The notes under the pieces were generated by a model. The model did no database searches. It saw only the letters and a list, made by a program, of their open reading frames with translations, and had not been told where the DNA came from. Of a stretch of DNA of 53,600 nucleotides, positions 1-53,600 are shown one piece after another. The translations under genes were made by a program, and so were the position numbers. Origin of the DNA: a virus (taxonomy: Duplodnaviria > Caudoviricetes); IMG/VR virus record IMGVR_UViG_3300030708_001013, positions 1 through 53,600 of that record; one strand, given 5' to 3'. The first letter of the stretch is position 1, and every line of letters begins with the position of its first letter.

Positions 1-28
1 AAATATAAGCTTTGTTAGCTCTTCCATA
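1..28. repeat. Terminal overlap, left copy (circular assembly / circular permutation)
   Basis: 1-28 aaatataagctttgttagctcttccata matches 53573-53600 aaatataagctttattagctcttccata at 27/28. The mismatch is synonymous (AAC/AAT, Asn) in the giant minus-strand ORF. Confidence 0.92.
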
Positions 29-3000
29 TCTTATTAACTCTCTACCTTGTCTTGTTCCAAACAATAAAGAATTTTGCATTAATGTTTTAGGAGATACAAC
101 ATTTCTAATGGCACCATATTGATTATCAGGAGTTATTGGTACTAAATCTAATGCTCTATCCATAATTAACATAGATTGAGTTATTTCCCCTGGAACTATT
201 CTTTCATCAACTGTATTATTATTTAACTGATATTTAGTAGGTACTCCATTAGTAAGTCTAATAGCTTTCTTAACTACACCTAACATTTCCATATCATTAG
301 TTTTTTCTACTTCTTTTAGAACATCCATTTGATCTTGTATAGTTCCAAATATTTTTTGTATATCTATATCTTGATCTAATAATTTAAAATAAAATTCTAC
401 GTTTAATAAATATTCTCTAACTTCTTGCTCTGAATATCCACTATCCATTCTATTTAATTGAGTAAATACATTAGGACTTTTATTAATAGATATTTTATCT
501 ACTGTATCTTTTAATGAATCAAACTCTAATATAGATTTAATTAATTGTTTATTACTTGTAATCTGTAAATCAACTATAAGGTCTACAGCTTTTTGGTAAT
601 TAAGTTTATCTATTTCATTTAATATTTTATTATCAATAGTATCATTTAATACAGACATATATAACATTGATTGTATATCACCTGGAAGTTTACCAATATT
701 TTTAAACTTCATTATAACTTTTTCAGCTTTTACTAATGCTTTTAAAGCAAGTGTATCTATATCTGGTTCTTTAATATAAGTATTATTATCTATAGAATAT
801 AATTTATCTTTTTCTATTTTTTTAATTTTACCATAAATTGTATTATAATGTATTTCACTACCATTTACTTTATCAATTTCAATTCCAGAATTTATTAATC
901 TGTCAGCTAAATCATTATATATAATTTGTTTATTAGATAAATGACCATTATTTCTGATAGAATTTCTAATGTTTAATCTTTTATCAACGGAGTATGGTAT
1001 ATTAGTATCTTCTAATTTTGCATTTGGTAATCTGTCAAATAATATATATCTATTATAATCAAATATATCTTTAATTCTAGACATCATTAATTTAGCATCC
1101 ATAACTCTGTCAGGTGTACTAACACTAACTAATATAGTTTCTCCTTCATTATTCATAAAGGCAACGTCTTGTATTTTATTTGTTGATAATTTATCTCCAG
1201 ACATAGATGTAAAAAAGTCTACGCTTATTGGTTGTAAATTAGCTGGTCCATCAAATGCTTGATCTTCATTTCCATATGTAGGTTTACCTTTTGCATCATC
1301 TACATATGATAATAAATATCTTCCTACTACTTTTTTATCCTTATCAATTAATCTATATGATAAAATTTTTCCTGTTCTTGGATGTCTTTTTACTCTATCA
1401 ATTGTATATCCTTTTGGTGGAACTAAATATGTTTCAACATAACTATCTTGACCAGGTGGTAAGAAATTATAAGCTAATATGGTTCCAGGAAATTCTTTTA
1501 ATAATTTATCAGATGATTCTTTAGGTGTATTATAATTACTAATAAAGTCTAAATCATGTACAAGACCACCAGGTTTTCTGTAAACAGTTCCTTGTGTAGC
1601 AAGAACAATACTGCCTGTTAAAAATATATTTTCATCAGTACCAATGCTATTCATAATATCTTTAGCTAAAGGACTTTCATCAAATGCATCTTGAAATCCT
1701 ACTTGAACTCTATCTTCAATAGGTAGCGTTCTAATAAAGTCTTCTCCAGAAAAAGTTTTATTAATTACATTTTCTATTAAAGGCTCAAGCATAGACATAT
1801 CTAATGATTTTATTCCTGTAGCTATATCTAAAGCTATACGTCTAGCTTCTTCAGCTTGTGTTCTTACTTCATTATATTCATCAAGAAGTTTTTCTTCGTA
1901 ACCTTTTTGAAGTAAATCTTTAAACATTAATCTAACAGCTTCTATTCTACTTTTCTTTGATTTATTTGGCTGTTTAGCTAAATAATTTTTATAAGCTGGT
2001 GATTTTTTAAACTTATCATCATTTAATAAATCAATACTATATTTTCTTTGCATCATAAAACTAATAGTTTCTGCTAATGCAATAGCTACTTGTTCTATAT
2101 CTAATTCATCTAATGCAATTTTTTTATTAACAATATCTATAAATAATGTATCTGCATCTGAAATTTCAAAACCATATTTTTCTAAAGTTTTTAAAACATT
2201 ATCATTAATTAATTCAGACTGAACAATCATACTAGCTGTCATTTCTGAATTAGAAATATTTTTTAATTTATCAGATAAATCAATTCTTTCTAAATGTTGT
2301 GACAACAATGGAAATGTTGGTATTTTCCCTACTCTAGCAATGTATTCATCTAAAGTTTCTTGATCTCCCATCTTTAATGAATGCCAAGTAATTTGTTCTT
2401 GAGTATGCTTTCTATAATAATTAGTTGCAGTTTCTTTAGGATGAATTTTTCTTCTTTGATTTCTACTTAATAATGCTCTAGCTCCTGCAATATTAGATTC
2501 TATTTCTCCGATATTAGTTACATATGTATAGAATTGAAAATCTTTTTGTGATTGATGAATTGGTGTTCTATATCTAAATGCTGATGCAACTAATTGAGCA
2601 AACGTTGAAAAGAACTCATCTTCCCATCCTGAAACTGAATCATATTCCATTAATGCATTTTTAACACCATCAGTAGGAAATCCTTTTAACATCATATCAA
2701 TAGCATTTTTCTTTATAAACTCTGTATCTCTTTCACCTGTTTGATTTCCAAACATTTCTTGTTTATTTTTTAAAGATACATTAGGACTGCTTTCTAATAT
2801 TTTTAATATAATAATAACATTATCTAATATTGTACGCATTGTTTCATTATGACTTGCTTGTAGATTAGATCCTGTTTCAGTTTTAGGTATATTAGAATGA
2901 TCTTGTATAGCATGTTGCAGTTCATGAAAAAATGTTTCTAAAAATGGTTCACTAAAAGCTCTCATAAATTTAGGACCATCATATATAACTATTTCAGCAG

Positions 3001-6000
3001 GTCGACCTTTATAAGCACTCTGATAAGATCCTAAAGTAGCATTAGTATTTTTATCTTTATCTGATCTAAATCTTACCATTAAATCTTTTAGTTCTGGATA
3101 AGCTTTAAATAAAACAGGATGCTTTATTAAATCTCCAAGTTTTATATTTCTTCTTGTAGGTAAAATTCCATTATATCTAAATACTACTTTACTATCATCT
3201 ATTTCTAATCTCCAACCACCATCTTTTGTAAATCTATACAATCCAGTTTCAGCAAATATTTGATCTTCAGTTTTTCCTTCTGCTACTAATTGATTTGCTA
3301 AATCAATTAACTCTAGATTTATTCTATCTTCTTGAATAAAAGATGCAGTTAAATCAGGATCAATTTTTTTAGGAATAAAGTTTATATTTTTTAATGCTTG
3401 TTTTTTTATGTCTTTATTTCCAGCTTCTTTTAATAAGAATTTTTGTAATACATATTGTCCATACTGTACTGCATTATCAAACTTAATATTATCTGTATTA
3501 TCGTTTATAAAATTTTCTGCTAATTGTTGATGATTAACACGAATACTTTTGTCTGGATATCTTTGTACAATATCTCCAGTAGCAACAGCTCTTATATCGA
3601 TTCCTAAATCTCTATAGTATCCACCTAAATTAACTAACTCTAACATAATATCTGATACTGAAATTTTATTAGCAGGAGTTTTCTTTGGTGTAACTGTATG
3701 TTTTTTATCTGTTTGTTTTTTAAATATTCCTGATTGTGATCCTGATTTTGCAATTCTTTCATATCCATTATTTTCAAGATATGCAGCTATTTGTTCTTCT
3801 CCAAGATTATAACTATATCTTTTTAAATGATCAGCAGTATCCATTACAAATGTAGAGCCAGCTTCTATAGCTTTATCTATGTTTTTATATTCTCCTTGCA
3901 ATATACCATCTACAATAGGATCATATCTATCTCTTCTTTTACCATTAGAAGAAATCATTATAATATCTTCTGCAGTATAATTACCTGTATTAGCTAACCC
4001 AAATAACTCATCATACATTTTTCTATATTTATCAGTGGAGGAATTTTCTTTTCCTTGTCCTATAAATTGTGTAGCTATTTGTGTTTTAACTTGTTCTTTT
4101 GGAACATGTTTTAAAGCACTAGGATTTGAGTAGTTTCTTATTTCTTTTGTAGCTTTTTCTTGTACAGTTAATTTTTTAGGTTTTTCTTCAGGAAGTCTTT
4201 CTTTACTTTGCTCTACTAAATCATCGTATTTTTCTTCTTCTTTTTTTCTTCTTTCTTTTACTTTTTCAGCTTCTATTTTACTTTGTTTTTTATAGTCTTC
4301 ATTGTATTTATTTAAAGTAGATATAGCAGTAGGCTTTGAAAGTCTTTTTAATCTAACAGGATCTTCAGCTTTATCTTGTTCTGCTTGTAATTTTGGATTT
4401 ATATCTATTGCAACTAATATATTAAATAATTCTTCTGAATTAATTTCATTTGTTTCATATGCTTTTGCAGTTACTTCTTTTGATTTAGAGTTTATAACTT
4501 CTAATATATCAGGAGTAATAAATTGAGCATAACTTCCAGTCCATGTACTATTTTTTAATCTATGATCTAAAAATAAAACAGTAGATAAAGCTATTTTTTC
4601 TTCTTTAGATAAGTTATCAAATGATTCTCTTAAAAAAAGTATTTCAGTTTGAGTTAAATCTTTTGATCTAGTTCTATTATCTAGTTGTATAAAACCTGAT
4701 TTACTAACTGTTAATTTCTTTAATAGTTTAGATGTGCTTTTCTTTTCAAGAAGTTCAACAGCAGCTTGTCTTTGCTTTCTTATCCATGTTCCTTTTACTA
4801 TTCCTTTGCCACCATTAGATTCATATAAAGATTGTAATATATTAAATACATTTAATACTTCATTAACTTCAAGATATATACCTAATAATCCACGATCACT
4901 TTCTCCAAACTCATCAGTAAATAATTCAATTAATGAATAAAAATAACTAGTTGATTTTTCATCTGTTTCATATTGTCTTACTAAAATATTTAAAAGATCT
5001 TTAGAAATTAATTTATCTAATGCAGGTATATTATCTAATCCTATTTTTATATACTCATTAATTACATTATCAGAATGTTCTGCTAGTGGATTAATACCAG
5101 ATGTTACATCTGATACAGCGTTTCTACTTTGCATAATTCTTATAAGATTATCTTTACCTACTACAGACTTATGAGTTGCATTTAAATTTCTAATACCTCT
5201 TAATGCTGCTTTACTAAATTTTTTATGTGATTTTAAAAGTAATTTTAAACGAAGTATTTCAGTTTCTAAATCTGCTTTTGTTTTTAAATAACTAAATAAA
5301 TTTTTATCTTTAATAACTTTTTCAATTAATATATCTAGTTCTTCTTCAGGAAAAAATTTCTTATGTGTATAAAAAGGATTTTTATTTTCTTTGTTTATAC
5401 CCCCATTAACCATTTTTTTAGTTGATCTTCTTACTCTTAATAATTCATTAAATAGTTTTATATGATCAGACTTTAAAAATTCTATTAATGTTTTTGCATC
5501 AGCTCCTGCTAAAGAATCTTTAACCGCATCATTATTACTTGGAATATCATTATTATTTATATTGCTAAATAATAAAGCAGCAAGTATAGGTGCTGTATCT
5601 GCATTTATATTAGCAAAGAATAATCTAGGGTCTTTATGATCATCTAATGCTTGGTTTAAAAATATATCAAAAATACTTTTAGTACTTCTATAAGATGTTC
5701 TTGATTGTATATTTGCTCTATTTCCTTTTATTATTGGTTCATTAATAGTTATATCTTTATCTTTTAATCGAAGAGTTATTCGTTCAGGAATATCTATTGC
5801 ATCACTTAATAAAGCAGAAGAACCAAATGGATCAATATCTATAGAGTTAGTATTAGAATAAAAAGCATTATGCACAGCAATAATACCAATAACTTTATTT
5901 CTAACTAAATTAATATCAATAGAGTTTTCTCTTCCTGCTATTGAACCAAATTTTAAATCTTCATATATAGGATCAGACTCTCTATTAATTACAGAATCAA

Positions 6001-9000
6001 ATGCATCTTTAGGAATATCACCTTTAACATTATAATATTCAAAGGTATCAGCATTAATCCACATAATATGCTCTAATAATAAAGCTTTGTTTTCTAAAGT
6101 ATCTTGTAAATCTTTTCCTTTAGATTTAGATTTAAATACAAATTCTAAATTAAACACACCTTTTGGATTAACAACAACAAAGTTACCATCTACTAATTTA
6201 TACATTCCATTTTTTAAATTCTTTACTTTTCTAGCAAGTACTAAACTAAATCCTTTATCACCATCAAGGTCTTCCCCCATAGCTATACGAATACCATCTT
6301 CAGGAACAGCTACGTTAGTTTCAGAGTATTTATCACTAACAGGATTTTTTAATCTATTAAAAGAATGAGATGCATATGCACCAGATGGAACACGAGTTCT
6401 ATCTATAATTTCTCCTGGTATAATATAAGAACCATTTCTTTTTTCTATTTCATGTTCTAATACATGATTAATATCAGGAGTACCATCTTCTTTAACCCAG
6501 AACATATCAGCAAATATACTTGGATATTTTTTAATAAAATCTATAGCATCTTCTAATGAACCAAAAGGTTCGCCATTAAAATCAGTTCTAGTTTCATATC
6601 TTCCACCAACAATATTAACATTTATTCTAGCTAATTTAATTAAGTTATTTCCATTTTTATCTGTTACTTCTTCATATGGTGTAAGCTGTAGGTCTGCTTG
6701 TCCCATAGTTTGAGTAGCTAATCTTTTACCTTTATGTGCTAATAACTTTTTAGCTTGTGAAAGTTTTATATTTAATATTTCTTGTACAAATCTAGGATCA
6801 TTTTCAACGTCTAATCCTAATGCATAAGCTTCTTGTAATGCTGGACTTGATGTTTCATTTATTATTACTTTTAATTCTGCTTCATCAAATCTTGATAATG
6901 CAGCTTCATTTCTTAACTTAACTGCTTTTAATCCATTATTTAAATAAACTCTTTGTGTTTCTCCTAACTTAACATTATGTTCTATATTTAAACCATTAAA
7001 GTGTGCTTGTCTTTGACTAGGTATTTGACCATCATGATTAGAATTATTACTATGATGTAAGTCTTGAGATACAATTAAATTATCATTTTCTTCATATTTA
7101 ATAATTTTAGGATCTTCATTGTTTTCCCAATTAGTATTTTCTAAACGACTTAACTTTGCACCTGAAGGAAATACTATTGCTTCTATTTTATTATCTGGAT
7201 TATTTTTATTCCATGTATCTATATATGATTTTAATTTAGACATAACAGGATTAGAATCTCCAGCTAAATCCATATTAATCCAGTTTACTTTAATTAAAGT
7301 TCTATCTCCTGGTGTAGATGTAGATATATGTGCTTTTAGAGTATCTGTATCTTTTATTTCCATGTCATCTGCAATCTCTATTAACTTGTCATTAGTTAAC
7401 ATTGCTTGTCCATCAAATGCATCTCCTCCTGAATCTGTAATTCCTGGTATGTCTTCTATTTGAATTACATTTAAAGAGCCTCTATATCTCATACCATCTG
7501 TTAATATTTGAGATTGTCTTGCTATAATATTTAAAAAGTTAGCAGCAAGTTTTTGATCTTCTGACATATCTTTTGTTTTTTTATCTGACAACATATAATT
7601 AGATATATCGCCATGCATAGCATTCATAAGTATTATGTCATTGATAGCATAATGTGCTTCCATTATTTCTTTTTTTGTTAAATTTTTATCAGGATAAGAT
7701 TCAATTAATTTAACAGGATCTACAAATAACTTTTTAGCATCTTTATTTTTAGGCAATAAAGCTAAAGCTTTTTTAGCAGCATTAAGTAAATTAGATTTTT
7801 TAGTTCCATAATATTCCATTAACACAAAAGGTGCTGCACCTTTTTCTCCAAACCTACCCATATGATGATAGTAAAGATTTTTATCTTTAAGGTTTTTATT
7901 TATATTTCCTATTATTTCATTATCAAATATTTCTTCTATGATACTAGCAATTTCAACACCTGACATATTAGCTACATCTAAATTTTCAAACTCAACACCA
8001 TCAAGAAACATAACAAATCTTTGTTTAATATCTTTGTCTAATTCTTCTGGTATATTTAAACTTTTATATAGTTTGTCTATTATAAAATCAAAATGAGAGT
8101 CACCTCTTATTGCACTCTTTTGTGATTTTTCTACATTTGTAAACATTGGGTTAGATGTAAATTCACTAATATCACTCTTCATTACTGAATATAAAATACC
8201 TTCAGGTATTCCATCTTTTTCTGGAAAACCAAATACTGTAACAGTTCTATTATCTATTTTTTTATCAACAGCAGCACCATGTAGTATAGCATCTTTTAAT
8301 TTAGATCTTTTAGCTGGTCTTTTCTTTCCTGTTTTACTAACTGATATTTCTAAATCTTCTGATGTTAAAGTCATTATTCTTCTAACAATAGAATTATTTC
8401 TTTCTAAATTTATGTCAGCTAGTTTAGATATAGGTATTCCTGTATTTTCTTCAACAACAGAAAGTATTATAACTATTTCTAAAGATGTAAGATCTTCAAT
8501 ATTTTTATCAACTATTGGTAATAACTTTTCATAATGCTCTAGTTTTAAATCGGGATTATCATGAACATCTAAAACAGAGTCATACATTTCTTCAAATGGT
8601 AAAACTAAATTACTCATTTGTAATTTATCGCCTAGCTTTTTAAAATATCTTTGAACATGATTAGAAATATTTTTTCTATGAAAAGATCTCATATCTTCTA
8701 AAGAATTAGTTTGTGCAATTTTTTGTATTAATCTTTCTAATGATGTTGCATGAGTACCTTCTTTAAACTCTTTATATTTTTCTTCTGAAGATATAGCATC
8801 AATAAACCAATCAGCATCTTTTAATCTAATTATATTTATAGTTCCAGTTCTTCTATTTGATGCAGCTATTATTTGTTGTTGTATTTTTCCTTTTAAAAAT
8901 CTATCACCATGTGTGCTATCAAACTCCATATCTGAAGAAGTTGATTCTAACTGTTCTATTTCTTGATCTCCTTCTGGAGAGTTTTCATTAGGTAAAAAAG

Positions 9001-12000
9001 AATAAGTCATATCTGGATACATCATATGTAGTTTTTTTAATGCTCTTTTTCTTTTTCTTTCTACATTTGATTTATCATCATATGCTTCGCTTTCTAAAAT
9101 CTTTAATACTTCGATAGCAATAAATCTTTCAGTTTCACTTCTTGCTGTAATTACTTTTTGTTTTACTTCTTCAATAGCTTCTTGTTTAGCTTCTCTTATT
9201 TTTTTAGACATACGTTTTAATTTTTTAGCAGGAGTATCAGATTTAGTTTCAATAAATCTTTCAACTGCTCTTTTGCCAGTAGAGCCTATATCTTTTTCTA
9301 TTTCTTCTGCTATTTTTAAATCTGATGTAGACATTTCTTTTATTAGATTATTTTTAACTTCACCAGAAAAGTTTTGTAAAACAGCTACATTAAAATCATT
9401 TTTTTGTTTATCAGTAATTAAATCAAACAAATCATTTTCTAAATCATTTTCCCTAGAGTCTTGCGATCCATATCTATTTTGAACTAATGATATAAATAAC
9501 TCAAAATCTCCTCTTGAATCTTGAGAGTATGTATTTAAATAATCTAAAATTTTCTGTGCTTTTATTGCTTTCTTTGTAGGCTTACCTTTATATTTATATT
9601 TAGATATTGTAGTTAATTTACTTCTAATTGACTTTAAATTTTTTTCAGCTGTAAAACTTATTAAAGCACGACCACTCATTAATTTTTTTAAATTAAGTTC
9701 TAATGATTCTTCTTCTAATACTCTTGCAGCACTATCACCACCTAAACTTATTGAAGGAGTTAATATAATTTTATTGTCTACATTAGTTGCTTGAAAAATA
9801 CCACCTGCTGTTCTGCCTCCAGCAGCTTGCTCAACAGCTATAGTTTCTCCAATAAATATCTCTGTATCAGGTTGCTCTGCTAACTTTTTAATCATTGTAT
9901 CAACAAAGTTTTCTAATTGAGATCTTATTCTTTTTCTTGAATTAGCTAAACTAGCTACAGATACTTGTCCTTGTTGAGTTTTTTCAAGTTCATCAAACAA
10001 TCTTAATTCTTTTTCTAGAAAATCTATTGCAGCTTTTCTTTTAGCTTCTATATATTCTTTTTTAGATTTGTAACCTTGTTTTTTATACTCATTTGGATTA
10101 GCTAATGCATTATTATATTCTTTAATATATGCATCATTTGATCTTTTAAATTCACCACTTTTAATTTTTCTATTAATAAGAGCTTCAGCTTGTTTGTTAG
10201 TTTTTGTAATATTAATTAAATTTAATCCTGAAAATAATCTTTTATATGTTGCACCTAACTCTTTATCTTTTTCTAATTCTTTTCTTTTCTTTGCATCTAT
10301 CTTAAATACATTAGTAGTAAATTGCCTTTCTTCAATAGTAGTTTGTCCTGTTTTATCTTTAGTTGTTCTTGTTCTTGTATCAGTAGTTATAACATTTATT
10401 GGTTTAATAATACCACTATCTATTAAATTAGATAATAGTTCTGCATCTTCTTTATTTTCAGCTAATCTAACAATTAATCTTTCTGAAACAATTTGTCTTA
10501 TTGCTTTCTCTTTTATTCCTTCTGTTACTTCTGTTTTACTTTCTGCTGCTAATTCTTCAGCACGTTTATTAACTATAGAGTTTAAATCAGAAAGACTATC
10601 TATATTTAATCCTTGTTGCACTAAAAATTGTTGTTGTTTACCTGGTCTTAATATAGCCCCAACAATACCTTTTTGATACCATTTTTTATTTGCTTCAAAG
10701 TCTAACATTGATTTAACAAACTGTTCTGTTTGTTCAAATGCTTCAGCTGCTTCTTCATCAGTTCTAAAGTCTCCTTTACTTTGAAATTCTAAAAAGTTTT
10801 TTAACATATCTATTTGTTGAGAAAATTCTTCTTGTAAAGTATCGCCTCTTAATTTACTAACAACACCTGCACCTGCAGGTATAATACCTACAGCTGTTAA
10901 TATTGCTGATGCTTCTTTAGGATGTAATACAGGAAAGAATGCTTTATCAACTAGGTTTTCTGCATAAGACATTCCTTGTGCTTTACGTTCATCTGAATCT
11001 AAACCTAGTATAGCAGAAGTTGTCATTTCAATCCATTCTTCTGCTGCTTCTTCAAATATACTTCCGTATTGAGAAATTTGTTTAAAGTCTTTCATTAACT
11101 GTGTTTTGCCAGATAATGATTTACCAATAGTATTGTTATCAAAAAAATCTTTTGTAGTTTTAGCTATAGCTGGACCACCTAAAGTTTTGTATGCTTTACT
11201 TTTTACTACACTATCTTTAACTGGTTTAAGAAGTTTATGTACTCCAATGTTTTTAAATAATTTTGAAGCAAGATCAAATCCTACAGTTTCTACTAATATA
11301 GCTAATACAGCTTGTGCTTCTTTTTTTGCTATATCTGCACCTGTAAATTTATCAAACTTAAACTTACCATCTTCAACATATACAGATTCTAATTCTTCAT
11401 TTTTTAAATCACTAAATACTTTTGGTTGTTGAATTAATAAACTTCCTGGACCAGCTATTCCTAATCTAGCACCTTTAGATTTTATAAAAGTAGAAACATT
11501 TTTATGATATGCTTCTTCCATTAAGTTTCTATACATTTGATTTCTAGTAACAGCTGGTATTTTTTGACCTTTTGCATCTAGTTTTCTAACTTTTCTTAAA
11601 ATTTCTTTTGATTGTTCTTTTGTTATTTTAAATGGACTAGCAACATTTATTACTTCTTTACCACCTTTTAATTGAGTATATAATCCTCTAACAGTTTTTC
11701 CATCTTTAGATGACTCAAGAATAGAAGCTATTTTATTACTAATTCCTTTTTCTAAAGGTTTTACACTACCTGCTAATGCTCTACCTGGTGCTAAAAATGA
11801 TGCCATATAAGGTAATGATTCCAAAAATACATCAGCTACAGTACCACCCCATGTATTACCTCTATATTTTTCTATTAAAGTATCATTATACCAAGATGCT
11901 ACTTTTTTTTCAGCTGCTTCTCTTTCCATAGGATCAACATAATCATCAGCATCTAAACGTAATAATGTTTCTTCTATTTCCCTTTCATCTCTTTGTGACC

Positions 12001-12787
12001 ACCAAACAGCAGCATAATCTCCAAGCATAGCACCTGCTGATGTTAATACAATACCAGCAAGTAAAGCGGGTATACCTACTACAGGTATTGCTGCTGCTGC
12101 TGCAGCACCACCTGCACCAAGTACACCTATACCTGCTACTCTTGCAAATATATTTTTTTCTGTAGGATCAATTGCTCTTTGTATATTTTCTCCTGCAGTT
12201 CTATCTCCTTTTCTTTGAGCTAATCTATAAGCAGTAGCTTCATCTAATACATAAGAATAACCTTCAGGACTTTGTAATTTTTCTCTTAATGTATCTACTT
12301 GAGATGTTTGAGATCTGTTATCTGTTATACTTATAGATGGATATTTAATACCAAAATAGTTTTCTACTTCTTCAGTAGAATATGGACTAGAGTAACCTAC
12401 TTCAAATGTTCCATCTTCTTTATATGCACCACCTATATTACCATCAGCACCATTATAAATAGAATCTGTAGTAAATTCTATATGACTTGGCTTACGATAT
12501 TTAGGACTTAATCTAGTAGATCTTACAGGACTACCAAAGGTTTCTTTATATAAACCTCTATAATCATAAATACTTTCATCTAACTCTGGTACAAATCGTT
12601 TCCAATTTTGATAATCTTGTTCCTCATCATCTGTTAGTTCGGTATTATAATCATTAGTATAATCTCTTGTGGATTCATCAAATAATGCTTTTCTTGCTTC
12701 ATTAAGTGCAGCTAATTCTTCAAAAATAAAATCTTCTTGAGTTCTTTGATTGTCTACACCTTCTTCGAGTGGGTTGTCATTAATCAT
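1..12787 (-). CDS. Giant virion/ejection polyvalent protein with two-barrel RNA polymerase (N-terminal ~4,262 aa; continues at 53572..50691, ~5,222 aa total)
   Basis: ATG at 12787 (MINDNPLEEGVDNQRTQEDF...). The ORF track reports no minus-strand ORF here, as expected if the frame runs off the window edge without a stop. Segments translated by hand at 12100, 9800, 7414, 6271, 5650, 4000, 2926, 1615 and 28 read as open protein, and those with codon positions checked share one frame. It lies at the end of the virion operon. Confidence 0.92.
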   Translation of the reverse strand, partial: MINDNPLEEGVDNQRTQEDFIFEELAALNEARKALFDESTRDYTNDYNTELTDDEEQDYQNWKRFVPELDESIYDYRGLYKETFGSPVRSTRLSPKYRKPSHIEFTTDSIYNGADGNIGGAYKEDGTFEVGYSSPYSTEEVENYFGIKYPSISITDNRSQTSQVDTLREKLQSPEGYSYVLDEATAYRLAQRKGDRTAGENIQRAIDPTEKNIFARVAGIGVLGAGGAAAAAAIPVVGIPALLAGIVLTSAGAMLGDYAAVWWSQRDEREIEETLLRLDADDYVDPMEREAAEKKVASWYNDTLIEKYRGNTWGGTVADVFLESLPYMASFLAPGRALAGSVKPLEKGISNKIASILESSKDGKTVRGLYTQLKGGKEVINVASPFKITKEQSKEILRKVRKLDAKGQKIPAVTRNQMYRNLMEEAYHKNVSTFIKSKGARLGIAGPGSLLIQQPKVFSDLKNEELESVYVEDGKFKFDKFTGADIAKKEAQAVLAILVETVGFDLASKLFKNIGVHKLLKPVKDSVVKSKAYKTLGGPAIAKTTKDFFDNNTIGKSLSGKTQLMKDFKQISQYGSIFEEAAEEWIEMTTSAILGLDSDERKAQGMSYAENLVDKAFFPVLHPKEASAILTAVGIIPAGAGVVSKLRGDTLQEEFSQQIDMLKNFLEFQSKGDFRTDEEAAEAFEQTEQFVKSMLDFEANKKWYQKGIVGAILRPGKQQQFLVQQGLNIDSLSDLNSIVNKRAEELAAESKTEVTEGIKEKAIRQIVSERLIVRLAENKEDAELLSNLIDSGIIKPINVITTDTRTRTTKDKTGQTTIEERQFTTNVFKIDAKKRKELEKDKELGATYKRLFSGLNLINITKTNKQAEALINRKIKSGEFKRSNDAYIKEYNNALANPNEYKKQGYKSKKEYIEAKRKAAIDFLEKELRLFDELEKTQQGQVSVASLANSRKRIRSQLENFVDTMIKKLAEQPDTEIFIGETIAVEQAAGGRTAGGIFQATNVDNKIILTPSISLGGDSAARVLEEESLELNLKKLMSGRALISFTAEKNLKSIRSKLTTISKYKYKGKPTKKAIKAQKILDYLNTYSQDSRGDFELFISLVQNRYGSQDSRENDLENDLFDLITDKQKNDFNVAVLQNFSGEVKNNLIKEMSTSDLKIAEEIEKDIGSTGKRAVERFIETKSDTPAKKLKRMSKKIREAKQEAIEEVKQKVITARSETERFIAIEVLKILESEAYDDKSNVERKRKRALKKLHMMYPDMTYSFLPNENSPEGDQEIEQLESTSSDMEFDSTHGDRFLKGKIQQQIIAASNRRTGTINIIRLKDADWFIDAISSEEKYKEFKEGTHATSLERLIQKIAQTNSLEDMRSFHRKNISNHVQRYFKKLGDKLQMSNLVLPFEEMYDSVLDVHDNPDLKLEHYEKLLPIVDKNIEDLTSLEIVIILSVVEENTGIPISKLADINLERNNSIVRRIMTLTSEDLEISVSKTGKKRPAKRSKLKDAILHGAAVDKKIDNRTVTVFGFPEKDGIPEGILYSVMKSDISEFTSNPMFTNVEKSQKSAIRGDSHFDFIIDKLYKSLNIPEELDKDIKQRFVMFLDGVEFENLDVANMSGVEIASIIEEIFDNEIIGNINKNLKDKNLYYHHMGRFGEKGAAPFVLMEYYGTKKSNLLNAAKKALALLPKNKDAKKLFVDPVKLIESYPDKNLTKKEIMEAHYAINDIILMNAMHGDISNYMLSDKKTKDMSEDQKLAANFLNIIARQSQILTDGMRYRGSLNVIQIEDIPGITDSGGDAFDGQAMLTNDKLIEIADDMEIKDTDTLKAHISTSTPGDRTLIKVNWINMDLAGDSNPVMSKLKSYIDTWNKNNPDNKIEAIVFPSGAKLSRLENTNWENNEDPKIIKYEENDNLIVSQDLHHSNNSNHDGQIPSQRQAHFNGLNIEHNVKLGETQRVYLNNGLKAVKLRNEAALSRFDEAELKVIINETSSPALQEAYALGLDVENDPRFVQEILNIKLSQAKKLLAHKGKRLATQTMGQADLQLTPYEEVTDKNGNNLIKLARINVNIVGGRYETRTDFNGEPFGSLEDAIDFIKKYPSIFADMFWVKEDGTPDINHVLEHEIEKRNGSYIIPGEIIDRTRVPSGAYASHSFNRLKNPVSDKYSETNVAVPEDGIRIAMGEDLDGDKGFSLVLARKVKNLKNGMYKLVDGNFVVVNPKGVFNLEFVFKSKSKGKDLQDTLENKALLLEHIMWINADTFEYYNVKGDIPKDAFDSVINRESDPIYEDLKFGSIAGRENSIDINLVRNKVIGIIAVHNAFYSNTNSIDIDPFGSSALLSDAIDIPERITLRLKDKDITINEPIIKGNRANIQSRTSYRSTKSIFDIFLNQALDDHKDPRLFFANINADTAPILAALLFSNINNNDIPSNNDAVKDSLAGADAKTLIEFLKSDHIKLFNELLRVRRSTKKMVNGGINKENKNPFYTHKKFFPEEELDILIEKVIKDKNLFSYLKTKADLETEILRLKLLLKSHKKFSKAALRGIRNLNATHKSVVGKDNLIRIMQSRNAVSDVTSGINPLAEHSDNVINEYIKIGLDNIPALDKLISKDLLNILVRQYETDEKSTSYFYSLIELFTDEFGESDRGLLGIYLEVNEVLNVFNILQSLYESNGGKGIVKGTWIRKQRQAAVELLEKKSTSKLLKKLTVSKSGFIQLDNRTRSKDLTQTEILFLRESFDNLSKEEKIALSTVLFLDHRLKNSTWTGSYAQFITPDILEVINSKSKEVTAKAYETNEINSEELFNILVAIDINPKLQAEQDKAEDPVRLKRLSKPTAISTLNKYNEDYKKQSKIEAEKVKERRKKEEEKYDDLVEQSKERLPEEKPKKLTVQEKATKEIRNYSNPSALKHVPKEQVKTQIATQFIGQGKENSSTDKYRKMYDELFGLANTGNYTAEDIIMISSNGKRRDRYDPIVDGILQGEYKNIDKAIEAGSTFVMDTADHLKRYSYNLGEEQIAAYLENNGYERIAKSGSQSGIFKKQTDKKHTVTPKKTPANKISVSDIMLELVNLGGYYRDLGIDIRAVATGDIVQRYPDKSIRVNHQQLAENFINDNTDNIKFDNAVQYGQYVLQKFLLKEAGNKDIKKQALKNINFIPKKIDPDLTASFIQEDRINLELIDLANQLVAEGKTEDQIFAETGLYRFTKDGGWRLEIDDSKVVFRYNGILPTRRNIKLGDLIKHPVLFKAYPELKDLMVRFRSDKDKNTNATLGSYQSAYKGRPAEIVIYDGPKFMRAFSEPFLETFFHELQHAIQDHSNIPKTETGSNLQASHNETMRTILDNVIIILKILESSPNVSLKNKQEMFGNQTGERDTEFIKKNAIDMMLKGFPTDGVKNALMEYDSVSGWEDEFFSTFAQLVASAFRYRTPIHQSQKDFQFYTYVTNIGEIESNIAGARALLSRNQRRKIHPKETATNYYRKHTQEQITWHSLKMGDQETLDEYIARVGKIPTFPLLSQHLERIDLSDKLKNISNSEMTASMIVQSELINDNVLKTLEKYGFEISDADTLFIDIVNKKIALDELDIEQVAIALAETISFMMQRKYSIDLLNDDKFKKSPAYKNYLAKQPNKSKKSRIEAVRLMFKDLLQKGYEEKLLDEYNEVRTQAEEARRIALDIATGIKSLDMSMLEPLIENVINKTFSGEDFIRTLPIEDRVQVGFQDAFDESPLAKDIMNSIGTDENIFLTGSIVLATQGTVYRKPGGLVHDLDFISNYNTPKESSDKLLKEFPGTILAYNFLPPGQDSYVETYLVPPKGYTIDRVKRHPRTGKILSYRLIDKDKKVVGRYLLSYVDDAKGKPTYGNEDQAFDGPANLQPISVDFFTSMSGDKLSTNKIQDVAFMNNEGETILVSVSTPDRVMDAKLMMSRIKDIFDYNRYILFDRLPNAKLEDTNIPYSVDKRLNIRNSIRNNGHLSNKQIIYNDLADRLINSGIEIDKVNGSEIHYNTIYGKIKKIEKDKLYSIDNNTYIKEPDIDTLALKALVKAEKVIMKFKNIGKLPGDIQSMLYMSVLNDTIDNKILNEIDKLNYQKAVDLIVDLQITSNKQLIKSILEFDSLKDTVDKISINKSPNVFTQLNRMDSGYSEQEVREYLLNVEFYFKLLDQDIDIQKIFGTIQDQMDVLKEVEKTNDMEMLGVVKKAIRLTNGVPTKYQLNNNTVDERIVPGEITQSMLIMDRALDLVPITPDNQYGAIRNVVSPKTLMQNSLLFGTRQGRELIRYGRANKAYI
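1040..1690 (-). other. Pol-beta superfamily nucleotidyltransferase-like domain within the giant ORF
   Basis: IFLTGSIVLATQGTVYRKPGGLVHDLDFI (GS...DxD) and C-terminal DAKLMMSRIKDIFDY (K...RxKDxxD). Confidence 0.7.
2420..3330 (-). other. LPD23-like domain with HExxH zincin motif within the giant ORF
   Basis: IFAETGLYRFTKDGGWRLEIDD, KLGDLIKHPVLFKAYPEL, FFHELQHAIQ (H at 2926) and YVTNIGEIESNIAGAR...RRKIHP match the LPD23-associated metallopeptidase pattern. Confidence 0.8.
5560..7690 (-). other. Double-psi beta-barrel (crAss/phi14:2 gp66-like) RNA polymerase core within the giant ORF
   Basis: Ordered motifs: NAMHGDISNY, ARQSQILTDG, DAFDGQAML (D at 7414), LKAH...LIKVNW, RTRVPS, NVAVPEDGIRIAMGEDLDGDK (first Asp at 6271, about residue 2173), NKVIGIIAVHNAFY, FLNQALDDHKDPRLFFANIN. 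Confidence 0.88.
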
Positions 12788-12795
12788 TTATTTTC

Positions 12796-14847
12796 CTATT
12801 TTTTTTTAACTAAATAACCTTCTAAAGCATCAGACATGCCGCCTGCTGATATTGTGTCTAATAAAGTATTTCTGGTTCTTCTATTACTAATACCATTAAT
12901 TTTTTCTAAAGTTTTATCCCAATCTACATTTTTAATTAAATTTAATATTTTTTGTTTCTTTGCATTAGTTTTGTCTATTCCTCTTGCTTTTTTTGTACTC
13001 ATATTAGTTGTATCTGTTAACTTATTTATATCTAAATATACTTTTTCTATATCATTAATTGATACTTTTTCATCATCATTATCATCATCTTCACTTACGA
13101 ATGTTATTTCTTTATTAATATTTTTAACTTGAATATTAAATTTGTTAAATAAATCTTCGATTGCTTGTTTCGATCCTGCATCTTTATTTCTGCCAGCAAA
13201 GTTACCTAATTGTTCATTTATTATTCTGTATAAATCTATATTTTGTTGTTGAAGTTGTTGAACTAATTCAGGATTTTTTTCTATACTTAATTGATCTAAT
13301 CTTTCATCATTTTGTTTTATAACTTTTAATGCACCAGTAATGTATGCATTTCCTATTTTAACTGCTTCATCTACATCTTTAGATGTATCTAATGCTCTTT
13401 GAAGAGTTGCAGCAAATTGTTGACTTTTAATAAAGCTTTCAAATTCAGGATTATTAGCAGCATCAAAATTATCATCAAGAATTTGTTCTGTGAATGATGC
13501 TCCAGTAGCTTCTACTCGAGCAGATGTAAGACCAGTTTGTGCTGTAAATTGTTCTGTTTGATCTTCTATTCTAGTTTTTTCAGCTACTGCATTACTAAAT
13601 ATTCTATTTAAATTAGATCTTCCTTGTCTACTTGTGCTTTCATTAATACTTCTCATATCATTTAAAGAATTAAGAACAGCAACTCTTTGGCTAGGAGTAA
13701 TATCAACATCAAGATTAATTCCATATGTATTTGCTAAATCTAAAGCTTCTTGTGCAATAACATTAGTACGTTGTCTATTTGCAGTCATACTTGTGTCAGC
13801 AGCTCTAGAATTTATTATTTGAGATAAAGATCCACCTTCACTATCTGGTAATCCTCCTGATCCTGGAGCAAGGGGTCCTCTTCTTCTTATACCTTCTCTT
13901 GATTGTAATCCTTTTAATGTAGGAGCCATTACTATTCTATCTGTACCAAGTATTTTATTACCATCTTCATCTGTATCAAATATAACTCTACTTGTCATTC
14001 CTGCATCAGTTTGTTCTGCTGCTAGTTGTCTTAACCTTTTTGCTTCTTGTGCGTCCTTATACATTTCTAATTGTGACTTTGGTATATATGCTTTATAAGC
14101 TGTTTCAGTTTCTAAACCTTTTCCTGTAAATTGTTGTACTGGTAAAACGCCAGTCATTTTTATTTCTGTTCCATCGTCAGCTGTTTGTTTTTTTATTTTT
14201 TCTGTAGAGTATGTCCCCATATCTACAACAGGAACTCTTTCTCCTTTTTTATTTAAAGTTCCCATTTGTTTCATAATATCTCTTGTTTCTAGTTCTTGAC
14301 CAACGGTTCCATATTGCATTTCTTGTATACCTTCAGAAGTTTTAAATTTTTTTGTTAAAGGAACATTTTTTAAAGATTCATAATCTAAACCTCTTTCTAT
14401 TTCTGCATCTGTTTTTGATCTTGTTGATAGTGGCGTTGTTGGTATTTCTAATGGAGCAAATGGTTCTGGCTCTTTATATGTTGAAGTAAATTTGGGAGCA
14501 TTTGGTACATTTAATCCAGATATAAAATTTTCATTAGAAGCTTTTAACATTCCACTACCAGTAGCTCCTTTTATTGCTGCATTTGATATATTTAAAGCTT
14601 TTTTTATTTCTGTGTCATTTAAATAAGTTGGCTCAACTCCTGCAATTTGTCCACTAACCGCTCTGTCATAACCACTATAACTAGTATAATTACCGCCTCC
14701 AACAGTAGGTAATCCAAAATTTGCGTCAGCAGATACACTATTAGTAAGTTCTTGATTTTTAGCAGGACCAAAAGAAAATTCTCTTGTTAATCCATCATCT
14801 ACTTTTTCTTCTTTTTTATTATTTTTAAAAAATCTATCTCTTGACAT
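12796..14847 (-). CDS. Putative internal virion/ejection protein (683 aa)
   Basis: Long ORF with RBS GGAG, immediately upstream of the giant gene. Q/A-rich helical composition, no enzymatic motif. Function inferred from position. Confidence 0.6.
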   Translation of the reverse strand: MSRDRFFKNNKKEEKVDDGLTREFSFGPAKNQELTNSVSADANFGLPTVGGGNYTSYSGYDRAVSGQIAGVEPTYLNDTEIKKALNISNAAIKGATGSGMLKASNENFISGLNVPNAPKFTSTYKEPEPFAPLEIPTTPLSTRSKTDAEIERGLDYESLKNVPLTKKFKTSEGIQEMQYGTVGQELETRDIMKQMGTLNKKGERVPVVDMGTYSTEKIKKQTADDGTEIKMTGVLPVQQFTGKGLETETAYKAYIPKSQLEMYKDAQEAKRLRQLAAEQTDAGMTSRVIFDTDEDGNKILGTDRIVMAPTLKGLQSREGIRRRGPLAPGSGGLPDSEGGSLSQIINSRAADTSMTANRQRTNVIAQEALDLANTYGINLDVDITPSQRVAVLNSLNDMRSINESTSRQGRSNLNRIFSNAVAEKTRIEDQTEQFTAQTGLTSARVEATGASFTEQILDDNFDAANNPEFESFIKSQQFAATLQRALDTSKDVDEAVKIGNAYITGALKVIKQNDERLDQLSIEKNPELVQQLQQQNIDLYRIINEQLGNFAGRNKDAGSKQAIEDLFNKFNIQVKNINKEITFVSEDDDNDDEKVSINDIEKVYLDINKLTDTTNMSTKKARGIDKTNAKKQKILNLIKNVDWDKTLEKINGISNRRTRNTLLDTISAGGMSDALEGYLVKKK

Positions 14848-14856
14848 GCCTATCTC

Positions 14857-15564
14857 CTATACTATAAACGGCTTTACTGCTGGCTGTGCAGATATATCAC
14901 GATTTATAAATCCTCTATATGCTTTTACTTTTAATTTATTCAAAAACTCTAAATATAACTTATAATGAATTTGTCCTAAATTAGGTTCTGAATATGGTTT
15001 ACCTGTATCATTTAGAAACTGATACTTAACGTAGTTGATTACAGCTTCTCTGAACTCATGTAGATACATATCATCTATCATACCTACCTCTGTAGTACTA
15101 ACTGCTGTTAATAATTCAAAGCCATAAGTTTTTGTTATAGTGCTTTCGCTATAAAGTCTTAACTTCTTTATATAATTAGTTGTTGTAGATGCGTCATATA
15201 TTTCTTCAATACAATAAGAGTTTGGACTAACTAAACTTCTTGATTTAACTTTTGATTGTATTTCTTGTGCATTTCCAGGTGTACTATAAAACTCATTTAC
15301 TCTATATAAATTAACAAATCTAATTGTTTCTATATCAGTAAGAGTGTGTGCAAATGATACGCCAGATTGTCCTAGCTCTATATGATATAAATGTTCTCCA
15401 GCAGTTTCATTTATATATCTAGGTAATACTAGTACTCCAGATTCTACAAATATATGTTTAATTGCTAGGTTTGATCTATAATCTATTAGCTGTGCAGGTA
15501 TTTGACCACCTGCTTTTAACCCTAATATAACTTCAGTTTTTACATCATCTAATGAGAAAGCCAT
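14857..15564 (-). CDS. Putative head-tail adaptor/connector protein
   Basis: 235 aa. The C-terminal EAVINYVKYQFL...PYSEPNLG..HY..Y pattern resembles podovirus adaptor proteins; position in the structural operon agrees. Confidence 0.55.
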   Translation of the reverse strand: MAFSLDDVKTEVILGLKAGGQIPAQLIDYRSNLAIKHIFVESGVLVLPRYINETAGEHLYHIELGQSGVSFAHTLTDIETIRFVNLYRVNEFYSTPGNAQEIQSKVKSRSLVSPNSYCIEEIYDASTTTNYIKKLRLYSESTITKTYGFELLTAVSTTEVGMIDDMYLHEFREAVINYVKYQFLNDTGKPYSEPNLGQIHYKLYLEFLNKLKVKAYRGFINRDISAQPAVKPFIV

Positions 15565-15591
15565 AATTTTTCCTTGATTTTTATATCAGGG

Positions 15592-15620
15592 ATAGTATGA
15601 CGTATTATTTTTTGTGTCAA
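15592..15620 (-). promoter_or_regulatory. Sigma70-like promoter for adaptor/ejection genes
   Basis: Minus strand TTGACA (15620-15615), 17-nt spacer, TACTAT (15597-15592), about 28 nt before the ATG at 15564. Confidence 0.65.
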
Positions 15621-17377
15621 TAGCTAGATAAACTTTCTATTTCTTTCTTTAATTCTAATATTTCTGGGTCTTTAAAACATTTAATAATATACTTATTATC
15701 CTTAAAAGATTTCCACCTATTAAGTACATCCATTTGTTTAGCATTTCCATCTGCATATGTTAATAAATCAAAAGAAGAACCGCCTCCATAATTAAGACAT
15801 TTATCTAAACAATCTTCATTTCTGTTAGATAGTTTTAGTTTATCAAATAATATATTTCTATAATTTTTATTAGATATAAATCTATCATAATAAACTATAT
15901 GTTTATAATTATCTTTATATTGTATACATTTTTTTGCATAATCAATCCATGTTGTTAGATTAACTTCTAATTGTTTATCCATATCATTTAAATCATCTCT
16001 AAATTTAATATCTAATTTAGCTGCACTGCATATATAATTTTCTGGACTTCTTAATAATAATATAGATTGATTAAAATCAGAATAAATAAACTTTAAATAT
16101 GGAGATACATCTGGATATTCTAAATTTACATGTTCCCATTTATATAAAATAATCTTTTTATTAGTAGTATTAATTGGATTATAATTAAAATTATTTTCCC
16201 ACTTACCTTTTCTAATTAAATTTTTATAATCAACTTTATATCTAGGTAAGTTTATTGCATTTAAATAATATACATCTCCATCTAATTGACTATATATCCA
16301 ATTTAAAAATATATTACTACCACTTCTTTTTAATGTAGTAATTGCATATTGTTTATCTGTAAATAAATTATCTTTATATTCAGTATTAACTCCAGGTTTA
16401 TATATTTTATATACTCGAAAGTAAGAAGGTTTTTCACAATTATTTTGTATATTATGATACTTAATATAATCATCAAGTTGAAGATTAGTATTTAATTTAT
16501 AATTTATTTTAGGTATTTGTTTTTCTACTTCTTTAAAAATTTTTAAATCTTTTTTATTAGATTTTAGTACAGATAATAATTTACTATATAATATATTAGA
16601 TATAGGAAACATTTTTAATAAAGATAAATTATTATAATAATGATCATATTTAATAAGATCTGATTTATTACATATGCTTCCTTCTTTTTTTCTACCTTCT
16701 TTTGAATCAGAAACATGATATGTTATATATTCTATTACTCTTGATGTTCCATTTGCTAACCAATTAGATATTGATAATTTTTGTTCATCCATTCCCCAAC
16801 CACTACCAATACTTAATGGTTTATTTAAAACATTAATATATCTTTTTTTAGAAAAAATATAACATGCTCCCATAACCATAGGAACTTCTTTTGGGTAAGT
16901 GTCATTAGGATTTTCAATTATTTTTTGAAATATAAATATACTTGAATCATTTTCATATTCACTAGTTTGTTGAACCATAGTAGCACCAGCTTGAATTAAC
17001 TTTTCTTTTTTAGGTCTAAATAAAGCATTTGTATAATGTAATCTAGTACATAAAATATCATTTGGATATTTGCTATGTTCTTTTATAAACTTTAAATCAA
17101 AATCTTTTTCTGGAAAAATAATATGAGCATCACAAGTTACTATTAAATTATTTGAAGCTGATATAATTCCAATATCTCTAGATTTAGATGTTCCTTGCTG
17201 AATAGGATTTTCAATTATTTTTAATTTATTTATTGGATAATCTATAAAATAATAATTAGGATTATCTTCATCAAAAACTAAAACAATTTCATTTTCATAA
17301 AACTGTTGCTTTTTAATGTTATTAATAGTTTTTTCTAAATATAATTCATTCTTTACTGGTATTACTATACTTAACAT
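15617..17377 (-). CDS. GT-A (GT2 / ppGalNAc-T-like) glycosyltransferase fused to a sulfotransferase-fold domain
   Basis: N-terminal LSIVIPVKNE, VTCDAH (DxH), MGACYIF and GWGMDEQKLS..WL. C-terminal TTLKRSGSNIFLNWI (PAPS 5'-PSB-like) and LLLRSPENYICS (3'-PB-like). Confidence 0.8.
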   Translation of the reverse strand: MLSIVIPVKNELYLEKTINNIKKQQFYENEIVLVFDEDNPNYYFIDYPINKLKIIENPIQQGTSKSRDIGIISASNNLIVTCDAHIIFPEKDFDLKFIKEHSKYPNDILCTRLHYTNALFRPKKEKLIQAGATMVQQTSEYENDSSIFIFQKIIENPNDTYPKEVPMVMGACYIFSKKRYINVLNKPLSIGSGWGMDEQKLSISNWLANGTSRVIEYITYHVSDSKEGRKKEGSICNKSDLIKYDHYYNNLSLLKMFPISNILYSKLLSVLKSNKKDLKIFKEVEKQIPKINYKLNTNLQLDDYIKYHNIQNNCEKPSYFRVYKIYKPGVNTEYKDNLFTDKQYAITTLKRSGSNIFLNWIYSQLDGDVYYLNAINLPRYKVDYKNLIRKGKWENNFNYNPINTTNKKIILYKWEHVNLEYPDVSPYLKFIYSDFNQSILLLRSPENYICSAAKLDIKFRDDLNDMDKQLEVNLTTWIDYAKKCIQYKDNYKHIVYYDRFISNKNYRNILFDKLKLSNRNEDCLDKCLNYGGGSSFDLLTYADGNAKQMDVLNRWKSFKDNKYIIKCFKDPEILELKKEIESLSSY

Positions 17378-17385
17378 TTTCTCCT

Positions 17386-19368
17386 TTAACTTCCTCCTTC
17401 TGCAGTTGTTGTAGTAGTAGTGCTTACTGCTTCATTACAAGTAATAGTATAGCTTGATGAAGCTCCTACGCTATATTCAAAAATATTATCTCTTGATACT
17501 TTTAATACAACTGAATCAGTAAAACTAGGAGAGCTTCCTCCTGAACCTGCTCCTAATGTAGATTGACCATTAGTATATTGATTGCTTCCAACTCCAACTC
17601 CTAATCCTATAATTCCTGCATTATTTTGATTTAATAAACTATTAGGACTTGATGTATAATTAGTATAATTAGATTTAGCTACACTGTTTGGTGCAAAATT
17701 ACCAGTGTATTCTAACTGTATGCCTCTGTTGGGAAGAAATTGTACAGGATCTGATAAATAATTTGGAGTAACAGTAGTACCATCTAAATCTGTTACACTT
17801 ATACTTATATTACCACTTATTACAGTAAAATCACAATCATCTTCTTCAGCAGTTGTTATATCACTAATATCGTGAAAAGTAAGACTTACATTAGAAAATG
17901 TTAATTTACTAAAATCATCATTTACAAATTGAGGAACTTGAGTCATTAACATGCTTGCATCTTCAACAGGATTAATAATTAAATTATCAATAAAAGCTAT
18001 GCCAGCATTTGATGTGCTTACTGCTCCATTAGTTACTTTTCCACTAATATCAACTTCATTCCATCCTTCATCAAAAGCAGTTTCAGTATTATCATTTTTT
18101 GTACCTAAAAATACTTGGTTAGCATCAGTTAAAGTATTTATAAATATATGATAACCAGTTATTGCTATAGGTACATTATCTGTACCTAATGATAATGTTT
18201 GTTGACCTCTAGAACTAACTACAAATCCTGAAGAATAACTACCTGAAATACTTAATTGTGCTGCAGCATATTCTAATTCAAGATCCATAAAAGTATCACC
18301 AGAACCTATACTTGAGCTAGAAATACAATCTGCTTTATATTTAGCATTAATAGATGAAAAACAATATGCAGATTTACTTTTAGTAGGAGTAGTTATAGCA
18401 TTTATAGAAGCAGCATTATTTGTTGCAAACCAATGATTTCCTCTTACATCATCATTACCAAATGGATTATTATTACCTGAACCATCTGAACCTAATCCGC
18501 AATCTGTGTCCCATCTATCAAAACTACTTAATCCTTTTTGTGCATCACAATCTGAAGTTCTAGATCTTTGATCTAATGTACCTACTGTTATATTACCTAC
18601 TGTATTATTATTACTAAATGCTTGAATAGCACCAGGAGTTCCTGTGTGTGCTATTCTAATTTTTTGAGAATGTTCTATATTAGCTAATGCTAATAGTTCT
18701 TGTATAATTAATTTATTTACTACTGGTTCTATAGCATCTCCTGCAGTAACTACTCTTAATGCATTAATGCCACTTCCTGAAGATCCTGGTCTAACAATAT
18801 TACCACTACTGTTTCTATAACTAAATCCCCATGTTACATTCCCTTCAGAATCAGTACTAATTAATCCTGCAAATTTACATAACTCATACCACCAATGATA
18901 TGATCCTTCATCTATAGTTCCACCAGAAGTATTAATTTCTGCAAAAGTTGGAAAGTCTCTATTAGTATAACTAATACCAGATCCTAAAGGATTTTCTCCT
19001 TCTTTATAAGATGGGTGTAATAGATATTGTATATTAGTAGCTGTTGTATAAACTTGTTGAAGCTTTGCAAAGTTAGCAGCTGAATTAATTGTTTCACCTG
19101 CATTAGCTGTAGCATCCATAGTAGATCCTAAAAAATTTGCACGTTCTTTTATTAAATCAATTAACTTTTGAGCATCACTTCTAATTGCCCAGCTCCATTT
19201 AGTTGTAACAGTTACTTCTCCTGTAACTGGATCTGTTGTATCATCAAGTACAAATTCTGTTGATGATCCAAGCTTTTGAAATTGTGCAGTTATTATACAA
19301 GCACCATCAGCTAATTCCCAGCCATGTGTTTTTTCTAATTTACCTAGAGTTAAGGTAGTAACGGACAT
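17386..19368 (-). CDS. Putative tail fibre / virion structural protein (S/T/G/N-rich)
   Basis: 660 aa, beta-rich S/T/G/N composition, ends in VSTTTTTTAEGGS, lies in the structural operon. Confidence 0.6.
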   Translation of the reverse strand: MSVTTLTLGKLEKTHGWELADGACIITAQFQKLGSSTEFVLDDTTDPVTGEVTVTTKWSWAIRSDAQKLIDLIKERANFLGSTMDATANAGETINSAANFAKLQQVYTTATNIQYLLHPSYKEGENPLGSGISYTNRDFPTFAEINTSGGTIDEGSYHWWYELCKFAGLISTDSEGNVTWGFSYRNSSGNIVRPGSSGSGINALRVVTAGDAIEPVVNKLIIQELLALANIEHSQKIRIAHTGTPGAIQAFSNNNTVGNITVGTLDQRSRTSDCDAQKGLSSFDRWDTDCGLGSDGSGNNNPFGNDDVRGNHWFATNNAASINAITTPTKSKSAYCFSSINAKYKADCISSSSIGSGDTFMDLELEYAAAQLSISGSYSSGFVVSSRGQQTLSLGTDNVPIAITGYHIFINTLTDANQVFLGTKNDNTETAFDEGWNEVDISGKVTNGAVSTSNAGIAFIDNLIINPVEDASMLMTQVPQFVNDDFSKLTFSNVSLTFHDISDITTAEEDDCDFTVISGNISISVTDLDGTTVTPNYLSDPVQFLPNRGIQLEYTGNFAPNSVAKSNYTNYTSSPNSLLNQNNAGIIGLGVGVGSNQYTNGQSTLGAGSGGSSPSFTDSVVLKVSRDNIFEYSVGASSSYTITCNEAVSTTTTTTAEGGS

Positions 19369-19371
19369 TGT

Positions 19372-19881
19372 TTATATCCATTTTAAAAATTGTTTTTTAA
19401 ATTGATAATCTGCAGCTTCTGCAGGGTCATCTTTATTAACATCTACTATTTGTAAAACTTTTCCATCATCTGCTGCTTCATATGGCGTATCAGGTAAAGG
19501 ATCTTTAAAATCTAATTTATTATCTGCATCAGTTCCTAAAACTTTATTAGCTCTTTTTCCAAAAGGAATTAATCTTTCATCTAGTTTGCTTTCAACAACT
19601 GATGTATCTTGTTTTGACTCTTCTAGATCAAATACAGATACAAATTTATTTTTTTTATCTGTTTCAATTTCTTGTTGTTCAAATAGTTCTTCTGCTGCAG
19701 ATCTATCTTCTTCAGTAAAATCTCCATCTCCTTCTGTTAATGCTTCACTTTTTTGTGCTAATATAAATGCTTTTTTTCTTCTTTCTTTCTCTCTTTTTCC
19801 TTCTCTTTTCATACGACTTATAGCGGCAGAAGAAGTAGTATCTATTTCATTATCTCTTATAATTTCACCTCGATAAAACAT
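19372..19881 (-). CDS. Hypothetical virion-associated protein
   Basis: 169-aa ORF tightly packed in the operon. The C-terminal ADDGKVLQIVD resembles tail-fibre linker motifs. Confidence 0.6.
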   Translation of the reverse strand: MFYRGEIIRDNEIDTTSSAAISRMKREGKREKERRKKAFILAQKSEALTEGDGDFTEEDRSAAEELFEQQEIETDKKNKFVSVFDLEESKQDTSVVESKLDERLIPFGKRANKVLGTDADNKLDFKDPLPDTPYEAADDGKVLQIVDVNKDDPAEAADYQFKKQFLKWI

Positions 19882-19895
19882 AATTTTTCCTTACA

Positions 19896-21515
19896 TTATA
19901 AATCAGTTACTGGTCCACCAAATGTATATGTCATATTATCTAATCTAATAGCATTATCATTATCAGTTACTTTAGTACCAAGAGTAGTAACAGTTTTTTC
20001 TACTGCATATAAATGCTCTCCTAATCTAATAGTATTATATTGTGTAGTTACAAGAGTATTACTAGCTGCAGTAGTCATTTCATTACCTGAAGTAGTATTA
20101 ATATTAGCTGCATCTAAATCTGCAGCATTAGGAGTACGCACAAAATATTTTCTATAAATTACTACAGTTTTTGTTCTTCTTGTTGTATATTGAATAACAC
20201 CTACTTTTGGTCCATTTCCATTAACAAGAAGTTCATCAATAGGTTCCCATCCAGAATTACCTGCATTATCAGTTACATACTGTCTTATTGCTCCTCTTTC
20301 TTTATCCCAACCTAAACTTGTTTTATGTATAAACCATTCATCTGAAGCATCTTGTGGTGCAGTATATACTTCTTCATATAAATCATAATAATATAAATCA
20401 CCTTCAACTTCAGGATTAACTACTTTTTTAATAGATTTAGATCTCCCACCTGCAGCAACAGTACCAGATACATCTACACTATCAGGTAAACTTACAGCTT
20501 TAAAGCTACCTATATATTTAGTTAATCGTTCTGCATCTGAAGTATTTTTTATACCCCAAGAATGTATAAATGTAGGACTACCAGTTGCAGAGTTTAATAA
20601 AGCATTAGAAGTTGTACTTCCAACAGATCTAGCTGTTTCATAAACTAATTGTACAGTAATATCTATTTCACCATTTTCTCTATCAGGTTTTTGTGTATAT
20701 TCAACTGTTCTTCCATCTTGAGCATCTGTAATTCTTTTAGCAGTTCCTGGTAAACTTCCACTTTCTGAAGCATTATTTTTTTTAGTATAATTACTTCCAT
20801 CTGTAGAATAATAATAATCTCCGATAGTTGATGAATCAAAATAATAATTATTTTCAAAGTTTGATATATCGTTAGAAGTCATATGATGTTTAAAGAAGTT
20901 TACTATAGTAACTTCTGAATTTCTTTTATAATGAAATATATATTCTTTAGTATTGTATCTAGATATATACCATCTTAAATCATATAGTCCTGTGTCACTT
21001 TGAAAGTCAGACTCTCTTGCAATATTAAACCAAGTACCAGTTAGTTGTGTACCACCTAATAAATAAATACTATCAGTAAATGTTTCAGATAAAGCTTCAG
21101 TTTCTAGAGCAACTATATTAGCGGGATTCACATTATACATAACGAGTACCACATTACTTGTACCTGCTTGATATGTTTCTCCACTTAACAATCTCCATTT
21201 AGTTGCAGACTGTGTAATAGAACTTGTAGTTATAGCATTAGGTGCTAGTACTCTATATATTCTTTGATCTTGTTCTCTGTAGTATGCATGTAAATGATGC
21301 AGGTCACTATCAAAAGATATATCATAAAAAACTGATGGAGCATTAATTACTCGTTGAGTACTTTCATTTAAAAAGTTTATACATTCAGTAACATGCTTTG
21401 CTTCTATATTTTCCCAAAATAAAACAATTAAATTATCATCATATATACCTTCAGTTGTGGTAGATAACCTTGCATGTTTATTCTGCAGTAATCGTTTAGC
21501 ATTTTCAAAAGCCAT
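19896..21515 (-). CDS. Putative tail/structural protein
   Basis: 539-aa ORF translationally coupled (TAATG) to the upstream gene; T/S-rich. Confidence 0.6.
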   Translation of the reverse strand: MAFENAKRLLQNKHARLSTTTEGIYDDNLIVLFWENIEAKHVTECINFLNESTQRVINAPSVFYDISFDSDLHHLHAYYREQDQRIYRVLAPNAITTSSITQSATKWRLLSGETYQAGTSNVVLVMYNVNPANIVALETEALSETFTDSIYLLGGTQLTGTWFNIARESDFQSDTGLYDLRWYISRYNTKEYIFHYKRNSEVTIVNFFKHHMTSNDISNFENNYYFDSSTIGDYYYSTDGSNYTKKNNASESGSLPGTAKRITDAQDGRTVEYTQKPDRENGEIDITVQLVYETARSVGSTTSNALLNSATGSPTFIHSWGIKNTSDAERLTKYIGSFKAVSLPDSVDVSGTVAAGGRSKSIKKVVNPEVEGDLYYYDLYEEVYTAPQDASDEWFIHKTSLGWDKERGAIRQYVTDNAGNSGWEPIDELLVNGNGPKVGVIQYTTRRTKTVVIYRKYFVRTPNAADLDAANINTTSGNEMTTAASNTLVTTQYNTIRLGEHLYAVEKTVTTLGTKVTDNDNAIRLDNMTYTFGGPVTDL

Positions 21516-22531
21516 TAAATACTCCCATTATAAATTTTATCTAATGCTACTGATGCCTCTCTATAAAATACATCTTTACTTTGTTGTGATAATAAAACTG
21601 ATGCAGCTTTTTGTGATAAAGGAGTTATAGCCCAGTTTAACATATTAATAGTATCAGCTGTTTTAGCAGAATAACCACTATTAGTAGTAGTAAATTCTCC
21701 ACTATTTCCTCTAAATCCACTAGATGTCATATAATTAGTTTCTATTACTAGATTAGCAGCTGCTTTATTATCAAATGTTATAAGGTTATATAAATTAAAA
21801 CTATGATAGGTAAATCGTTGAAACTCTGATGGAAGAGGAGTTACACCATCTCCACCACTACTTACAGCATATCCTATAATCCAATCATCAAAACCATTAG
21901 AATCAAATATACCATCTGTATGTGAAACAGATGCTTCTTGAGTTCCATCAACACTTAATGTAACTGTATTTTGAGATGTACCATCTATTTCTATAAAATG
22001 TTTTTTTCCATCATCTACTTTACTTGTTGATATAATTCCAAGATCAGTTGTAGTTCCATCTCCAGTATCATTCTTTCTATATGCAAAATGTCCATTTTCT
22101 ATTTGTCCAAAATGTATAGGTTCATCTGGAAGAGATGATCCTCCGTCTGTTCCTAATGCAAATAAATTACCATGAGTACGAGTATTATCTATATTATTTA
22201 ATTTAAATTCTATTTGTATTTTACCATGTTGATATGAAGATGCAGTTTGACCAGCACCACTAGAAAAAACATTTAATTGTTTTTTAGCAAAATTAGTAGA
22301 ACCAGTAATTAATGCTGAATCAGCTATTTCTGTAATATCAGATGGTTCTGTTATTACTATTGCAGAAGAACTAAATGCTTCTGGTCTTTTAGAAAACAAA
22401 TCAGCTTTTGCAAAATTAATTGCATCTATAACTTGTTGGTCTGTAAATGTTGGAAGAACTCCATCTCCCTGTACAACTTGATCTACAGCAAATCCTCTTA
22501 CTAATTCTGCTATTTTTTTTGCACTAGCCAT
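21515..22531 (-). CDS. Adaptor-like protein with inserted LamG/concanavalin-A-like domain
   Basis: N-terminal FTDQQVIDAINFAKADLFSKRPEAF resembles podovirus adaptor N-termini. The central DDGKKHFIEI...VTLSVDG...WIIG is a LamG-type pattern. Confidence 0.55.
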   Translation of the reverse strand: MASAKKIAELVRGFAVDQVVQGDGVLPTFTDQQVIDAINFAKADLFSKRPEAFSSSAIVITEPSDITEIADSALITGSTNFAKKQLNVFSSGAGQTASSYQHGKIQIEFKLNNIDNTRTHGNLFALGTDGGSSLPDEPIHFGQIENGHFAYRKNDTGDGTTTDLGIISTSKVDDGKKHFIEIDGTSQNTVTLSVDGTQEASVSHTDGIFDSNGFDDWIIGYAVSSGGDGVTPLPSEFQRFTYHSFNLYNLITFDNKAAANLVIETNYMTSSGFRGNSGEFTTTNSGYSAKTADTINMLNWAITPLSQKAASVLLSQQSKDVFYREASVALDKIYNGSI

Positions 22532-22598
22532 ATATACCTTAAAGCCACGCTAGATGGGTGGGTAAAAGGAGGAAACCCTTCCACATCTAGGTAGCAAA

Positions 22599-22805
22599 TT
22601 ATTTAAAAATTTTAACTCCTAACACAATTAAAGTAGCAACAATCATTCCAAAGAACAATGCTCTACCAACAGTTAGAGATACATCATCAACTATTTTCAA
22701 CATTTTTCCTAATACAGGTAGATGCTTACTACTAACGTATTTAGTAGCAGTCTCTAACCATTCCTTCTCTTTAACACTTAAATCGCCATCTTTTTTTGTC
22801 ATCAA
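22599..22805 (-). CDS. Small membrane protein (holin/spanin-associated?)
   Basis: 68 aa with a C-terminal hydrophobic helix ALFFGMIVATLIVLGV followed by KIFK. Confidence 0.6.
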   Translation of the reverse strand: MMTKKDGDLSVKEKEWLETATKYVSSKHLPVLGKMLKIVDDVSLTVGRALFFGMIVATLIVLGVKIFK

Positions 22806-23350
22806 ACTAACCTTTTATTTTTGCGTAATACTATCAATAAAATACCTGCTGTAAATAGCAAACTTATTGCTGCAGGTTCTGGTATAATCATTAATTGATT
22901 ATCACTTGTGATATTGAAGTCAACTGTACCTTTAACTTCAGGATCATATGATGTGACTAACGCAATCATATTGTTAGTAAATGTAATATCTGCTAAATAA
23001 AAAAACAAACCTTCTTCTACATCTTCATTTCCATCATCGTCTTCATATATATAGTTATTAATAGATTGTTGAAAGCTTGGTAATAAATATAAATAAGGAT
23101 CATTATAATCATAATCTTCATTACTTAATCCTAAATCTGCTGCATAATTATCAAAGGTAACTGTTGCATAACTAGGTGTAGATATAAAAAATATATCATA
23201 ATAATGTTTTTCATTATCTATATAGATATATTGATCTTCTAGTTCGGCTCTTAAATTATATGTTAAGTCAGCACTACTTACCATTGCAGCAAGTAATAAA
23301 CAAACAATAAAGCCTCCCCATAAAATTATATCTTGTAATCTCATTACCAC
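22802..23350 (-). CDS. PEP-CTERM sorting-domain protein
   Basis: N-terminal signal peptide, acidic beta-rich body, and C-terminal IIPEPAAISLLFTAGILLIVLRKNKR (PEP + transmembrane helix + basic tail). Confidence 0.88.
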   Translation of the reverse strand: MVMRLQDIILWGGFIVCLLLAAMVSSADLTYNLRAELEDQYIYIDNEKHYYDIFFISTPSYATVTFDNYAADLGLSNEDYDYNDPYLYLLPSFQQSINNYIYEDDDGNEDVEEGLFFYLADITFTNNMIALVTSYDPEVKGTVDFNITSDNQLMIIPEPAAISLLFTAGILLIVLRKNKRLV

Positions 23351-23631
23351 TTAACCTTATGTGACCAGTACCTTGCACTTAACTTACTAGGATTAGAATC
23401 TTGTGCATTATGTCTAGCATAATAACTTCTTTTCCTAGCTTTATCTTTAGCCGACTTTGGATTTTTACCAGCACCTTTAACACCTTGCTGACCAAACCTA
23501 ATTGTTTTAACTTTATCTCCTACCTTTGCAACAACTACATGTGATTTAGTTTTATGGCTAGGTGTACGCTTTGGCTTATTATATCCACTAACACCAGCTC
23601 TTGCTAATCTTGGATCTTTCTTTTTAGCCAT
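23344..23631 (-). CDS. Small basic protein (DUF5754-like)
   Basis: KTIRFGQQG...RKRSYYARH...SARYWSHKVKW motif; K/R-rich. Confidence 0.7.
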   Translation of the reverse strand: MAKKKDPRLARAGVSGYNKPKRTPSHKTKSHVVVAKVGDKVKTIRFGQQGVKGAGKNPKSAKDKARKRSYYARHNAQDSNPSKLSARYWSHKVKW

Positions 23632-23867
23632 TATCTATATCTCCTAGTTTTCTTTGCAATCTTTTTAGGTTGCTTAACATGCTGCTTACCTTTTTTATTA
23701 CCAGCAGCTTTAGCTTTATTAGTAGCTCTTTTTTCTGCAGGAGTTAAAGCTTTCCAAGCAGCATCAGGTAAATATCTTTTTTTGCCTTTACTAGGCTTGC
23801 CATCAGAAGTTCTCCACTTTTGTTTAGTCCACTTCTTTAATGACTTTTGGCTTTTCTTTAATGTCAT
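23631..23867 (-). CDS. Small basic protein (C-terminal half of a DUF5872-like protein)
   Basis: SQKSLKKWTKQKWRT...RYLPDAAWKAL..AEKRATNKAK...GKQHV. Confidence 0.7.
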   Translation of the reverse strand: MTLKKSQKSLKKWTKQKWRTSDGKPSKGKKRYLPDAAWKALTPAEKRATNKAKAAGNKKGKQHVKQPKKIAKKTRRYR

Positions 23868-24169
23868 TTCTTTTTACCTCTAGCTTTTCTTATTGCTTCT
23901 TTACCTGCTTTAGCTATAGCAGCTTGTTTATTTTTACCTTGAACTTTAGCTCTCTGCTCTAATACTGTAAGTATTTGTATCTTTCTAGCAAAGGGTTTAT
24001 TTATTTTTTTAACTTTTGCTACTGTTGCTCTAGCATCAGCTTCTGTTGCAAACTTAATACTTACAGTATCTTTAGGGTTCTCATCTGTATATAAACGCCT
24101 GCCACTACCTTTAGGTTTTTTACCCGTTCCTACCTTTGGATCTCGTTTCTTTTTCATACTTCTACTCAT
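23864..24169 (-). CDS. Small basic conserved phage protein
   Basis: 101 aa, K/R-rich, LYTDENPKDTVSIKFAT motif; coupled to its neighbours. Confidence 0.7.
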   Translation of the reverse strand: MSRSMKKKRDPKVGTGKKPKGSGRRLYTDENPKDTVSIKFATEADARATVAKVKKINKPFARKIQILTVLEQRAKVQGKNKQAAIAKAGKEAIRKARGKKK

Positions 24170-24833
24170 ATAAGTTATTAAATGTTATAGAGGGATCAAG
24201 ATAACTTTCATGTCCTTCAGCAGAATGTGACCATTGTGATGGTTTAAAATCAGGTGGTCCTTCTCCAGTAACCCATAATGCTGGACTTGTTGCCCTTACC
24301 CTATTGTTTGGCAATGCAACCATATTTCCTTTCCATTGGCAATCTTCAGTTATATATAAAACATGAGATTGTTTATGTTGTGCTGGATCATCAGCAATAC
24401 TATTGTTAGTATAGTCTACAGTAAATAAATATTTACCTCTAAAAAACTCTCCTCCTATTTTACATAACCAAGGAGATGAACTAACTCTATCCATTATAAT
24501 AACTGAATGATCTCTTGATTCACAATCCCAAGGTTGAGCTAAATGATCTTCCATAGGCATAGGAAAATCTTCCATAGGTATATCTGCTACTAATCCTTGT
24601 ATAGGCATTCTTGCCCACATAGCACCACCATGTATATTGCCTTCATCATTATCTTCACAATCAGATTCGCATCCTGTAAATACTACTTGGAAACTTAATG
24701 ATCGATCAGGTATTGTATTAACTGCGATTGCAAGTGCATGAAGATATTCATTGTGATATTTTTCATGATTGCAAGTGAACTCTCTGCGAACCCAACATTT
24801 AAAATGTGGGATGTTACTTATTAAATGTGACAT
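24162..24833 (-). CDS. Conserved hypothetical protein of aquatic phages
   Basis: 223 aa with AGGAG RBS. Motifs GAMWARMPI, QPWDC.S, YLFTVDY, DPAQHKQSH and ALPNNRVR are recalled from marine phage proteins. Confidence 0.8.
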   Translation of the reverse strand: MSHLISNIPHFKCWVRREFTCNHEKYHNEYLHALAIAVNTIPDRSLSFQVVFTGCESDCEDNDEGNIHGGAMWARMPIQGLVADIPMEDFPMPMEDHLAQPWDCESRDHSVIIMDRVSSSPWLCKIGGEFFRGKYLFTVDYTNNSIADDPAQHKQSHVLYITEDCQWKGNMVALPNNRVRATSPALWVTGEGPPDFKPSQWSHSAEGHESYLDPSITFNNLYE

Positions 24834-24860
24834 AAATATTCTCCTTTTTGATATATCAAT

Positions 24861-24965
24861 TTATTTCTTTTTCTTTTTCTTCATTGCTTTTGACTTTTTC
24901 ATCATAGATCCGCCCTTTGATTTTTTCATCATAGAGCCGCCTTTTGATTTCTTTTTGCCGTACAT
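24861..24965 (-). CDS. 34-aa protamine-like peptide (not in ORF track)
   Basis: GGAGG RBS, then MYGKKKSKGGSMMKKSKGGSMMKKSKAMKKKKKK*. Fills the gap between neighbours; the internal repeats differ at synonymous positions. Confidence 0.8.
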   Translation of the reverse strand: MYGKKKSKGGSMMKKSKGGSMMKKSKAMKKKKKK

Positions 24966-24993
24966 ATGTACCTCCTATAGTTAACTAGTTATT

Positions 24994-25182
24994 TTATTTA
25001 TACCCGCCACCAGCAGCTTTATATTGTTTAGCCAACATCTGTGCTTTTCTAGCACTCCATTGACCAGGCTTACCGCCTTTACCGCCAGCTTTGATTTTAT
25101 TAAAAAGTCTTTTACGCATTGTAGGTTTTGTATAATTACCTGCTTGGTTTACTTTACTTTTAGCTTTCTTTTTTACTGCCAT
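24994..25182 (-). CDS. Small basic protein (N-terminal half of a DUF5872-like protein)
   Basis: NYTKPTMRKRLFNKIKAGGKGGKPGQWSARKAQMLAKQYKAAGGGY. Confidence 0.75.
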   Translation of the reverse strand: MAVKKKAKSKVNQAGNYTKPTMRKRLFNKIKAGGKGGKPGQWSARKAQMLAKQYKAAGGGYK

Positions 25183-25191
25183 TAGAATCTC

Positions 25192-25341
25192 CTATTTCTT
25201 TTTCATCCAAGTAATTAATTTATATAGCTTGCTATCTTTTGGCAAGAATATACTTATAGTTGCCATAAATCCTAATAAACCTATTCCTATTCCTACTGCA
25301 TGAGCTTGTATATGCTCCCAAATTATTTGTATATGTATCAT
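25192..25341 (-). CDS. 49-aa single-TM membrane protein (not in ORF track)
   Basis: MIHIQIIWEHIQAHAVGIGIGLLGFMATISIFLPKDSKLYKLITWMKKK*, with ATGA overlap on the upstream stop. Confidence 0.7.
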   Translation of the reverse strand: MIHIQIIWEHIQAHAVGIGIGLLGFMATISIFLPKDSKLYKLITWMKKK

Positions 25342-25910
25342 TGCATACTCGCTTCTTTTTCACCAAAATCATTTACACCAGGACTTCTTGCTGACCTTGT
25401 CATTATTTCTTGTGCTTCTTTTAATTCTTCTGGTTTATTTTTTTCTTCTATAGCTCTAGCTCTAGCTTCTCCAACTTTTAATCCTAAAAAACTTTCTATC
25501 TTTGGTATTTCTTGTCCATATTTACTATGACCTTCTGGTATAGTTTCTTGTATAGTTCCTGTTTCAATAAGTTCTACAATCATAGGTCTAGCTTTTTCTA
25601 CTGCTTGATTACTATGATCTATTGTATGCTCTAACTGAAATCCCATACCAGATGTAACAGCAACACATCCACCAAATCCTAAATTTGCTGCTTGTGTTTG
25701 TACTTGAGATATAACAGCTTGAATACCTGATTGAGTTGCTTGACTAACTGTTTCAGTTGCAACAGTTTCTGTAGCCACAGATTCTGTAACTTCCTTGCCC
25801 CCTTTGGAATTATAAATATCATCTTTAGAATTTTTAAATTTTACTTCATCTTTATCTTTATAAAGTATTCCTTCAATGATGATTTTTTCACCTTGAGGTT
25901 TATCTTTCAT
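25338..25910 (-). CDS. Hypothetical protein with VATET repeats
   Basis: 190-aa ORF coupled to neighbours; contains ESVATETVATETVSQAT. Confidence 0.7.
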   Translation of the reverse strand: MKDKPQGEKIIIEGILYKDKDEVKFKNSKDDIYNSKGGKEVTESVATETVATETVSQATQSGIQAVISQVQTQAANLGFGGCVAVTSGMGFQLEHTIDHSNQAVEKARPMIVELIETGTIQETIPEGHSKYGQEIPKIESFLGLKVGEARARAIEEKNKPEELKEAQEIMTRSARSPGVNDFGEKEASMQ

Positions 25911-26551
25911 TATCTCTTTCTAATATTTACTTCCATAGATCTAATATCTGTAACTTTTTCTACTCTAACATTACTGTTAAAACTTCCAGAACCACTTGTT
26001 GCAAATACTCCTGGAGTAACAAAAACTTTATCTGTAGCAGATTTTTTAATATAAGTAACAGATGCTGGAGGTATAGTATAAACAGCTTTTACAGAACCTG
26101 TAAGTGTTCCAAAGAAAAGTCTTGAGTTATTACTTACTTCTTCTGGATAAGCTGTAGCTGACCCACCAGCAGATGCTCCAATAGTTAATGTTGCTGCATC
26201 ATCTGAATTACCAGTATAATCTGCTAATACAGAAATTACAGCAGTTGTTCCAAATGTTAATCCAAATCCTCCACCATGAACTTGTAACCCTGTAGTAAAT
26301 GCATCACCACCAGTAGTTAAATTATCATAGCCTTTTGCAGTAGTATTACCTTTAGCGATTGTACTTGTTGTTCTAGCTGATAATGAAGGTAATGCAAAAT
26401 CACTTGATACTACTTGAAGAAATCTTACTATCGTATCAGAAGTATGTTGTTGTTTTATATGAGCAACTCTTATAATTTCTGCACTATCTATATTGTCTGC
26501 ATTGTCATGTAATGAAACAGTTTTTGCTACACCTACGTTTTGTATAATCAT
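25910..26551 (-). CDS. Putative virion structural/decoration protein
   Basis: 213 aa, T/S/G/A-rich and beta-like, in the late operon. Confidence 0.6.
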   Translation of the reverse strand: MIIQNVGVAKTVSLHDNADNIDSAEIIRVAHIKQQHTSDTIVRFLQVVSSDFALPSLSARTTSTIAKGNTTAKGYDNLTTGGDAFTTGLQVHGGGFGLTFGTTAVISVLADYTGNSDDAATLTIGASAGGSATAYPEEVSNNSRLFFGTLTGSVKAVYTIPPASVTYIKKSATDKVFVTPGVFATSGSGSFNSNVRVEKVTDIRSMEVNIRKR

Positions 26552-26560
26552 TGTACTATC

Positions 26561-26986
26561 CTATTTAACTTGTGAACTTCCAAAATAAAATCCTACAAGA
26601 GCCAGCATTGTTTGTCTTACTTCTGGTAACAATACATAACCTTGTAATTCAATCCAACCATTTCCTTTTGAAAACATATCTCCAAAAAGAAATCCTAACA
26701 AACCACCTGCTTTATTAGCTTCTATAGTTACTGGTTCGTTAAAAAAGGCAAGTATAAATGGTGCAAAAATTACAGCAAACAATGTACATATAGCTATAAC
26801 TCTTCTAACTATAGCACCAGCTTGTCCTGTTCTAGCCATTGCTTTATCAGCAGAATCATCTGCTGCACCTTGTTTTTTTAACATACCATCAAGCATTGCT
26901 GATTGTGATTGTGCTTGTGCAGCTATTAGTTTCATAACAAAACCTGATAACGACCCACCTAACATTGCTAATAATTCTACACTCAT
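26561..26986 (-). CDS. Holin (3-TM family-like)
   Basis: Hydrophobic segments, RRVIAICTLFAVIFAPF, and C-terminal LVGFYFGSS typical of the 3TM holin family. Confidence 0.7.
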   Translation of the reverse strand: MSVELLAMLGGSLSGFVMKLIAAQAQSQSAMLDGMLKKQGAADDSADKAMARTGQAGAIVRRVIAICTLFAVIFAPFILAFFNEPVTIEANKAGGLLGFLFGDMFSKGNGWIELQGYVLLPEVRQTMLALVGFYFGSSQVK

Positions 26987-26987
26987 A

Positions 26988-27179
26988 TTAATACTCCGAC
27001 ATTCTTCGTCTTCTTTTGCTTCCTGCTTTAGTCATTCCACTTTTTTTAGGATTTCTTCCAACAACTTTTTTCTTACCACCAACTGTAATATCCATACCCA
27101 TTTTTTTTGCTTGTCTTCTTGCTGCATTCATTCCTCTTTTAGTGCTAGCAAATCTTCTACTTCCTGTCCTAAATGCCAT
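26988..27179 (-). CDS. Small basic protein
   Basis: 63 aa, R/K-rich, GAGG RBS. Confidence 0.7.
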   Translation of the reverse strand: MAFRTGSRRFASTKRGMNAARRQAKKMGMDITVGGKKKVVGRNPKKSGMTKAGSKRRRRMSEY

Positions 27180-29265
27180 ATTTATTCCTCGTTTGTATTT
27201 GTTCGTATATGTTTATATCTTTTTCATATATTTTTTCAACAATTTTTATTGTATCTTTATTATAAATCTGATTGAAGTTATACTTTTTATTATTACTATT
27301 ATTAATTTTTAACAGTGGAGTTATCTTTCCATAGTTATATTTATTACAAAGAGTAACCCATTCTTTATCTATATTTTTTAAATCTATTATATAATCTGCA
27401 ATAATATTATTTTTATAATCTGTAATAAATTCATATTGAGGTTTAATAATAAGTTCTTGAAATTGTTTATCTTGTTCTAAATAATAGTTATAAATATTTT
27501 TACAAAAAGAATTAAACGAAGACATATCTTTAAATGCTTTTGAATATAACTCCTGAAACCAATCTCTATTTCGAGTTTTAATTTTAGGATTTTCTTTTTT
27601 CTTTTGTAGTATTCCATATGTATATGCAGAATATAATCTTTCAAAAGGATCTCTATATATTGTTAATATTTTTATATTGTTATCTTTTATAAAGTTATCA
27701 TTTGTTTTAGAAATTAAATGTTTACAACTTCCATGTAATCCTAATGTAAAAATAGGAGACTTCCACCAAAAATTTTTAATACTTCTATAGAAAGACATTC
27801 CTCCAGTTTTAGGAATATGAACAAATAAAATTTTATTTGTTAATGTTTTTTTTAAATATTCTTTATATAAATAATTTTTAGTTTCATCAGTATAGGTAAA
27901 AGTTATACCCATATCTTTTCTTTGATTAATTAAAAATGTTTTTATATCTATTATATTAAAATCATTATTTTTTATATCTTGATAATAGTAATATGTATTA
28001 TCTTTAGTTTTTAATTTTAATTTTAATTTTCTTTGAAAATAAAAAATATTATTTAAATCTTTATCAAAAAAATTAACCTGTACTCTTCCAAAAACTGTAT
28101 CATATTTATTATAATTAATTTCTGTTCCAAAGAATGTATCGAAATAATAATCTATAGTATAAGATGTAGGAAATTTATCTTGAACTTTAAAGTAATAAGT
28201 ATCTTGTTGTGTATATTGAAAACATCTTATTTCAATAGTGTTAACTGATTTTATTTTATCAGGATATTCATTTAACAAATCAATACAATCAGACCAGTCT
28301 ATTGTCAGTTTACCTAATCTATTATTAGGAATAGTATTTTTTTTTAAATCATTATAAGATTCAAAACATGGATAAGGTCTAGATTTATTAGTATGATAAA
28401 TATATTTATCTTTAAAATTTATTCCTGCTGCTACTTCATATTGTTTTATTGTTCTTTTGTTTCCTAATCCATATATGCCTTTTATTTTTCCTGAACATAT
28501 ATCAAAAGATTTTTCTAAACTTTTTTCATTTAATTCATTAGCTCTTGGATTTTTATAATGATTAGTAATTCTTCTTGGTCCTGCACTATTACTTTGTTCA
28601 TGATATACTAATGGTTTATCTGGTAAGTAAAAGTCCCAACCTCTAGTCCAAGCTCTCATAGCAATAGTTATTTCTTCTCCATGAAAATATAAATCAGGAT
28701 CATAAGGAACTTCTTGAAAAAATTTACCATCAGAAAAAGATAAACATGCTCCCCAAAATGCATGGAGTTTTAATCCAGAGTCAGTTCTATTAATAGGTTT
28801 AAATAAAACTAATTCAGAATCATCTTTATAACATGGATACATGTAAACAAGTTCTTTATATTTATATTCTGTATGTGTATCAAACTTTGTGCAATAAGAA
28901 CTTATACATGCTTTGTCGGAAGTTTTTAAACATCTGTTATGCATTTTAATAAACTCTTCATCCCAGTCTTGATCAAACCTAGAATGAGAATCAATCATTA
29001 ATACATAATCTTCATTGTCATATAATTTATTGCATTCATATCTAGCCCAACATGCACCATTAGATTCTGTGTAATGTACATTTTTTATTTTAAATCTTTT
29101 GTCGTTATCAAACTCTTCAAACAAAAAATAATTATCTTCATCATGTTGGTGTAATATTCCAAACCTTAATCTGTCTGGATACTTTGCTGTATTTAAAGCA
29201 TCATATACAGTTAATAAAATTTGATGGTCTAGATAGGAAGCAATATTAATGAATATAGTTTTCAC
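27169..29265 (-). CDS. GT60-like (Skp1-type polypeptide GlcNAc-transferase) fused to a Sulfotransfer_2-type sulfotransferase
   Basis: N-terminal IFINIASYLD, GACWAR, IDSHSRFDQDWD and VPYDPDLYFHGEEITIAMRAWTRGWD. C-terminal FVHIPKTGGMS and RDPFERLYSAY...PQYEF. Confidence 0.88.
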   Translation of the reverse strand: MKTIFINIASYLDHQILLTVYDALNTAKYPDRLRFGILHQHDEDNYFLFEEFDNDKRFKIKNVHYTESNGACWARYECNKLYDNEDYVLMIDSHSRFDQDWDEEFIKMHNRCLKTSDKACISSYCTKFDTHTEYKYKELVYMYPCYKDDSELVLFKPINRTDSGLKLHAFWGACLSFSDGKFFQEVPYDPDLYFHGEEITIAMRAWTRGWDFYLPDKPLVYHEQSNSAGPRRITNHYKNPRANELNEKSLEKSFDICSGKIKGIYGLGNKRTIKQYEVAAGINFKDKYIYHTNKSRPYPCFESYNDLKKNTIPNNRLGKLTIDWSDCIDLLNEYPDKIKSVNTIEIRCFQYTQQDTYYFKVQDKFPTSYTIDYYFDTFFGTEINYNKYDTVFGRVQVNFFDKDLNNIFYFQRKLKLKLKTKDNTYYYYQDIKNNDFNIIDIKTFLINQRKDMGITFTYTDETKNYLYKEYLKKTLTNKILFVHIPKTGGMSFYRSIKNFWWKSPIFTLGLHGSCKHLISKTNDNFIKDNNIKILTIYRDPFERLYSAYTYGILQKKKENPKIKTRNRDWFQELYSKAFKDMSSFNSFCKNIYNYYLEQDKQFQELIIKPQYEFITDYKNNIIADYIIDLKNIDKEWVTLCNKYNYGKITPLLKINNSNNKKYNFNQIYNKDTIKIVEKIYEKDINIYEQIQTRNKYGI

Positions 29266-29609
29266 TATTTCTTTTTAGATTTTTTCTTTAATACTTTATT
29301 AGCTTCTTGCAATTCGTCTAGTTTTTTAATTCTTTCTTTTTCTACAGCTTCTTCAGCTTTAGCTTTAAGCTCTGCTTTCTTTTTATAGATAGCTTCAATT
29401 AAAGTAACACGCTTTGCATTATTCCATCCTTTAATTCCTAAATCTTTAGCTTCTTCACGAAGTAATTCTAATTCAGTTAATTCATTTTTCGCACCTAATG
29501 GATTACCATCTTTATCACAAGGAACCCAAACATCATCTGTTAGATATCCATTTTGAGGAAAAACAAGTCCATTTTTTTTACTTACTACATATTCTATTTT
29601 TTCTGACAT
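29265..29609 (-). CDS. Hypothetical protein downstream of capsid gene (likely start MSEKIEY at 29609)
   Basis: AAGGAG RBS precedes the ATG at 29609. LREEAKDLGIKGWNNAKRVTLIEAI resembles a Rho-N/HeH-type motif. Confidence 0.7.
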   Translation of the reverse strand: MSEKIEYVVSKKNGLVFPQNGYLTDDVWVPCDKDGNPLGAKNELTELELLREEAKDLGIKGWNNAKRVTLIEAIYKKKAELKAKAEEAVEKERIKKLDELQEANKVLKKKSKKK

Positions 29610-29622
29610 TTTTTTTCTCCTT

Positions 29623-29649
29623 AAAAAAAGAGAGGGGTTACCCCCTCTC
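29623..29649 (-). terminator. Intrinsic terminator after the major capsid gene
   Basis: Minus strand GAGAGGGG-GTAA-CCCCTCTC-TTTTTTT. Confidence 0.85.
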
Positions 29650-29667
29650 ATAACTTAACTATATATA

Positions 29668-30660
29668 TTATGCTAAAGCTGAATCTGGGGAAATAAATGA
29701 TAACCCAATCGCATCTTCTTGCACAACTTTGAATCCGTAAACTTGAAGTCCACGATGTAACATACCGAATCCATCAGGATTTTGTAACACTTCACTCTTC
29801 ACTAATTGAGTAGCAAAAGTTAATCCTACAGGATGTCCGAATAAACAAGTGTAAACAGTGTTCCCACCTGAACCACCATTAGTGATTTTAGTAAGGTTGT
29901 TAGTTCTATAGATAGTAAATCTATCTATTTGACCAACTACTCCGTTACGCTTCATTGATGTAGCATCACCAGACTTGTTAGCATCCCCTAAATCGCCTTT
30001 CTTAATGAAAGCAATTAATTCAGGTGGAAGTAAGAAGTAACGACCTTCTTCGTTAACATTCTTTTCATCTAATAATGATCCAATGTCAATCATGTGATCA
30101 ACTAATGAAGCACCATCAGCTTTAGCAAGGAATGGATTTGAATCAGTATCTCCATTCATTGCAGTAGTTGGTTTTAATTCAATAGAACCAGCAATGTTTT
30201 GAAGAACATCTCTTTCTACTTCGTTACGAAGTTGATAAGCTGCTTCTGCTGTCCACTCGCTAATCCAATTTTGAATATCTGTTTGCACATTATCAACATC
30301 GTCTGTAGCGAATGCCCAATATTTACCTTTGTTGATTTCTAATGTTACAGACTCAACTGTTGGGTTTTGGTGACTTAATGCTAAACCTTTAGTGTGATTG
30401 TTAACATTAATAACAGGTAGCTTTCTGATAACAACTGCATCACCTTGGTTTTGAATATCACCTTCATAATCTGTATTAGCAATTTCTCCTAATACAGAAC
30501 TTTCATAGAACTTAACTAATAACTTACCAGCATACAAAGTAGGAATGTATAGGTTGGTAACAGGCGTTGCATCATTCGCACTGTTATTGTTTAAAGCAAC
30601 CCAACCAGTAGTTCCTGTAAAGTCTGTGCCAGTAGTAGTTTGATATCTTGTATAAGACAT
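29668..30660 (-). CDS. Major capsid protein (HK97 fold, P22-coat-like)
   Basis: 330 aa. Motifs YIPTLYAGKLL..FY...V...IANTDYEGDI...GD.V.I, GQIDRFTIYRTNNL and RGLQVYGFKVV. Follows the scaffold gene and precedes a terminator. Confidence 0.92.
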   Translation of the reverse strand: MSYTRYQTTTGTDFTGTTGWVALNNNSANDATPVTNLYIPTLYAGKLLVKFYESSVLGEIANTDYEGDIQNQGDAVVIRKLPVINVNNHTKGLALSHQNPTVESVTLEINKGKYWAFATDDVDNVQTDIQNWISEWTAEAAYQLRNEVERDVLQNIAGSIELKPTTAMNGDTDSNPFLAKADGASLVDHMIDIGSLLDEKNVNEEGRYFLLPPELIAFIKKGDLGDANKSGDATSMKRNGVVGQIDRFTIYRTNNLTKITNGGSGGNTVYTCLFGHPVGLTFATQLVKSEVLQNPDGFGMLHRGLQVYGFKVVQEDAIGLSFISPDSALA

Positions 30661-30718
30661 TTTAATCTCCTAACTTAATTTTACATTTAATAAACACGCA
30701 GCACAGACTAGTTTTCAT

Positions 30719-31660
30719 TTAAAAAATTCTTCCTGTCTTGGCTGCCTCCATAATCTGTGCTTCAATTTTTTCAGCTTCTTCTCTACCTTTTTTACCTTTA
30801 AACCTTCCACTAGCTAAATCTTTATAAAACAACTGAACACCTTTTTTTGTAAACCTAGGTTGTTCAGGTTGTGCTACTTGTTTAGCATGAGCAGTGGTTT
30901 CTGGTTTAGTAGTAACCGATGCTTCATTAACTGAAACGGAGCCAATAGGTTTATAAGTTTTTAATAAATCAACTAATGTAGCAACGTCTCCATTGTTGAT
31001 TGCATTAGCACCTACATCCCTATTCTTTAAACCACTATTTGTGTCATAAAGTTCAAGAAATGAAAACCAACCAGTATCAGTAGAGTTTAAACTTTTAGCA
31101 CCAGGATAGTACTGTTCAACATTATTCCAAAAAGAATTAGTGTCTACTACAGGTACTTGTTTTTCCTGTTGAGCTTTTAAACTCTTATTAATTAGTTCAT
31201 TAACATATTCTTTTATCTTTCCGCTCTCCAGCTCTTCTTCGAGTGTGCCTTTGATTACTCTACTTTGAATATCAAGAACATCATCTCCAAGTTCTTCAGC
31301 TTCTTGTTCAGAGATATGTCTTTTAGAACCTGGAACTTTATTTACATTCTTTAGTTCTTCTAACTGACTCTTCATTTCTGCTAAAGAATCTTTCAATTCT
31401 TTGTTCTCACTATTCGCTTGTTTAAGTTGCGAATCGATTCGCCCTTTAAGACTAGCGTTCCTCTGTCTTTCTAAATCCAAATCTTTTTGAAGTGCCTCAA
31501 TATCAGCTTGAGGAAATACTTCTTGAGCTTCTTCATTTTGGCTCGACAGAGCTTCATCATTACCTTCTGCCTCTTCTACAACTTGAGTAGTATTTTGAAG
31601 CTCTTTTAATTGAGCTTCCGCTTTCTCTAATTGCTCTAATGCTTGTTTTGGTACTGACAT
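30719..31660 (-). CDS. Capsid scaffolding protein
   Basis: Acidic coiled-coil protein between portal and capsid genes, ending in EAQIMEAAKTGRIF. Confidence 0.8.
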   Translation of the reverse strand: MSVPKQALEQLEKAEAQLKELQNTTQVVEEAEGNDEALSSQNEEAQEVFPQADIEALQKDLDLERQRNASLKGRIDSQLKQANSENKELKDSLAEMKSQLEELKNVNKVPGSKRHISEQEAEELGDDVLDIQSRVIKGTLEEELESGKIKEYVNELINKSLKAQQEKQVPVVDTNSFWNNVEQYYPGAKSLNSTDTGWFSFLELYDTNSGLKNRDVGANAINNGDVATLVDLLKTYKPIGSVSVNEASVTTKPETTAHAKQVAQPEQPRFTKKGVQLFYKDLASGRFKGKKGREEAEKIEAQIMEAAKTGRIF

Positions 31661-31735
31661 ATTTTCTTTCTCCTTATTGTGTACGCCCTTTCGGGATATG
31701 TACGATTATGGGGCTGCTATTGCAGATTTCCCTAT

Positions 31736-31960
31736 TTATGATTCAACACTTGTTGAATCTTCTAAAACTTTTATTAAAGATTTCAAACACCTCGTTGTTC
31801 CCTGACCTATTTGAATCTTTGTTAAATCTAAATCATCATTAGCTTCTCTACAATTATCTAAACATCTTTGCAAGTAAGAAATAAAAATTTTAAACACCTG
31901 GCTGTTGCTGTACATCAGGCGTATCGCCTCCAGTTCCTTCTGGTTCGGTTTGTCCAACAT
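31736..31960 (-). CDS. Small conserved protein following the portal gene
   Basis: 74 aa, AAGGAG RBS lying inside the portal 3' end, helical with QG motif. Overlaps the portal gene by 71 nt. Confidence 0.7.
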   Translation of the reverse strand: MLDKPNQKELEAIRLMYSNSQVFKIFISYLQRCLDNCREANDDLDLTKIQIGQGTTRCLKSLIKVLEDSTSVES

Positions 31961-34178
31961 TAGTATCTCCTTGTATTTGACTAAATATATCAGCCATATT
32001 TTGTTGACTATATCTTGCTTGTCTAATATCTAACTCTCTATTATCTGTAGCATTATCTAATTCTATTTCTCTAGCTTTAAGATCTAGTTGTGCAGCTTTC
32101 ATTTCTAGTTCAGCCATAGCTACTTGATTTTCTCTTTCAACTAGTGCTTGTTCTTTTTCTATAGCTATTTGATTTTGTTGTATTTTTTGTTGTTGCAATA
32201 AACTTTCTTGTTGTATTAATGCTTCTATTTTTTCTTGACTAGGTGCTATATCATCATAATCAGTTTCTAATGATTCCATAGCATCAGATAATATTTTAGC
32301 ACGACCATCTAATCCTAATATCTTTTGATCAAACTCATTATTAGTAACTTGTAATAAACTTAATCTTCTTTGAGATAATTCTTCTTTCATAATTAAAGAT
32401 ATAATTCCATCAGACATAAACATCATATCTCCTTTTATATCATCATCTTCATTATTCATCATATTCCAGTCATATAGTTTTTCTACAATGTTTTGGAATA
32501 TATATCTATCTAATCCAAGTAATACTCTTTTTAATCCTTTATTAGAATTACCCATTAACATAGCTAATCCAGAAGATGTTCTACCTGCACCTGCTACTTT
32601 ATCAGAACCATAGCTATAAGCTGGCATCTCTAAAGTTAAATCAGCAATACGCATAGATTGATTTATAACTCCTAACATTTCTCCTGATCTAGAATCAGGT
32701 TGAAAGAAATCTACTAAAGGTGCTGTAGTATTTCCCATATTAGTTCCTTGCCATATTTTCCACGGATACATAGATGATATATCTTGTCCAGTTGGTATTC
32801 TGTTAGTATCTGGAATTATAACTTGTGGTCCAGATGCAATACCTAAATTATTTACCATAGCTCTAGCTGCAGCATTAGTTATATCTTGTTCGCTTTTAAT
32901 TAATTCAGGAATACTTTTATACCAAAAGCTTCCTATTTCTTTGCAGTATCCGTATACTGAATATGGTCTTTTTTGTTCTGGATGATCATTTAATTTTACA
33001 AAAACAATAGTGCCTCCTACTGTAATTGCATTAATATCATAATCCATTAATGGATCTATTTTTTTTCCATTTACATCTTTTGTTATTCCATAACTTTCAA
33101 GCATTCTTCCTGGTGTAAAACAATAATACTCAATAGCATCTAACATTGATGAAGACATATTAGTTGCATAATTAGTATCTTTATTTTCTAAATCATCTCT
33201 TTCTTCTGTAAAAGAATAATCATAAGCTGAATCTGTTCTTCCTCCATATCTTGCAACATGCTCAATGTTTTCTTTTATATATCCCTCTTCATTTCTATTT
33301 AATAATAATGATTGTCTAGATATAATCATTCTTTCTGCAAGAAATCCTTCATCAACATTTTCACAAGAACGACCAGGATATAAATCTAAAGGAGAAACTC
33401 TTTCAAAGGTAGGTATAATTCTTTCATCATATTTAATTACTGTCTTACCTTTTTTCTTTTCAAATCCTGATTTAATTTTTCTTTTTCTAAATATTGGACC
33501 TTTAATAATAGCTGCTTTAGATGAAGCTAAATCCATTACTGCTTGATAAAAAGCATCTAACCAACCTCCTTCAATCATTTGATCATGTAATACTCTAGAC
33601 ATCTTATCAGCTTTTTTATGTGCTTCTTTATAATTAGCTGTTATTACATCAGCCCTCATTGAAGATGCTAAATCATATGCTTGTTTTTCTGTCATTTGTA
33701 TACCTTGATTTATCGCTTCATCATATTTAGCCATAACTTCACCAGCTATTCTAACTTGATCTTCTCTAGGTATATCTGCAATAGGTGTAGGTTTTAAATC
33801 CCAAGTTCTTTTTCTTTTAGCATTAGTATAAATATCATGAACAAATGATTCAAATGCTCTACATTTTACTCCCGTTAATCCGATAAATACATCAGAAGAT
33901 CCTGACTCTTTTATCTTTGCTAATTTATCAGGACTGTATTCTCCATTCCTTCTATTTAAATTATCTATAATAGTAGCTTGAATATTAGATTCGTTTTCTT
34001 TCCAATCTTTTGCATCATTAAAATTACTATTTAAATAACCTTCTAAAGTATTTAGATACTCATTGTGTTCTTTTTCATAAGCATCATCCATAGCTTGTTC
34101 TTCAGCTTCCATATTTTCAACAAGTTCTTTTTGTGACACTATTCCTGCTAAACCAGATCGTTCTCTTTTTACAGCCAT
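31890..34178 (-). CDS. Portal protein
   Basis: 762 aa after terL. FERVSPLDLYP, ARAMVNNLGIASGPQ, GAGRTSSGLAMLM and a C-terminal Q-rich coiled-coil barrel, as in P22-like podovirus portals. Confidence 0.92.
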   Translation of the reverse strand: MAVKRERSGLAGIVSQKELVENMEAEEQAMDDAYEKEHNEYLNTLEGYLNSNFNDAKDWKENESNIQATIIDNLNRRNGEYSPDKLAKIKESGSSDVFIGLTGVKCRAFESFVHDIYTNAKRKRTWDLKPTPIADIPREDQVRIAGEVMAKYDEAINQGIQMTEKQAYDLASSMRADVITANYKEAHKKADKMSRVLHDQMIEGGWLDAFYQAVMDLASSKAAIIKGPIFRKRKIKSGFEKKKGKTVIKYDERIIPTFERVSPLDLYPGRSCENVDEGFLAERMIISRQSLLLNRNEEGYIKENIEHVARYGGRTDSAYDYSFTEERDDLENKDTNYATNMSSSMLDAIEYYCFTPGRMLESYGITKDVNGKKIDPLMDYDINAITVGGTIVFVKLNDHPEQKRPYSVYGYCKEIGSFWYKSIPELIKSEQDITNAAARAMVNNLGIASGPQVIIPDTNRIPTGQDISSMYPWKIWQGTNMGNTTAPLVDFFQPDSRSGEMLGVINQSMRIADLTLEMPAYSYGSDKVAGAGRTSSGLAMLMGNSNKGLKRVLLGLDRYIFQNIVEKLYDWNMMNNEDDDIKGDMMFMSDGIISLIMKEELSQRRLSLLQVTNNEFDQKILGLDGRAKILSDAMESLETDYDDIAPSQEKIEALIQQESLLQQQKIQQNQIAIEKEQALVERENQVAMAELEMKAAQLDLKAREIELDNATDNRELDIRQARYSQQNMADIFSQIQGDTNVGQTEPEGTGGDTPDVQQQPGV

Positions 34179-34191
34179 AATATTTTCCTAT

Positions 34192-35706
34192 TTAAGTCCA
34201 TGCACTTATATCGGCTTTTATAACATTCCTAACATTTGTGTCAACAACAGGTTTTACTGTAGGATCTACAAGACCACCTCTAATGTGTACAAATGCATAT
34301 TGTAGTGCATCACTAATATGAGAATAAAAATTCTTATCAGGTACTTCATGATATCGTTTTCTTCCCCCTGCTCCTCCCACTCTCATCTCTTTAAATTTAT
34401 ATTCTCCTAAAAAACTTTTTCTTAATATAGGACACTTTGGTCCTATCTTTAACGCTGCTCCCCCATCTACCATGCGGGTTAGATAAAACTTCACAGCATC
34501 TCTTCTTGCTAATGGCGAATTAGTTGAACAAGGTATTGTTCTTATACCTAGTTCATCTAACATATTTATACAAGTTTGCCCGTCGGTCTGGCTTCTTGCG
34601 TTTCCCGCAGGATCCGCTACCGATATAATCGGTAGCCCAAAATATTCAGCTCGTATTTTAGGATTAACTATTTCTTCTACAAATCTTCTTAACTCCATAT
34701 CTTCAGATACGCACTCATCTATAATGTATACTGTTCCTTTTGGAGAACATTGTAAAAATGCACATGCTGGAGTTAATCCAAAGTCCCATCCAAGTATTAA
34801 AGGTAACCCTCTAAATATTTCTATATCTTCTGGATGATAGTGAGTAGCATCATTGTATTCAGGGTACACAGGTTTACCTCTAATTACAGATCCATACTCT
34901 CCCATTAAATATACTTTAACCCACTCTGGATCAGCCCCATGTGCTTGACGCAGCCAATAATTATATCCTAAATCTTGCCATTGTACATTTTCTGCAGGAG
35001 GTATCCCATCTACCTGTCCTTCATTAGCCACATAATCTATAGGAGTCCCAAATCCTTTCTCTCCATAAACAGGTAATATTGCAGGTGGTTGTCTAAAAAA
35101 TCTATGATTAATAGGTTTAGTTATCTCTGCTCGTTTATGCCACCAATGATCATCAGAAGGCGGGTTAGTATCCATGATTACTCCTGACCAAGCTGTTCCT
35201 CCATCTATTTTTGCTGGATAACGACCTGTTCTTTGCAATGCCATCTCTACTACTTGCTCATCTAACTCTGATGCTTCGTTTAAAAATGCTCCTGTTAACT
35301 CTAATGATTTTAACTTTCTAACATCTTCTGGTCTATCAATAGCCATAAAGATTACTTCTGCTACAACTCTTGTACCATCTCCAAGCCAGAAGTCCATTTT
35401 ACCTGTAATAGGTGGAGACATATTAATATGACATATTTGATCTGGTATCCAGTCAGCCCATGTCTTCATAGTTGTAGATATTAATTCAGGATAAGTATTA
35501 CGAATAAACGCCCATCTAGATCTTCTTGTTATTCCATCCTTTCCTACCTTCTGCTCTAGCATCCTGCTCCATGCTTCCATACAGCATATTACTGTTTTAC
35601 CTGTTCCTACAGGTCCCATTACTCCTCTTACATCAGAGCTATCAGCATGAAATCTTTTTGCAGTAGGTTCTGGAACGTATGGTCTAATCTCTAAACTTTG
35701 TTTCAT
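34192..35706 (-). CDS. terL: Terminase large subunit
   Basis: Walker A GPVGTGKT, Walker B AFLNEASE, motif III DTNPP, nuclease motifs GWDFG and HISDALQY. Confidence 0.96.
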   Translation of the reverse strand: MKQSLEIRPYVPEPTAKRFHADSSDVRGVMGPVGTGKTVICCMEAWSRMLEQKVGKDGITRRSRWAFIRNTYPELISTTMKTWADWIPDQICHINMSPPITGKMDFWLGDGTRVVAEVIFMAIDRPEDVRKLKSLELTGAFLNEASELDEQVVEMALQRTGRYPAKIDGGTAWSGVIMDTNPPSDDHWWHKRAEITKPINHRFFRQPPAILPVYGEKGFGTPIDYVANEGQVDGIPPAENVQWQDLGYNYWLRQAHGADPEWVKVYLMGEYGSVIRGKPVYPEYNDATHYHPEDIEIFRGLPLILGWDFGLTPACAFLQCSPKGTVYIIDECVSEDMELRRFVEEIVNPKIRAEYFGLPIISVADPAGNARSQTDGQTCINMLDELGIRTIPCSTNSPLARRDAVKFYLTRMVDGGAALKIGPKCPILRKSFLGEYKFKEMRVGGAGGRKRYHEVPDKNFYSHISDALQYAFVHIRGGLVDPTVKPVVDTNVRNVIKADISAWT

Positions 35707-35912
35707 CGTTTAACTAACTCCTGCTTAATAAAGTATTCGCCAGAAACTTTAGCTACTCTCATAACTTCTCCTGGTCTAATCCTTTCAGAAATCCATTCTA
35801 CAGCAGTTGGCATACTTGCAAAGTCTATTGTTTTAGCTTTAGGATGTTCTATCCATCCTCCATCAGACATTCTTGTTTCTACTACTACTTTACTCTTCCA
35901 TTTTCTTGCCAT
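35703..35912 (-). CDS. Hypothetical protein
   Basis: 69 aa, AGGAG RBS, coupled to terL. Confidence 0.65.
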   Translation of the reverse strand: MARKWKSKVVVETRMSDGGWIEHPKAKTIDFASMPTAVEWISERIRPGEVMRVAKVSGEYFIKQELVKR

Positions 35913-36516
35913 CGACTATCTCCTGTACTGCTGTTATATCTGGTCTACCATAATCATCTGTAGGGATATATTCAACTTTGCATTTATTTTTACATAGCAA
36001 GGATATTTCTATAAAAACATCTCCCACGTCTATTAGATTTAACTCAAGTGATTTAATTACTATCCTGTTTTTGCCTCTAAAAACTTTATCAAATGGTACC
36101 CATCCATTCTTAAATAATGTATAACATATAGCTGTAGCTATCTCTCCTTGCATCTCTCCTCTCTCTGGATCAGTTAACAATGATGAATAAGTATTTCTTA
36201 ACGTAACTAGCGTCTTATGACGTTGACCTTCATTAATTGTTTCAGGATCTAATATAGCTTTAAGCTTACCGCCATTGCTAATCTGTGGTATATCTTCTTG
36301 ATGATGATGTTCAGGTAGACTAACTTCTTGTCTTATTATATTAAACATTGATTCAGTATCTACTAAATCTTCTTCTCCTACTGTAGTAGCTACAATACCT
36401 TTATCAAATATATATCCTAATCCTACTATAACAGGAGCATAAGCTGTTACTAACTCTTTGTTATACTTGGGGTTAAAATCTTCAGGTAACTCTAAATCGT
36501 GCCAAACTTTATTCAT
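35890..36516 (-). CDS. Hypothetical protein, first gene of the late operon
   Basis: 208 aa with AAGGAG RBS. Confidence 0.75.
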   Translation of the reverse strand: MNKVWHDLELPEDFNPKYNKELVTAYAPVIVGLGYIFDKGIVATTVGEEDLVDTESMFNIIRQEVSLPEHHHQEDIPQISNGGKLKAILDPETINEGQRHKTLVTLRNTYSSLLTDPERGEMQGEIATAICYTLFKNGWVPFDKVFRGKNRIVIKSLELNLIDVGDVFIEISLLCKNKCKVEYIPTDDYGRPDITAVQEIVDGKKMEE

Positions 36517-36528
36517 AATATTCTCCTT

Positions 36529-36570
36529 TAAAAAAACATGGGGGATTCAGCTTCTCGCTTTCCTCCCCCG
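36529..36570 (-). terminator. Leader terminator/attenuator-like hairpin before the late operon
   Basis: Minus strand GGGGGA...AGC-GAGAA-GCT...TCCCCC-ATG-TTTTTTT, immediately before the RBS. Confidence 0.5.
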
Positions 36571-36606
36571 TCATCTTGAATGAGGGTTATAACTGATGAC
36601 TTTTTG

Positions 36607-36635
36607 TTTATACGAAAATAATAGAATCCTGTCAA
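36607..36635 (-). promoter_or_regulatory. Sigma70-like late promoter
   Basis: Minus strand TTGACA (36635-36630), 17-nt spacer, TATAAA (36612-36607). Confidence 0.75.
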
Positions 36636-36918
36636 CAAGTTTCTGTACTTTGTACAAAATCTGTATAGAAGTTTCTATATCCCCCCTGATTTGAAATTTA
36701 TCTAAAAAATTTTACCAAGTACTGAAAGTGTATAACAGCCGTAGATGAGGTAGTATATATTATATATAAACACATAGACACTGCAAACATTGGTCATCTA
36801 TATAGGTAGATAGATACGACAACTTGCTGTTAGGATCCCCCTGCTAGGTGGTGCTGTCTATGTATGTATAGATAAACAACTAAAATAATCCTTTCAAACG
36901 TTATCGTATGCTATCATC

Positions 36919-36970
36919 AGAGTTGCTTTACAGCGAACTCTTCTAAACGTTATCTTTATCGGTAATATTG
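36919..36970 (+). promoter_or_regulatory. Hairpin + AAACGTTATC-N6-GGT element, copy 1 (candidate early promoter)
   Basis: agagtt-gc-tttaca-gc-g-aactct, then aaacgttatc (36945-36954) tttatc ggt; lies just upstream of the RBS of the gene at 37001. Confidence 0.6.
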
Positions 36971-37000
36971 CCATTAATTATTAATTATAAAGGAGACATT

Positions 37001-37276
37001 ATGTCTAATACAAAGAGTGATTCTAGGGTCGAACTTGATAAAGATCCTGCGGTTGTTGGGTTTATGCATTTTAACAAGAATGGAGATTCTGAAATGTGTA
37101 GCCCAATGTACATCGGTGGTGGTGCTAAACCAGGCACAACCAGCAACGATATACAAGCTGGTCTAGTCGACGGCTCGTATATCGGATTCCTGAATCCATA
37201 TAAATCAGGCAAAGGTCATCTGTTGGTTGTTAAAGCTCGCAATGCTAAAGCAGGCAACAGATATACTGCAATGTAA
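37001..37276 (+). CDS. Early hypothetical protein (possible DUF736/SSB-like)
   Basis: AAGGAG RBS before the ATG at 37001. GFMHFNKNG...PMYIG loosely resembles small phage SSB-like proteins. Confidence 0.7.
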   Translation: MSNTKSDSRVELDKDPAVVGFMHFNKNGDSEMCSPMYIGGGAKPGTTSNDIQAGLVDGSYIGFLNPYKSGKGHLLVVKARNAKAGNRYTAM

Positions 37277-37286
37277 TGGATTCAGT

Positions 37287-37328
37287 ATATAGATGCCTAT
37301 CAATGTTTGGTAGGTGTCTATGCTTTTT
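37287..37328 (+). terminator. Intrinsic terminator
   Basis: tatagatgcctatcaa-tgt-ttggtaggtgtctatg-cttttt. Confidence 0.75.
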
Positions 37329-37429
37329 ATATTGCGGGATAACGCAGAAGAGCTAGAGATTTTTTTAATAATAATATTCGGGAACAACGTTCGCAGTGCA
37401 TAATATAGCGGATTAGACATGATGAGATT

Positions 37430-37618
37430 ATGCAAATATTTAAGGAGATAATTATGGAAAGAGTAGTATGTTGTATCTGTAATGTAGACCTATCAGATAG
37501 GGATGACCTAGAGAATAGAATGTGTTACAGCTGTGTTGTCGGAGATCCGATGGAATTAGATAATCATCTTATAAATATAGGTGGATTAGACATAATGATG
37601 AGAAAGGATGTACAATGA
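37430..37618 (+). CDS. Small zinc-finger-like protein
   Basis: CCIC...CYSC. The AAGGAG RBS suggests the real start is MERVV. Confidence 0.65.
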   Translation: MQIFKEIIMERVVCCICNVDLSDRDDLENRMCYSCVVGDPMELDNHLINIGGLDIMMRKDVQ

Positions 37619-37893
37619 AAGTACAAGAGATAAATACTGCAGAGTATGATGCTATCAAAGATAAAGCTGTTGATATGTCACAAGACCAGTTGTTAGATGA
37701 ATTTGCACATTTAACAATACGAGAGAATGAACTCGAAGGTAAAGTAAAAGATATGCAAAAGGATATAGAGTTTGCAAATAAATTGTTTAAATCTATTAGT
37801 AGGAAATTAGAATATGTATTGACATATCTAACTGATGAACAGAAGACTGTCATCGAATCCAACTGGCAAAAACGTAATAAGATAGACCAATAG
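37615..37893 (+). CDS. Coiled-coil hypothetical protein
   Basis: 92 aa, ATGA-coupled to the upstream gene. Confidence 0.7.
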   Translation: MKVQEINTAEYDAIKDKAVDMSQDQLLDEFAHLTIRENELEGKVKDMQKDIEFANKLFKSISRKLEYVLTYLTDEQKTVIESNWQKRNKIDQ

Positions 37894-37908
37894 GTCTGTC
37901 TTTCTTTC
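37879..37908 (+). terminator. Intrinsic terminator
   Basis: aagatagacc-aata-ggtctgtctt-tctttc. Confidence 0.7.
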
Positions 37909-37914
37909 ATAGGT

Positions 37915-37970
37915 AAAGCTTTCGCTTTCAGCGGAAAGCTTTTAAACGTAATCTTTAATGGTTTATAATT
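37915..37970 (+). promoter_or_regulatory. Hairpin + AAACGTAATC-N6-GGT element, copy 2
   Basis: aaagcttt-cgc-tttca-gcg-g-aaagcttt, then aaacgtaatc (37944-37953) tttaat ggt ttataat. Confidence 0.6.
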
Positions 37971-37974
37971 GCAA

Positions 37975-38570
37975 TATAGACCAGCACTGGCTGAATAAAC
38001 GTGTGGATAAGTTAGCGTTAAGGCACTTGGACTTGAGCAATGTACAAATGTATGAGCAGAGAGTGATAGGTACGAGTAGAATAGAAAATTTCTATAATTC
38101 CTCGAAAGTTACAGGTAACAGAATATTCCTGTGTGCAACTTATTAAAGTATGAGAGTAATCTCATGCTTTAATTTTTTATACTATAGTATCAGCAAAGTA
38201 TCTAGAGCTGTATAAATATGATAGATACGGGTAGCTACCAGCTTGAGTGGTAGCTTGGTTTGACTGTCGCCAAAGGAGATTCTAAATATATAAATAGGGG
38301 AGCGGCACGGAGACGAGCAGAAATCAAGATGCGTTTGTAGTTGGCATACGTCGACAAGTAACTGATGATGTAATCGATTCCTACCCCAGGTATATTTAGA
38401 ATACAGACAGTCTCTATTTTTTTGATAGCTATGGTTAAACGAACCATTCCCGAATCCCGATATGGAGCAGGACTACACGTTCATGTTTGTAACCTTAAGT
38501 GATGAATCATTCTGAACAGTATAATGTTATTCATTGGCTAGTGTAGTAGGGAAGTCTATAGCTATCATTT
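37975..38570 (+). ncRNA. Cluster of putative structured non-coding RNAs
   Basis: Nested long-range inverted repeats: ataagtt/aacttat, gactgtc/gacagtc, attctaaatata/tatatttagaat, tgatagctat/atagctatca, actacac/gtgtagt. A terminator lies at 38144-38178. No convincing ORF. Confidence 0.5.
38144..38178 (+). terminator. Intrinsic terminator
   Basis: taaagtatgaga-gtaa-tctcatgcttta-atttttt. Confidence 0.75.
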
Positions 38571-38604
38571 ATTTATTAACAAGTTATTAACAAGGAGAAA
38601 AATT

Positions 38605-38835
38605 ATGAGTGTTCAATACGGACATTTTTTAACAGTATTAGATTATGAAAATGCACAGACTTATGTCTATAGATTTACTAAAGATATGTATGATCATTAC
38701 AATCAAATAAATGGTTGGGAAGATTTAATCTTTGAAAAATTAGGATTCAGAGAAAAAGATATTCATTGGATGTGCAATACATCAACTAAAATAGAAAGTA
38801 TAACCGAACCTATAACCTGGAGTGTAAATGATTAA
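38605..38835 (+). CDS. Early hypothetical protein
   Basis: 76 aa with AAGGAG RBS. Confidence 0.75.
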   Translation: MSVQYGHFLTVLDYENAQTYVYRFTKDMYDHYNQINGWEDLIFEKLGFREKDIHWMCNTSTKIESITEPITWSVND

Positions 38836-39238
38836 CTATATATTATTGATACCATTACTAATACATATAGAATCTTCAGGTAGAGATTATGTAGTAGGAG
38901 ATAATGGAACAGCTGTAGGTTGCCTACAGATAACAGCAGGAGTAATTAAAGATGTTAATAGAATATATAAGACAGATTATACGAAAGAAGATTGCTATAA
39001 TAGGAAGACTTCCTCGGATATTTGCATTAAGTATATATCGTATTGGCTTGAGAAAGCAGTACAAAGAGAACAAGCAGCGATATACAACCCTTACGAAATG
39101 GCTTGTCGCATCTGGAATGGTGGACCCAGGGGATACCAGAAAGAGTCGACAGAAGTTTACTGGGAAAAAATTAAACGTAGAGCAAAGGAGGTAGGAACTT
39201 ATGATGTTGCCAACTATAAAGTTAGTAATGATAGATGA
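38828..39238 (+). CDS. Lysozyme-fold muramidase/transglycosylase (i-type/destabilase-like)
   Basis: IESSG...GDNG.AVGCLQI...RIWNGGPRG....T..YW.K, with a hydrophobic N-terminus. Confidence 0.8.
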   Translation: MINYILLIPLLIHIESSGRDYVVGDNGTAVGCLQITAGVIKDVNRIYKTDYTKEDCYNRKTSSDICIKYISYWLEKAVQREQAAIYNPYEMACRIWNGGPRGYQKESTEVYWEKIKRRAKEVGTYDVANYKVSNDR

Positions 39239-39500
39239 TAGCAGAACAAGAATTGAAGCTGATATGTCTATAGTAAGTAACAAAGATTGGTCTAAAAGTA
39301 TAACAGTAGAACATAACTACTATAAAGTTTTAGAGGGTTTATTAAAATACCATAGAGAAAGCACTGCTAAAATACAGGATTGCTTTCCCTTCCTAACTGC
39401 AGATGAAAGGGAGTTTATGCTGACAGGCTTAACACCCGAAGAGCAAGAAAGAATATTTAAAAGCGATGAAGATATTCTGATGGGTTCTGAATCTGCATAG
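39201..39500 (+). CDS. Conserved phage hypothetical protein
   Basis: GGAGG upstream. IQDCFPFLTADEREFMLTGLTPEE motif is common in phage early proteins. Confidence 0.75.
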   Translation: MMLPTIKLVMIDDSRTRIEADMSIVSNKDWSKSITVEHNYYKVLEGLLKYHRESTAKIQDCFPFLTADEREFMLTGLTPEEQERIFKSDEDILMGSESA

Positions 39501-39622
39501 TCGCATTGTGATACTTAACCGAGGCAGCGGAATGTTATGAGCATTGTAAATCTGTCCAAACCTGCAGTGAGTAGTCTATGATAAAATAGGTCCACATGGG
39601 TAGTAAAAATAAGTATTGAAGT

Positions 39623-39693
39623 TAGCTATATAGCGGGTAATTTTTAGAATGAAAAATTACAAGAAGATCAGCGATGTCTTCGCTATATAGCTA
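39623..39693. other. Branched inverted repeat between convergent genes (terminator/processing site)
   Basis: tagctatatagcg (39623-39635) pairs with cgctatatagcta (39681-39693) and encloses the hairpin gtaattttt/aaaaattac. Confidence 0.65.
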
Positions 39694-39696
39694 CAG

Positions 39697-40386
39697 TTAT
39701 TCTGAAGCAGAGTCAAGTTTATTTTTAGAATTATTTTCACGAAGATTAGGAGATAGACCTGTAAACTGTATGTCTTGTACTTCAACATAATCTGCTTTGT
39801 CTATTTCTTTTTTACGCAGACCCATCTCAACATTGATTACTAAACCTTTATCAGTCTTATCTTTTTTGTCTGAATACTTATCGGGATCAAGAGCTTTTAA
39901 TTGTACCTCTAATAATTTATCAGAATATTTTTTTCTATATCCTACTATTTGTCCTAAATGATTTACCATAGGTTCATCAACACCTTCAACAGCACGTTCA
40001 TATAATGCTTCTTCTGCACCATGTAATCTTCTATTTTTACGTTCTTCTTTCGCAAGTAAATATAATTTTTTTACTGCTTTACATTTGCGTAGTGCTAGAG
40101 ATTCAAAGGTAGACCAACTATCGAATCCTGCTTTGGAAGTTACAACCAACATCTTACCACCAACTGCAATACCTTCTAATGCACTACGAATACAACGTCT
40201 ATCTTTTTTGCATTCATCGAATACAGGTAACTCATCTTCTGCACGATTTAGATCCAACCAGGAGACATCCTCTGCAGATTTCATTCTGTCAATAAACTCG
40301 TAAGATGATTCGGGTATTGGTTCTTCACCTGATAAATATACTCTAACACCTTTTTCATATCTATATGGATTTGGTAATTCATTCAT
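39697..40386 (-). CDS. terS: Terminase small subunit-like protein
   Basis: AEEALYERAVEGVDEP...G..VGYRKKYSDKLLEVQLKALDPDKY is a typical small-terminase C-terminal pattern. Confidence 0.72.
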   Translation of the reverse strand: MNELPNPYRYEKGVRVYLSGEEPIPESSYEFIDRMKSAEDVSWLDLNRAEDELPVFDECKKDRRCIRSALEGIAVGGKMLVVTSKAGFDSWSTFESLALRKCKAVKKLYLLAKEERKNRRLHGAEEALYERAVEGVDEPMVNHLGQIVGYRKKYSDKLLEVQLKALDPDKYSDKKDKTDKGLVINVEMGLRKKEIDKADYVEVQDIQFTGLSPNLRENNSKNKLDSASE

Positions 40387-40480
40387 AACTAATAATTAGA
40401 ATTTAATATAACAAATGTAAATAATAAATAAACGTTAATAAACGTTAGTGTGGTGGATAATGATTTAACCAGTGGTTAAA

Positions 40481-40560
40481 AAAAGTTTATTCTTCCTGCT
40501 ACTTCTCGCTTTTTTTCAGAGCTAAACTTTTAAACATTATCCTGCATGGTTAAATAATTT
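40481..40560 (+). promoter_or_regulatory. Hairpin + AAACATTATC-N6-GGT element, copy 3
   Basis: aaaagttta...cgc-(T run)-cagagc-taaactttt, then aaacattatc (40532-40541) ctgcat ggt taaataat; upstream of the RBS of the gene at 40586. Confidence 0.55.
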
Positions 40561-40585
40561 TAATATATATATAAAGGAGATAACG

Positions 40586-41653
40586 ATGATAACTACTATT
40601 AATCATGACCAACTCAAAAGATGTTTATTGCTTTTGTGGATGGCAGATATACCAGCATGTATTATTGGTTCTGTGGGTACAGGCAAGACTACTGCTGTAG
40701 AGAATATGGTTAAAGAACTAGATTCTAAAATGGAAGATAAGTTCCACTTGTGGAAAGTATTTTTAGGTTTGGTGGATGCTACTGACATTGGTGGTATACC
40801 TAACAAATCTGAAGATGGTAAGATTGATTATATGCCACCAAGATGTTTACCTTTTGATAGTAATGATAAAGGTATTATATTTGGAGACGAGTATGATCGT
40901 GCAGCACCAGATGTACAAAATGCCTTCAATCAAATATTGTTAGGTAAAGAAATACATAACAATGTCATTAGTGATAATGCGTATGTTGTTCTTGCAATGA
41001 ATGGAGAATCAGATACTTATACTACACCATTATCTAAAGCAGCTAGAAACAGAGTATGTACTTTATATTTATCTAGCGATGCATCAGGCAGTCAACAAGA
41101 TTGGGATGACTGGGCTAGAGAAAATAATATCAATGAAACAATCAGGGGGTTCGCAAAATACAGACCTAATCTTATTGTAAATGATTCTGAATTTACAGAG
41201 CAAGCATTGATTACACCAAGATCCAGAGATATGGCTGGTAGAATATTAGATACATTAGAAAAAGTTAAATTTAAAACTGATGATATTGTATTCCCTTGTT
41301 TAGCAGGAGTTATTGGTACTAGTGCAGCTCATGAGTTAATGCATTATATTGAAGAACGTGATACTATTCCTGACATCAAACATGTATTAGATAATCCTAA
41401 AGAGTATATAGAATACTTTGATAGACCTGATCTAGTATATATAATTTGTATTGGTGTTGAGGGGTATGTTGATCGTATAAAGAATGAAGAACAAAGAGAA
41501 GCAGCTGCAAGACAAGCTGTTAGTTTCTTTACTGAATACATGTCACCAGAAATACAAATGTGGGCTGTACAAAACATTGTCAAAAAGAATGCAGACATTG
41601 TTACAAGTAAAGAATACAAGAAGTTTTTCAATGAAACTAAAGAATTAATATAA
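40586..41653 (+). CDS. MoxR-like AAA+ ATPase
   Basis: Walker A GSVGTGKT, Walker B IFGDEYDRA, arginine finger ARNR, and TPRS sensor. Confidence 0.9.
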   Translation: MITTINHDQLKRCLLLLWMADIPACIIGSVGTGKTTAVENMVKELDSKMEDKFHLWKVFLGLVDATDIGGIPNKSEDGKIDYMPPRCLPFDSNDKGIIFGDEYDRAAPDVQNAFNQILLGKEIHNNVISDNAYVVLAMNGESDTYTTPLSKAARNRVCTLYLSSDASGSQQDWDDWARENNINETIRGFAKYRPNLIVNDSEFTEQALITPRSRDMAGRILDTLEKVKFKTDDIVFPCLAGVIGTSAAHELMHYIEERDTIPDIKHVLDNPKEYIEYFDRPDLVYIICIGVEGYVDRIKNEEQREAAARQAVSFFTEYMSPEIQMWAVQNIVKKNADIVTSKEYKKFFNETKELI

Positions 41654-41664
41654 AGGAGGTTCAT

Positions 41665-42531
41665 ATGTCACAAGCTGGAAAGTTAGTGCAAAAGTTATTG
41701 CTAGTAAAGTTTAACGTATCTTATGATACAGGATACAGATCGTCTAAAGAAATGGTAGAAACATTATCACAACATACGGAAGCACAAGCACATTGTATTC
41801 GTAGTGGATTTTCTATGTTCTGTAAGACTACTATGAGTCCATTTACTACAGCAATAAGTAGAGCTAGACAACACTACCAAATGGGTACATTACCTTGGGA
41901 AGAACGTGGCTGGCGTGTAATACCTGTTAATAAATGGCAGGACTTCAAAGATGAAATGGATGATCTTATTTCAGATATTAAAGACCAATTTACAAATGTT
42001 TTTGATAAAGGATATGATCATTTGAAAGATACCTTTGAAGAGAATGTAGGTAATCTCGAAATAGATTTTCCAAGCAAGGAAGAACTAGATGAGAAGTTTT
42101 GGGTAGATATTGATATTGGTCAAATGGCTAGTTGCGATGATATTCGTATACAAGGTATTGATCAAGCAGAGCGTAATAAGATTCGTAGTGATATGCAAAA
42201 ACAATATTCAGAAAAGTTTAATACTGGACTGAATGAACTCGCTACTAAATTAGTTACTGCTGCTGAAGATATATCTAATCGTGCATCTGATCCTGATCAG
42301 AAAGGCAAGAAGTATACTAAAAGTTTAAGTAATATTACTGAACTTGCAGATACTGTAGAGGGTCTAAACATAACAGGTAATGAAGCTATAGCTAAATCAT
42401 GTAAACAAATTAGAGAAAATATATCTGTATATTCTGCAGACTCTATAAAGAGTACAGCTTTAGTTAGAGATAATGTAATAAAAGCAACAGCTAATATCAA
42501 AGATGAGCTGGCTAGTCTGGAGATTGTGTAA
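41665..42531 (+). CDS. Helical protein of the MoxR/VWA triad (DUF3150-like)
   Basis: TLPWEERGWRVIP and DFPSKEEL..KF motifs; sits between the MoxR and VWA genes. Confidence 0.65.
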   Translation: MSQAGKLVQKLLLVKFNVSYDTGYRSSKEMVETLSQHTEAQAHCIRSGFSMFCKTTMSPFTTAISRARQHYQMGTLPWEERGWRVIPVNKWQDFKDEMDDLISDIKDQFTNVFDKGYDHLKDTFEENVGNLEIDFPSKEELDEKFWVDIDIGQMASCDDIRIQGIDQAERNKIRSDMQKQYSEKFNTGLNELATKLVTAAEDISNRASDPDQKGKKYTKSLSNITELADTVEGLNITGNEAIAKSCKQIRENISVYSADSIKSTALVRDNVIKATANIKDELASLEIV

Positions 42532-43847
42532 TGCAAACAGAAGCTAGAAAACATTTATCAAAGGGTTTGATGAAATTAATTCGTCAGACCCCTTTCTATA
42601 CCTCACTTGTATTATCTCATGAGATTATTGAAGACCCTAAACTAGATTCTTTCATGGCAACAAATGGTAAGAATTTAATATTTAGTGAAAAAATTCTTCA
42701 GTTACCTGTGAGTGAGATGTGTGAGATACTCAAACATGAAGCTATGCATGTAGCAAATCAGCATCACATACGAATGGCAGAGTTAGAAAAAACTCATATG
42801 AATAAAGTTAAAGCATTAGGTGTTAGTTTTAGAATGACATTTAATGTAGCTGCTGATTTAGCTATCAATGGTATCTTAAATGATTATTGGTGCTGGAAAG
42901 ATACAACATTTATTAAAGATGGTTGTATACCAGGCAAATATCCTTTTCATGAATATCCTAGATTACAAACTACTGAATTTTATTTTAATAAGTTGCTGGA
43001 TGATTATGAATCAGGAGAGATAGATGATGAGACCGCAAGTCAGATGGAAGCTGAAGATGGTCATTTTCTAGCATCAGAAGTGCAAATAGATCGCAAGACG
43101 AGTGCTAAAGAACAAGAAGTTCAAAGTGAAAAAGCTGTCGCTAAAGCAGTTTTAACGCATAAGCAAGAGCAAGAAAGAAATAAAGACAATAGTCCTTATC
43201 AGAGAGCTGCAGGTCGTGGAGATAATATTATAAATAAAGTATTAGAAACATTTGAATCTGACTCTGATCTTAACTGGCGTAGTGAACTGCGTAATTTCTT
43301 TACGCAAACTACAAAAGATAAATACACTTATCGTAAAGTTAATAGAAGAAATCATGATAATGATTTAATACTTCCTAGCAAATACAATAAACAACCAAAG
43401 GATATTGTATTTTTAGTAGATACTTCTGGATCTATGGATGATGAGTGTGTTGCTTTAGTTTATGATCACATTGAACAAATTATTAAAGTATCACCAAATA
43501 CAAGATTACATGTAGCACACTTTGATGATGTTGTATTTGAAGATAGTGTTAAAGAATATACTAAAAGTAATATTCCAATTAATAAACAAGATAGAGAAAG
43601 AGTAGGTTGTGGTGGTACACAGTTTATACCAGCATTAGATTATTCCAATAAACAAAATGCATCAGGTTGTATTATGTTAACAGATATGATGCCAATGGAT
43701 GGTAATTCTTTTAGGAATTATAAAATCAAAATACCTACACTTTTTGTTTCAGTTATGAAGTATCAATATGCTAATCTAGATATAGATTCGTATTGTGTAG
43801 AGCCTGATTGGGCTAATGTAGTGTATGTTAAAAAGGAGAAACAATGA
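42531..43847 (+). CDS. DUF2201-type metallopeptidase + VWA domain protein
   Basis: ATNG, LKHEAMHVANQHHIR (HExxH), NVAADLAIN, MIDAS motif VDTSGSM, GGTQF and LTD. Confidence 0.9.
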   Translation: MQTEARKHLSKGLMKLIRQTPFYTSLVLSHEIIEDPKLDSFMATNGKNLIFSEKILQLPVSEMCEILKHEAMHVANQHHIRMAELEKTHMNKVKALGVSFRMTFNVAADLAINGILNDYWCWKDTTFIKDGCIPGKYPFHEYPRLQTTEFYFNKLLDDYESGEIDDETASQMEAEDGHFLASEVQIDRKTSAKEQEVQSEKAVAKAVLTHKQEQERNKDNSPYQRAAGRGDNIINKVLETFESDSDLNWRSELRNFFTQTTKDKYTYRKVNRRNHDNDLILPSKYNKQPKDIVFLVDTSGSMDDECVALVYDHIEQIIKVSPNTRLHVAHFDDVVFEDSVKEYTKSNIPINKQDRERVGCGGTQFIPALDYSNKQNASGCIMLTDMMPMDGNSFRNYKIKIPTLFVSVMKYQYANLDIDSYCVEPDWANVVYVKKEKQ

Positions 43848-44785
43848 CAGAAAAGTTTACAAATATAACTGGTCTATCTGAATCTATTGCTAATGCAGTT
43901 AAATCATTTGCAAGTGAATATGATAAGGTAGGTTGGAAATCTGTAACAACTCTAATTGATTCCCCAAGATGTCAGTTACTTACAGAACGACATGGAGATA
44001 AAGTCACAGAAGATGTTAGTGATTTGCTTTGGTCGTTCTTTGGTAACATGGGACACTTAATTGCAGAACGTAATACTGATGCTAGTTCAATAGCTGAAAG
44101 AAGATTTATATATAAACATGGAGATAAAGAGATTAGTTTTAAACCTGATCTACTTGAAAGAGATCCAAATGATTTTAATTCTTTTGAATTAAATGATTTT
44201 AAATTTACTTCTGTTTATATATTAAAGTCTGCAATACAAGGTAACCCAAAAAAAGAATGGGTTAATCAAATGAACTTTTATGTTTGGTGTTTGAAGAAAC
44301 TTGGCTTTAATGTAAACAAAATTAAGTTACATATTATAGCTAGAGATTGGAGATTATCTGAACTTAAAAGAGAATACAATTATCCACCTCAAGCATGTGC
44401 TGTAGTAGAAGTACCCATATGGGATGACGATACTGCTGAAGCATATTGTTTAGGTAGAATAAAATTGTATGAAGATGTAGAACATTTAGAAGATGATGAG
44501 TTGCCTAGATGTTCTGATACAGAAAGATGGGCTGACCCTAATAGATGGGCAGTAGTTAAGAAGACAGGTAAAGTTAGTAAAAACACAGGTTATAGAACAG
44601 CTTTACCTAAAGCAGGTTCCTTTCTTACAAGAGTTGAGGCACAGCAATTTATTTCTAAAAGAAAAGATAAAGATGTGCTTGAACTTGAGTTCAGAAAAGG
44701 AGAGAGTAGACGTTGCAGTAATGGTTACTGCAAAGCAGCCGCTTGGTGTAATCAATTTCAAAAAGAAGTTGCACCAGCATTTTAA
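43844..44785 (+). CDS. PD-(D/E)XK Cas4-like recombination exonuclease
   Basis: SVTTLI, G..GH, KPDL...DFKFTS, QMNFY, and a C-terminal Cys cluster RC...YC....WC.QF. Confidence 0.85.
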   Translation: MTEKFTNITGLSESIANAVKSFASEYDKVGWKSVTTLIDSPRCQLLTERHGDKVTEDVSDLLWSFFGNMGHLIAERNTDASSIAERRFIYKHGDKEISFKPDLLERDPNDFNSFELNDFKFTSVYILKSAIQGNPKKEWVNQMNFYVWCLKKLGFNVNKIKLHIIARDWRLSELKREYNYPPQACAVVEVPIWDDDTAEAYCLGRIKLYEDVEHLEDDELPRCSDTERWADPNRWAVVKKTGKVSKNTGYRTALPKAGSFLTRVEAQQFISKRKDKDVLELEFRKGESRRCSNGYCKAAAWCNQFQKEVAPAF

Positions 44786-44801
44786 ATAAAGGAATAATAT
44801 T

Positions 44802-45188
44802 ATGTCTATAGAACAAGAGTATATTGACAAGATCGAAGAGATCAAACAGCATCAAGAAAAATTAACAGATTGGGAAAAAGGTTTTATATTTGGAGATGGA
44901 GATTCCACACCAATAGATACTAGACCTAATCTATCTATATCACAGAAAGCTATTGTTGATAGAGTTTATCAACAAAGAGTTCAAGGTGTTAACCAAGAAG
45001 CTGTTACAGAAGTAACAATGAATAATGACAGAGTTCGTGCATTAAAGACAGAAACTAATCAGTTTGCTGTTCATATAGATGGTAATGTAGTTGGACCTAC
45101 AGTATCTCAAAGAGAAGCTGTAGCTGTTGTTGGATGGTTATCTGATAGTATTGATAAACTATCACCTAAAGAAACAGAAGCATTCTAA
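44802..45188 (+). CDS. Hypothetical protein
   Basis: 128 aa with LTDWEKGFI...LSISQKAIV motif. Confidence 0.75.
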   Translation: MSIEQEYIDKIEEIKQHQEKLTDWEKGFIFGDGDSTPIDTRPNLSISQKAIVDRVYQQRVQGVNQEAVTEVTMNNDRVRALKTETNQFAVHIDGNVVGPTVSQREAVAVVGWLSDSIDKLSPKETEAF

Positions 45189-45508
45189 TGAGTGATACAA
45201 TGCTGTATATTGAAACAACTTCTGATACAGCATTAAATATAACAGAAGATATTGTTCATCTTCAAATTGCAAAAAATGCAATTAATAATTTATCACATAT
45301 CGCTAGTAAAGATTATGATGGTAGGTTTATTAGTAAAGATGAGCGATATCAAATTGTTAAATTAATTAATGTTGCTGAAAGAAGATTGCGTGAAGAGTTA
45401 CGAAAGGAACATATACAACCAACAGAGAAGAAAGTATATGAAAGTCTTCGTAAGAGTGTTAAAGAAGAATTAAAGAAAGAGGGTTATAAATTCAATGAAA
45501 ACTTCTGA
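45188..45508 (+). CDS. Hypothetical protein
   Basis: 106 aa, TAATG-coupled to the upstream gene. Confidence 0.7.
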   Translation: MSDTMLYIETTSDTALNITEDIVHLQIAKNAINNLSHIASKDYDGRFISKDERYQIVKLINVAERRLREELRKEHIQPTEKKVYESLRKSVKEELKKEGYKFNENF

Positions 45509-46172
45509 GAGTGTTAAAGAAATATTACCTGCATTACTATCTGTTACAGATAGTATGCAAGCAGAAAAAGATGGTAAGAATCCACATTTTAGGTCAGACT
45601 ATATGACGTTAGATGGTATTCTTAATACAGTTAAACCTATATTAAAAGATGTAGGTATTGTTATATTGCAATCTATTGATAACAATATATTTTCATCAGA
45701 TAAAGCAACTTGTGTAATAGAATGTCATACTAAACTATTACATACAAGTGGAGAATATATCGAATCTAAATGTATTGTTCATGCAGATAAGATGACACCA
45801 CAAGGTTATGGTTCAGCAATAACATATGTAAGAAGATATGGTATTACTACAGCATTAGGTATTGCAGAGGCTGATGATGATGGGAATGCAGCGGAGGTTG
45901 CTTCGGCACCAAAAAAGCCAGCAAGTAAACCCAAACCTGTACCTATTAATACAAAGAAAGTAGAGCCTCAAAAAGATGCATTACTATCTGAAGAACAAAC
46001 AAATAAAATAATAAAAGTATTTGATGATATTGATGTAGAGATATGGGATCTAGAAAAGATTGTAGGTAGCCATGAGAAGTGGACTGAATCTACTAGAGTA
46101 AAACTACTAGCATCATATAATAATATTCAAAATGGTATTAAATCTGTAGAAGATTTTAAAGCAGGTAAATAA
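45495..46172 (+). CDS. erf: ERF-family ssDNA annealing protein
   Basis: KDGKNPHFRSDY, LLHTSGEYI and PQGYGSAITYVRRYGITTALGIA..DDDG. Confidence 0.92.
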   Translation: MKTSESVKEILPALLSVTDSMQAEKDGKNPHFRSDYMTLDGILNTVKPILKDVGIVILQSIDNNIFSSDKATCVIECHTKLLHTSGEYIESKCIVHADKMTPQGYGSAITYVRRYGITTALGIAEADDDGNAAEVASAPKKPASKPKPVPINTKKVEPQKDALLSEEQTNKIIKVFDDIDVEIWDLEKIVGSHEKWTESTRVKLLASYNNIQNGIKSVEDFKAGK

Positions 46173-47554
46173 TGGAAACTAAAACTATATCATCTGAAAA
46201 TTTTATCATTGGATCAATCATTAATGATTATCCTTTGTTTAGAAAAATTTCTAGTGATTATGGTTTAGATGTTGAACATTTTGAAACAGCTACAGCAAAG
46301 CAAGTATTTGTTGTAGCTGATTATTTATATTCACAAGGCACAATAATAGATCCAGCATCTGTTATCGAAAACATTGAACAAAATAAAAGTAATGTAGATA
46401 TAGAAGCTCTATCACAAGTTGTTGTAAATTCTTTGAATATAACAACTAACACAGAAAATATTTCTAAACATATAGATAATATTATTATGAAATTTCGTAG
46501 ACGTAAGATTAAAGAACATCTTTCGTCTGGTATACAAGCATTAGCAAATGGGGAGGATTTAGATGCGATAATAAGTACAACTAAATATAATATATCTAAC
46601 TTAAAAATTAATGAAGACGAACAAGTGTCTATTAATGATACTATTAAAGGAATGAAAGATAAGTATATCTTAATAAAGAATAAAGGCTGTATGGGTGTTC
46701 AATCCAGATGGAAACAAATACAAGATCACACAGCAGGTTATCCTTTTGGAAAGATAACTGTACTGGGTGCAAGACCAAAGATGGGTAAGTCTACGCTTGC
46801 TTTAAATGAAGCTGTATTTTCTAGCATAGTAAATAAATTACCTACTTTAGTTTTTTCCATTGAGATGGATAAATCAGAGTTGTTAGAAAAAGCAGGATCA
46901 GATATTGCAGAAATAGATAACAAAGATTTAAAACTTGGTAACCTATCTGAAAAAGATATAGAGAGATTTATATCTAATGGTCCCGAAATAATATCCAAAT
47001 GTCCTTTATATATTAAGGATAGTCCGTCACAGACTGTAGAATCTATATGTTCTGATATAAGAGAATATGCAACAGATCATGATGTTAAGTTTGTTATTGT
47101 AGATTACCTACAAATAATAAGTTCAACACCTGGAATGTCATTTCAAAATAGAGCATATGAGATACAGTATATGACTAATCAATTAAGAATAGCAGCAAAA
47201 GAAACTGGAGTTGCTCTTATTCTTTTGTCGCAGATAAGCAGACCATTCAAAGGTAAAGACAGTTCAAACATTGCACCCATGCCAGAAATGCATGATCTTA
47301 AAGATTCTGGTGCTATTGAACAAGACGCATATATAATAATGTTTATTGGTCCACCAACAATTATCCCTGAAAATAAACCTTCATGGATTAATCCACATGT
47401 GGAACAATGTACAGTTAGAATTGCAGCTAATCGTGGTGGTTCATCAGGAGAAATACATATGATGTTTAATAAACCACACAATAAGTTTTTATCAATGGCT
47501 GAATATCAAGTATTTAAAAACAAAGCATATGGTGGTAAAAATGACCCTTTCTAA
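46172..47554 (+). CDS. dnaB: DnaB-like replicative helicase
   Basis: GARPKMGKST, FSIEM, VIVDYLQII, LSQISR, DLKDSGAIEQDA and ANRGG. Confidence 0.95.
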   Translation: METKTISSENFIIGSIINDYPLFRKISSDYGLDVEHFETATAKQVFVVADYLYSQGTIIDPASVIENIEQNKSNVDIEALSQVVVNSLNITTNTENISKHIDNIIMKFRRRKIKEHLSSGIQALANGEDLDAIISTTKYNISNLKINEDEQVSINDTIKGMKDKYILIKNKGCMGVQSRWKQIQDHTAGYPFGKITVLGARPKMGKSTLALNEAVFSSIVNKLPTLVFSIEMDKSELLEKAGSDIAEIDNKDLKLGNLSEKDIERFISNGPEIISKCPLYIKDSPSQTVESICSDIREYATDHDVKFVIVDYLQIISSTPGMSFQNRAYEIQYMTNQLRIAAKETGVALILLSQISRPFKGKDSSNIAPMPEMHDLKDSGAIEQDAYIIMFIGPPTIIPENKPSWINPHVEQCTVRIAANRGGSSGEIHMMFNKPHNKFLSMAEYQVFKNKAYGGKNDPF

Positions 47555-47846
47555 AAAAGAACAATATAGAAGATTAAATTCGTATGATGATATTAAATGG
47601 CAAAAACTTTTAGAACCTATAGAAGATTGTCATTTAAAAAGAAAGGTAGCATGTATTGTGTTTTGGGATTTTTATAATCTTCAAACCAAAAGATCACCAT
47701 ATCTTAAAACATTAGTTAGATTATTTAATGTAAACCTGCATGAGGATTTAGTTCCTCAAGCAGTGCTTTACAAAGAGTTATTAAGAATTGGCTATCCTAA
47801 ATGGAGAGCAAGTGAAAGATCTAGGAGACCTAAATGTCACAGATAG
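47529..47846 (+). CDS. Hypothetical protein
   Basis: ORF overlapping the helicase end; start codon uncertain (47529 or 47541). Confidence 0.65.
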   Translation: MVVKMTLSKKEQYRRLNSYDDIKWQKLLEPIEDCHLKRKVACIVFWDFYNLQTKRSPYLKTLVRLFNVNLHEDLVPQAVLYKELLRIGYPKWRASERSRRPKCHR

Positions 47847-48046
47847 TTAAAAAAACAAAAAATACACCTGAATTACATTATGGAATGATGTCAAGATGGT
47901 GTGATCTAATGCAGTTAAATACTGCAGAATATGCACCAGAATGGGTATCACATGTATTTGATAGATCAATGACAATACTTCAACATAAACATCCTGAACT
48001 ATTAGATCAGGTTCGTAAAATTATTAAAGAGAACTTTGATGGGTAA
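47834..48046 (+). CDS. Hypothetical protein
   Basis: 70 aa with AGGAG RBS. Confidence 0.7.
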   Translation: MSQIVKKTKNTPELHYGMMSRWCDLMQLNTAEYAPEWVSHVFDRSMTILQHKHPELLDQVRKIIKENFDG

Positions 48047-48428
48047 CATATCGCCAACTCAAAGAACTCTTAAAGCTAATAGAAATCTTGGTAGAATTTG
48101 TGGTATAGTTGAACGATGGCAGCAATATGGCGGCAAGTTTGGTATACGACAAGATCTATTTGGATTTATAGACATCATAGCTATTGACGAACATTATGGT
48201 ATTGTAGGTATACAATCTACAGGTCAAGATTTCTCTGGACATGTAAAAAAAATCATGGAGCTAGAAGAAATAGTTAAGAAATGGTTAGATCATGCACCAC
48301 TAGAATTATGGTCTTGGCGTAAAGTTAAGAAGGTTCGTGGGGGTAAAGCTATGATATGGAAACCAAGAGTCGCTGATTTTTATATAGACAGTAATAAAGA
48401 ACTAGTTTATAAATTGGTAGACAAATAA
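48036..48428 (+). CDS. PD-(D/E)XK nuclease (Holliday-junction resolvase-like)
   Basis: SPTQRTL...IVERW...RQDLFGFIDIIAI...IQST...ELWSWRK. Confidence 0.75.
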   Translation: MMGNISPTQRTLKANRNLGRICGIVERWQQYGGKFGIRQDLFGFIDIIAIDEHYGIVGIQSTGQDFSGHVKKIMELEEIVKKWLDHAPLELWSWRKVKKVRGGKAMIWKPRVADFYIDSNKELVYKLVDK

Positions 48429-48430
48429 TA

Positions 48431-48477
48431 CGTTCAAGCGAAAGCTCGGAAGTAACACATAGTGTGTGAAGGAACGC
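48431..48477 (+). ncRNA. glnA-type glutamine riboswitch (glutamine-I)
   Basis: CGTTC-A-[AGC GAAA GCT]-CGGAAGTAA-[CACATAGTGTG]-TGAAG-GAACG-C reproduces the glnA motif: P1 CGUUC/GAACG, conserved GGAAGUA and GAAG E-loop strands, and P2 and P3 hairpins. Confidence 0.85.
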
Positions 48478-48494
48478 TAACATGGGAGATTGAC

Positions 48495-48551
48495 ATGGAA
48501 GTTGTTTTCAATTATAGAGGAACTACTTACGTTAAAGTAGTTAAAGTGTAA
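48495..48551 (+). CDS. 18-aa DUF4278-like (YRGxxY) peptide downstream of the riboswitch (not in ORF track)
   Basis: GGGAG RBS, then MEVVFNYRGTTYVKVVKV*. YRGxxY peptides are the known cargo of glutamine riboswitches. Confidence 0.8.
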   Translation: MEVVFNYRGTTYVKVVKV

Positions 48552-48555
48552 CAGA

Positions 48556-48580
48556 GAGGGAGCTTTAGGCTCCCTTTTTT
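48556..48580 (+). terminator. Intrinsic terminator after the riboswitch-peptide unit
   Basis: agggagc-tttag-gctccct-ttttt. Confidence 0.85.
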
Positions 48581-48602
48581 AATTTAAAAAAAGGATAGCT
48601 TT

Positions 48603-48692
48603 ATGGATACAGCAGATTTATGGGCAATGATAGTAATCGCTTTATCATTTGTTTTATTAGTATTCATTATGGGAGATTGTAATGATAGATAA
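48603..48692 (+). CDS. 29-aa single-TM peptide
   Basis: AAGGA upstream; MDTADLWAMIVIALSFVLLVFIMGDCNDR*. Confidence 0.55.
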   Translation: MDTADLWAMIVIALSFVLLVFIMGDCNDR

Positions 48693-48798
48693 TTTACTAT
48701 TTTTATTATTTATTATTTGTACAATCCTTCTTACATGGATTACTATTGAAGACTCTCTTGAAGTAAACGAAAAGATGGATGACAAATGGGAAAACTAA
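48682..48798 (+). CDS. 38-aa single-TM peptide
   Basis: GGGAG upstream; MIDNLLFLLFIICTILLTWITIEDSLEVNEKMDDKWEN*. Confidence 0.55.
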   Translation: MIDNLLFLLFIICTILLTWITIEDSLEVNEKMDDKWEN

Positions 48799-48896
48799 TC
48801 AACACTAATGATAAAGAGGGTTTGTTTATTTCGGGCATATTAACATTAAGCTTAATATGTTTTCTTATAGATCTATTACTTGTATTCTGCAGGTAA
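48786..48896 (+). CDS. 36-aa single-TM peptide
   Basis: MGKLINTNDKEGLFISGILTLSLICFLIDLLLVFCR*; overlaps the previous stop codon. Confidence 0.45.
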   Translation: MGKLINTNDKEGLFISGILTLSLICFLIDLLLVFCR

Positions 48897-48931
48897 TGGG
48901 TCTTTATTTTTTTATTAATAAATATAAAGAG

Positions 48932-49411
48932 CTAGGCATCTTTTATCAAACCAAGTTTTTCACATGATGATTTGTCTATATTAATTATTCTCTCACCTTT
49001 TTCGGCATATTTTTTTAAGAATGGAGGTGGTGTTACAAACCAAACTTCACCTGTTCTATCTTGAGTACCATCTTTTACTTCTATAAAAGCCATTTTTTTG
49101 TCACCCATTTTATTTCTACATCTAGTACAAATACCATAACCAGCTTTTATTAATTCGCCTTCAACTAGTTCTTTCATTATCCAAGCATGTTCTTCACATC
49201 CACATTCAGGACATTCAATCATACCCTTTTTATTTTTCTTTGGTTGATAGCCATATTGTAAATGATTACACTGCGGACAAATATATTTATGATTAGCATT
49301 ACCCATAGGAACCATACCTACTTTATACTCATCTTGACAAACGACACATATACTAATTGCTTGTCTTATATTTGCACCAAATTTTGAATGCGGATCAAGA
49401 TGTCTTGTCAT
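48932..49411 (-). CDS. Zinc-ribbon protein
   Basis: Four CxxC pairs (CVVC, CPQC, CPEC, CTRC). Confidence 0.75.
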   Translation of the reverse strand: MTRHLDPHSKFGANIRQAISICVVCQDEYKVGMVPMGNANHKYICPQCNHLQYGYQPKKNKKGMIECPECGCEEHAWIMKELVEGELIKAGYGICTRCRNKMGDKKMAFIEVKDGTQDRTGEVWFVTPPPFLKKYAEKGERIINIDKSSCEKLGLIKDA

Positions 49412-50403
49412 ACTACTACTCCATCAATAATGCGTTTATTTACTACATTAAATTTTTTACCAGATAATTCGATAGTTGCAAAGCCATGATTCCATTTATT
49501 AAGAACAGCATATTCAGGTTGCATATCACATAGACACCCTAAAGACCAACAATGTATATGTTTATTATCTGCAGTTTTAAACGCATGTTCAGATGTTTGA
49601 TGTCTATGTCCTGCAATAGTACATACCCCTAAATTAGTTTGCAAAGTTCTAGCAAAGTTAACAGGAGCGGTAGAATTAAATAACTCATGTCCATGTATTA
49701 TTGTAAGATGTTGACCAGCTTTAATTTTTTGTTTGCCTTTAACTTCTTCTATACCATATTTATTAAAGTTTAATAAATTATATATTTCAAAGTCTGATAT
49801 ACCTATTATCTCTGGTGCCTTAACCCACATATACTTTTCCCAACGCTCTTCATGATTACCTATCTTATATATAATCCTAGCATGTGGATATCTTTCTCTC
49901 ATATGTTGTATGAATTGTCTACATAACTGAAGTTCTCTAGATAAGTTACGTTCTGCAGGATTCTTTTCCCATCTAGATATAGAGAAGAAATCGGCTATAT
50001 CTCCATTAAATAGTATGGTATCGGGTTCATAGTAGTCTCCATACTCTAAACACGCTTCTAGAGCTTTCTCGTCATGATAAGGCACATGTACGTCAGACAT
50101 CACAAGTATCCTACCATCAGGTAATTTAAAATCTTTAAAAGGACTAGCTATACTTTTAGGTAATTGCATTTTAAATCCTGCTTTACCATTTTCTCTAAAT
50201 GTTTTTTCATGAGAAGTTTTTGCGGTCTTTCTATCTCTATTACCTTTATTACCTCGTCTATACCTAATCATACTTCTAGCATTTTCTAATGTAGTAAAAT
50301 GTTCAGGATATTCTTTATATAATTTTTTTGCTAACGTCATTGTTGGTGCATCAGGAAACTCTTTTAATGTTTTCGATAGCAGATTAACTCTTTCTTCATT
50401 CAT
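49408..50403 (-). CDS. Calcineurin-like metallophosphoesterase
   Basis: SDVHVPYHD, NGDIADF, GNHEER, IHGHE and GHRH motifs. Confidence 0.9.
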   Translation of the reverse strand: MNEERVNLLSKTLKEFPDAPTMTLAKKLYKEYPEHFTTLENARSMIRYRRGNKGNRDRKTAKTSHEKTFRENGKAGFKMQLPKSIASPFKDFKLPDGRILVMSDVHVPYHDEKALEACLEYGDYYEPDTILFNGDIADFFSISRWEKNPAERNLSRELQLCRQFIQHMRERYPHARIIYKIGNHEERWEKYMWVKAPEIIGISDFEIYNLLNFNKYGIEEVKGKQKIKAGQHLTIIHGHELFNSTAPVNFARTLQTNLGVCTIAGHRHQTSEHAFKTADNKHIHCWSLGCLCDMQPEYAVLNKWNHGFATIELSGKKFNVVNKRIIDGVVV

Positions 50404-50680
50404 TATCTTTGTCCTTTTCTATTTGTTTTTGTAAATTAGCTAATGCTCTCCAAGCAACAGCCACCCAATCTTCTTCTAACAAATGACGCATTAATGCATC
50501 TAATTCATCATGTGATTTACTTCTATCCCAGAACATAGGTTTACCAGGATTATGTTGCTGGCTACCTACAAATGATTGCTTTGATACTTCTTTTATTGCA
50601 TCAGGGAAATATTTTATTACACCAGAGTATATAGGATACTCCTTACGTTTACTTGGATCTTCTCCAAAAAAGTCAGACAT
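50396..50680 (-). CDS. DUF5664 (dATP/dGTP diphosphohydrolase-like) protein
   Basis: FPDAIKEVSK.S..G..QH...W...KS.DELDALMRHL....VAWRALA.LQ. AAGGAG RBS before the ATG at 50680. Confidence 0.75.
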   Translation of the reverse strand: MSDFFGEDPSKRKEYPIYSGVIKYFPDAIKEVSKQSFVGSQQHNPGKPMFWDRSKSHDELDALMRHLLEEDWVAVAWRALANLQKQIEKDKDNE

Positions 50681-50690
50681 AGTATCTCCT

Positions 50691-53600
50691 TTACTTGTTT
50701 GCTGCAGATCGGAACCTACCGAACCATGCATCATTAATACTTCTTTGTACATTAATGTCAAGTTTTCTTTTTGATTGTTCTAGTTTTCTTTCAACTGACT
50801 GTTCTATTTGAGATTTATTTGTATCTAATCTTCTTAAAAGAGCTGCAGCTTTATCCATCTTCTTATTATCTTTGGCTTCTAATGCTTTGAAAAATTTCTC
50901 ATAATAATATGATCTAGCTTGTGATATACCTTGAGCTAATATTCTATCTCCATCATATCCATTTTTAACAGCAGCATCTACAATTTCTGCTACAACATTT
51001 TCAAGTTTAGCATTTTTAACTATACCTTTAAATTCTCTTCTTATACCACCTTCTGCATAAACTCTTAATACAGATGCTATTTCTCTTTGTGCAGTATATG
51101 AGTTCATTCCTAATTTAACAGGTGCAAAAAACGTAGTCGGTTTACTTTTAGTTGGATCCATCATACCATCTAATATAGGTTGTAATGATAATGGTACAAA
51201 CTTTTTACCAATAGAAGCTAATCTTCCATCCCACATATTACCATCAACTGCAAATATACTTTCAAGAAAATCATGTTTAGCCCACGGAGTTTCCCATCCA
51301 GGCTTAACTATATCAAATCCTTGCTCCATAACTATTTTAAACCCAATAGAAGATTTACCTAATGCAGTGCCTACAGGATCTCTTAACCAACCTTTTGGAC
51401 CAAAGACCTCATATGCCTGTTTACCCCATGCAAGATATGTTCTTCTTCTTTGAGTTCTTCCTATCTTATCCCACACTCCTATTGTTCTCCAAAATGGAGT
51501 TATATCTACATGTAATTTATGACCAGGTTCATTTCCAAATGTAAATGGAGAATCTTCATCGTCTCCATTACCTGTAGCTTGTGCTAATGCCCATATGGAT
51601 GCTTGTACTATATTAGGTATCCCCATTAATACAATAGTAGGAAATGCTATCCAATATCTAGTAAGTCTATTCCTTGCATGTAATTCACTAGTAGGAGATC
51701 CAATGGCTTTATTAAGAGCATCTAAATGTGTAACACCAGATATATTTAAAGCAGACAATGTCCAGTCAGGTGCGAACATAAATAGGTTTAACCATTTACG
51801 AACTCGTTGATTAGCCCACATATATTTTTCCCACTCTTGTCCACCAAATGCATCATTGACATAAGCAGAAATATCTTCTCTTAATTGTTTTTCATTTACT
51901 ACTTTACCATACATTTCTATTTGTCTTTCTGCTTCTACTGCATATAAATTATTTGCAGAATACATCTTCATGCCTGGTAACATAACTTCCCACAACCAAC
52001 GATCTGTAGCCCATTTAGCTTTATTAAATATTTTTAATCCATGACCTAACCCTTTATACAACATTGGTCCATTAATCATATTAGCTGCAACGTTATCTAA
52101 TTTACTATTTATTAAACCATATTCAATATCAGGAGATCTGCCTGTATCAAATTGTAATCCAGCTTGTACCCATTCTGATCCGTATGTAGGATTGTTTATT
52201 GTTTTTTGATATTCTCTTCTAATATCTTTAATTGTTCTAAATGGATGGAATAATAAATTGCCATTCCATTTTGCAAACTTTCTATATTTATAAGATCCAT
52301 CTTTATTTCTTATAAAGTTTCCATCTTTATCTCTTTCAATAGATCTTTTTTCTAATCCATTTATTCCATCTAATGCAATCAATGATTCTATTAATGCAAA
52401 TGGGTGGAATAAAGATAATCCAATACTCATGGTTTTTGCTACATGATTCATGGTTAATAAAGAATCAAATACTATTCTTTGGAAGTTGTGTTTAAAATCT
52501 TTTTGATCAGCAAATATATGACCCATTAATTTTGCTGCAGTTCCTTTTTTAACCCATGCTGTTTTAATTGATTTATAACCTACTTCTACAACTTCATATC
52601 CTAATGCTGCAGGATTAACTTCTTCTGTTAATCTAGTTAATCTTTCAAATCCATTAATATTTTTTGGTACTTCAGATTTAAATTTACTATCAATAGTAAA
52701 CATTGCTAACTCTAACTTATTAGCTATTGCATGTGCAGCAGGTTCAGTAAGAATACCCATCTTTTCAATGCCTTCTACTAACATCATAGGTAGCATATCT
52801 TCATCAGTAACTTGAGCCATTGCACTTACAGATACTCTTTGTCTAGATACTTTAGCAGTTTCTTCAGTATACTCTTCTATTAAATTAACTAAATCTAAAT
52901 TTTTAGGAACTAATTCTTTAGCATTAAATGCTTGTGTATAAGTATCATACAATCTACCTTCTTCAGATCTAGACTGTTCTCTATCTGCATATGGTAACTT
53001 TTTAAGTCTTTCTAATTCTTCTTTTGTTTTAGCATATGTATGAGGTACATAATTACTTCTTTTAGCAAACCATAACTCTCCTATATATCCACTTGTTTTT
53101 TCTAATTGATCATATTGAGTTTTAAATATTTCATTTAATTCATTAAATAATTTATCTGAATCTGTTGTATCTAATAATTTAGGATGTACTCCTGTAGATT
53201 TTTTATCTGATTTCCATAGTTCCCATGATTGAAATGCTTGTCCTACAGTAGGTATATTAGGTTTAACTTCTTTGTCTTCTTTTTTTGCAGAATAAATTTG
53301 TCCTTCAAATTCAAAAGTCTCTTGTTTTTTTCTTTGTGCTGCATTAAAAGCTTGTTCATACTTTCTATATCTAATTAATTCTCTAGCTAGTTCTGTATTT
53401 ATAATACTTGCTTCTCGCCATTTTTTATTTACTTTTCCATTTTCATCTTTATATGTTTCTAAAAATATAGTTAAAGCTTCTCTTAATAATCTTCCTCGTC
53501 TATCAGATTCTTCAGTTCTTTTGTATACTTTACCATCTTCTGTTACATATTTAGAAGATCCTGTTACAGATAAAATATAAGCTTTATTAGCTCTTCCATA
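50691..53600 (-). CDS. C-terminal part of the giant virion protein (not a separate 753-aa gene)
   Basis: 53600 is in frame with track ORF 50691..52952 (648 nt apart), and the part translated from 53600 downward is open. It joins 1..12787 through the terminal overlap. Contains VNDAFGGQEWE...FAPDWT, typical of C-termini of large podovirus internal proteins. Confidence 0.88.
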   Translation of the reverse strand, partial: YGRANKAYILSVTGSSKYVTEDGKVYKRTEESDRRGRLLREALTIFLETYKDENGKVNKKWREASIINTELARELIRYRKYEQAFNAAQRKKQETFEFEGQIYSAKKEDKEVKPNIPTVGQAFQSWELWKSDKKSTGVHPKLLDTTDSDKLFNELNEIFKTQYDQLEKTSGYIGELWFAKRSNYVPHTYAKTKEELERLKKLPYADREQSRSEEGRLYDTYTQAFNAKELVPKNLDLVNLIEEYTEETAKVSRQRVSVSAMAQVTDEDMLPMMLVEGIEKMGILTEPAAHAIANKLELAMFTIDSKFKSEVPKNINGFERLTRLTEEVNPAALGYEVVEVGYKSIKTAWVKKGTAAKLMGHIFADQKDFKHNFQRIVFDSLLTMNHVAKTMSIGLSLFHPFALIESLIALDGINGLEKRSIERDKDGNFIRNKDGSYKYRKFAKWNGNLLFHPFRTIKDIRREYQKTINNPTYGSEWVQAGLQFDTGRSPDIEYGLINSKLDNVAANMINGPMLYKGLGHGLKIFNKAKWATDRWLWEVMLPGMKMYSANNLYAVEAERQIEMYGKVVNEKQLREDISAYVNDAFGGQEWEKYMWANQRVRKWLNLFMFAPDWTLSALNISGVTHLDALNKAIGSPTSELHARNRLTRYWIAFPTIVLMGIPNIVQASIWALAQATGNGDDEDSPFTFGNEPGHKLHVDITPFWRTIGVWDKIGRTQRRRTYLAWGKQAYEVFGPKGWLRDPVGTALGKSSIGFKIVMEQGFDIVKPGWETPWAKHDFLESIFAVDGNMWDGRLASIGKKFVPLSLQPILDGMMDPTKSKPTTFFAPVKLGMNSYTAQREIASVLRVYAEGGIRREFKGIVKNAKLENVVAEIVDAAVKNGYDGDRILAQGISQARSYYYEKFFKALEAKDNKKMDKAAALLRRLDTNKSQIEQSVERKLEQSKRKLDINVQRSINDAWFGRFRSAANK
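53573..53600. repeat. Terminal overlap, right copy
   Basis: Same 28-mer as 1-28 with one mismatch. The minus-strand frame (YGRANKAYI) is continuous across the junction. Confidence 0.92.

Follow-up and report, generated by a model that had tools for sequence, protein, structure and literature searches.

The window analysed here is a 53,600-nt stretch of phage DNA, the full length of record IMGVR_UViG_3300030708_001013 (98% complete); as a sequence-only reading had put it, this is about half the size of a crAss-like genome. The record is labelled linear in IMG/VR, and its ends overlap by 28 nt with one mismatch, so that it is circularly closed. A minus-strand open frame spans the junction, running from 12787 to 2 and then from 53600 to 50691, and encodes a protein of ~5,222 aa. 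A frame that crosses the ends of a record labelled linear could be an assembly artefact or a chimera. We regard this as barely credible, as the end overlap, an independent relative of 5,225 aa (P0003) that runs unbroken across the equivalent of the junction, and independent contigs from several collections with the same architecture all argue against it. Outside the polymerase module described below, the frame has these features:

2..12787, minus strand: giant frame, first part (residues 1-4262), with an ATG at 12787 and running off the window start
50691..53600, minus strand: giant frame, last part (969 aa and stop), joined through the end overlap and P0003; its first 9 residues duplicate the 9 that end the first part
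12020..12139, minus strand: residues 217-256, strongly hydrophobic and close to the N-terminus (Kyte-Doolittle)
10850-10915, minus strand: second hydrophobic stretch on the N-terminal side, residues 625-646 (Kyte-Doolittle)
3182..3319, minus strand: LPD23 domain (large polyvalent protein associated domain 23), residues ~3157-3202 (Pfam E 4.3e-7, score 30.1 bits, cut-off 27)
2912..2926, minus strand: HELQH (HExxH) motif at residue 3288, possibly of a zincin-type peptidase (motif match)
51594..52427, minus strand: conserved C-terminal region containing a pair of hydrophobic stretches, at residues ~4645-4663 and ~4904-4922 of the full-length protein (hydrophobicity and alignment)

Hydrophobic stretches were called with the Kyte-Doolittle scale at a window of 19 and a threshold of 1.6. 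The C-terminal region is 39-55% identical in near and middle relatives and 28% identical in L018, and the protein's C-terminal portion has language-model features like those of phage clusters with LPD38 or LPD39 (score 0.97), which we treat as a lead only. Among eight relatives examined, HExxH recurred at a comparable site in P0003, P0004, P0007 and P0009, was missing from P0008, P0016 and P0017, and lay in P0018 at residue 1377, a non-comparable place. At E up to 5, Pfam searches of the giant protein in six pieces returned nothing besides LPD23, and no peptidase family for the HELQH region. PHROGs held no family for four pieces, and the C-terminal 969 aa had no tblastn match in 50,697 phage records. 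In the first 50 kb of Pelagibacter phage HTVC115P and of Rhizobium phage RHph_TM3_14A, a span that leaves the large gene of the latter incomplete, the large proteins showed no similarity to the giant protein. As a giant multidomain protein with an LPD domain, encoded in a structural operon, the product has the make-up of a phage-type polyvalent protein (Iyer et al. 2017).

The sequence-only reading had placed a crAss-type two-barrel RNA polymerase at 5560..7690, citing five motifs (DAFDGQ, RxP, G-x-DLDGD-K, IGIIAVHN and ALDDHKDP). All five are there, on the minus strand, but the interval is only the middle of the far larger ~5,222-aa frame, which that reading had overlooked. The module and its motifs are laid out as follows:

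5423..8170, minus strand: conserved polymerase block, residues ~1540-2455 (matched ranges, alignments and models)
7052..7495, minus strand: first double-psi barrel (beta-like), residues ~1765-1912, with FDG (D1792, G1793) and conserved K1818, K1833 and K1878
6740..7051, minus strand: helical connector between the barrels, residues ~1913-2016 (predicted secondary structure; collinear with gp66)
6023..6739, minus strand: second double-psi barrel (beta-prime-like), residues ~2017-2255, with R2132-x-P2134, S2140-H2141 and the metal loop D2173-L-D2175-G-D2177
5873..5941, minus strand: candidate bridge helix, residues 2283-2305, including IGIIAVHN (suggested by model helix 753-775 and the gp66 alignment)
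7423-7406, minus strand: DAFDGQ, residues 1789-1794
6394-6386, minus strand: RVP, residues 2132-2134
6271-6257, minus strand: GEDLDGDK, with DLDGD at residues 2173-2177
5890-5867, minus strand: IGIIAVHN, residue 2300
5650-5627, minus strand: ALDDHKDP, residue 2380

A single D-x-D-G-D in ~5,200 residues could arise by chance, and its conservation shows that it did not. The motif was kept in all 12 relatives that cover the site (10 of the 17 matches of one search and both matches of another), the remaining seven of the 17 being fragments that stop before the site or begin after it, and the giant frame with the motif was present at 8/8 IMG/VR loci. Where the window has DLDGD, relatives have DFDGD, DQDGD, DKDGD, DYDGD or DNDGD. 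In the family alignment R1757, G1765, D1792, G1793 and K1818 of the first barrel were invariant and K1833, N1835 and K1878 nearly so, while the second barrel had invariant P2124, G2125, E2126, R2132, P2134, S2140, H2141, R2145, G2171, D2173, D2175, G2176 and D2177. The module has the conserved basic residues in the beta-like barrel and the D-x-D-x-D metal loop within the beta-prime-like barrel that are expected in the two-barrel RNA polymerase superfamily. K1818, K1833 and K1878 are probably the equivalents of lysines of the beta subunit, and the catalytic magnesium would be bound by the second-barrel aspartates D2173, D2175 and D2177.

Sequence searches outside the family returned little. Residues 1501-2700 gave only chance matches with phmmer against PDB sequences, none of them to 6VR4, and a second-barrel family profile gave one chance match only. 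The polymerase region had no tblastn match in the 50,697 phage records and no match in PHROGs. Neither Pfam RdRP (PF05183) nor Rpb1 matched up to E 10 with five members of the second-barrel alignment, or at E 0.01 with residues 1501-2700; up to E 10, that alignment drew no other Pfam polymerase family either.

A structural model predicted for residues 1531-2480 (pLDDT 64.8, with the barrels mostly >80) contains two double-psi barrels. In Foldseek against the PDB the best match was phi14:2 gp66 (6vr4, E 1.4e-13), followed by QDE-1 (5e-6 to 6e-5) and RDR2, with the large subunits of cellular polymerases matching weakly; this bears out the fold that had been proposed from the motifs. gp66 was also the best structural match for each half of the module, QDE-1 and RDR2 being second for both barrels, and BFVD, which gave 34 matches with E 0.001 or better, contains many crAss-like giant proteins that match. 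The model aligned collinearly to gp66 222-1550, with model residue 773 at gp66 1550, so that the alignment ends within the gp66 bridge helix (1529-1559). The global TM-score to gp66 was low (0.25), the rmsd of the long alignment high (13.3) and the overall model confidence middling, and residues beyond ~2300, where the trigger loop is expected, were poorly predicted (pLDDT <50). One could read this partly poor model past the second barrel, together with the far greater bulk of the rest of the protein, as the sign of a polymerase fold that has lost its catalytic activity and persists in an ejection protein for structural reasons only. We think this very improbable, because the aspartate triad, the first-barrel lysines and the R-x-P/S-H element are invariant or nearly so across relatives with as little as 22-49% identity.

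Like the window's module, gp66 is a single chain with two double-psi barrels and a connector, its gene too lies beside structural genes, and its product is likewise very large; the barrels of both gp66 and QDE-1 are joined in this way (accessible text of 10.1101/2020.03.07.982082). It differs in its length (2,180 aa, against a module inside ~5,222 aa), in having no detected sequence similarity to the window polymerase, and in its metal loop. In the same part of that source gp66 has DFDID, a form of the DFDxD motif that marks its orthologues across crAss-like phages. The contrast that the sequence-only reading drew between this loop and DxDGD thus holds at residues 2173-2177, and the window polymerase is no strict ortholog of gp66. 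Its DxDGD loop is that of the cellular and RdRP type. QDE-1 and plant RDR2, which are eukaryotic RNA-silencing polymerases, resemble it in the fold of both barrels and differ in that their family model, PF05183, has no match in the window, where the polymerase forms part of a giant protein of a phage. Phage two-barrel enzymes with D-x-D-G-D are already known: the YonO-like and FP_oengus-type RdRP homologues are also single-chain two-barrel enzymes with this loop, but are much smaller and stand-alone, with helix-turn-helix domains (10.1101/842583, in the text accessible). Phage proteins named RdRP were weak BFVD matches (E 2e-4 and 1.5e-2), below the crAss-like giant proteins, and one was a weak language-model lead (0.87).

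With RNA-silencing polymerases as the closest cellular fold relatives, and with polyvalent proteins often bearing anti-defence modules (accessible part of PMC5512222), the enzyme might make RNA for a purpose other than gene expression, for example on an RNA template or on none, so as to counter host defence or to mark the incoming DNA. We consider this quite improbable: the closest structure, gp66, is DNA-dependent and transcribes early genes, and no sequence feature suggests an RNA template. The polymerase more probably acts, as gp66 does, on DNA.

The rest of the genome is of another kind than that of crAss-like phages. The capsid protein matched Pfam P22_CoatProtein (E 1.7e-6), in line with the P22-like head noticed earlier, and Pfam also detected the expected ERF and DnaB_C genes; the exonuclease gene, previously called 'Cas4-like', had a PHROG 'exonuclease' match only. 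In agreement with the sequence-only reading, which had seen no DNA polymerase, those of families A and B were not found with PF00476 and PF00136, both of which detected their controls. PF00940 (single-subunit RNA_pol) had no match in the window, nor in the control genomes meant to show one. The window genes use Shine-Dalgarno sites, and no tRNA was found in the window. A MoxR-like ATPase gene is common to the window phage and N4-like phages.

TerL, capsid and portal matched phages of Pelagibacter, Rhizobium, Roseobacter, Burkholderia, Vibrio and others at 23-41% identity, the head genes resembling those of Alphaproteobacteria phages and TerL those of Proteobacteria phages. Among the TerL matches listed (25 of 30 records) there was no crAss-like or N4-like phage; the same held among the matches listed for the capsid (321 records) and for the portal (35 records, mostly from Roseobacter, Rhizobium and Pelagibacter phages). 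These genes thus appear to fall outside the described families of phages with virion RNA polymerases, as had been anticipated. By these matches the terminase, portal and capsid of the window are not of the crAss-like type, and this 53.6-kb marine-type phage, as judged from its genes, does not appear to be crAss-like.

The giant gene is co-directional with the terminase, portal, capsid and tail-region genes, lies downstream of them and closes the series of large genes in the minus-strand structural operon. Two places upstream of the giant gene, distant relatives have a gene with lysin or tape-measure-like pieces, as ejection proteins do. This position, and the architecture of the protein, suggest by analogy that the polymerase is a virion enzyme. 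In N4 gp50, the virion RNA polymerase of Schitoviridae, an N-terminal ejection part, a middle polymerase and an HExxH-bearing C-terminal part are likewise combined in one giant virion protein (accessible part of PMC5512222). As the N4 enzyme has a T7-like fold, unrelated to the two-barrel fold of the window, this likeness is one of architecture, not of descent. P23-45 gp96 is a two-barrel virion polymerase in a giant structural protein of ~5,000 aa from a non-crAss-like phage, in which the RNA polymerase is fused to the tail tape measure protein (accessible text of 10.1101/2022.12.01.518664).

The two-barrel enzyme of the window may instead act inside the cell after its synthesis, and could in that way supply primers or origin transcripts for replication. 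The genome has DnaB, ERF and exonuclease genes without a family A or B DNA polymerase, and no primase was among the Pfam and PHROG matches; QDE-1-type enzymes act on single-stranded DNA (10.1101/2020.03.07.982082, accessible text), and the accessible text of 10.1101/842583 includes phage two-barrel enzymes without a report of them as virion proteins. This role is nonetheless unlikely, since the gene sits in the structural operon, away from the replication genes, and a purely intracellular enzyme would have no need of ~4,300 extra residues with hydrophobic ends and polyvalent-protein domains. We conclude that the locus probably encodes a single-chain two-barrel RNA polymerase core of the gp66/QDE-1 type, the middle module of the ~5,222-residue giant, which would be injected for early transcription. 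As with N4 gp50 and the crAss-like enzyme, the giant protein would travel in the head and leave it together with the DNA, and its ends may aid passage through the envelope. Transcription of the plus-strand early genes by the polymerase would follow, ahead of any phage protein synthesis, and there is one candidate block for these genes:

36880..48428, plus strand: small genes and replication/recombination genes (ATPase, VWA/metallopeptidase, exonuclease, ERF, DnaB), from Pfam and PHROG matches

The repeated motif CTTTYAAACRTWATC, upstream of early genes, resembles a common sigma-70-type promoter, which would agree with the host enzyme, not the phage polymerase, carrying out early transcription. 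We do not take it for a promoter of the phage polymerase. Its five matches (2.5 expected) were equalled in 5 of 100 shuffles, a convincing upstream hairpin was present at two of four copies, and among five relatives it occurred once, in a 97% relative.

The giant-protein family is rare, with 17 matches among 1.84 billion representatives, and all full-length members are giant (4,185 to 5,225 aa) and have the motif about halfway along. A word-indexed profile search found only two already-known fragments among relatives of 133-846 aa and none of 847-2,415 aa, which is weak evidence that mid-sized forms may be absent. One genome per species from 185,579 prokaryote species held no relative, a weak result as it came from a single peptide pattern. 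A literature search found no paper describing the family, within a coverage that lacks most subscription journals.

One distant polymerase relative lies in G002, an 80.5-kb genome with a crAss-like terminase. The TerL of G002 matched crAss-like or uncultured gut phages only and had no match to that of the window, the two terminase lineages being told apart by their entirely separate tblastn match sets, and the polymerase module was the sole window gene product that matched G002. The polymerase region of G002 itself matched nothing in the PDB or the phage records. Searches did not find the G002 terminase in five fragmentary relatives or the window TerL in four, which carries little weight as all of these sequences save G002 are incomplete. 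The fold and the non-crAss TerL, capsid and portal thus support the distinct lineage of polymerase-carrying phages proposed in the sequence-only reading, with the caveat that, through G002, the enzyme lineage is not wholly apart from crAss-like phages.

Injected two-barrel RNA polymerases have so far been studied in crAss-like Bacteroidota phages (~100 kb) and one Thermus siphovirus. Unlike the crAss-like phages of gp66, the window combines what is probably the same enzyme type with a genome of half the size (53.6 kb), non-crAss head genes like those of marine and soil Alphaproteobacteria phages, Shine-Dalgarno use and no detected DNA polymerase. A crAss-type polymerase in a non-crAss phage implies that the enzyme type is more widespread than thought. 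As nothing but the polymerase module ties the window by sequence to a crAss-like backbone, ejection proteins capable of transcription may be exchangeable as modules; together with the DxDGD loop, the same tie lets the family serve as a fresh test of the proposal that eukaryotic RdRPs came from phages. The polymerase domain of the family is also compact and self-contained, and so open to expression and study. It is conceivable, though doubtful, that the module is an old DxDGD branch of the gp66/QDE-1 lineage that moves, as part of an ejected giant protein, between unrelated phage backbones and host phyla. On this reading, and if its host is an alphaproteobacterium, the window phage would be of the kind from which, as Drobysheva et al. 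proposed, eukaryotes obtained their RNA-silencing polymerases, namely a phage of the protomitochondrial lineage. The backbones in such a scheme would be crAss-like genomes without Shine-Dalgarno use (G002, L011, L012 and L016) on one side and, on the other, the Shine-Dalgarno-using window with its Alphaproteobacteria-phage-like head genes.

The motifs picked out by the sequence-only reading were all present, in the middle of a giant protein (residues are numbered from the ATG at 12787). Its frame and these motifs are:

ATG at 12787 to past the window start, minus strand, first part of the giant frame, 4,262 aa
Entering at 53600, stop at 50691, minus strand, second part of the giant frame, 969 aa
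Residue 1789, minus strand, DAFDGQ
Residue 2132, minus strand, RVP
Residues 2173-2177, minus strand, DLDGD within GEDLDGDK
Residue 2300, minus strand, IGIIAVHN
Residue 2380, minus strand, ALDDHKDP

The ends of the record (1-28 and 53573-53600) share a 28-nt repeat with one mismatch (G versus A), and the record is therefore circularly closed or permuted. IMG/VR labels it linear (98% complete by its rating), yet the giant gene continues uninterrupted across the junction. The second frame part opens with the nine residues that end the first, and a separate 5,225-aa protein from the database spans both parts unbroken (93% and 97% identity). This puts the product of the giant gene at about 5,222 residues.

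The family is small. A full HMMER pass of residues 1501-2700 against 1.84 billion cluster representatives matched only 17 proteins, six of them giants of 4,185-5,202 aa and the remainder fragments, and a word-indexed search added two further relatives, a 97% twin and a protein of 4,571 aa (47% identical). The D-x-D-G-D motif was kept in 12/12 relatives spanning the site, a count that leaves out seven fragment matches falling short of it, and the giant frame and motif were found together in 8/8 IMG/VR loci. In the family alignment, with residue numbering verified, the invariant or nearly invariant positions were R1757, G1765, D1792, G1793, K1818, K1833, N1835 and K1878 in the first half, and P2124, G2125, E2126, R2132, P2134, S2140, H2141, R2145, G2171, D2173, D2175, G2176 and D2177 in the second. 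The string R-x-P...S-H...G-x-D-x-D-G-D resembles the beta-prime pattern ahead of NADFDGD. The DFDGD portion of that pattern is quoted in 10.1101/2020.03.07.982082.

By sequence, the polymerase module (the conserved mid-region of the giant protein) had no informative match in PDB sequences (sequence and profile searches), matched no polymerase family in Pfam or PHROGs, and matched nothing among 50,697 phage records. A structural model of residues 1531-2480 had a mean pLDDT of 64.8, with barrel regions mostly at 80-93. The two double-psi barrels proposed from the sequence appeared in this model, and Foldseek against the PDB placed gp66, the virion RNA polymerase from phi14:2, a crAss-like phage, first (E 1.4e-13), followed by chains of the RNA-silencing polymerase QDE-1 (5e-6 and weaker) and then RDR2; cellular polymerase large subunits matched weakly. 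A separate model of the first half (residues 1630-2000; pLDDT 69.6, high across model residues 1-283) was compared with 48,161 chains independently of Foldseek; after the leading matches, this comparison gave a succession of unrelated double-psi barrels, aligned over model residues 136-283. Foldseek agreed, with gp66 at E 1.1e-5. The module is therefore predicted to consist of two barrels joined by a helical connector, arranged as they are in gp66 and QDE-1. Against BFVD, the module model reached E 0.001 or better with 34 entries. Foremost was A0A516MBM4 (E 6e-48, 27% identity), a viral protein unnamed in the tables used; a relative is therefore already in UniProt, apparently unannotated. Judging from these models, the giant protein very probably contains a polymerase fold.

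The giant gene is the last of a minus-strand structural operon, with unrecognised genes between it and the capsid gene:

34192-35706, minus strand, terminase
31890-34178, minus strand, portal
29668-30660, minus strand, capsid
About 36.9-48.4 kb, plus strand, block of small genes, a MoxR-like ATPase, a VWA/metallopeptidase protein, an exonuclease, ERF and DnaB

The ERF and DnaB genes named earlier lie in the plus-strand block. In keeping with the reported lack of a phage DNA polymerase, the window gave no family A or B match in a search that detected its controls. Hallmark proteins were compared with the 50,697 phage records. For the terminase (TerL), the best 25 of 30 matching records were headed by Pelagibacter phage EXVC031P (41%) and Burkholderia phage BcepC6B (39.5%), followed by other Proteobacteria phages, with no crAss-like phage among these 25. 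The capsid protein was closest to that of Rhizobium phage RHph_TM3_14A (37%), then to those of pelagiphages, a roseophage and phages of Gram-positive hosts (Clostridium, Aeribacillus; about 29-32%); Mycobacterium phages formed the majority by record count (212 of 321 matches). The portal matched 35 records (Roseobacter 11, Rhizobium 7, Pelagibacter 4, Puniceispirillum 2, and others). The cultured phages matching these head genes encode their own DNA polymerase, and no similar giant protein was found in the first 50 kb of the HTVC115P and RHph_TM3_14A records. Shine-Dalgarno-like sites (GGAG, GAGG or AGGA at -20 to -4) preceded 22/38 ATG frames of at least 100 aa, against a background of 8%; the same count in HTVC115P was 24/50.

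Closer relatives (loci L003, L007, L008, L009/L014 and L015) have flanking genes in common with the window, including the metallophosphoesterase, the gene after it and DnaB, and the capsid protein of the relative genome G001 is 66% identical to the window's. In L009/L013/L014 and L015, the second barrel is 33-34% identical and the DNA has 50-55% G+C versus 26-35% for the window; base composition must accordingly differ greatly among the hosts of this family. With distant relatives, the giant protein is the only thing in common. One of these, G002 (L021-L026), is a complete genome of 80,514 nt with terminal repeats, whose giant protein (about 4,611 aa) has the metal loop DFDGD. When all frames of the window and G002 were compared by BLASTP, the single match lay in the polymerase module (25% over 452 residues, E 1.6e-13), extending between the FDG in the first barrel and the DxDGD in the second. 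The TerL of G002 matched only crAss-like or uncultured gut phages (23-25%), its head genes belong to PHROGs other than the window's, and its capsid protein had no tblastn match among the 50,697 phage records. Shine-Dalgarno-like sites were at background in G002 (5/69 frames), numbered 0-1 in L011, L012 and L016, and occurred in 5/9 frames in L018. From its genes, G002 may represent an undescribed distant crAss-like group. Lysin- or tape-measure-like pieces lie in the second gene upstream of the giant gene in G002, L012 and L016, which fits a block of ejection proteins.

Elsewhere in the giant protein, LPD23 (residues about 3157-3202) was the sole Pfam match. A HELQH motif lies at residue 3288; HExxH occurs at a comparable place in the relative proteins P0003, P0004, P0007 and P0009, is differently located in P0018, and is not present in P0008, P0016 and P0017. 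Strongly hydrophobic stretches lie at residues 217-256 and 625-646, and two more in the conserved C-terminal region, whose identity to the window's is 39-55% in the nearer relatives and 28% in L018. By language-model features, the C-terminal 969 aa are similar to LPD38/LPD39-bearing phage clusters (0.97), a lead only. PMC5512222 describes N4 gp50 as having an N-terminus for ejection, the polymerase at its centre and HExxH in its C-terminal part; the layout is like that of the giant protein, but the polymerase fold is different.

Computation shows a two-barrel polymerase, with an intact and conserved active centre, within a giant protein whose gene lies among those for the virion. We propose that the protein would be packed in the head and exit with the DNA, its hydrophobic ends aiding envelope crossing, and that the polymerase would transcribe the plus-strand early block and then give way to host or other factors. 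Such a handover would be as in phi14:2, where early transcripts come from gp66 and later ones from the host enzyme (10.1101/2020.03.07.982082). We consider this full account likely, if less so than the fold itself. A 15-nt core, CTTTYAAACRTWATC, is repeated in the plus-strand block:

36891-36905, plus strand, core copy
36940-36954, plus strand, core copy
37939-37953, plus strand, core copy
40527-40541, plus strand, core copy

The copies at 36940, 37939 and 40527 precede the plus-strand starts ATG 37002, 37958 and 40586. The core belongs to a longer element, about 38 nt, common to the copies; hairpins precede 2/4 copies, and the statistics of the repeat are weak. As TTTAAA and TATAAT stand 17 nt apart in the best copy, the element may be no more than a host-type promoter. 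It could act as an early promoter beside terminators, read by either the host's enzyme or the phage's.

By computation and analogy, the window enzyme would work much as gp66 does; a gp66 orthologue would be expected to carry DFDxD and to match gp66 detectably by sequence, and it does neither, and the genome is not that of a crAss-like phage. A two-barrel virion polymerase outside crAss-like phages is described for P23-45 (10.1101/2022.12.01.518664), and DxDGD-bearing phage RdRP homologues occur in Firmicutes and Actinobacteria phages (10.1101/842583). This kind of polymerase is therefore already known. What appears new is a separate, very rare polymerase family, carried both by small Shine-Dalgarno-using phages with head genes like those of Alphaproteobacteria phages and by distant genomes that look crAss-like; its module is always central in proteins of 4.2-5.2 thousand residues. 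Its presence on both backbone types suggests module exchange between them. A literature search, with poor coverage of subscription journals, found no description of the family. The sequence-only interpretation, a distinct lineage carrying such an enzyme, is supported by the two-barrel fold and the non-crAss hallmark matches (for TerL, the best 25 of 30): a known kind of enzyme occurs here in a small non-crAss genome, with relatives in crAss-like genomes.

Several accessory genes were also seen. The MoxR-like ATPase and a VWA/DUF2201 metallopeptidase-like protein are paired at 40586-43847 (plus strand); the pair also occurs in Rhizobium phage RHph_TM3_14A, and the ATPase alone is common to many N4-like phages. 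The structural operon includes sugar-modifying genes at 27169-29265 and 15617-17377 (both minus strand). The first encodes 698 aa, including a GlcNAc-transferase domain (E 5e-48), with a weak sulfotransferase match besides. The second encodes 586 aa, and a family 2 glycosyltransferase domain lies at the start of the protein. Directly upstream of the giant gene, the product of a 683-aa gene (12796-14847, minus strand) is only 41% identical in the contig that has a giant protein about 95% identical, the pattern expected of a host-range (receptor-binding) protein.

Follow-up and report, generated by a model that had tools for sequence, protein, structure and literature searches.

The window, which is the whole viral record of 53,600 nt, represents the circular genome of an uncultured marine phage, and the record ends overlap by 28 nt with 1 mismatch. 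A giant protein is encoded leftward, and three similar sites, here called E1, E2 and E3, face rightward. The features are as follows.

1..12787, minus strand: giant protein gene (N-terminal 4262 aa), continuing across the circular junction into 53600-50691 (minus strand)
5348..8740, minus strand: RNA-polymerase module within the giant protein, at aa 1350-2480 (motif, alignment and AF2 model)
36607..36635, minus strand: canonical sigma-70-type promoter, TTGACA-N17-TATAAA, serving the leftward (structural) arm
36896..36905, plus strand: partial fourth copy, an exact 10-mer AAACGTTATC as in E1, with no GGT after 6 nt
36919..36941, plus strand: E1 upstream hairpin, arms AGAGTTGC and GCGAACTCT, one bulged G, loop TTTACA
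36925-36933, plus strand: E1 upstream element GCTTTACAG, from the upstream-element pattern, within the E1 hairpin
36945..36963, plus strand: E1 core, AAACGTTATC, TTTATC, GGT
37001..37276, plus strand: first rightward gene (91 aa, from the ORF list), headed by E1
37288-37322, plus strand: intrinsic-terminator-like hairpin after this gene (terminator scan)
37915..37942, plus strand: E2 upstream hairpin, arms AAAGCTTTCGC and GCGGAAAGCTTT, one bulged G, loop TTTCA
37924-37931, plus strand: E2 upstream element GCTTTCAG, from the same pattern, within the E2 hairpin
37944..37962, plus strand: E2 core, AAACGTAATC, TTTAAT, GGT
37961..38142, plus strand: manA-like structured RNA behind E2 (RF01745 match)
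38142-38173, plus strand: terminator-like hairpin after the manA-like RNA (terminator scan)
40430..40447, plus strand: two AAACGTTA octamers in tandem, ahead of E3 by about 90-100 nt
40508..40519, plus strand: E3 upstream element GCTTTTTTTCAG, from the same pattern, without a stable hairpin
40532..40550, plus strand: E3 core, AAACATTATC, CTGCAT, GGT
40586..48428, plus strand: rightward operon headed by E3 (ORF list, PHROGs, Pfam)

The core motif AAACRTWATC-N6-GGT has exactly three matches in the whole 53.6 kb circular genome, all on the plus strand (36945-36963, 37944-37962 and 40532-40550) and all intergenic, with no fourth copy in the record; the mean over 100 dinucleotide-preserving shuffles was 0.02, and none of the shuffles reached three. 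The first-pass annotation had described here a 10-mer followed by exactly 6 nt and GGT, always facing rightward, with a partial fourth copy at 36896, and had regarded random scatter of the motif through the genome as evidence against promoters. The three sites are exact and 3/3 face rightward, the fourth 10-mer is present without its GGT, and no scatter was seen. The bare 10-mer occurs exactly seven times, three of them followed by N6-GGT, and no wider degenerate family surrounds it, as a search with up to two mismatches returned 10 matches against 7.8 expected. The three sites align gap-free across 38 nt at 68-76% identity, the conservation being concentrated in two blocks between which the hairpin stems differ completely in sequence.

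The upstream block, GCTTT(n)CAG, sits 11-12 nt upstream of each copy of the core motif, and the pattern GCTTT-N0-4-CAG-N11-12-AAAC matches these same three sites and no others (0.01 expected). Folded as DNA, the E2 hairpin reaches -10 kcal/mol (z -3.5), which none of 200 shuffles equalled, and the E1 hairpin a modest -5.8 kcal/mol (z -1.4), which 17 of 200 equalled; no stable hairpin forms at E3 (-1.2 kcal/mol, z +0.8), just a 3-bp CTC/GAG pairing. The earlier proposal of an inverted repeat enclosing GCTTT(n)CAG before each site, with stems that vary while pairing is kept, thus stands for the element at all three sites, for stable hairpins at E1 and E2 and for the divergence of the stem sequences, but not for the pairing at E3. 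No stem covariation is readable with only two genotypes of the lineage known, and for the same reason little turnover of the sites can be read.

In the sister genotype E1 reads AAACGTTGTC TTCATC GGT, E2 reads AAACGTAGTC and the E3 core is identical. The cores are thus intact between the two genotypes despite strong divergence nearby (36780-36860), and the partial copy at 36896 is not kept, the sister sequence being TAATGCTATC. Among the genomes compared, only this lineage carries E1-E3. In the distant relatives that share the polymerase (G002-G005) the core motif, with up to two mismatches, is at control level, a crude repeat search found no equivalent repeat in G002, G003, G006 and G008, and the region upstream of the 68%-identical ATPase of G002 does not align to E3. 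The motif search in related genomes that had been proposed as a check gave thin support, which comes from two genotypes.

Behind E1, the proposed start at GG (36961/36962) leaves 40 nt to the ATG at 37001 of the 91-aa gene, for which no PHROG or Pfam match and no family was found. Metatranscriptome RNA contigs cover this gene at 36993-37218, 37008-37325 and 37058-37212. Behind E2, no ORF with a ribosome-binding site follows directly; the sequence at 37961-38142 aligns to positions 1-192 of the 192 in the RF01745 (manA) model, whose first stem needs 37961-37966, and keeps conserved manA stretches such as CUGAAUAAAC, UAAGG and AGGUA. As the match scores 33.1 bits against a gathering score of 55.2 (E 5.6e-6 for 4.1 kb searched), full membership of the family was rejected and the RNA is called manA-like only. 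RNA contigs lie on it in all 4 runs examined, from 3 studies, and one marine metatranscriptome contig of 347 nt spans 37960-38304, leaving just 2 letters unaligned outside it. A transcript start at G 37960/37961 is hinted at by this sub-threshold Rfam match together with assembled contigs, whose ends cannot prove an RNA end. Since the RNA model starts at 37961 and the contig at 37960, the TATAAT at 37964-37969 would be transcribed and would not be a -10 box. The manA family is described, in the part of the literature consulted, from marine metagenomes and cyanophages. The RNA behind E2 resembles it in aligning across the whole model and in the conserved stretches, but differs in its score below the curated threshold and in what follows: a terminator and about 430 nt more of non-coding sequence rather than a directly adjoining gene.

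At E3, 38 nt separate the proposed start at GG (40548) from the ATG at 40586, and the operon encodes an AAA ATPase, a DUF2201/VWA protein, an exonuclease, an Erf-like annealing protein, a DnaB-like helicase and small ORFs. The sites had been placed at the head of early units, which fits E1 with its small gene and E3 with its replication operon, whereas E2 heads a non-coding RNA. The AAACGTTA octamer occurs four times in the window, always on the plus strand and inside the two control regions, and its tandem pair is also kept in the sister genotype.

The giant protein is about 5.2 kaa long, has a 5225-aa homologue at 94% identity, carries the polyvalent-protein domain LPD23 (Pfam) and is encoded in the structural arm. 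Its catalytic loop DLDGD (6257-6271, minus strand; aa 2173-2177) lies within GEDLDGDKG, of the general form GEDxDGDK. The D, D, G and D of DxDGD are invariant in 5/5 aligned relatives, where a conserved PGE...R.P....SH...R precedes the loop. With the AF2 model of the module (pLDDT 64.7, pTM 0.56), Foldseek placed 6vr4_A at the top (E 1.1e-16), followed by QDE-1 (1.7e-5) and RDR2, and VIA-align again favoured 6vr4_A (Z 14.2, rmsd 5.1, 740 aligned) over RDR2 (Z 10.3), with bacterial beta-prime chains and DPBB domains at Z 9-10. As modelled, then, the giant protein contains a crAss-type two-barrel RNA polymerase of the gp66 or QDE-1 kind, and the earlier premise that the genome encodes such an enzyme is borne out by the invariant loop and by the fit of aa 1350-2480, which is best onto phi14:2 gp66. 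Scanning 43 ORFs against PHROGs revealed neither a T7-like polymerase nor a sigma factor, and no sigma-like or DNA-binding family turned up in the ORFs scanned against PHROGs and Pfam, the latter scan covering 27 of the 43 ORFs, picked mainly for having no PHROG match.

The leftward promoter had been described as carrying TTGACA, and on the minus strand it reads TTGACA (36635-36630), 17 nt and TATAAA (36612-36607), which places it about 90 nt ahead of the ATG at 36516; it is conserved in a relative (L004). The sigma-70 -10 hexamer, TATAAT, has A at position 2 and T at position 6 and lies 6-8 nt before the start, the A at -11 being the most conserved -10 base of these promoters. As such a box the core 10-mer was rejected in both registers, although the start position itself is just hinted at: in TWATCY, position 2 is T in 2/3 sites and position 6 is C in E3, and in WATCYT, position 2 is A here, but the sister genotype has G in its place at E1 and E2. 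In 35500-41500, sigma-70-like hexamer pairs are not enriched (27 observed against 30.0 expected). A match to a host sigma consensus had been named as grounds for abandoning a phage-specific reading; the -10 rules fail, yet the layout mimics sigma-dependent spacing.

We favour, with a probability of roughly 0.45, a reading in which E1-E3 are one phage-specific promoter class with a GG start, read by the polymerase of the giant protein, and the leftward arm is read by the host. E1, E2 and E3 most likely form one such class. The giant-protein polymerase may be what reads them, and we infer this identity, along with packaging in the virion, early timing and a possible role for the hairpins. In favour of promoters, the sites are non-random, rightward-only and intergenic, the E2 start is hinted at, and the sigma-70 -10 rules fail where the leftward operon has a canonical sigma-70-type promoter. 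Of the promoter/polymerase pair within one genome suggested by the first-pass annotation, the polymerase is present and the promoter half is strengthened, but nothing links the motif to this polymerase in preference to the host enzyme working with some other specificity factor.

Under the favoured reading each promoter would consist of GCTTT(n)CAG, 11-12 nt, AAACRTWRTC, 6 nt and GG, with rightward transcription from the GG. Recognition would rest mainly on the 10-mer (about -16 to -7), and melting would take place across the AT-rich 6-nt spacer, while GCTTT(n)CAG (about -34 to -29) would provide an auxiliary contact, held at E1 and E2 in the loop of a possibly extruding hairpin. E1 would drive the first small gene, E2 the manA-like RNA and probably also the small genes behind it, and E3 the replication and recombination operon. 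The reader would most likely be the crAss-gp66-like two-barrel module of the roughly 5.2-kaa giant protein. This protein would presumably be delivered with the DNA, which is favoured because its gene lies in the structural arm and it carries LPD23. The leftward structural arm would be transcribed by the host polymerase from TTGACA-N17-TATAAA.

A less probable but serious competitor is that the host multisubunit RNA polymerase reads the sites through an alternative host sigma or an unrecognised phage sigma or activator; GCTTT(n)CAG would then stand in for a -35 element and the 10-mer for an extended -10 element. With a GG start, TTTACA (E1) or TTTCAG (E2, E3) would occupy about -34 to -29, and TWATCY would follow at about -11 to -6 after 17-18 nt, a spacing as in sigma-70-family promoters, and this mimicry speaks against the favoured reading. 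TTTACA matches TTGACA at 5/6 positions, TTTCAG at just the two leading T's, and the sigma-70-like scan scored E1 as TTTACA-18-TATCTT at 9/12. The accessible part of the phi14:2 report describes a multi-block motif upstream of middle genes as read by the host polymerase, and several of the small family-less rightward proteins could be specificity factors. Set against this are the lack of a sigma-like or DNA-binding family in the ORFs scanned, the absence of A at -11 in 2/3 sites in one register and its replacement by G at two sister-genotype sites in the other. Furthermore, a phage-made factor cannot act before the first transcription, yet the first rightward gene is itself headed by E1.

It is improbable that the 10-mers and AAACGTTA are operators or iterons, bound by a regulator or a replication initiator, that overlap ordinary host promoters with -10 boxes TAATAT, TATAAT and TAAATAAT just after GGT. 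The confinement of 4/4 octamers to the two control regions, the tandem pair near the replication genes, the palindromic AACGTT and a -10-like box after GGT at 3/3 sites (TTTAAA-17-TATAAT at E2 scored 10/12) would suit it. However, the box does not keep a fixed distance from GGT (it shifts by 0-3 nt), the count given above shows no excess of such boxes over shuffled sequence, the E2 TATAAT lies inside both the manA-like RNA model and an RNA contig, the palindrome is lost in E2 and E3 and the 36896 copy is not conserved. Least credible is a remnant of duplicated intergenic DNA without shared function: gap-free alignment over 38 nt and restriction to one lineage would be expected of it, but not conservation in two blocks around wholly different stems, nor the same strand and place ahead of transcription units at all sites, nor cores left intact where the neighbouring 36780-36860 has strongly diverged.

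The virion RNA polymerase of N4, which is injected and reads a few early promoters with short inverted repeats and a conserved loop sequence, offers a parallel in concept to the favoured reading. N4-type promoters have a 5-7 bp stem and a 3-nt loop near the start at every promoter, and their virion polymerase is T7-like. The polymerase here is two-barrel rather than T7-like. The hairpin loops are 5-6 nt long, and the hairpins occupy roughly the stretch 17-45 nt ahead of the likely start, those at E1 and E2 ending 17-20 nt before it. An N4-type hairpin promoter was thus rejected on loop size, distance, the lack of a stable hairpin at E3 and the lack of a T7-like polymerase match.

Closer likeness is found to phi14:2 gp66 (6VR4), also a single-chain two-barrel enzyme with a DxDxD-type loop in a very large structural-arm protein. 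The giant protein here is larger (about 5.2 against 2.2 kaa) and shows no sequence-level match to gp66. The available part of the phi14:2 report describes intergenic non-coding regions with strong rightward transcription already at the earliest time point, comparable to the RNA behind E2 with contigs in 4/4 runs, and states that no common early promoter motif was detected, whereas a sharp motif is seen here. As far as the excerpts consulted go, the tape-measure-fused two-barrel virion polymerase of P23-45 uses its own conserved AT-rich motif, and the non-virion enzyme of AR9 recognises AACA-N6-T-A/G(+1), that is, a short core, a fixed 6-nt spacer and a purine start. E1-E3 would share with these a short core near -10, a fixed short spacer, a purine start and independence of sigma-70-type boxes, but the core sequence differs and the motif is longer, with a second upstream element. 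The AR9 enzyme also depends on uracil DNA and on a promoter-specificity subunit, neither of which has a counterpart seen here.

Promoter recognition by crAss-type virion polymerases is poorly defined, with one enzyme studied and, in the accessible report, no common early motif. A compact genome holding a clear three-member motif and a polymerase is a directly testable pair. If the favoured reading is true, it would reveal how a single-chain two-barrel enzyme locates a promoter without sigma, and would tie the orphan manA RNA family to the very start of phage infection. Less likely than not, but a real prospect, is that E1-E3 are the first defined promoters for a crAss-type single-chain two-barrel virion polymerase, bipartite, with the upstream element presented by a hairpin at 2/3 sites, and in an undescribed marine lineage whose polymerase is one module of an injected polyvalent protein of about 5.2 kaa, with the manA-like RNA among the first products of that enzyme. 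Should the host polymerase read the sites, they would define a promoter class of a marine host that is unusual but of narrower interest. The phage itself was not classed as crAss-like, as no crAss-like capsid match was seen and its capsid protein is P22-coat-like, with best matches in Rhizobium and Pelagibacter phages.

The motif AAACRTWATC-N6-GGT occurs as three exact matches in the window (0.02 expected), all on the + strand and with no further copy elsewhere in the record. The first-pass annotation had described just this arrangement, a 10-mer followed by exactly 6 nt and GGT, and had named random scattering as the opposite outcome; the counts agree with the former. Its partial fourth copy is likewise present.

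36945, + strand: E1, candidate promoter, GG 40 nt from an ATG
37944, + strand: E2, candidate promoter
40532, + strand: E3, candidate promoter, GG 38 nt from an ATG
36896: partial fourth copy, with the 10-mer and no GGT

Allowing two mismatches gave 10 matches against 7.8 expected, nothing above chance. Each 10-mer is preceded, at a distance of 11-12 nt, by another block, GCTTT-N0-4-CAG (3 found vs 0.01 expected), and E1, E2 and E3 align without gaps across 38 nt. We consider this motif class and its placement established. Octamers of the sequence AAACGTTA form a tandem pair at 40430 and 40440, and all four copies in the window fall, on the + strand, within the two control regions that carry the sites.

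At E1 and E2 a hairpin carries the GCTTT(n)CAG block in its loop. Both hairpins have the same inner pairs (GC/GC and a bulged G), while the outer stems are wholly different in sequence; the fold at E2 reaches -10 kcal/mol (z -3.5) and that at E1 -5.8 kcal/mol (z -1.4). At E3 the loop sequence is kept and a stable stem is missing (fold z +0.8). The earlier proposal of an inverted repeat around this block before every site, with stems that differ in sequence and keep their pairing, is thus borne out at E1 and E2 and fails at E3. The hairpin promoters of N4 are the background for this comparison, and the hairpins here may extrude.

Two independent lines hint that the RNA begins at the GG of E2. 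In a permissive Rfam scan, all 192 positions of the manA RNA model RF01745 aligned to 37961-38142 (+), with a score of 33.1 bits that is below the gathering score of 55.2 (E 5.6e-6); the first stem of the model uses 37961-37966, and a terminator-like hairpin (38142-38173) follows the manA-like RNA. The other line is a 347-nt RNA contig on 37960-38304, of which no more than two letters past 37960 stay unaligned. Contigs from each of the four marine metatranscriptome runs compared, which belong to three studies, map to the manA-like stretch, and the runs holding parts of the region carry the labels marine or seawater metatranscriptome. Further contigs span the first rightward gene, one of which (37008-37325) stops at the T-run of a terminator at 37288-37322. 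Since the contigs are assembled and unable to prove RNA ends, and since the Rfam match is below threshold, the start is only a hint; contig-free stretches (37326-37959, and upstream of 36993 and 40682) were not counted as evidence. With a 5' end at this GG, the RNA would include the TATAAT at 37964-37969 (matched to TTTAAA in a consensus scan), and this hexamer would therefore not be a -10 box. No ribosome-binding site precedes the ORF at 37958; what E2 heads is thus a non-coding RNA. The suggestion that the sites head early units accordingly fits E1 and E3, each of which precedes an ATG, and has to be amended for E2; the units behind the three sites may be early. Overall, E1-E3 are quite probably promoters that start at the GG. 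According to a 2026 preprint, manA RNAs form multimeric cages.

A second non-coding stretch lies at 38175-38440 (+). It folds better than shuffled sequences (-70.6 kcal/mol, z -2.5), carries a stem and T-run at its end, near 38405-38425, and matches nothing in Rfam at E <= 1. In the sister genotype, a closely related second genotype, about 80 extra bases are inserted at its start.

The genome, 53,600 bases of about 30% G+C that make up the whole virus record, is arranged in two arms.

36516 down through position 1 to 48932, - strand: leftward arm, with terminase, portal, P22-coat-like capsid protein, glycosyltransferases and the giant gene
about 36960-48428, + strand: rightward arm, with small genes without known family, then a replication and recombination operon (AAA ATPase, DUF2201/VWA protein, exonuclease, Erf-like protein, DnaB-like helicase)

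Its ends (1-28 and 53573-53600) overlap by 28 bases with one mismatch; the genome is therefore circular or terminally redundant. It follows that the frame 12787->1 (-) runs on into 53600->50691, and that the two frames left open at the ends belong to a single giant gene, whose product of about 5.2 kaa has a homologue of 5,225 aa at 94% identity. The top phage matches of the capsid protein are Rhizobium and Pelagibacter phages (30-37% identity), and no crAss-like match was seen in that comparison. A blastn search of 36500-41000 against 50,697 phage records gave zero matches, and no tRNA genes were found in the window. Within the structural arm are two glycosyltransferase-like genes on the - strand, at 15617-17377 and 27169-29265 (GT2 Pfam; PHROG 24687), and a gap between leftward genes holds three tandem copies of a ~27-nt unit at 24867-24940 (TTGAYTTTTTCATCATAG on the + strand).

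The chief rival to a phage-specific reading is that E1-E3 are sigma-dependent promoters of the host RNA polymerase, used with an alternative sigma or a phage factor. Its main argument is spacing: with the start at GG, the 10-mer lies at about -16 to -7 and TTTCAG at about -34 to -29, which resembles a sigma-dependent promoter. However, the 10-mer read as TWATCY has T at the key second position at E1 and E3 and does not fit a sigma-70 -10 element, and when it is read as WATCYT the second-position A is replaced by G at E1 and E2 of the sister genotype (AAACGTTGTC, AAACGTAGTC). Nor are sigma-70-like hexamer pairs enriched in the region (27 found vs 30.0 expected). The promoter of the leftward arm is of another kind, TTGACA-N17-TATAAA about 90 nt 5' of the first ATG. 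It confirms the TTGACA that the first-pass annotation had ascribed to the leftward promoters. Given this leftward promoter and a Shine-Dalgarno core in 28 of the 44 called ORFs, the host seems to rely on standard promoters, with the rightward sites forming a separate class.

Two other promoter types were considered and rejected. The sigma-54 consensus, GG...TTGC, has a spacing of 12 nt; the spacing here is 9 and 11 nt, and E3 lacks TTGC. The Bacteroidota-type consensus TAnnTTTG is contradicted by the Shine-Dalgarno frequency, the TTGACA-type leftward promoter and the G variants, which break the match.

Only two genotypes were found, the window with L135 and the group of L004, G001, L143, L063 and L149; their flanks share about 92-96% identity. 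Between them the hairpins and the E3 core are unchanged, and E1 and E2 share an A-to-G change at motif position 8, whereas 36780-36860 diverges heavily; the cores are thus under constraint. Scanning viral collections for CTTYTAAACRTWRTC-N6-GGT returned 16 stretches, two from relatives; the remaining 14 showed no similarity to the window in tblastx and by eye resemble parts of coding sequences. The metagenome scan returned at least 117 stretches, and among the matches listed four are related, all in the two known genotypes. As only these two genotypes are known and hold all related matches, no stem covariation can be read. The ATPase and TerS-like anchors each found two viral contigs, and the ATPase anchor found nothing in the metagenome scan. 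In G002-G006 and G008, distant relatives sharing the polymerase at 28-49% identity, a crude search found no equivalent motif, most of these records being fragments without the relevant region. The G002 ATPase is 68% identical to that of the window, and the intergenic DNA upstream of it gave no MAFFT alignment to E3. A 21-nt inverted repeat at 36760-36875, 86% complementary and with 74 nt between its arms, encloses the most genotype-divergent stretch, upstream of the leftward promoter region.

By sequence the giant protein matched no PHROGs family, only LPD23 in Pfam and nothing meaningful in the PDB (E 0.88), and its polymerase segment had no tblastn match, to a cultured phage or otherwise, among 50,697 phage records. 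It has a DLDGD loop at aa 2173. Its alignment with fragments of four relatives (28-56% identity) contains a conserved block, PGE..(T/S)R.P....SH...R...G(E/S)DxDGD, in which D, D, G and D are invariant and which is the signature of a beta-prime-type double-psi barrel. Residues 1350-2480 were modelled with AlphaFold from 16 sequences (pLDDT 64.7, pTM 0.56); for this model the best Foldseek match in the PDB is the virion polymerase of crAss-like phi14:2, 6VR4 (E 1.1e-16), followed by QDE-1 and RDR2. VIA-align also places 6VR4 on top (Z 14.2 over 740 residues), with the second entry far lower (10.3); the remaining list consists of RNA polymerase large subunits and DPBB domains. Because the DxDGD block is conserved and 6VR4 is the best match, the premise of a crAss-type polymerase holds, and the genome encodes such a two-barrel enzyme, as had been claimed. 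The lineage is rare: relatives number only 15 proteins at E <= 0.001 among 1.84 billion representatives, and eight viral contigs.

The giant-protein polymerase may be injected and would read the E1-E3 sites, a suggestion that draws on precedent and on a genome in which promoters of a non-host type occur together with a virion-type polymerase gene. In published work, the tape-measure-fused virion polymerase of P23-45 has a motif of its own and the AR9 enzyme promoter is AACA-N6-T-A/G(+1); for phi14:2 no common early motif was reported, unlike the sharp one here. The first-pass finding is made sharper by the two-barrel fold, the hinted start site and the manA-like RNA, and weaker by the absent E3 hairpin, the sigma-like spacing and the shallow comparative depth. 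We put the full statement, that E1-E3 are phage-specific promoters read by an injected giant-protein polymerase, at a little under even odds (about 0.45). The finding itself is real and the first-pass interpretation largely sound.

The rightward arm has other features. The first rightward protein scored only below 0.9 in an ESM Atlas search. One gene (38828-39238, +), placed with the small rightward genes and not in the late arm, encodes a 136-aa protein with an E-S-S motif, which we read as lytic transglycosylase- or lysozyme-like without a tool match. RNA contigs from three studies cover 39352-39736, where gene 39201-39500 ends and a 196-nt gap separates it from a lone leftward gene (39697-40386, -), and a terminator-like hairpin lies at 39685-39669 (-). 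That leftward gene weakly matches a terminase-small-subunit PHROG (aa 124-185), lacks a Shine-Dalgarno before its ATG and is 72% identical in G002. Directly after the last rightward gene is a glutamine riboswitch aptamer (48429-48480, +) that scores above threshold (42.1 bits vs 35); behind it, near 48481 and 48668, are two GGGAGATTG-ATG units that resemble each other and may be small ORFs.
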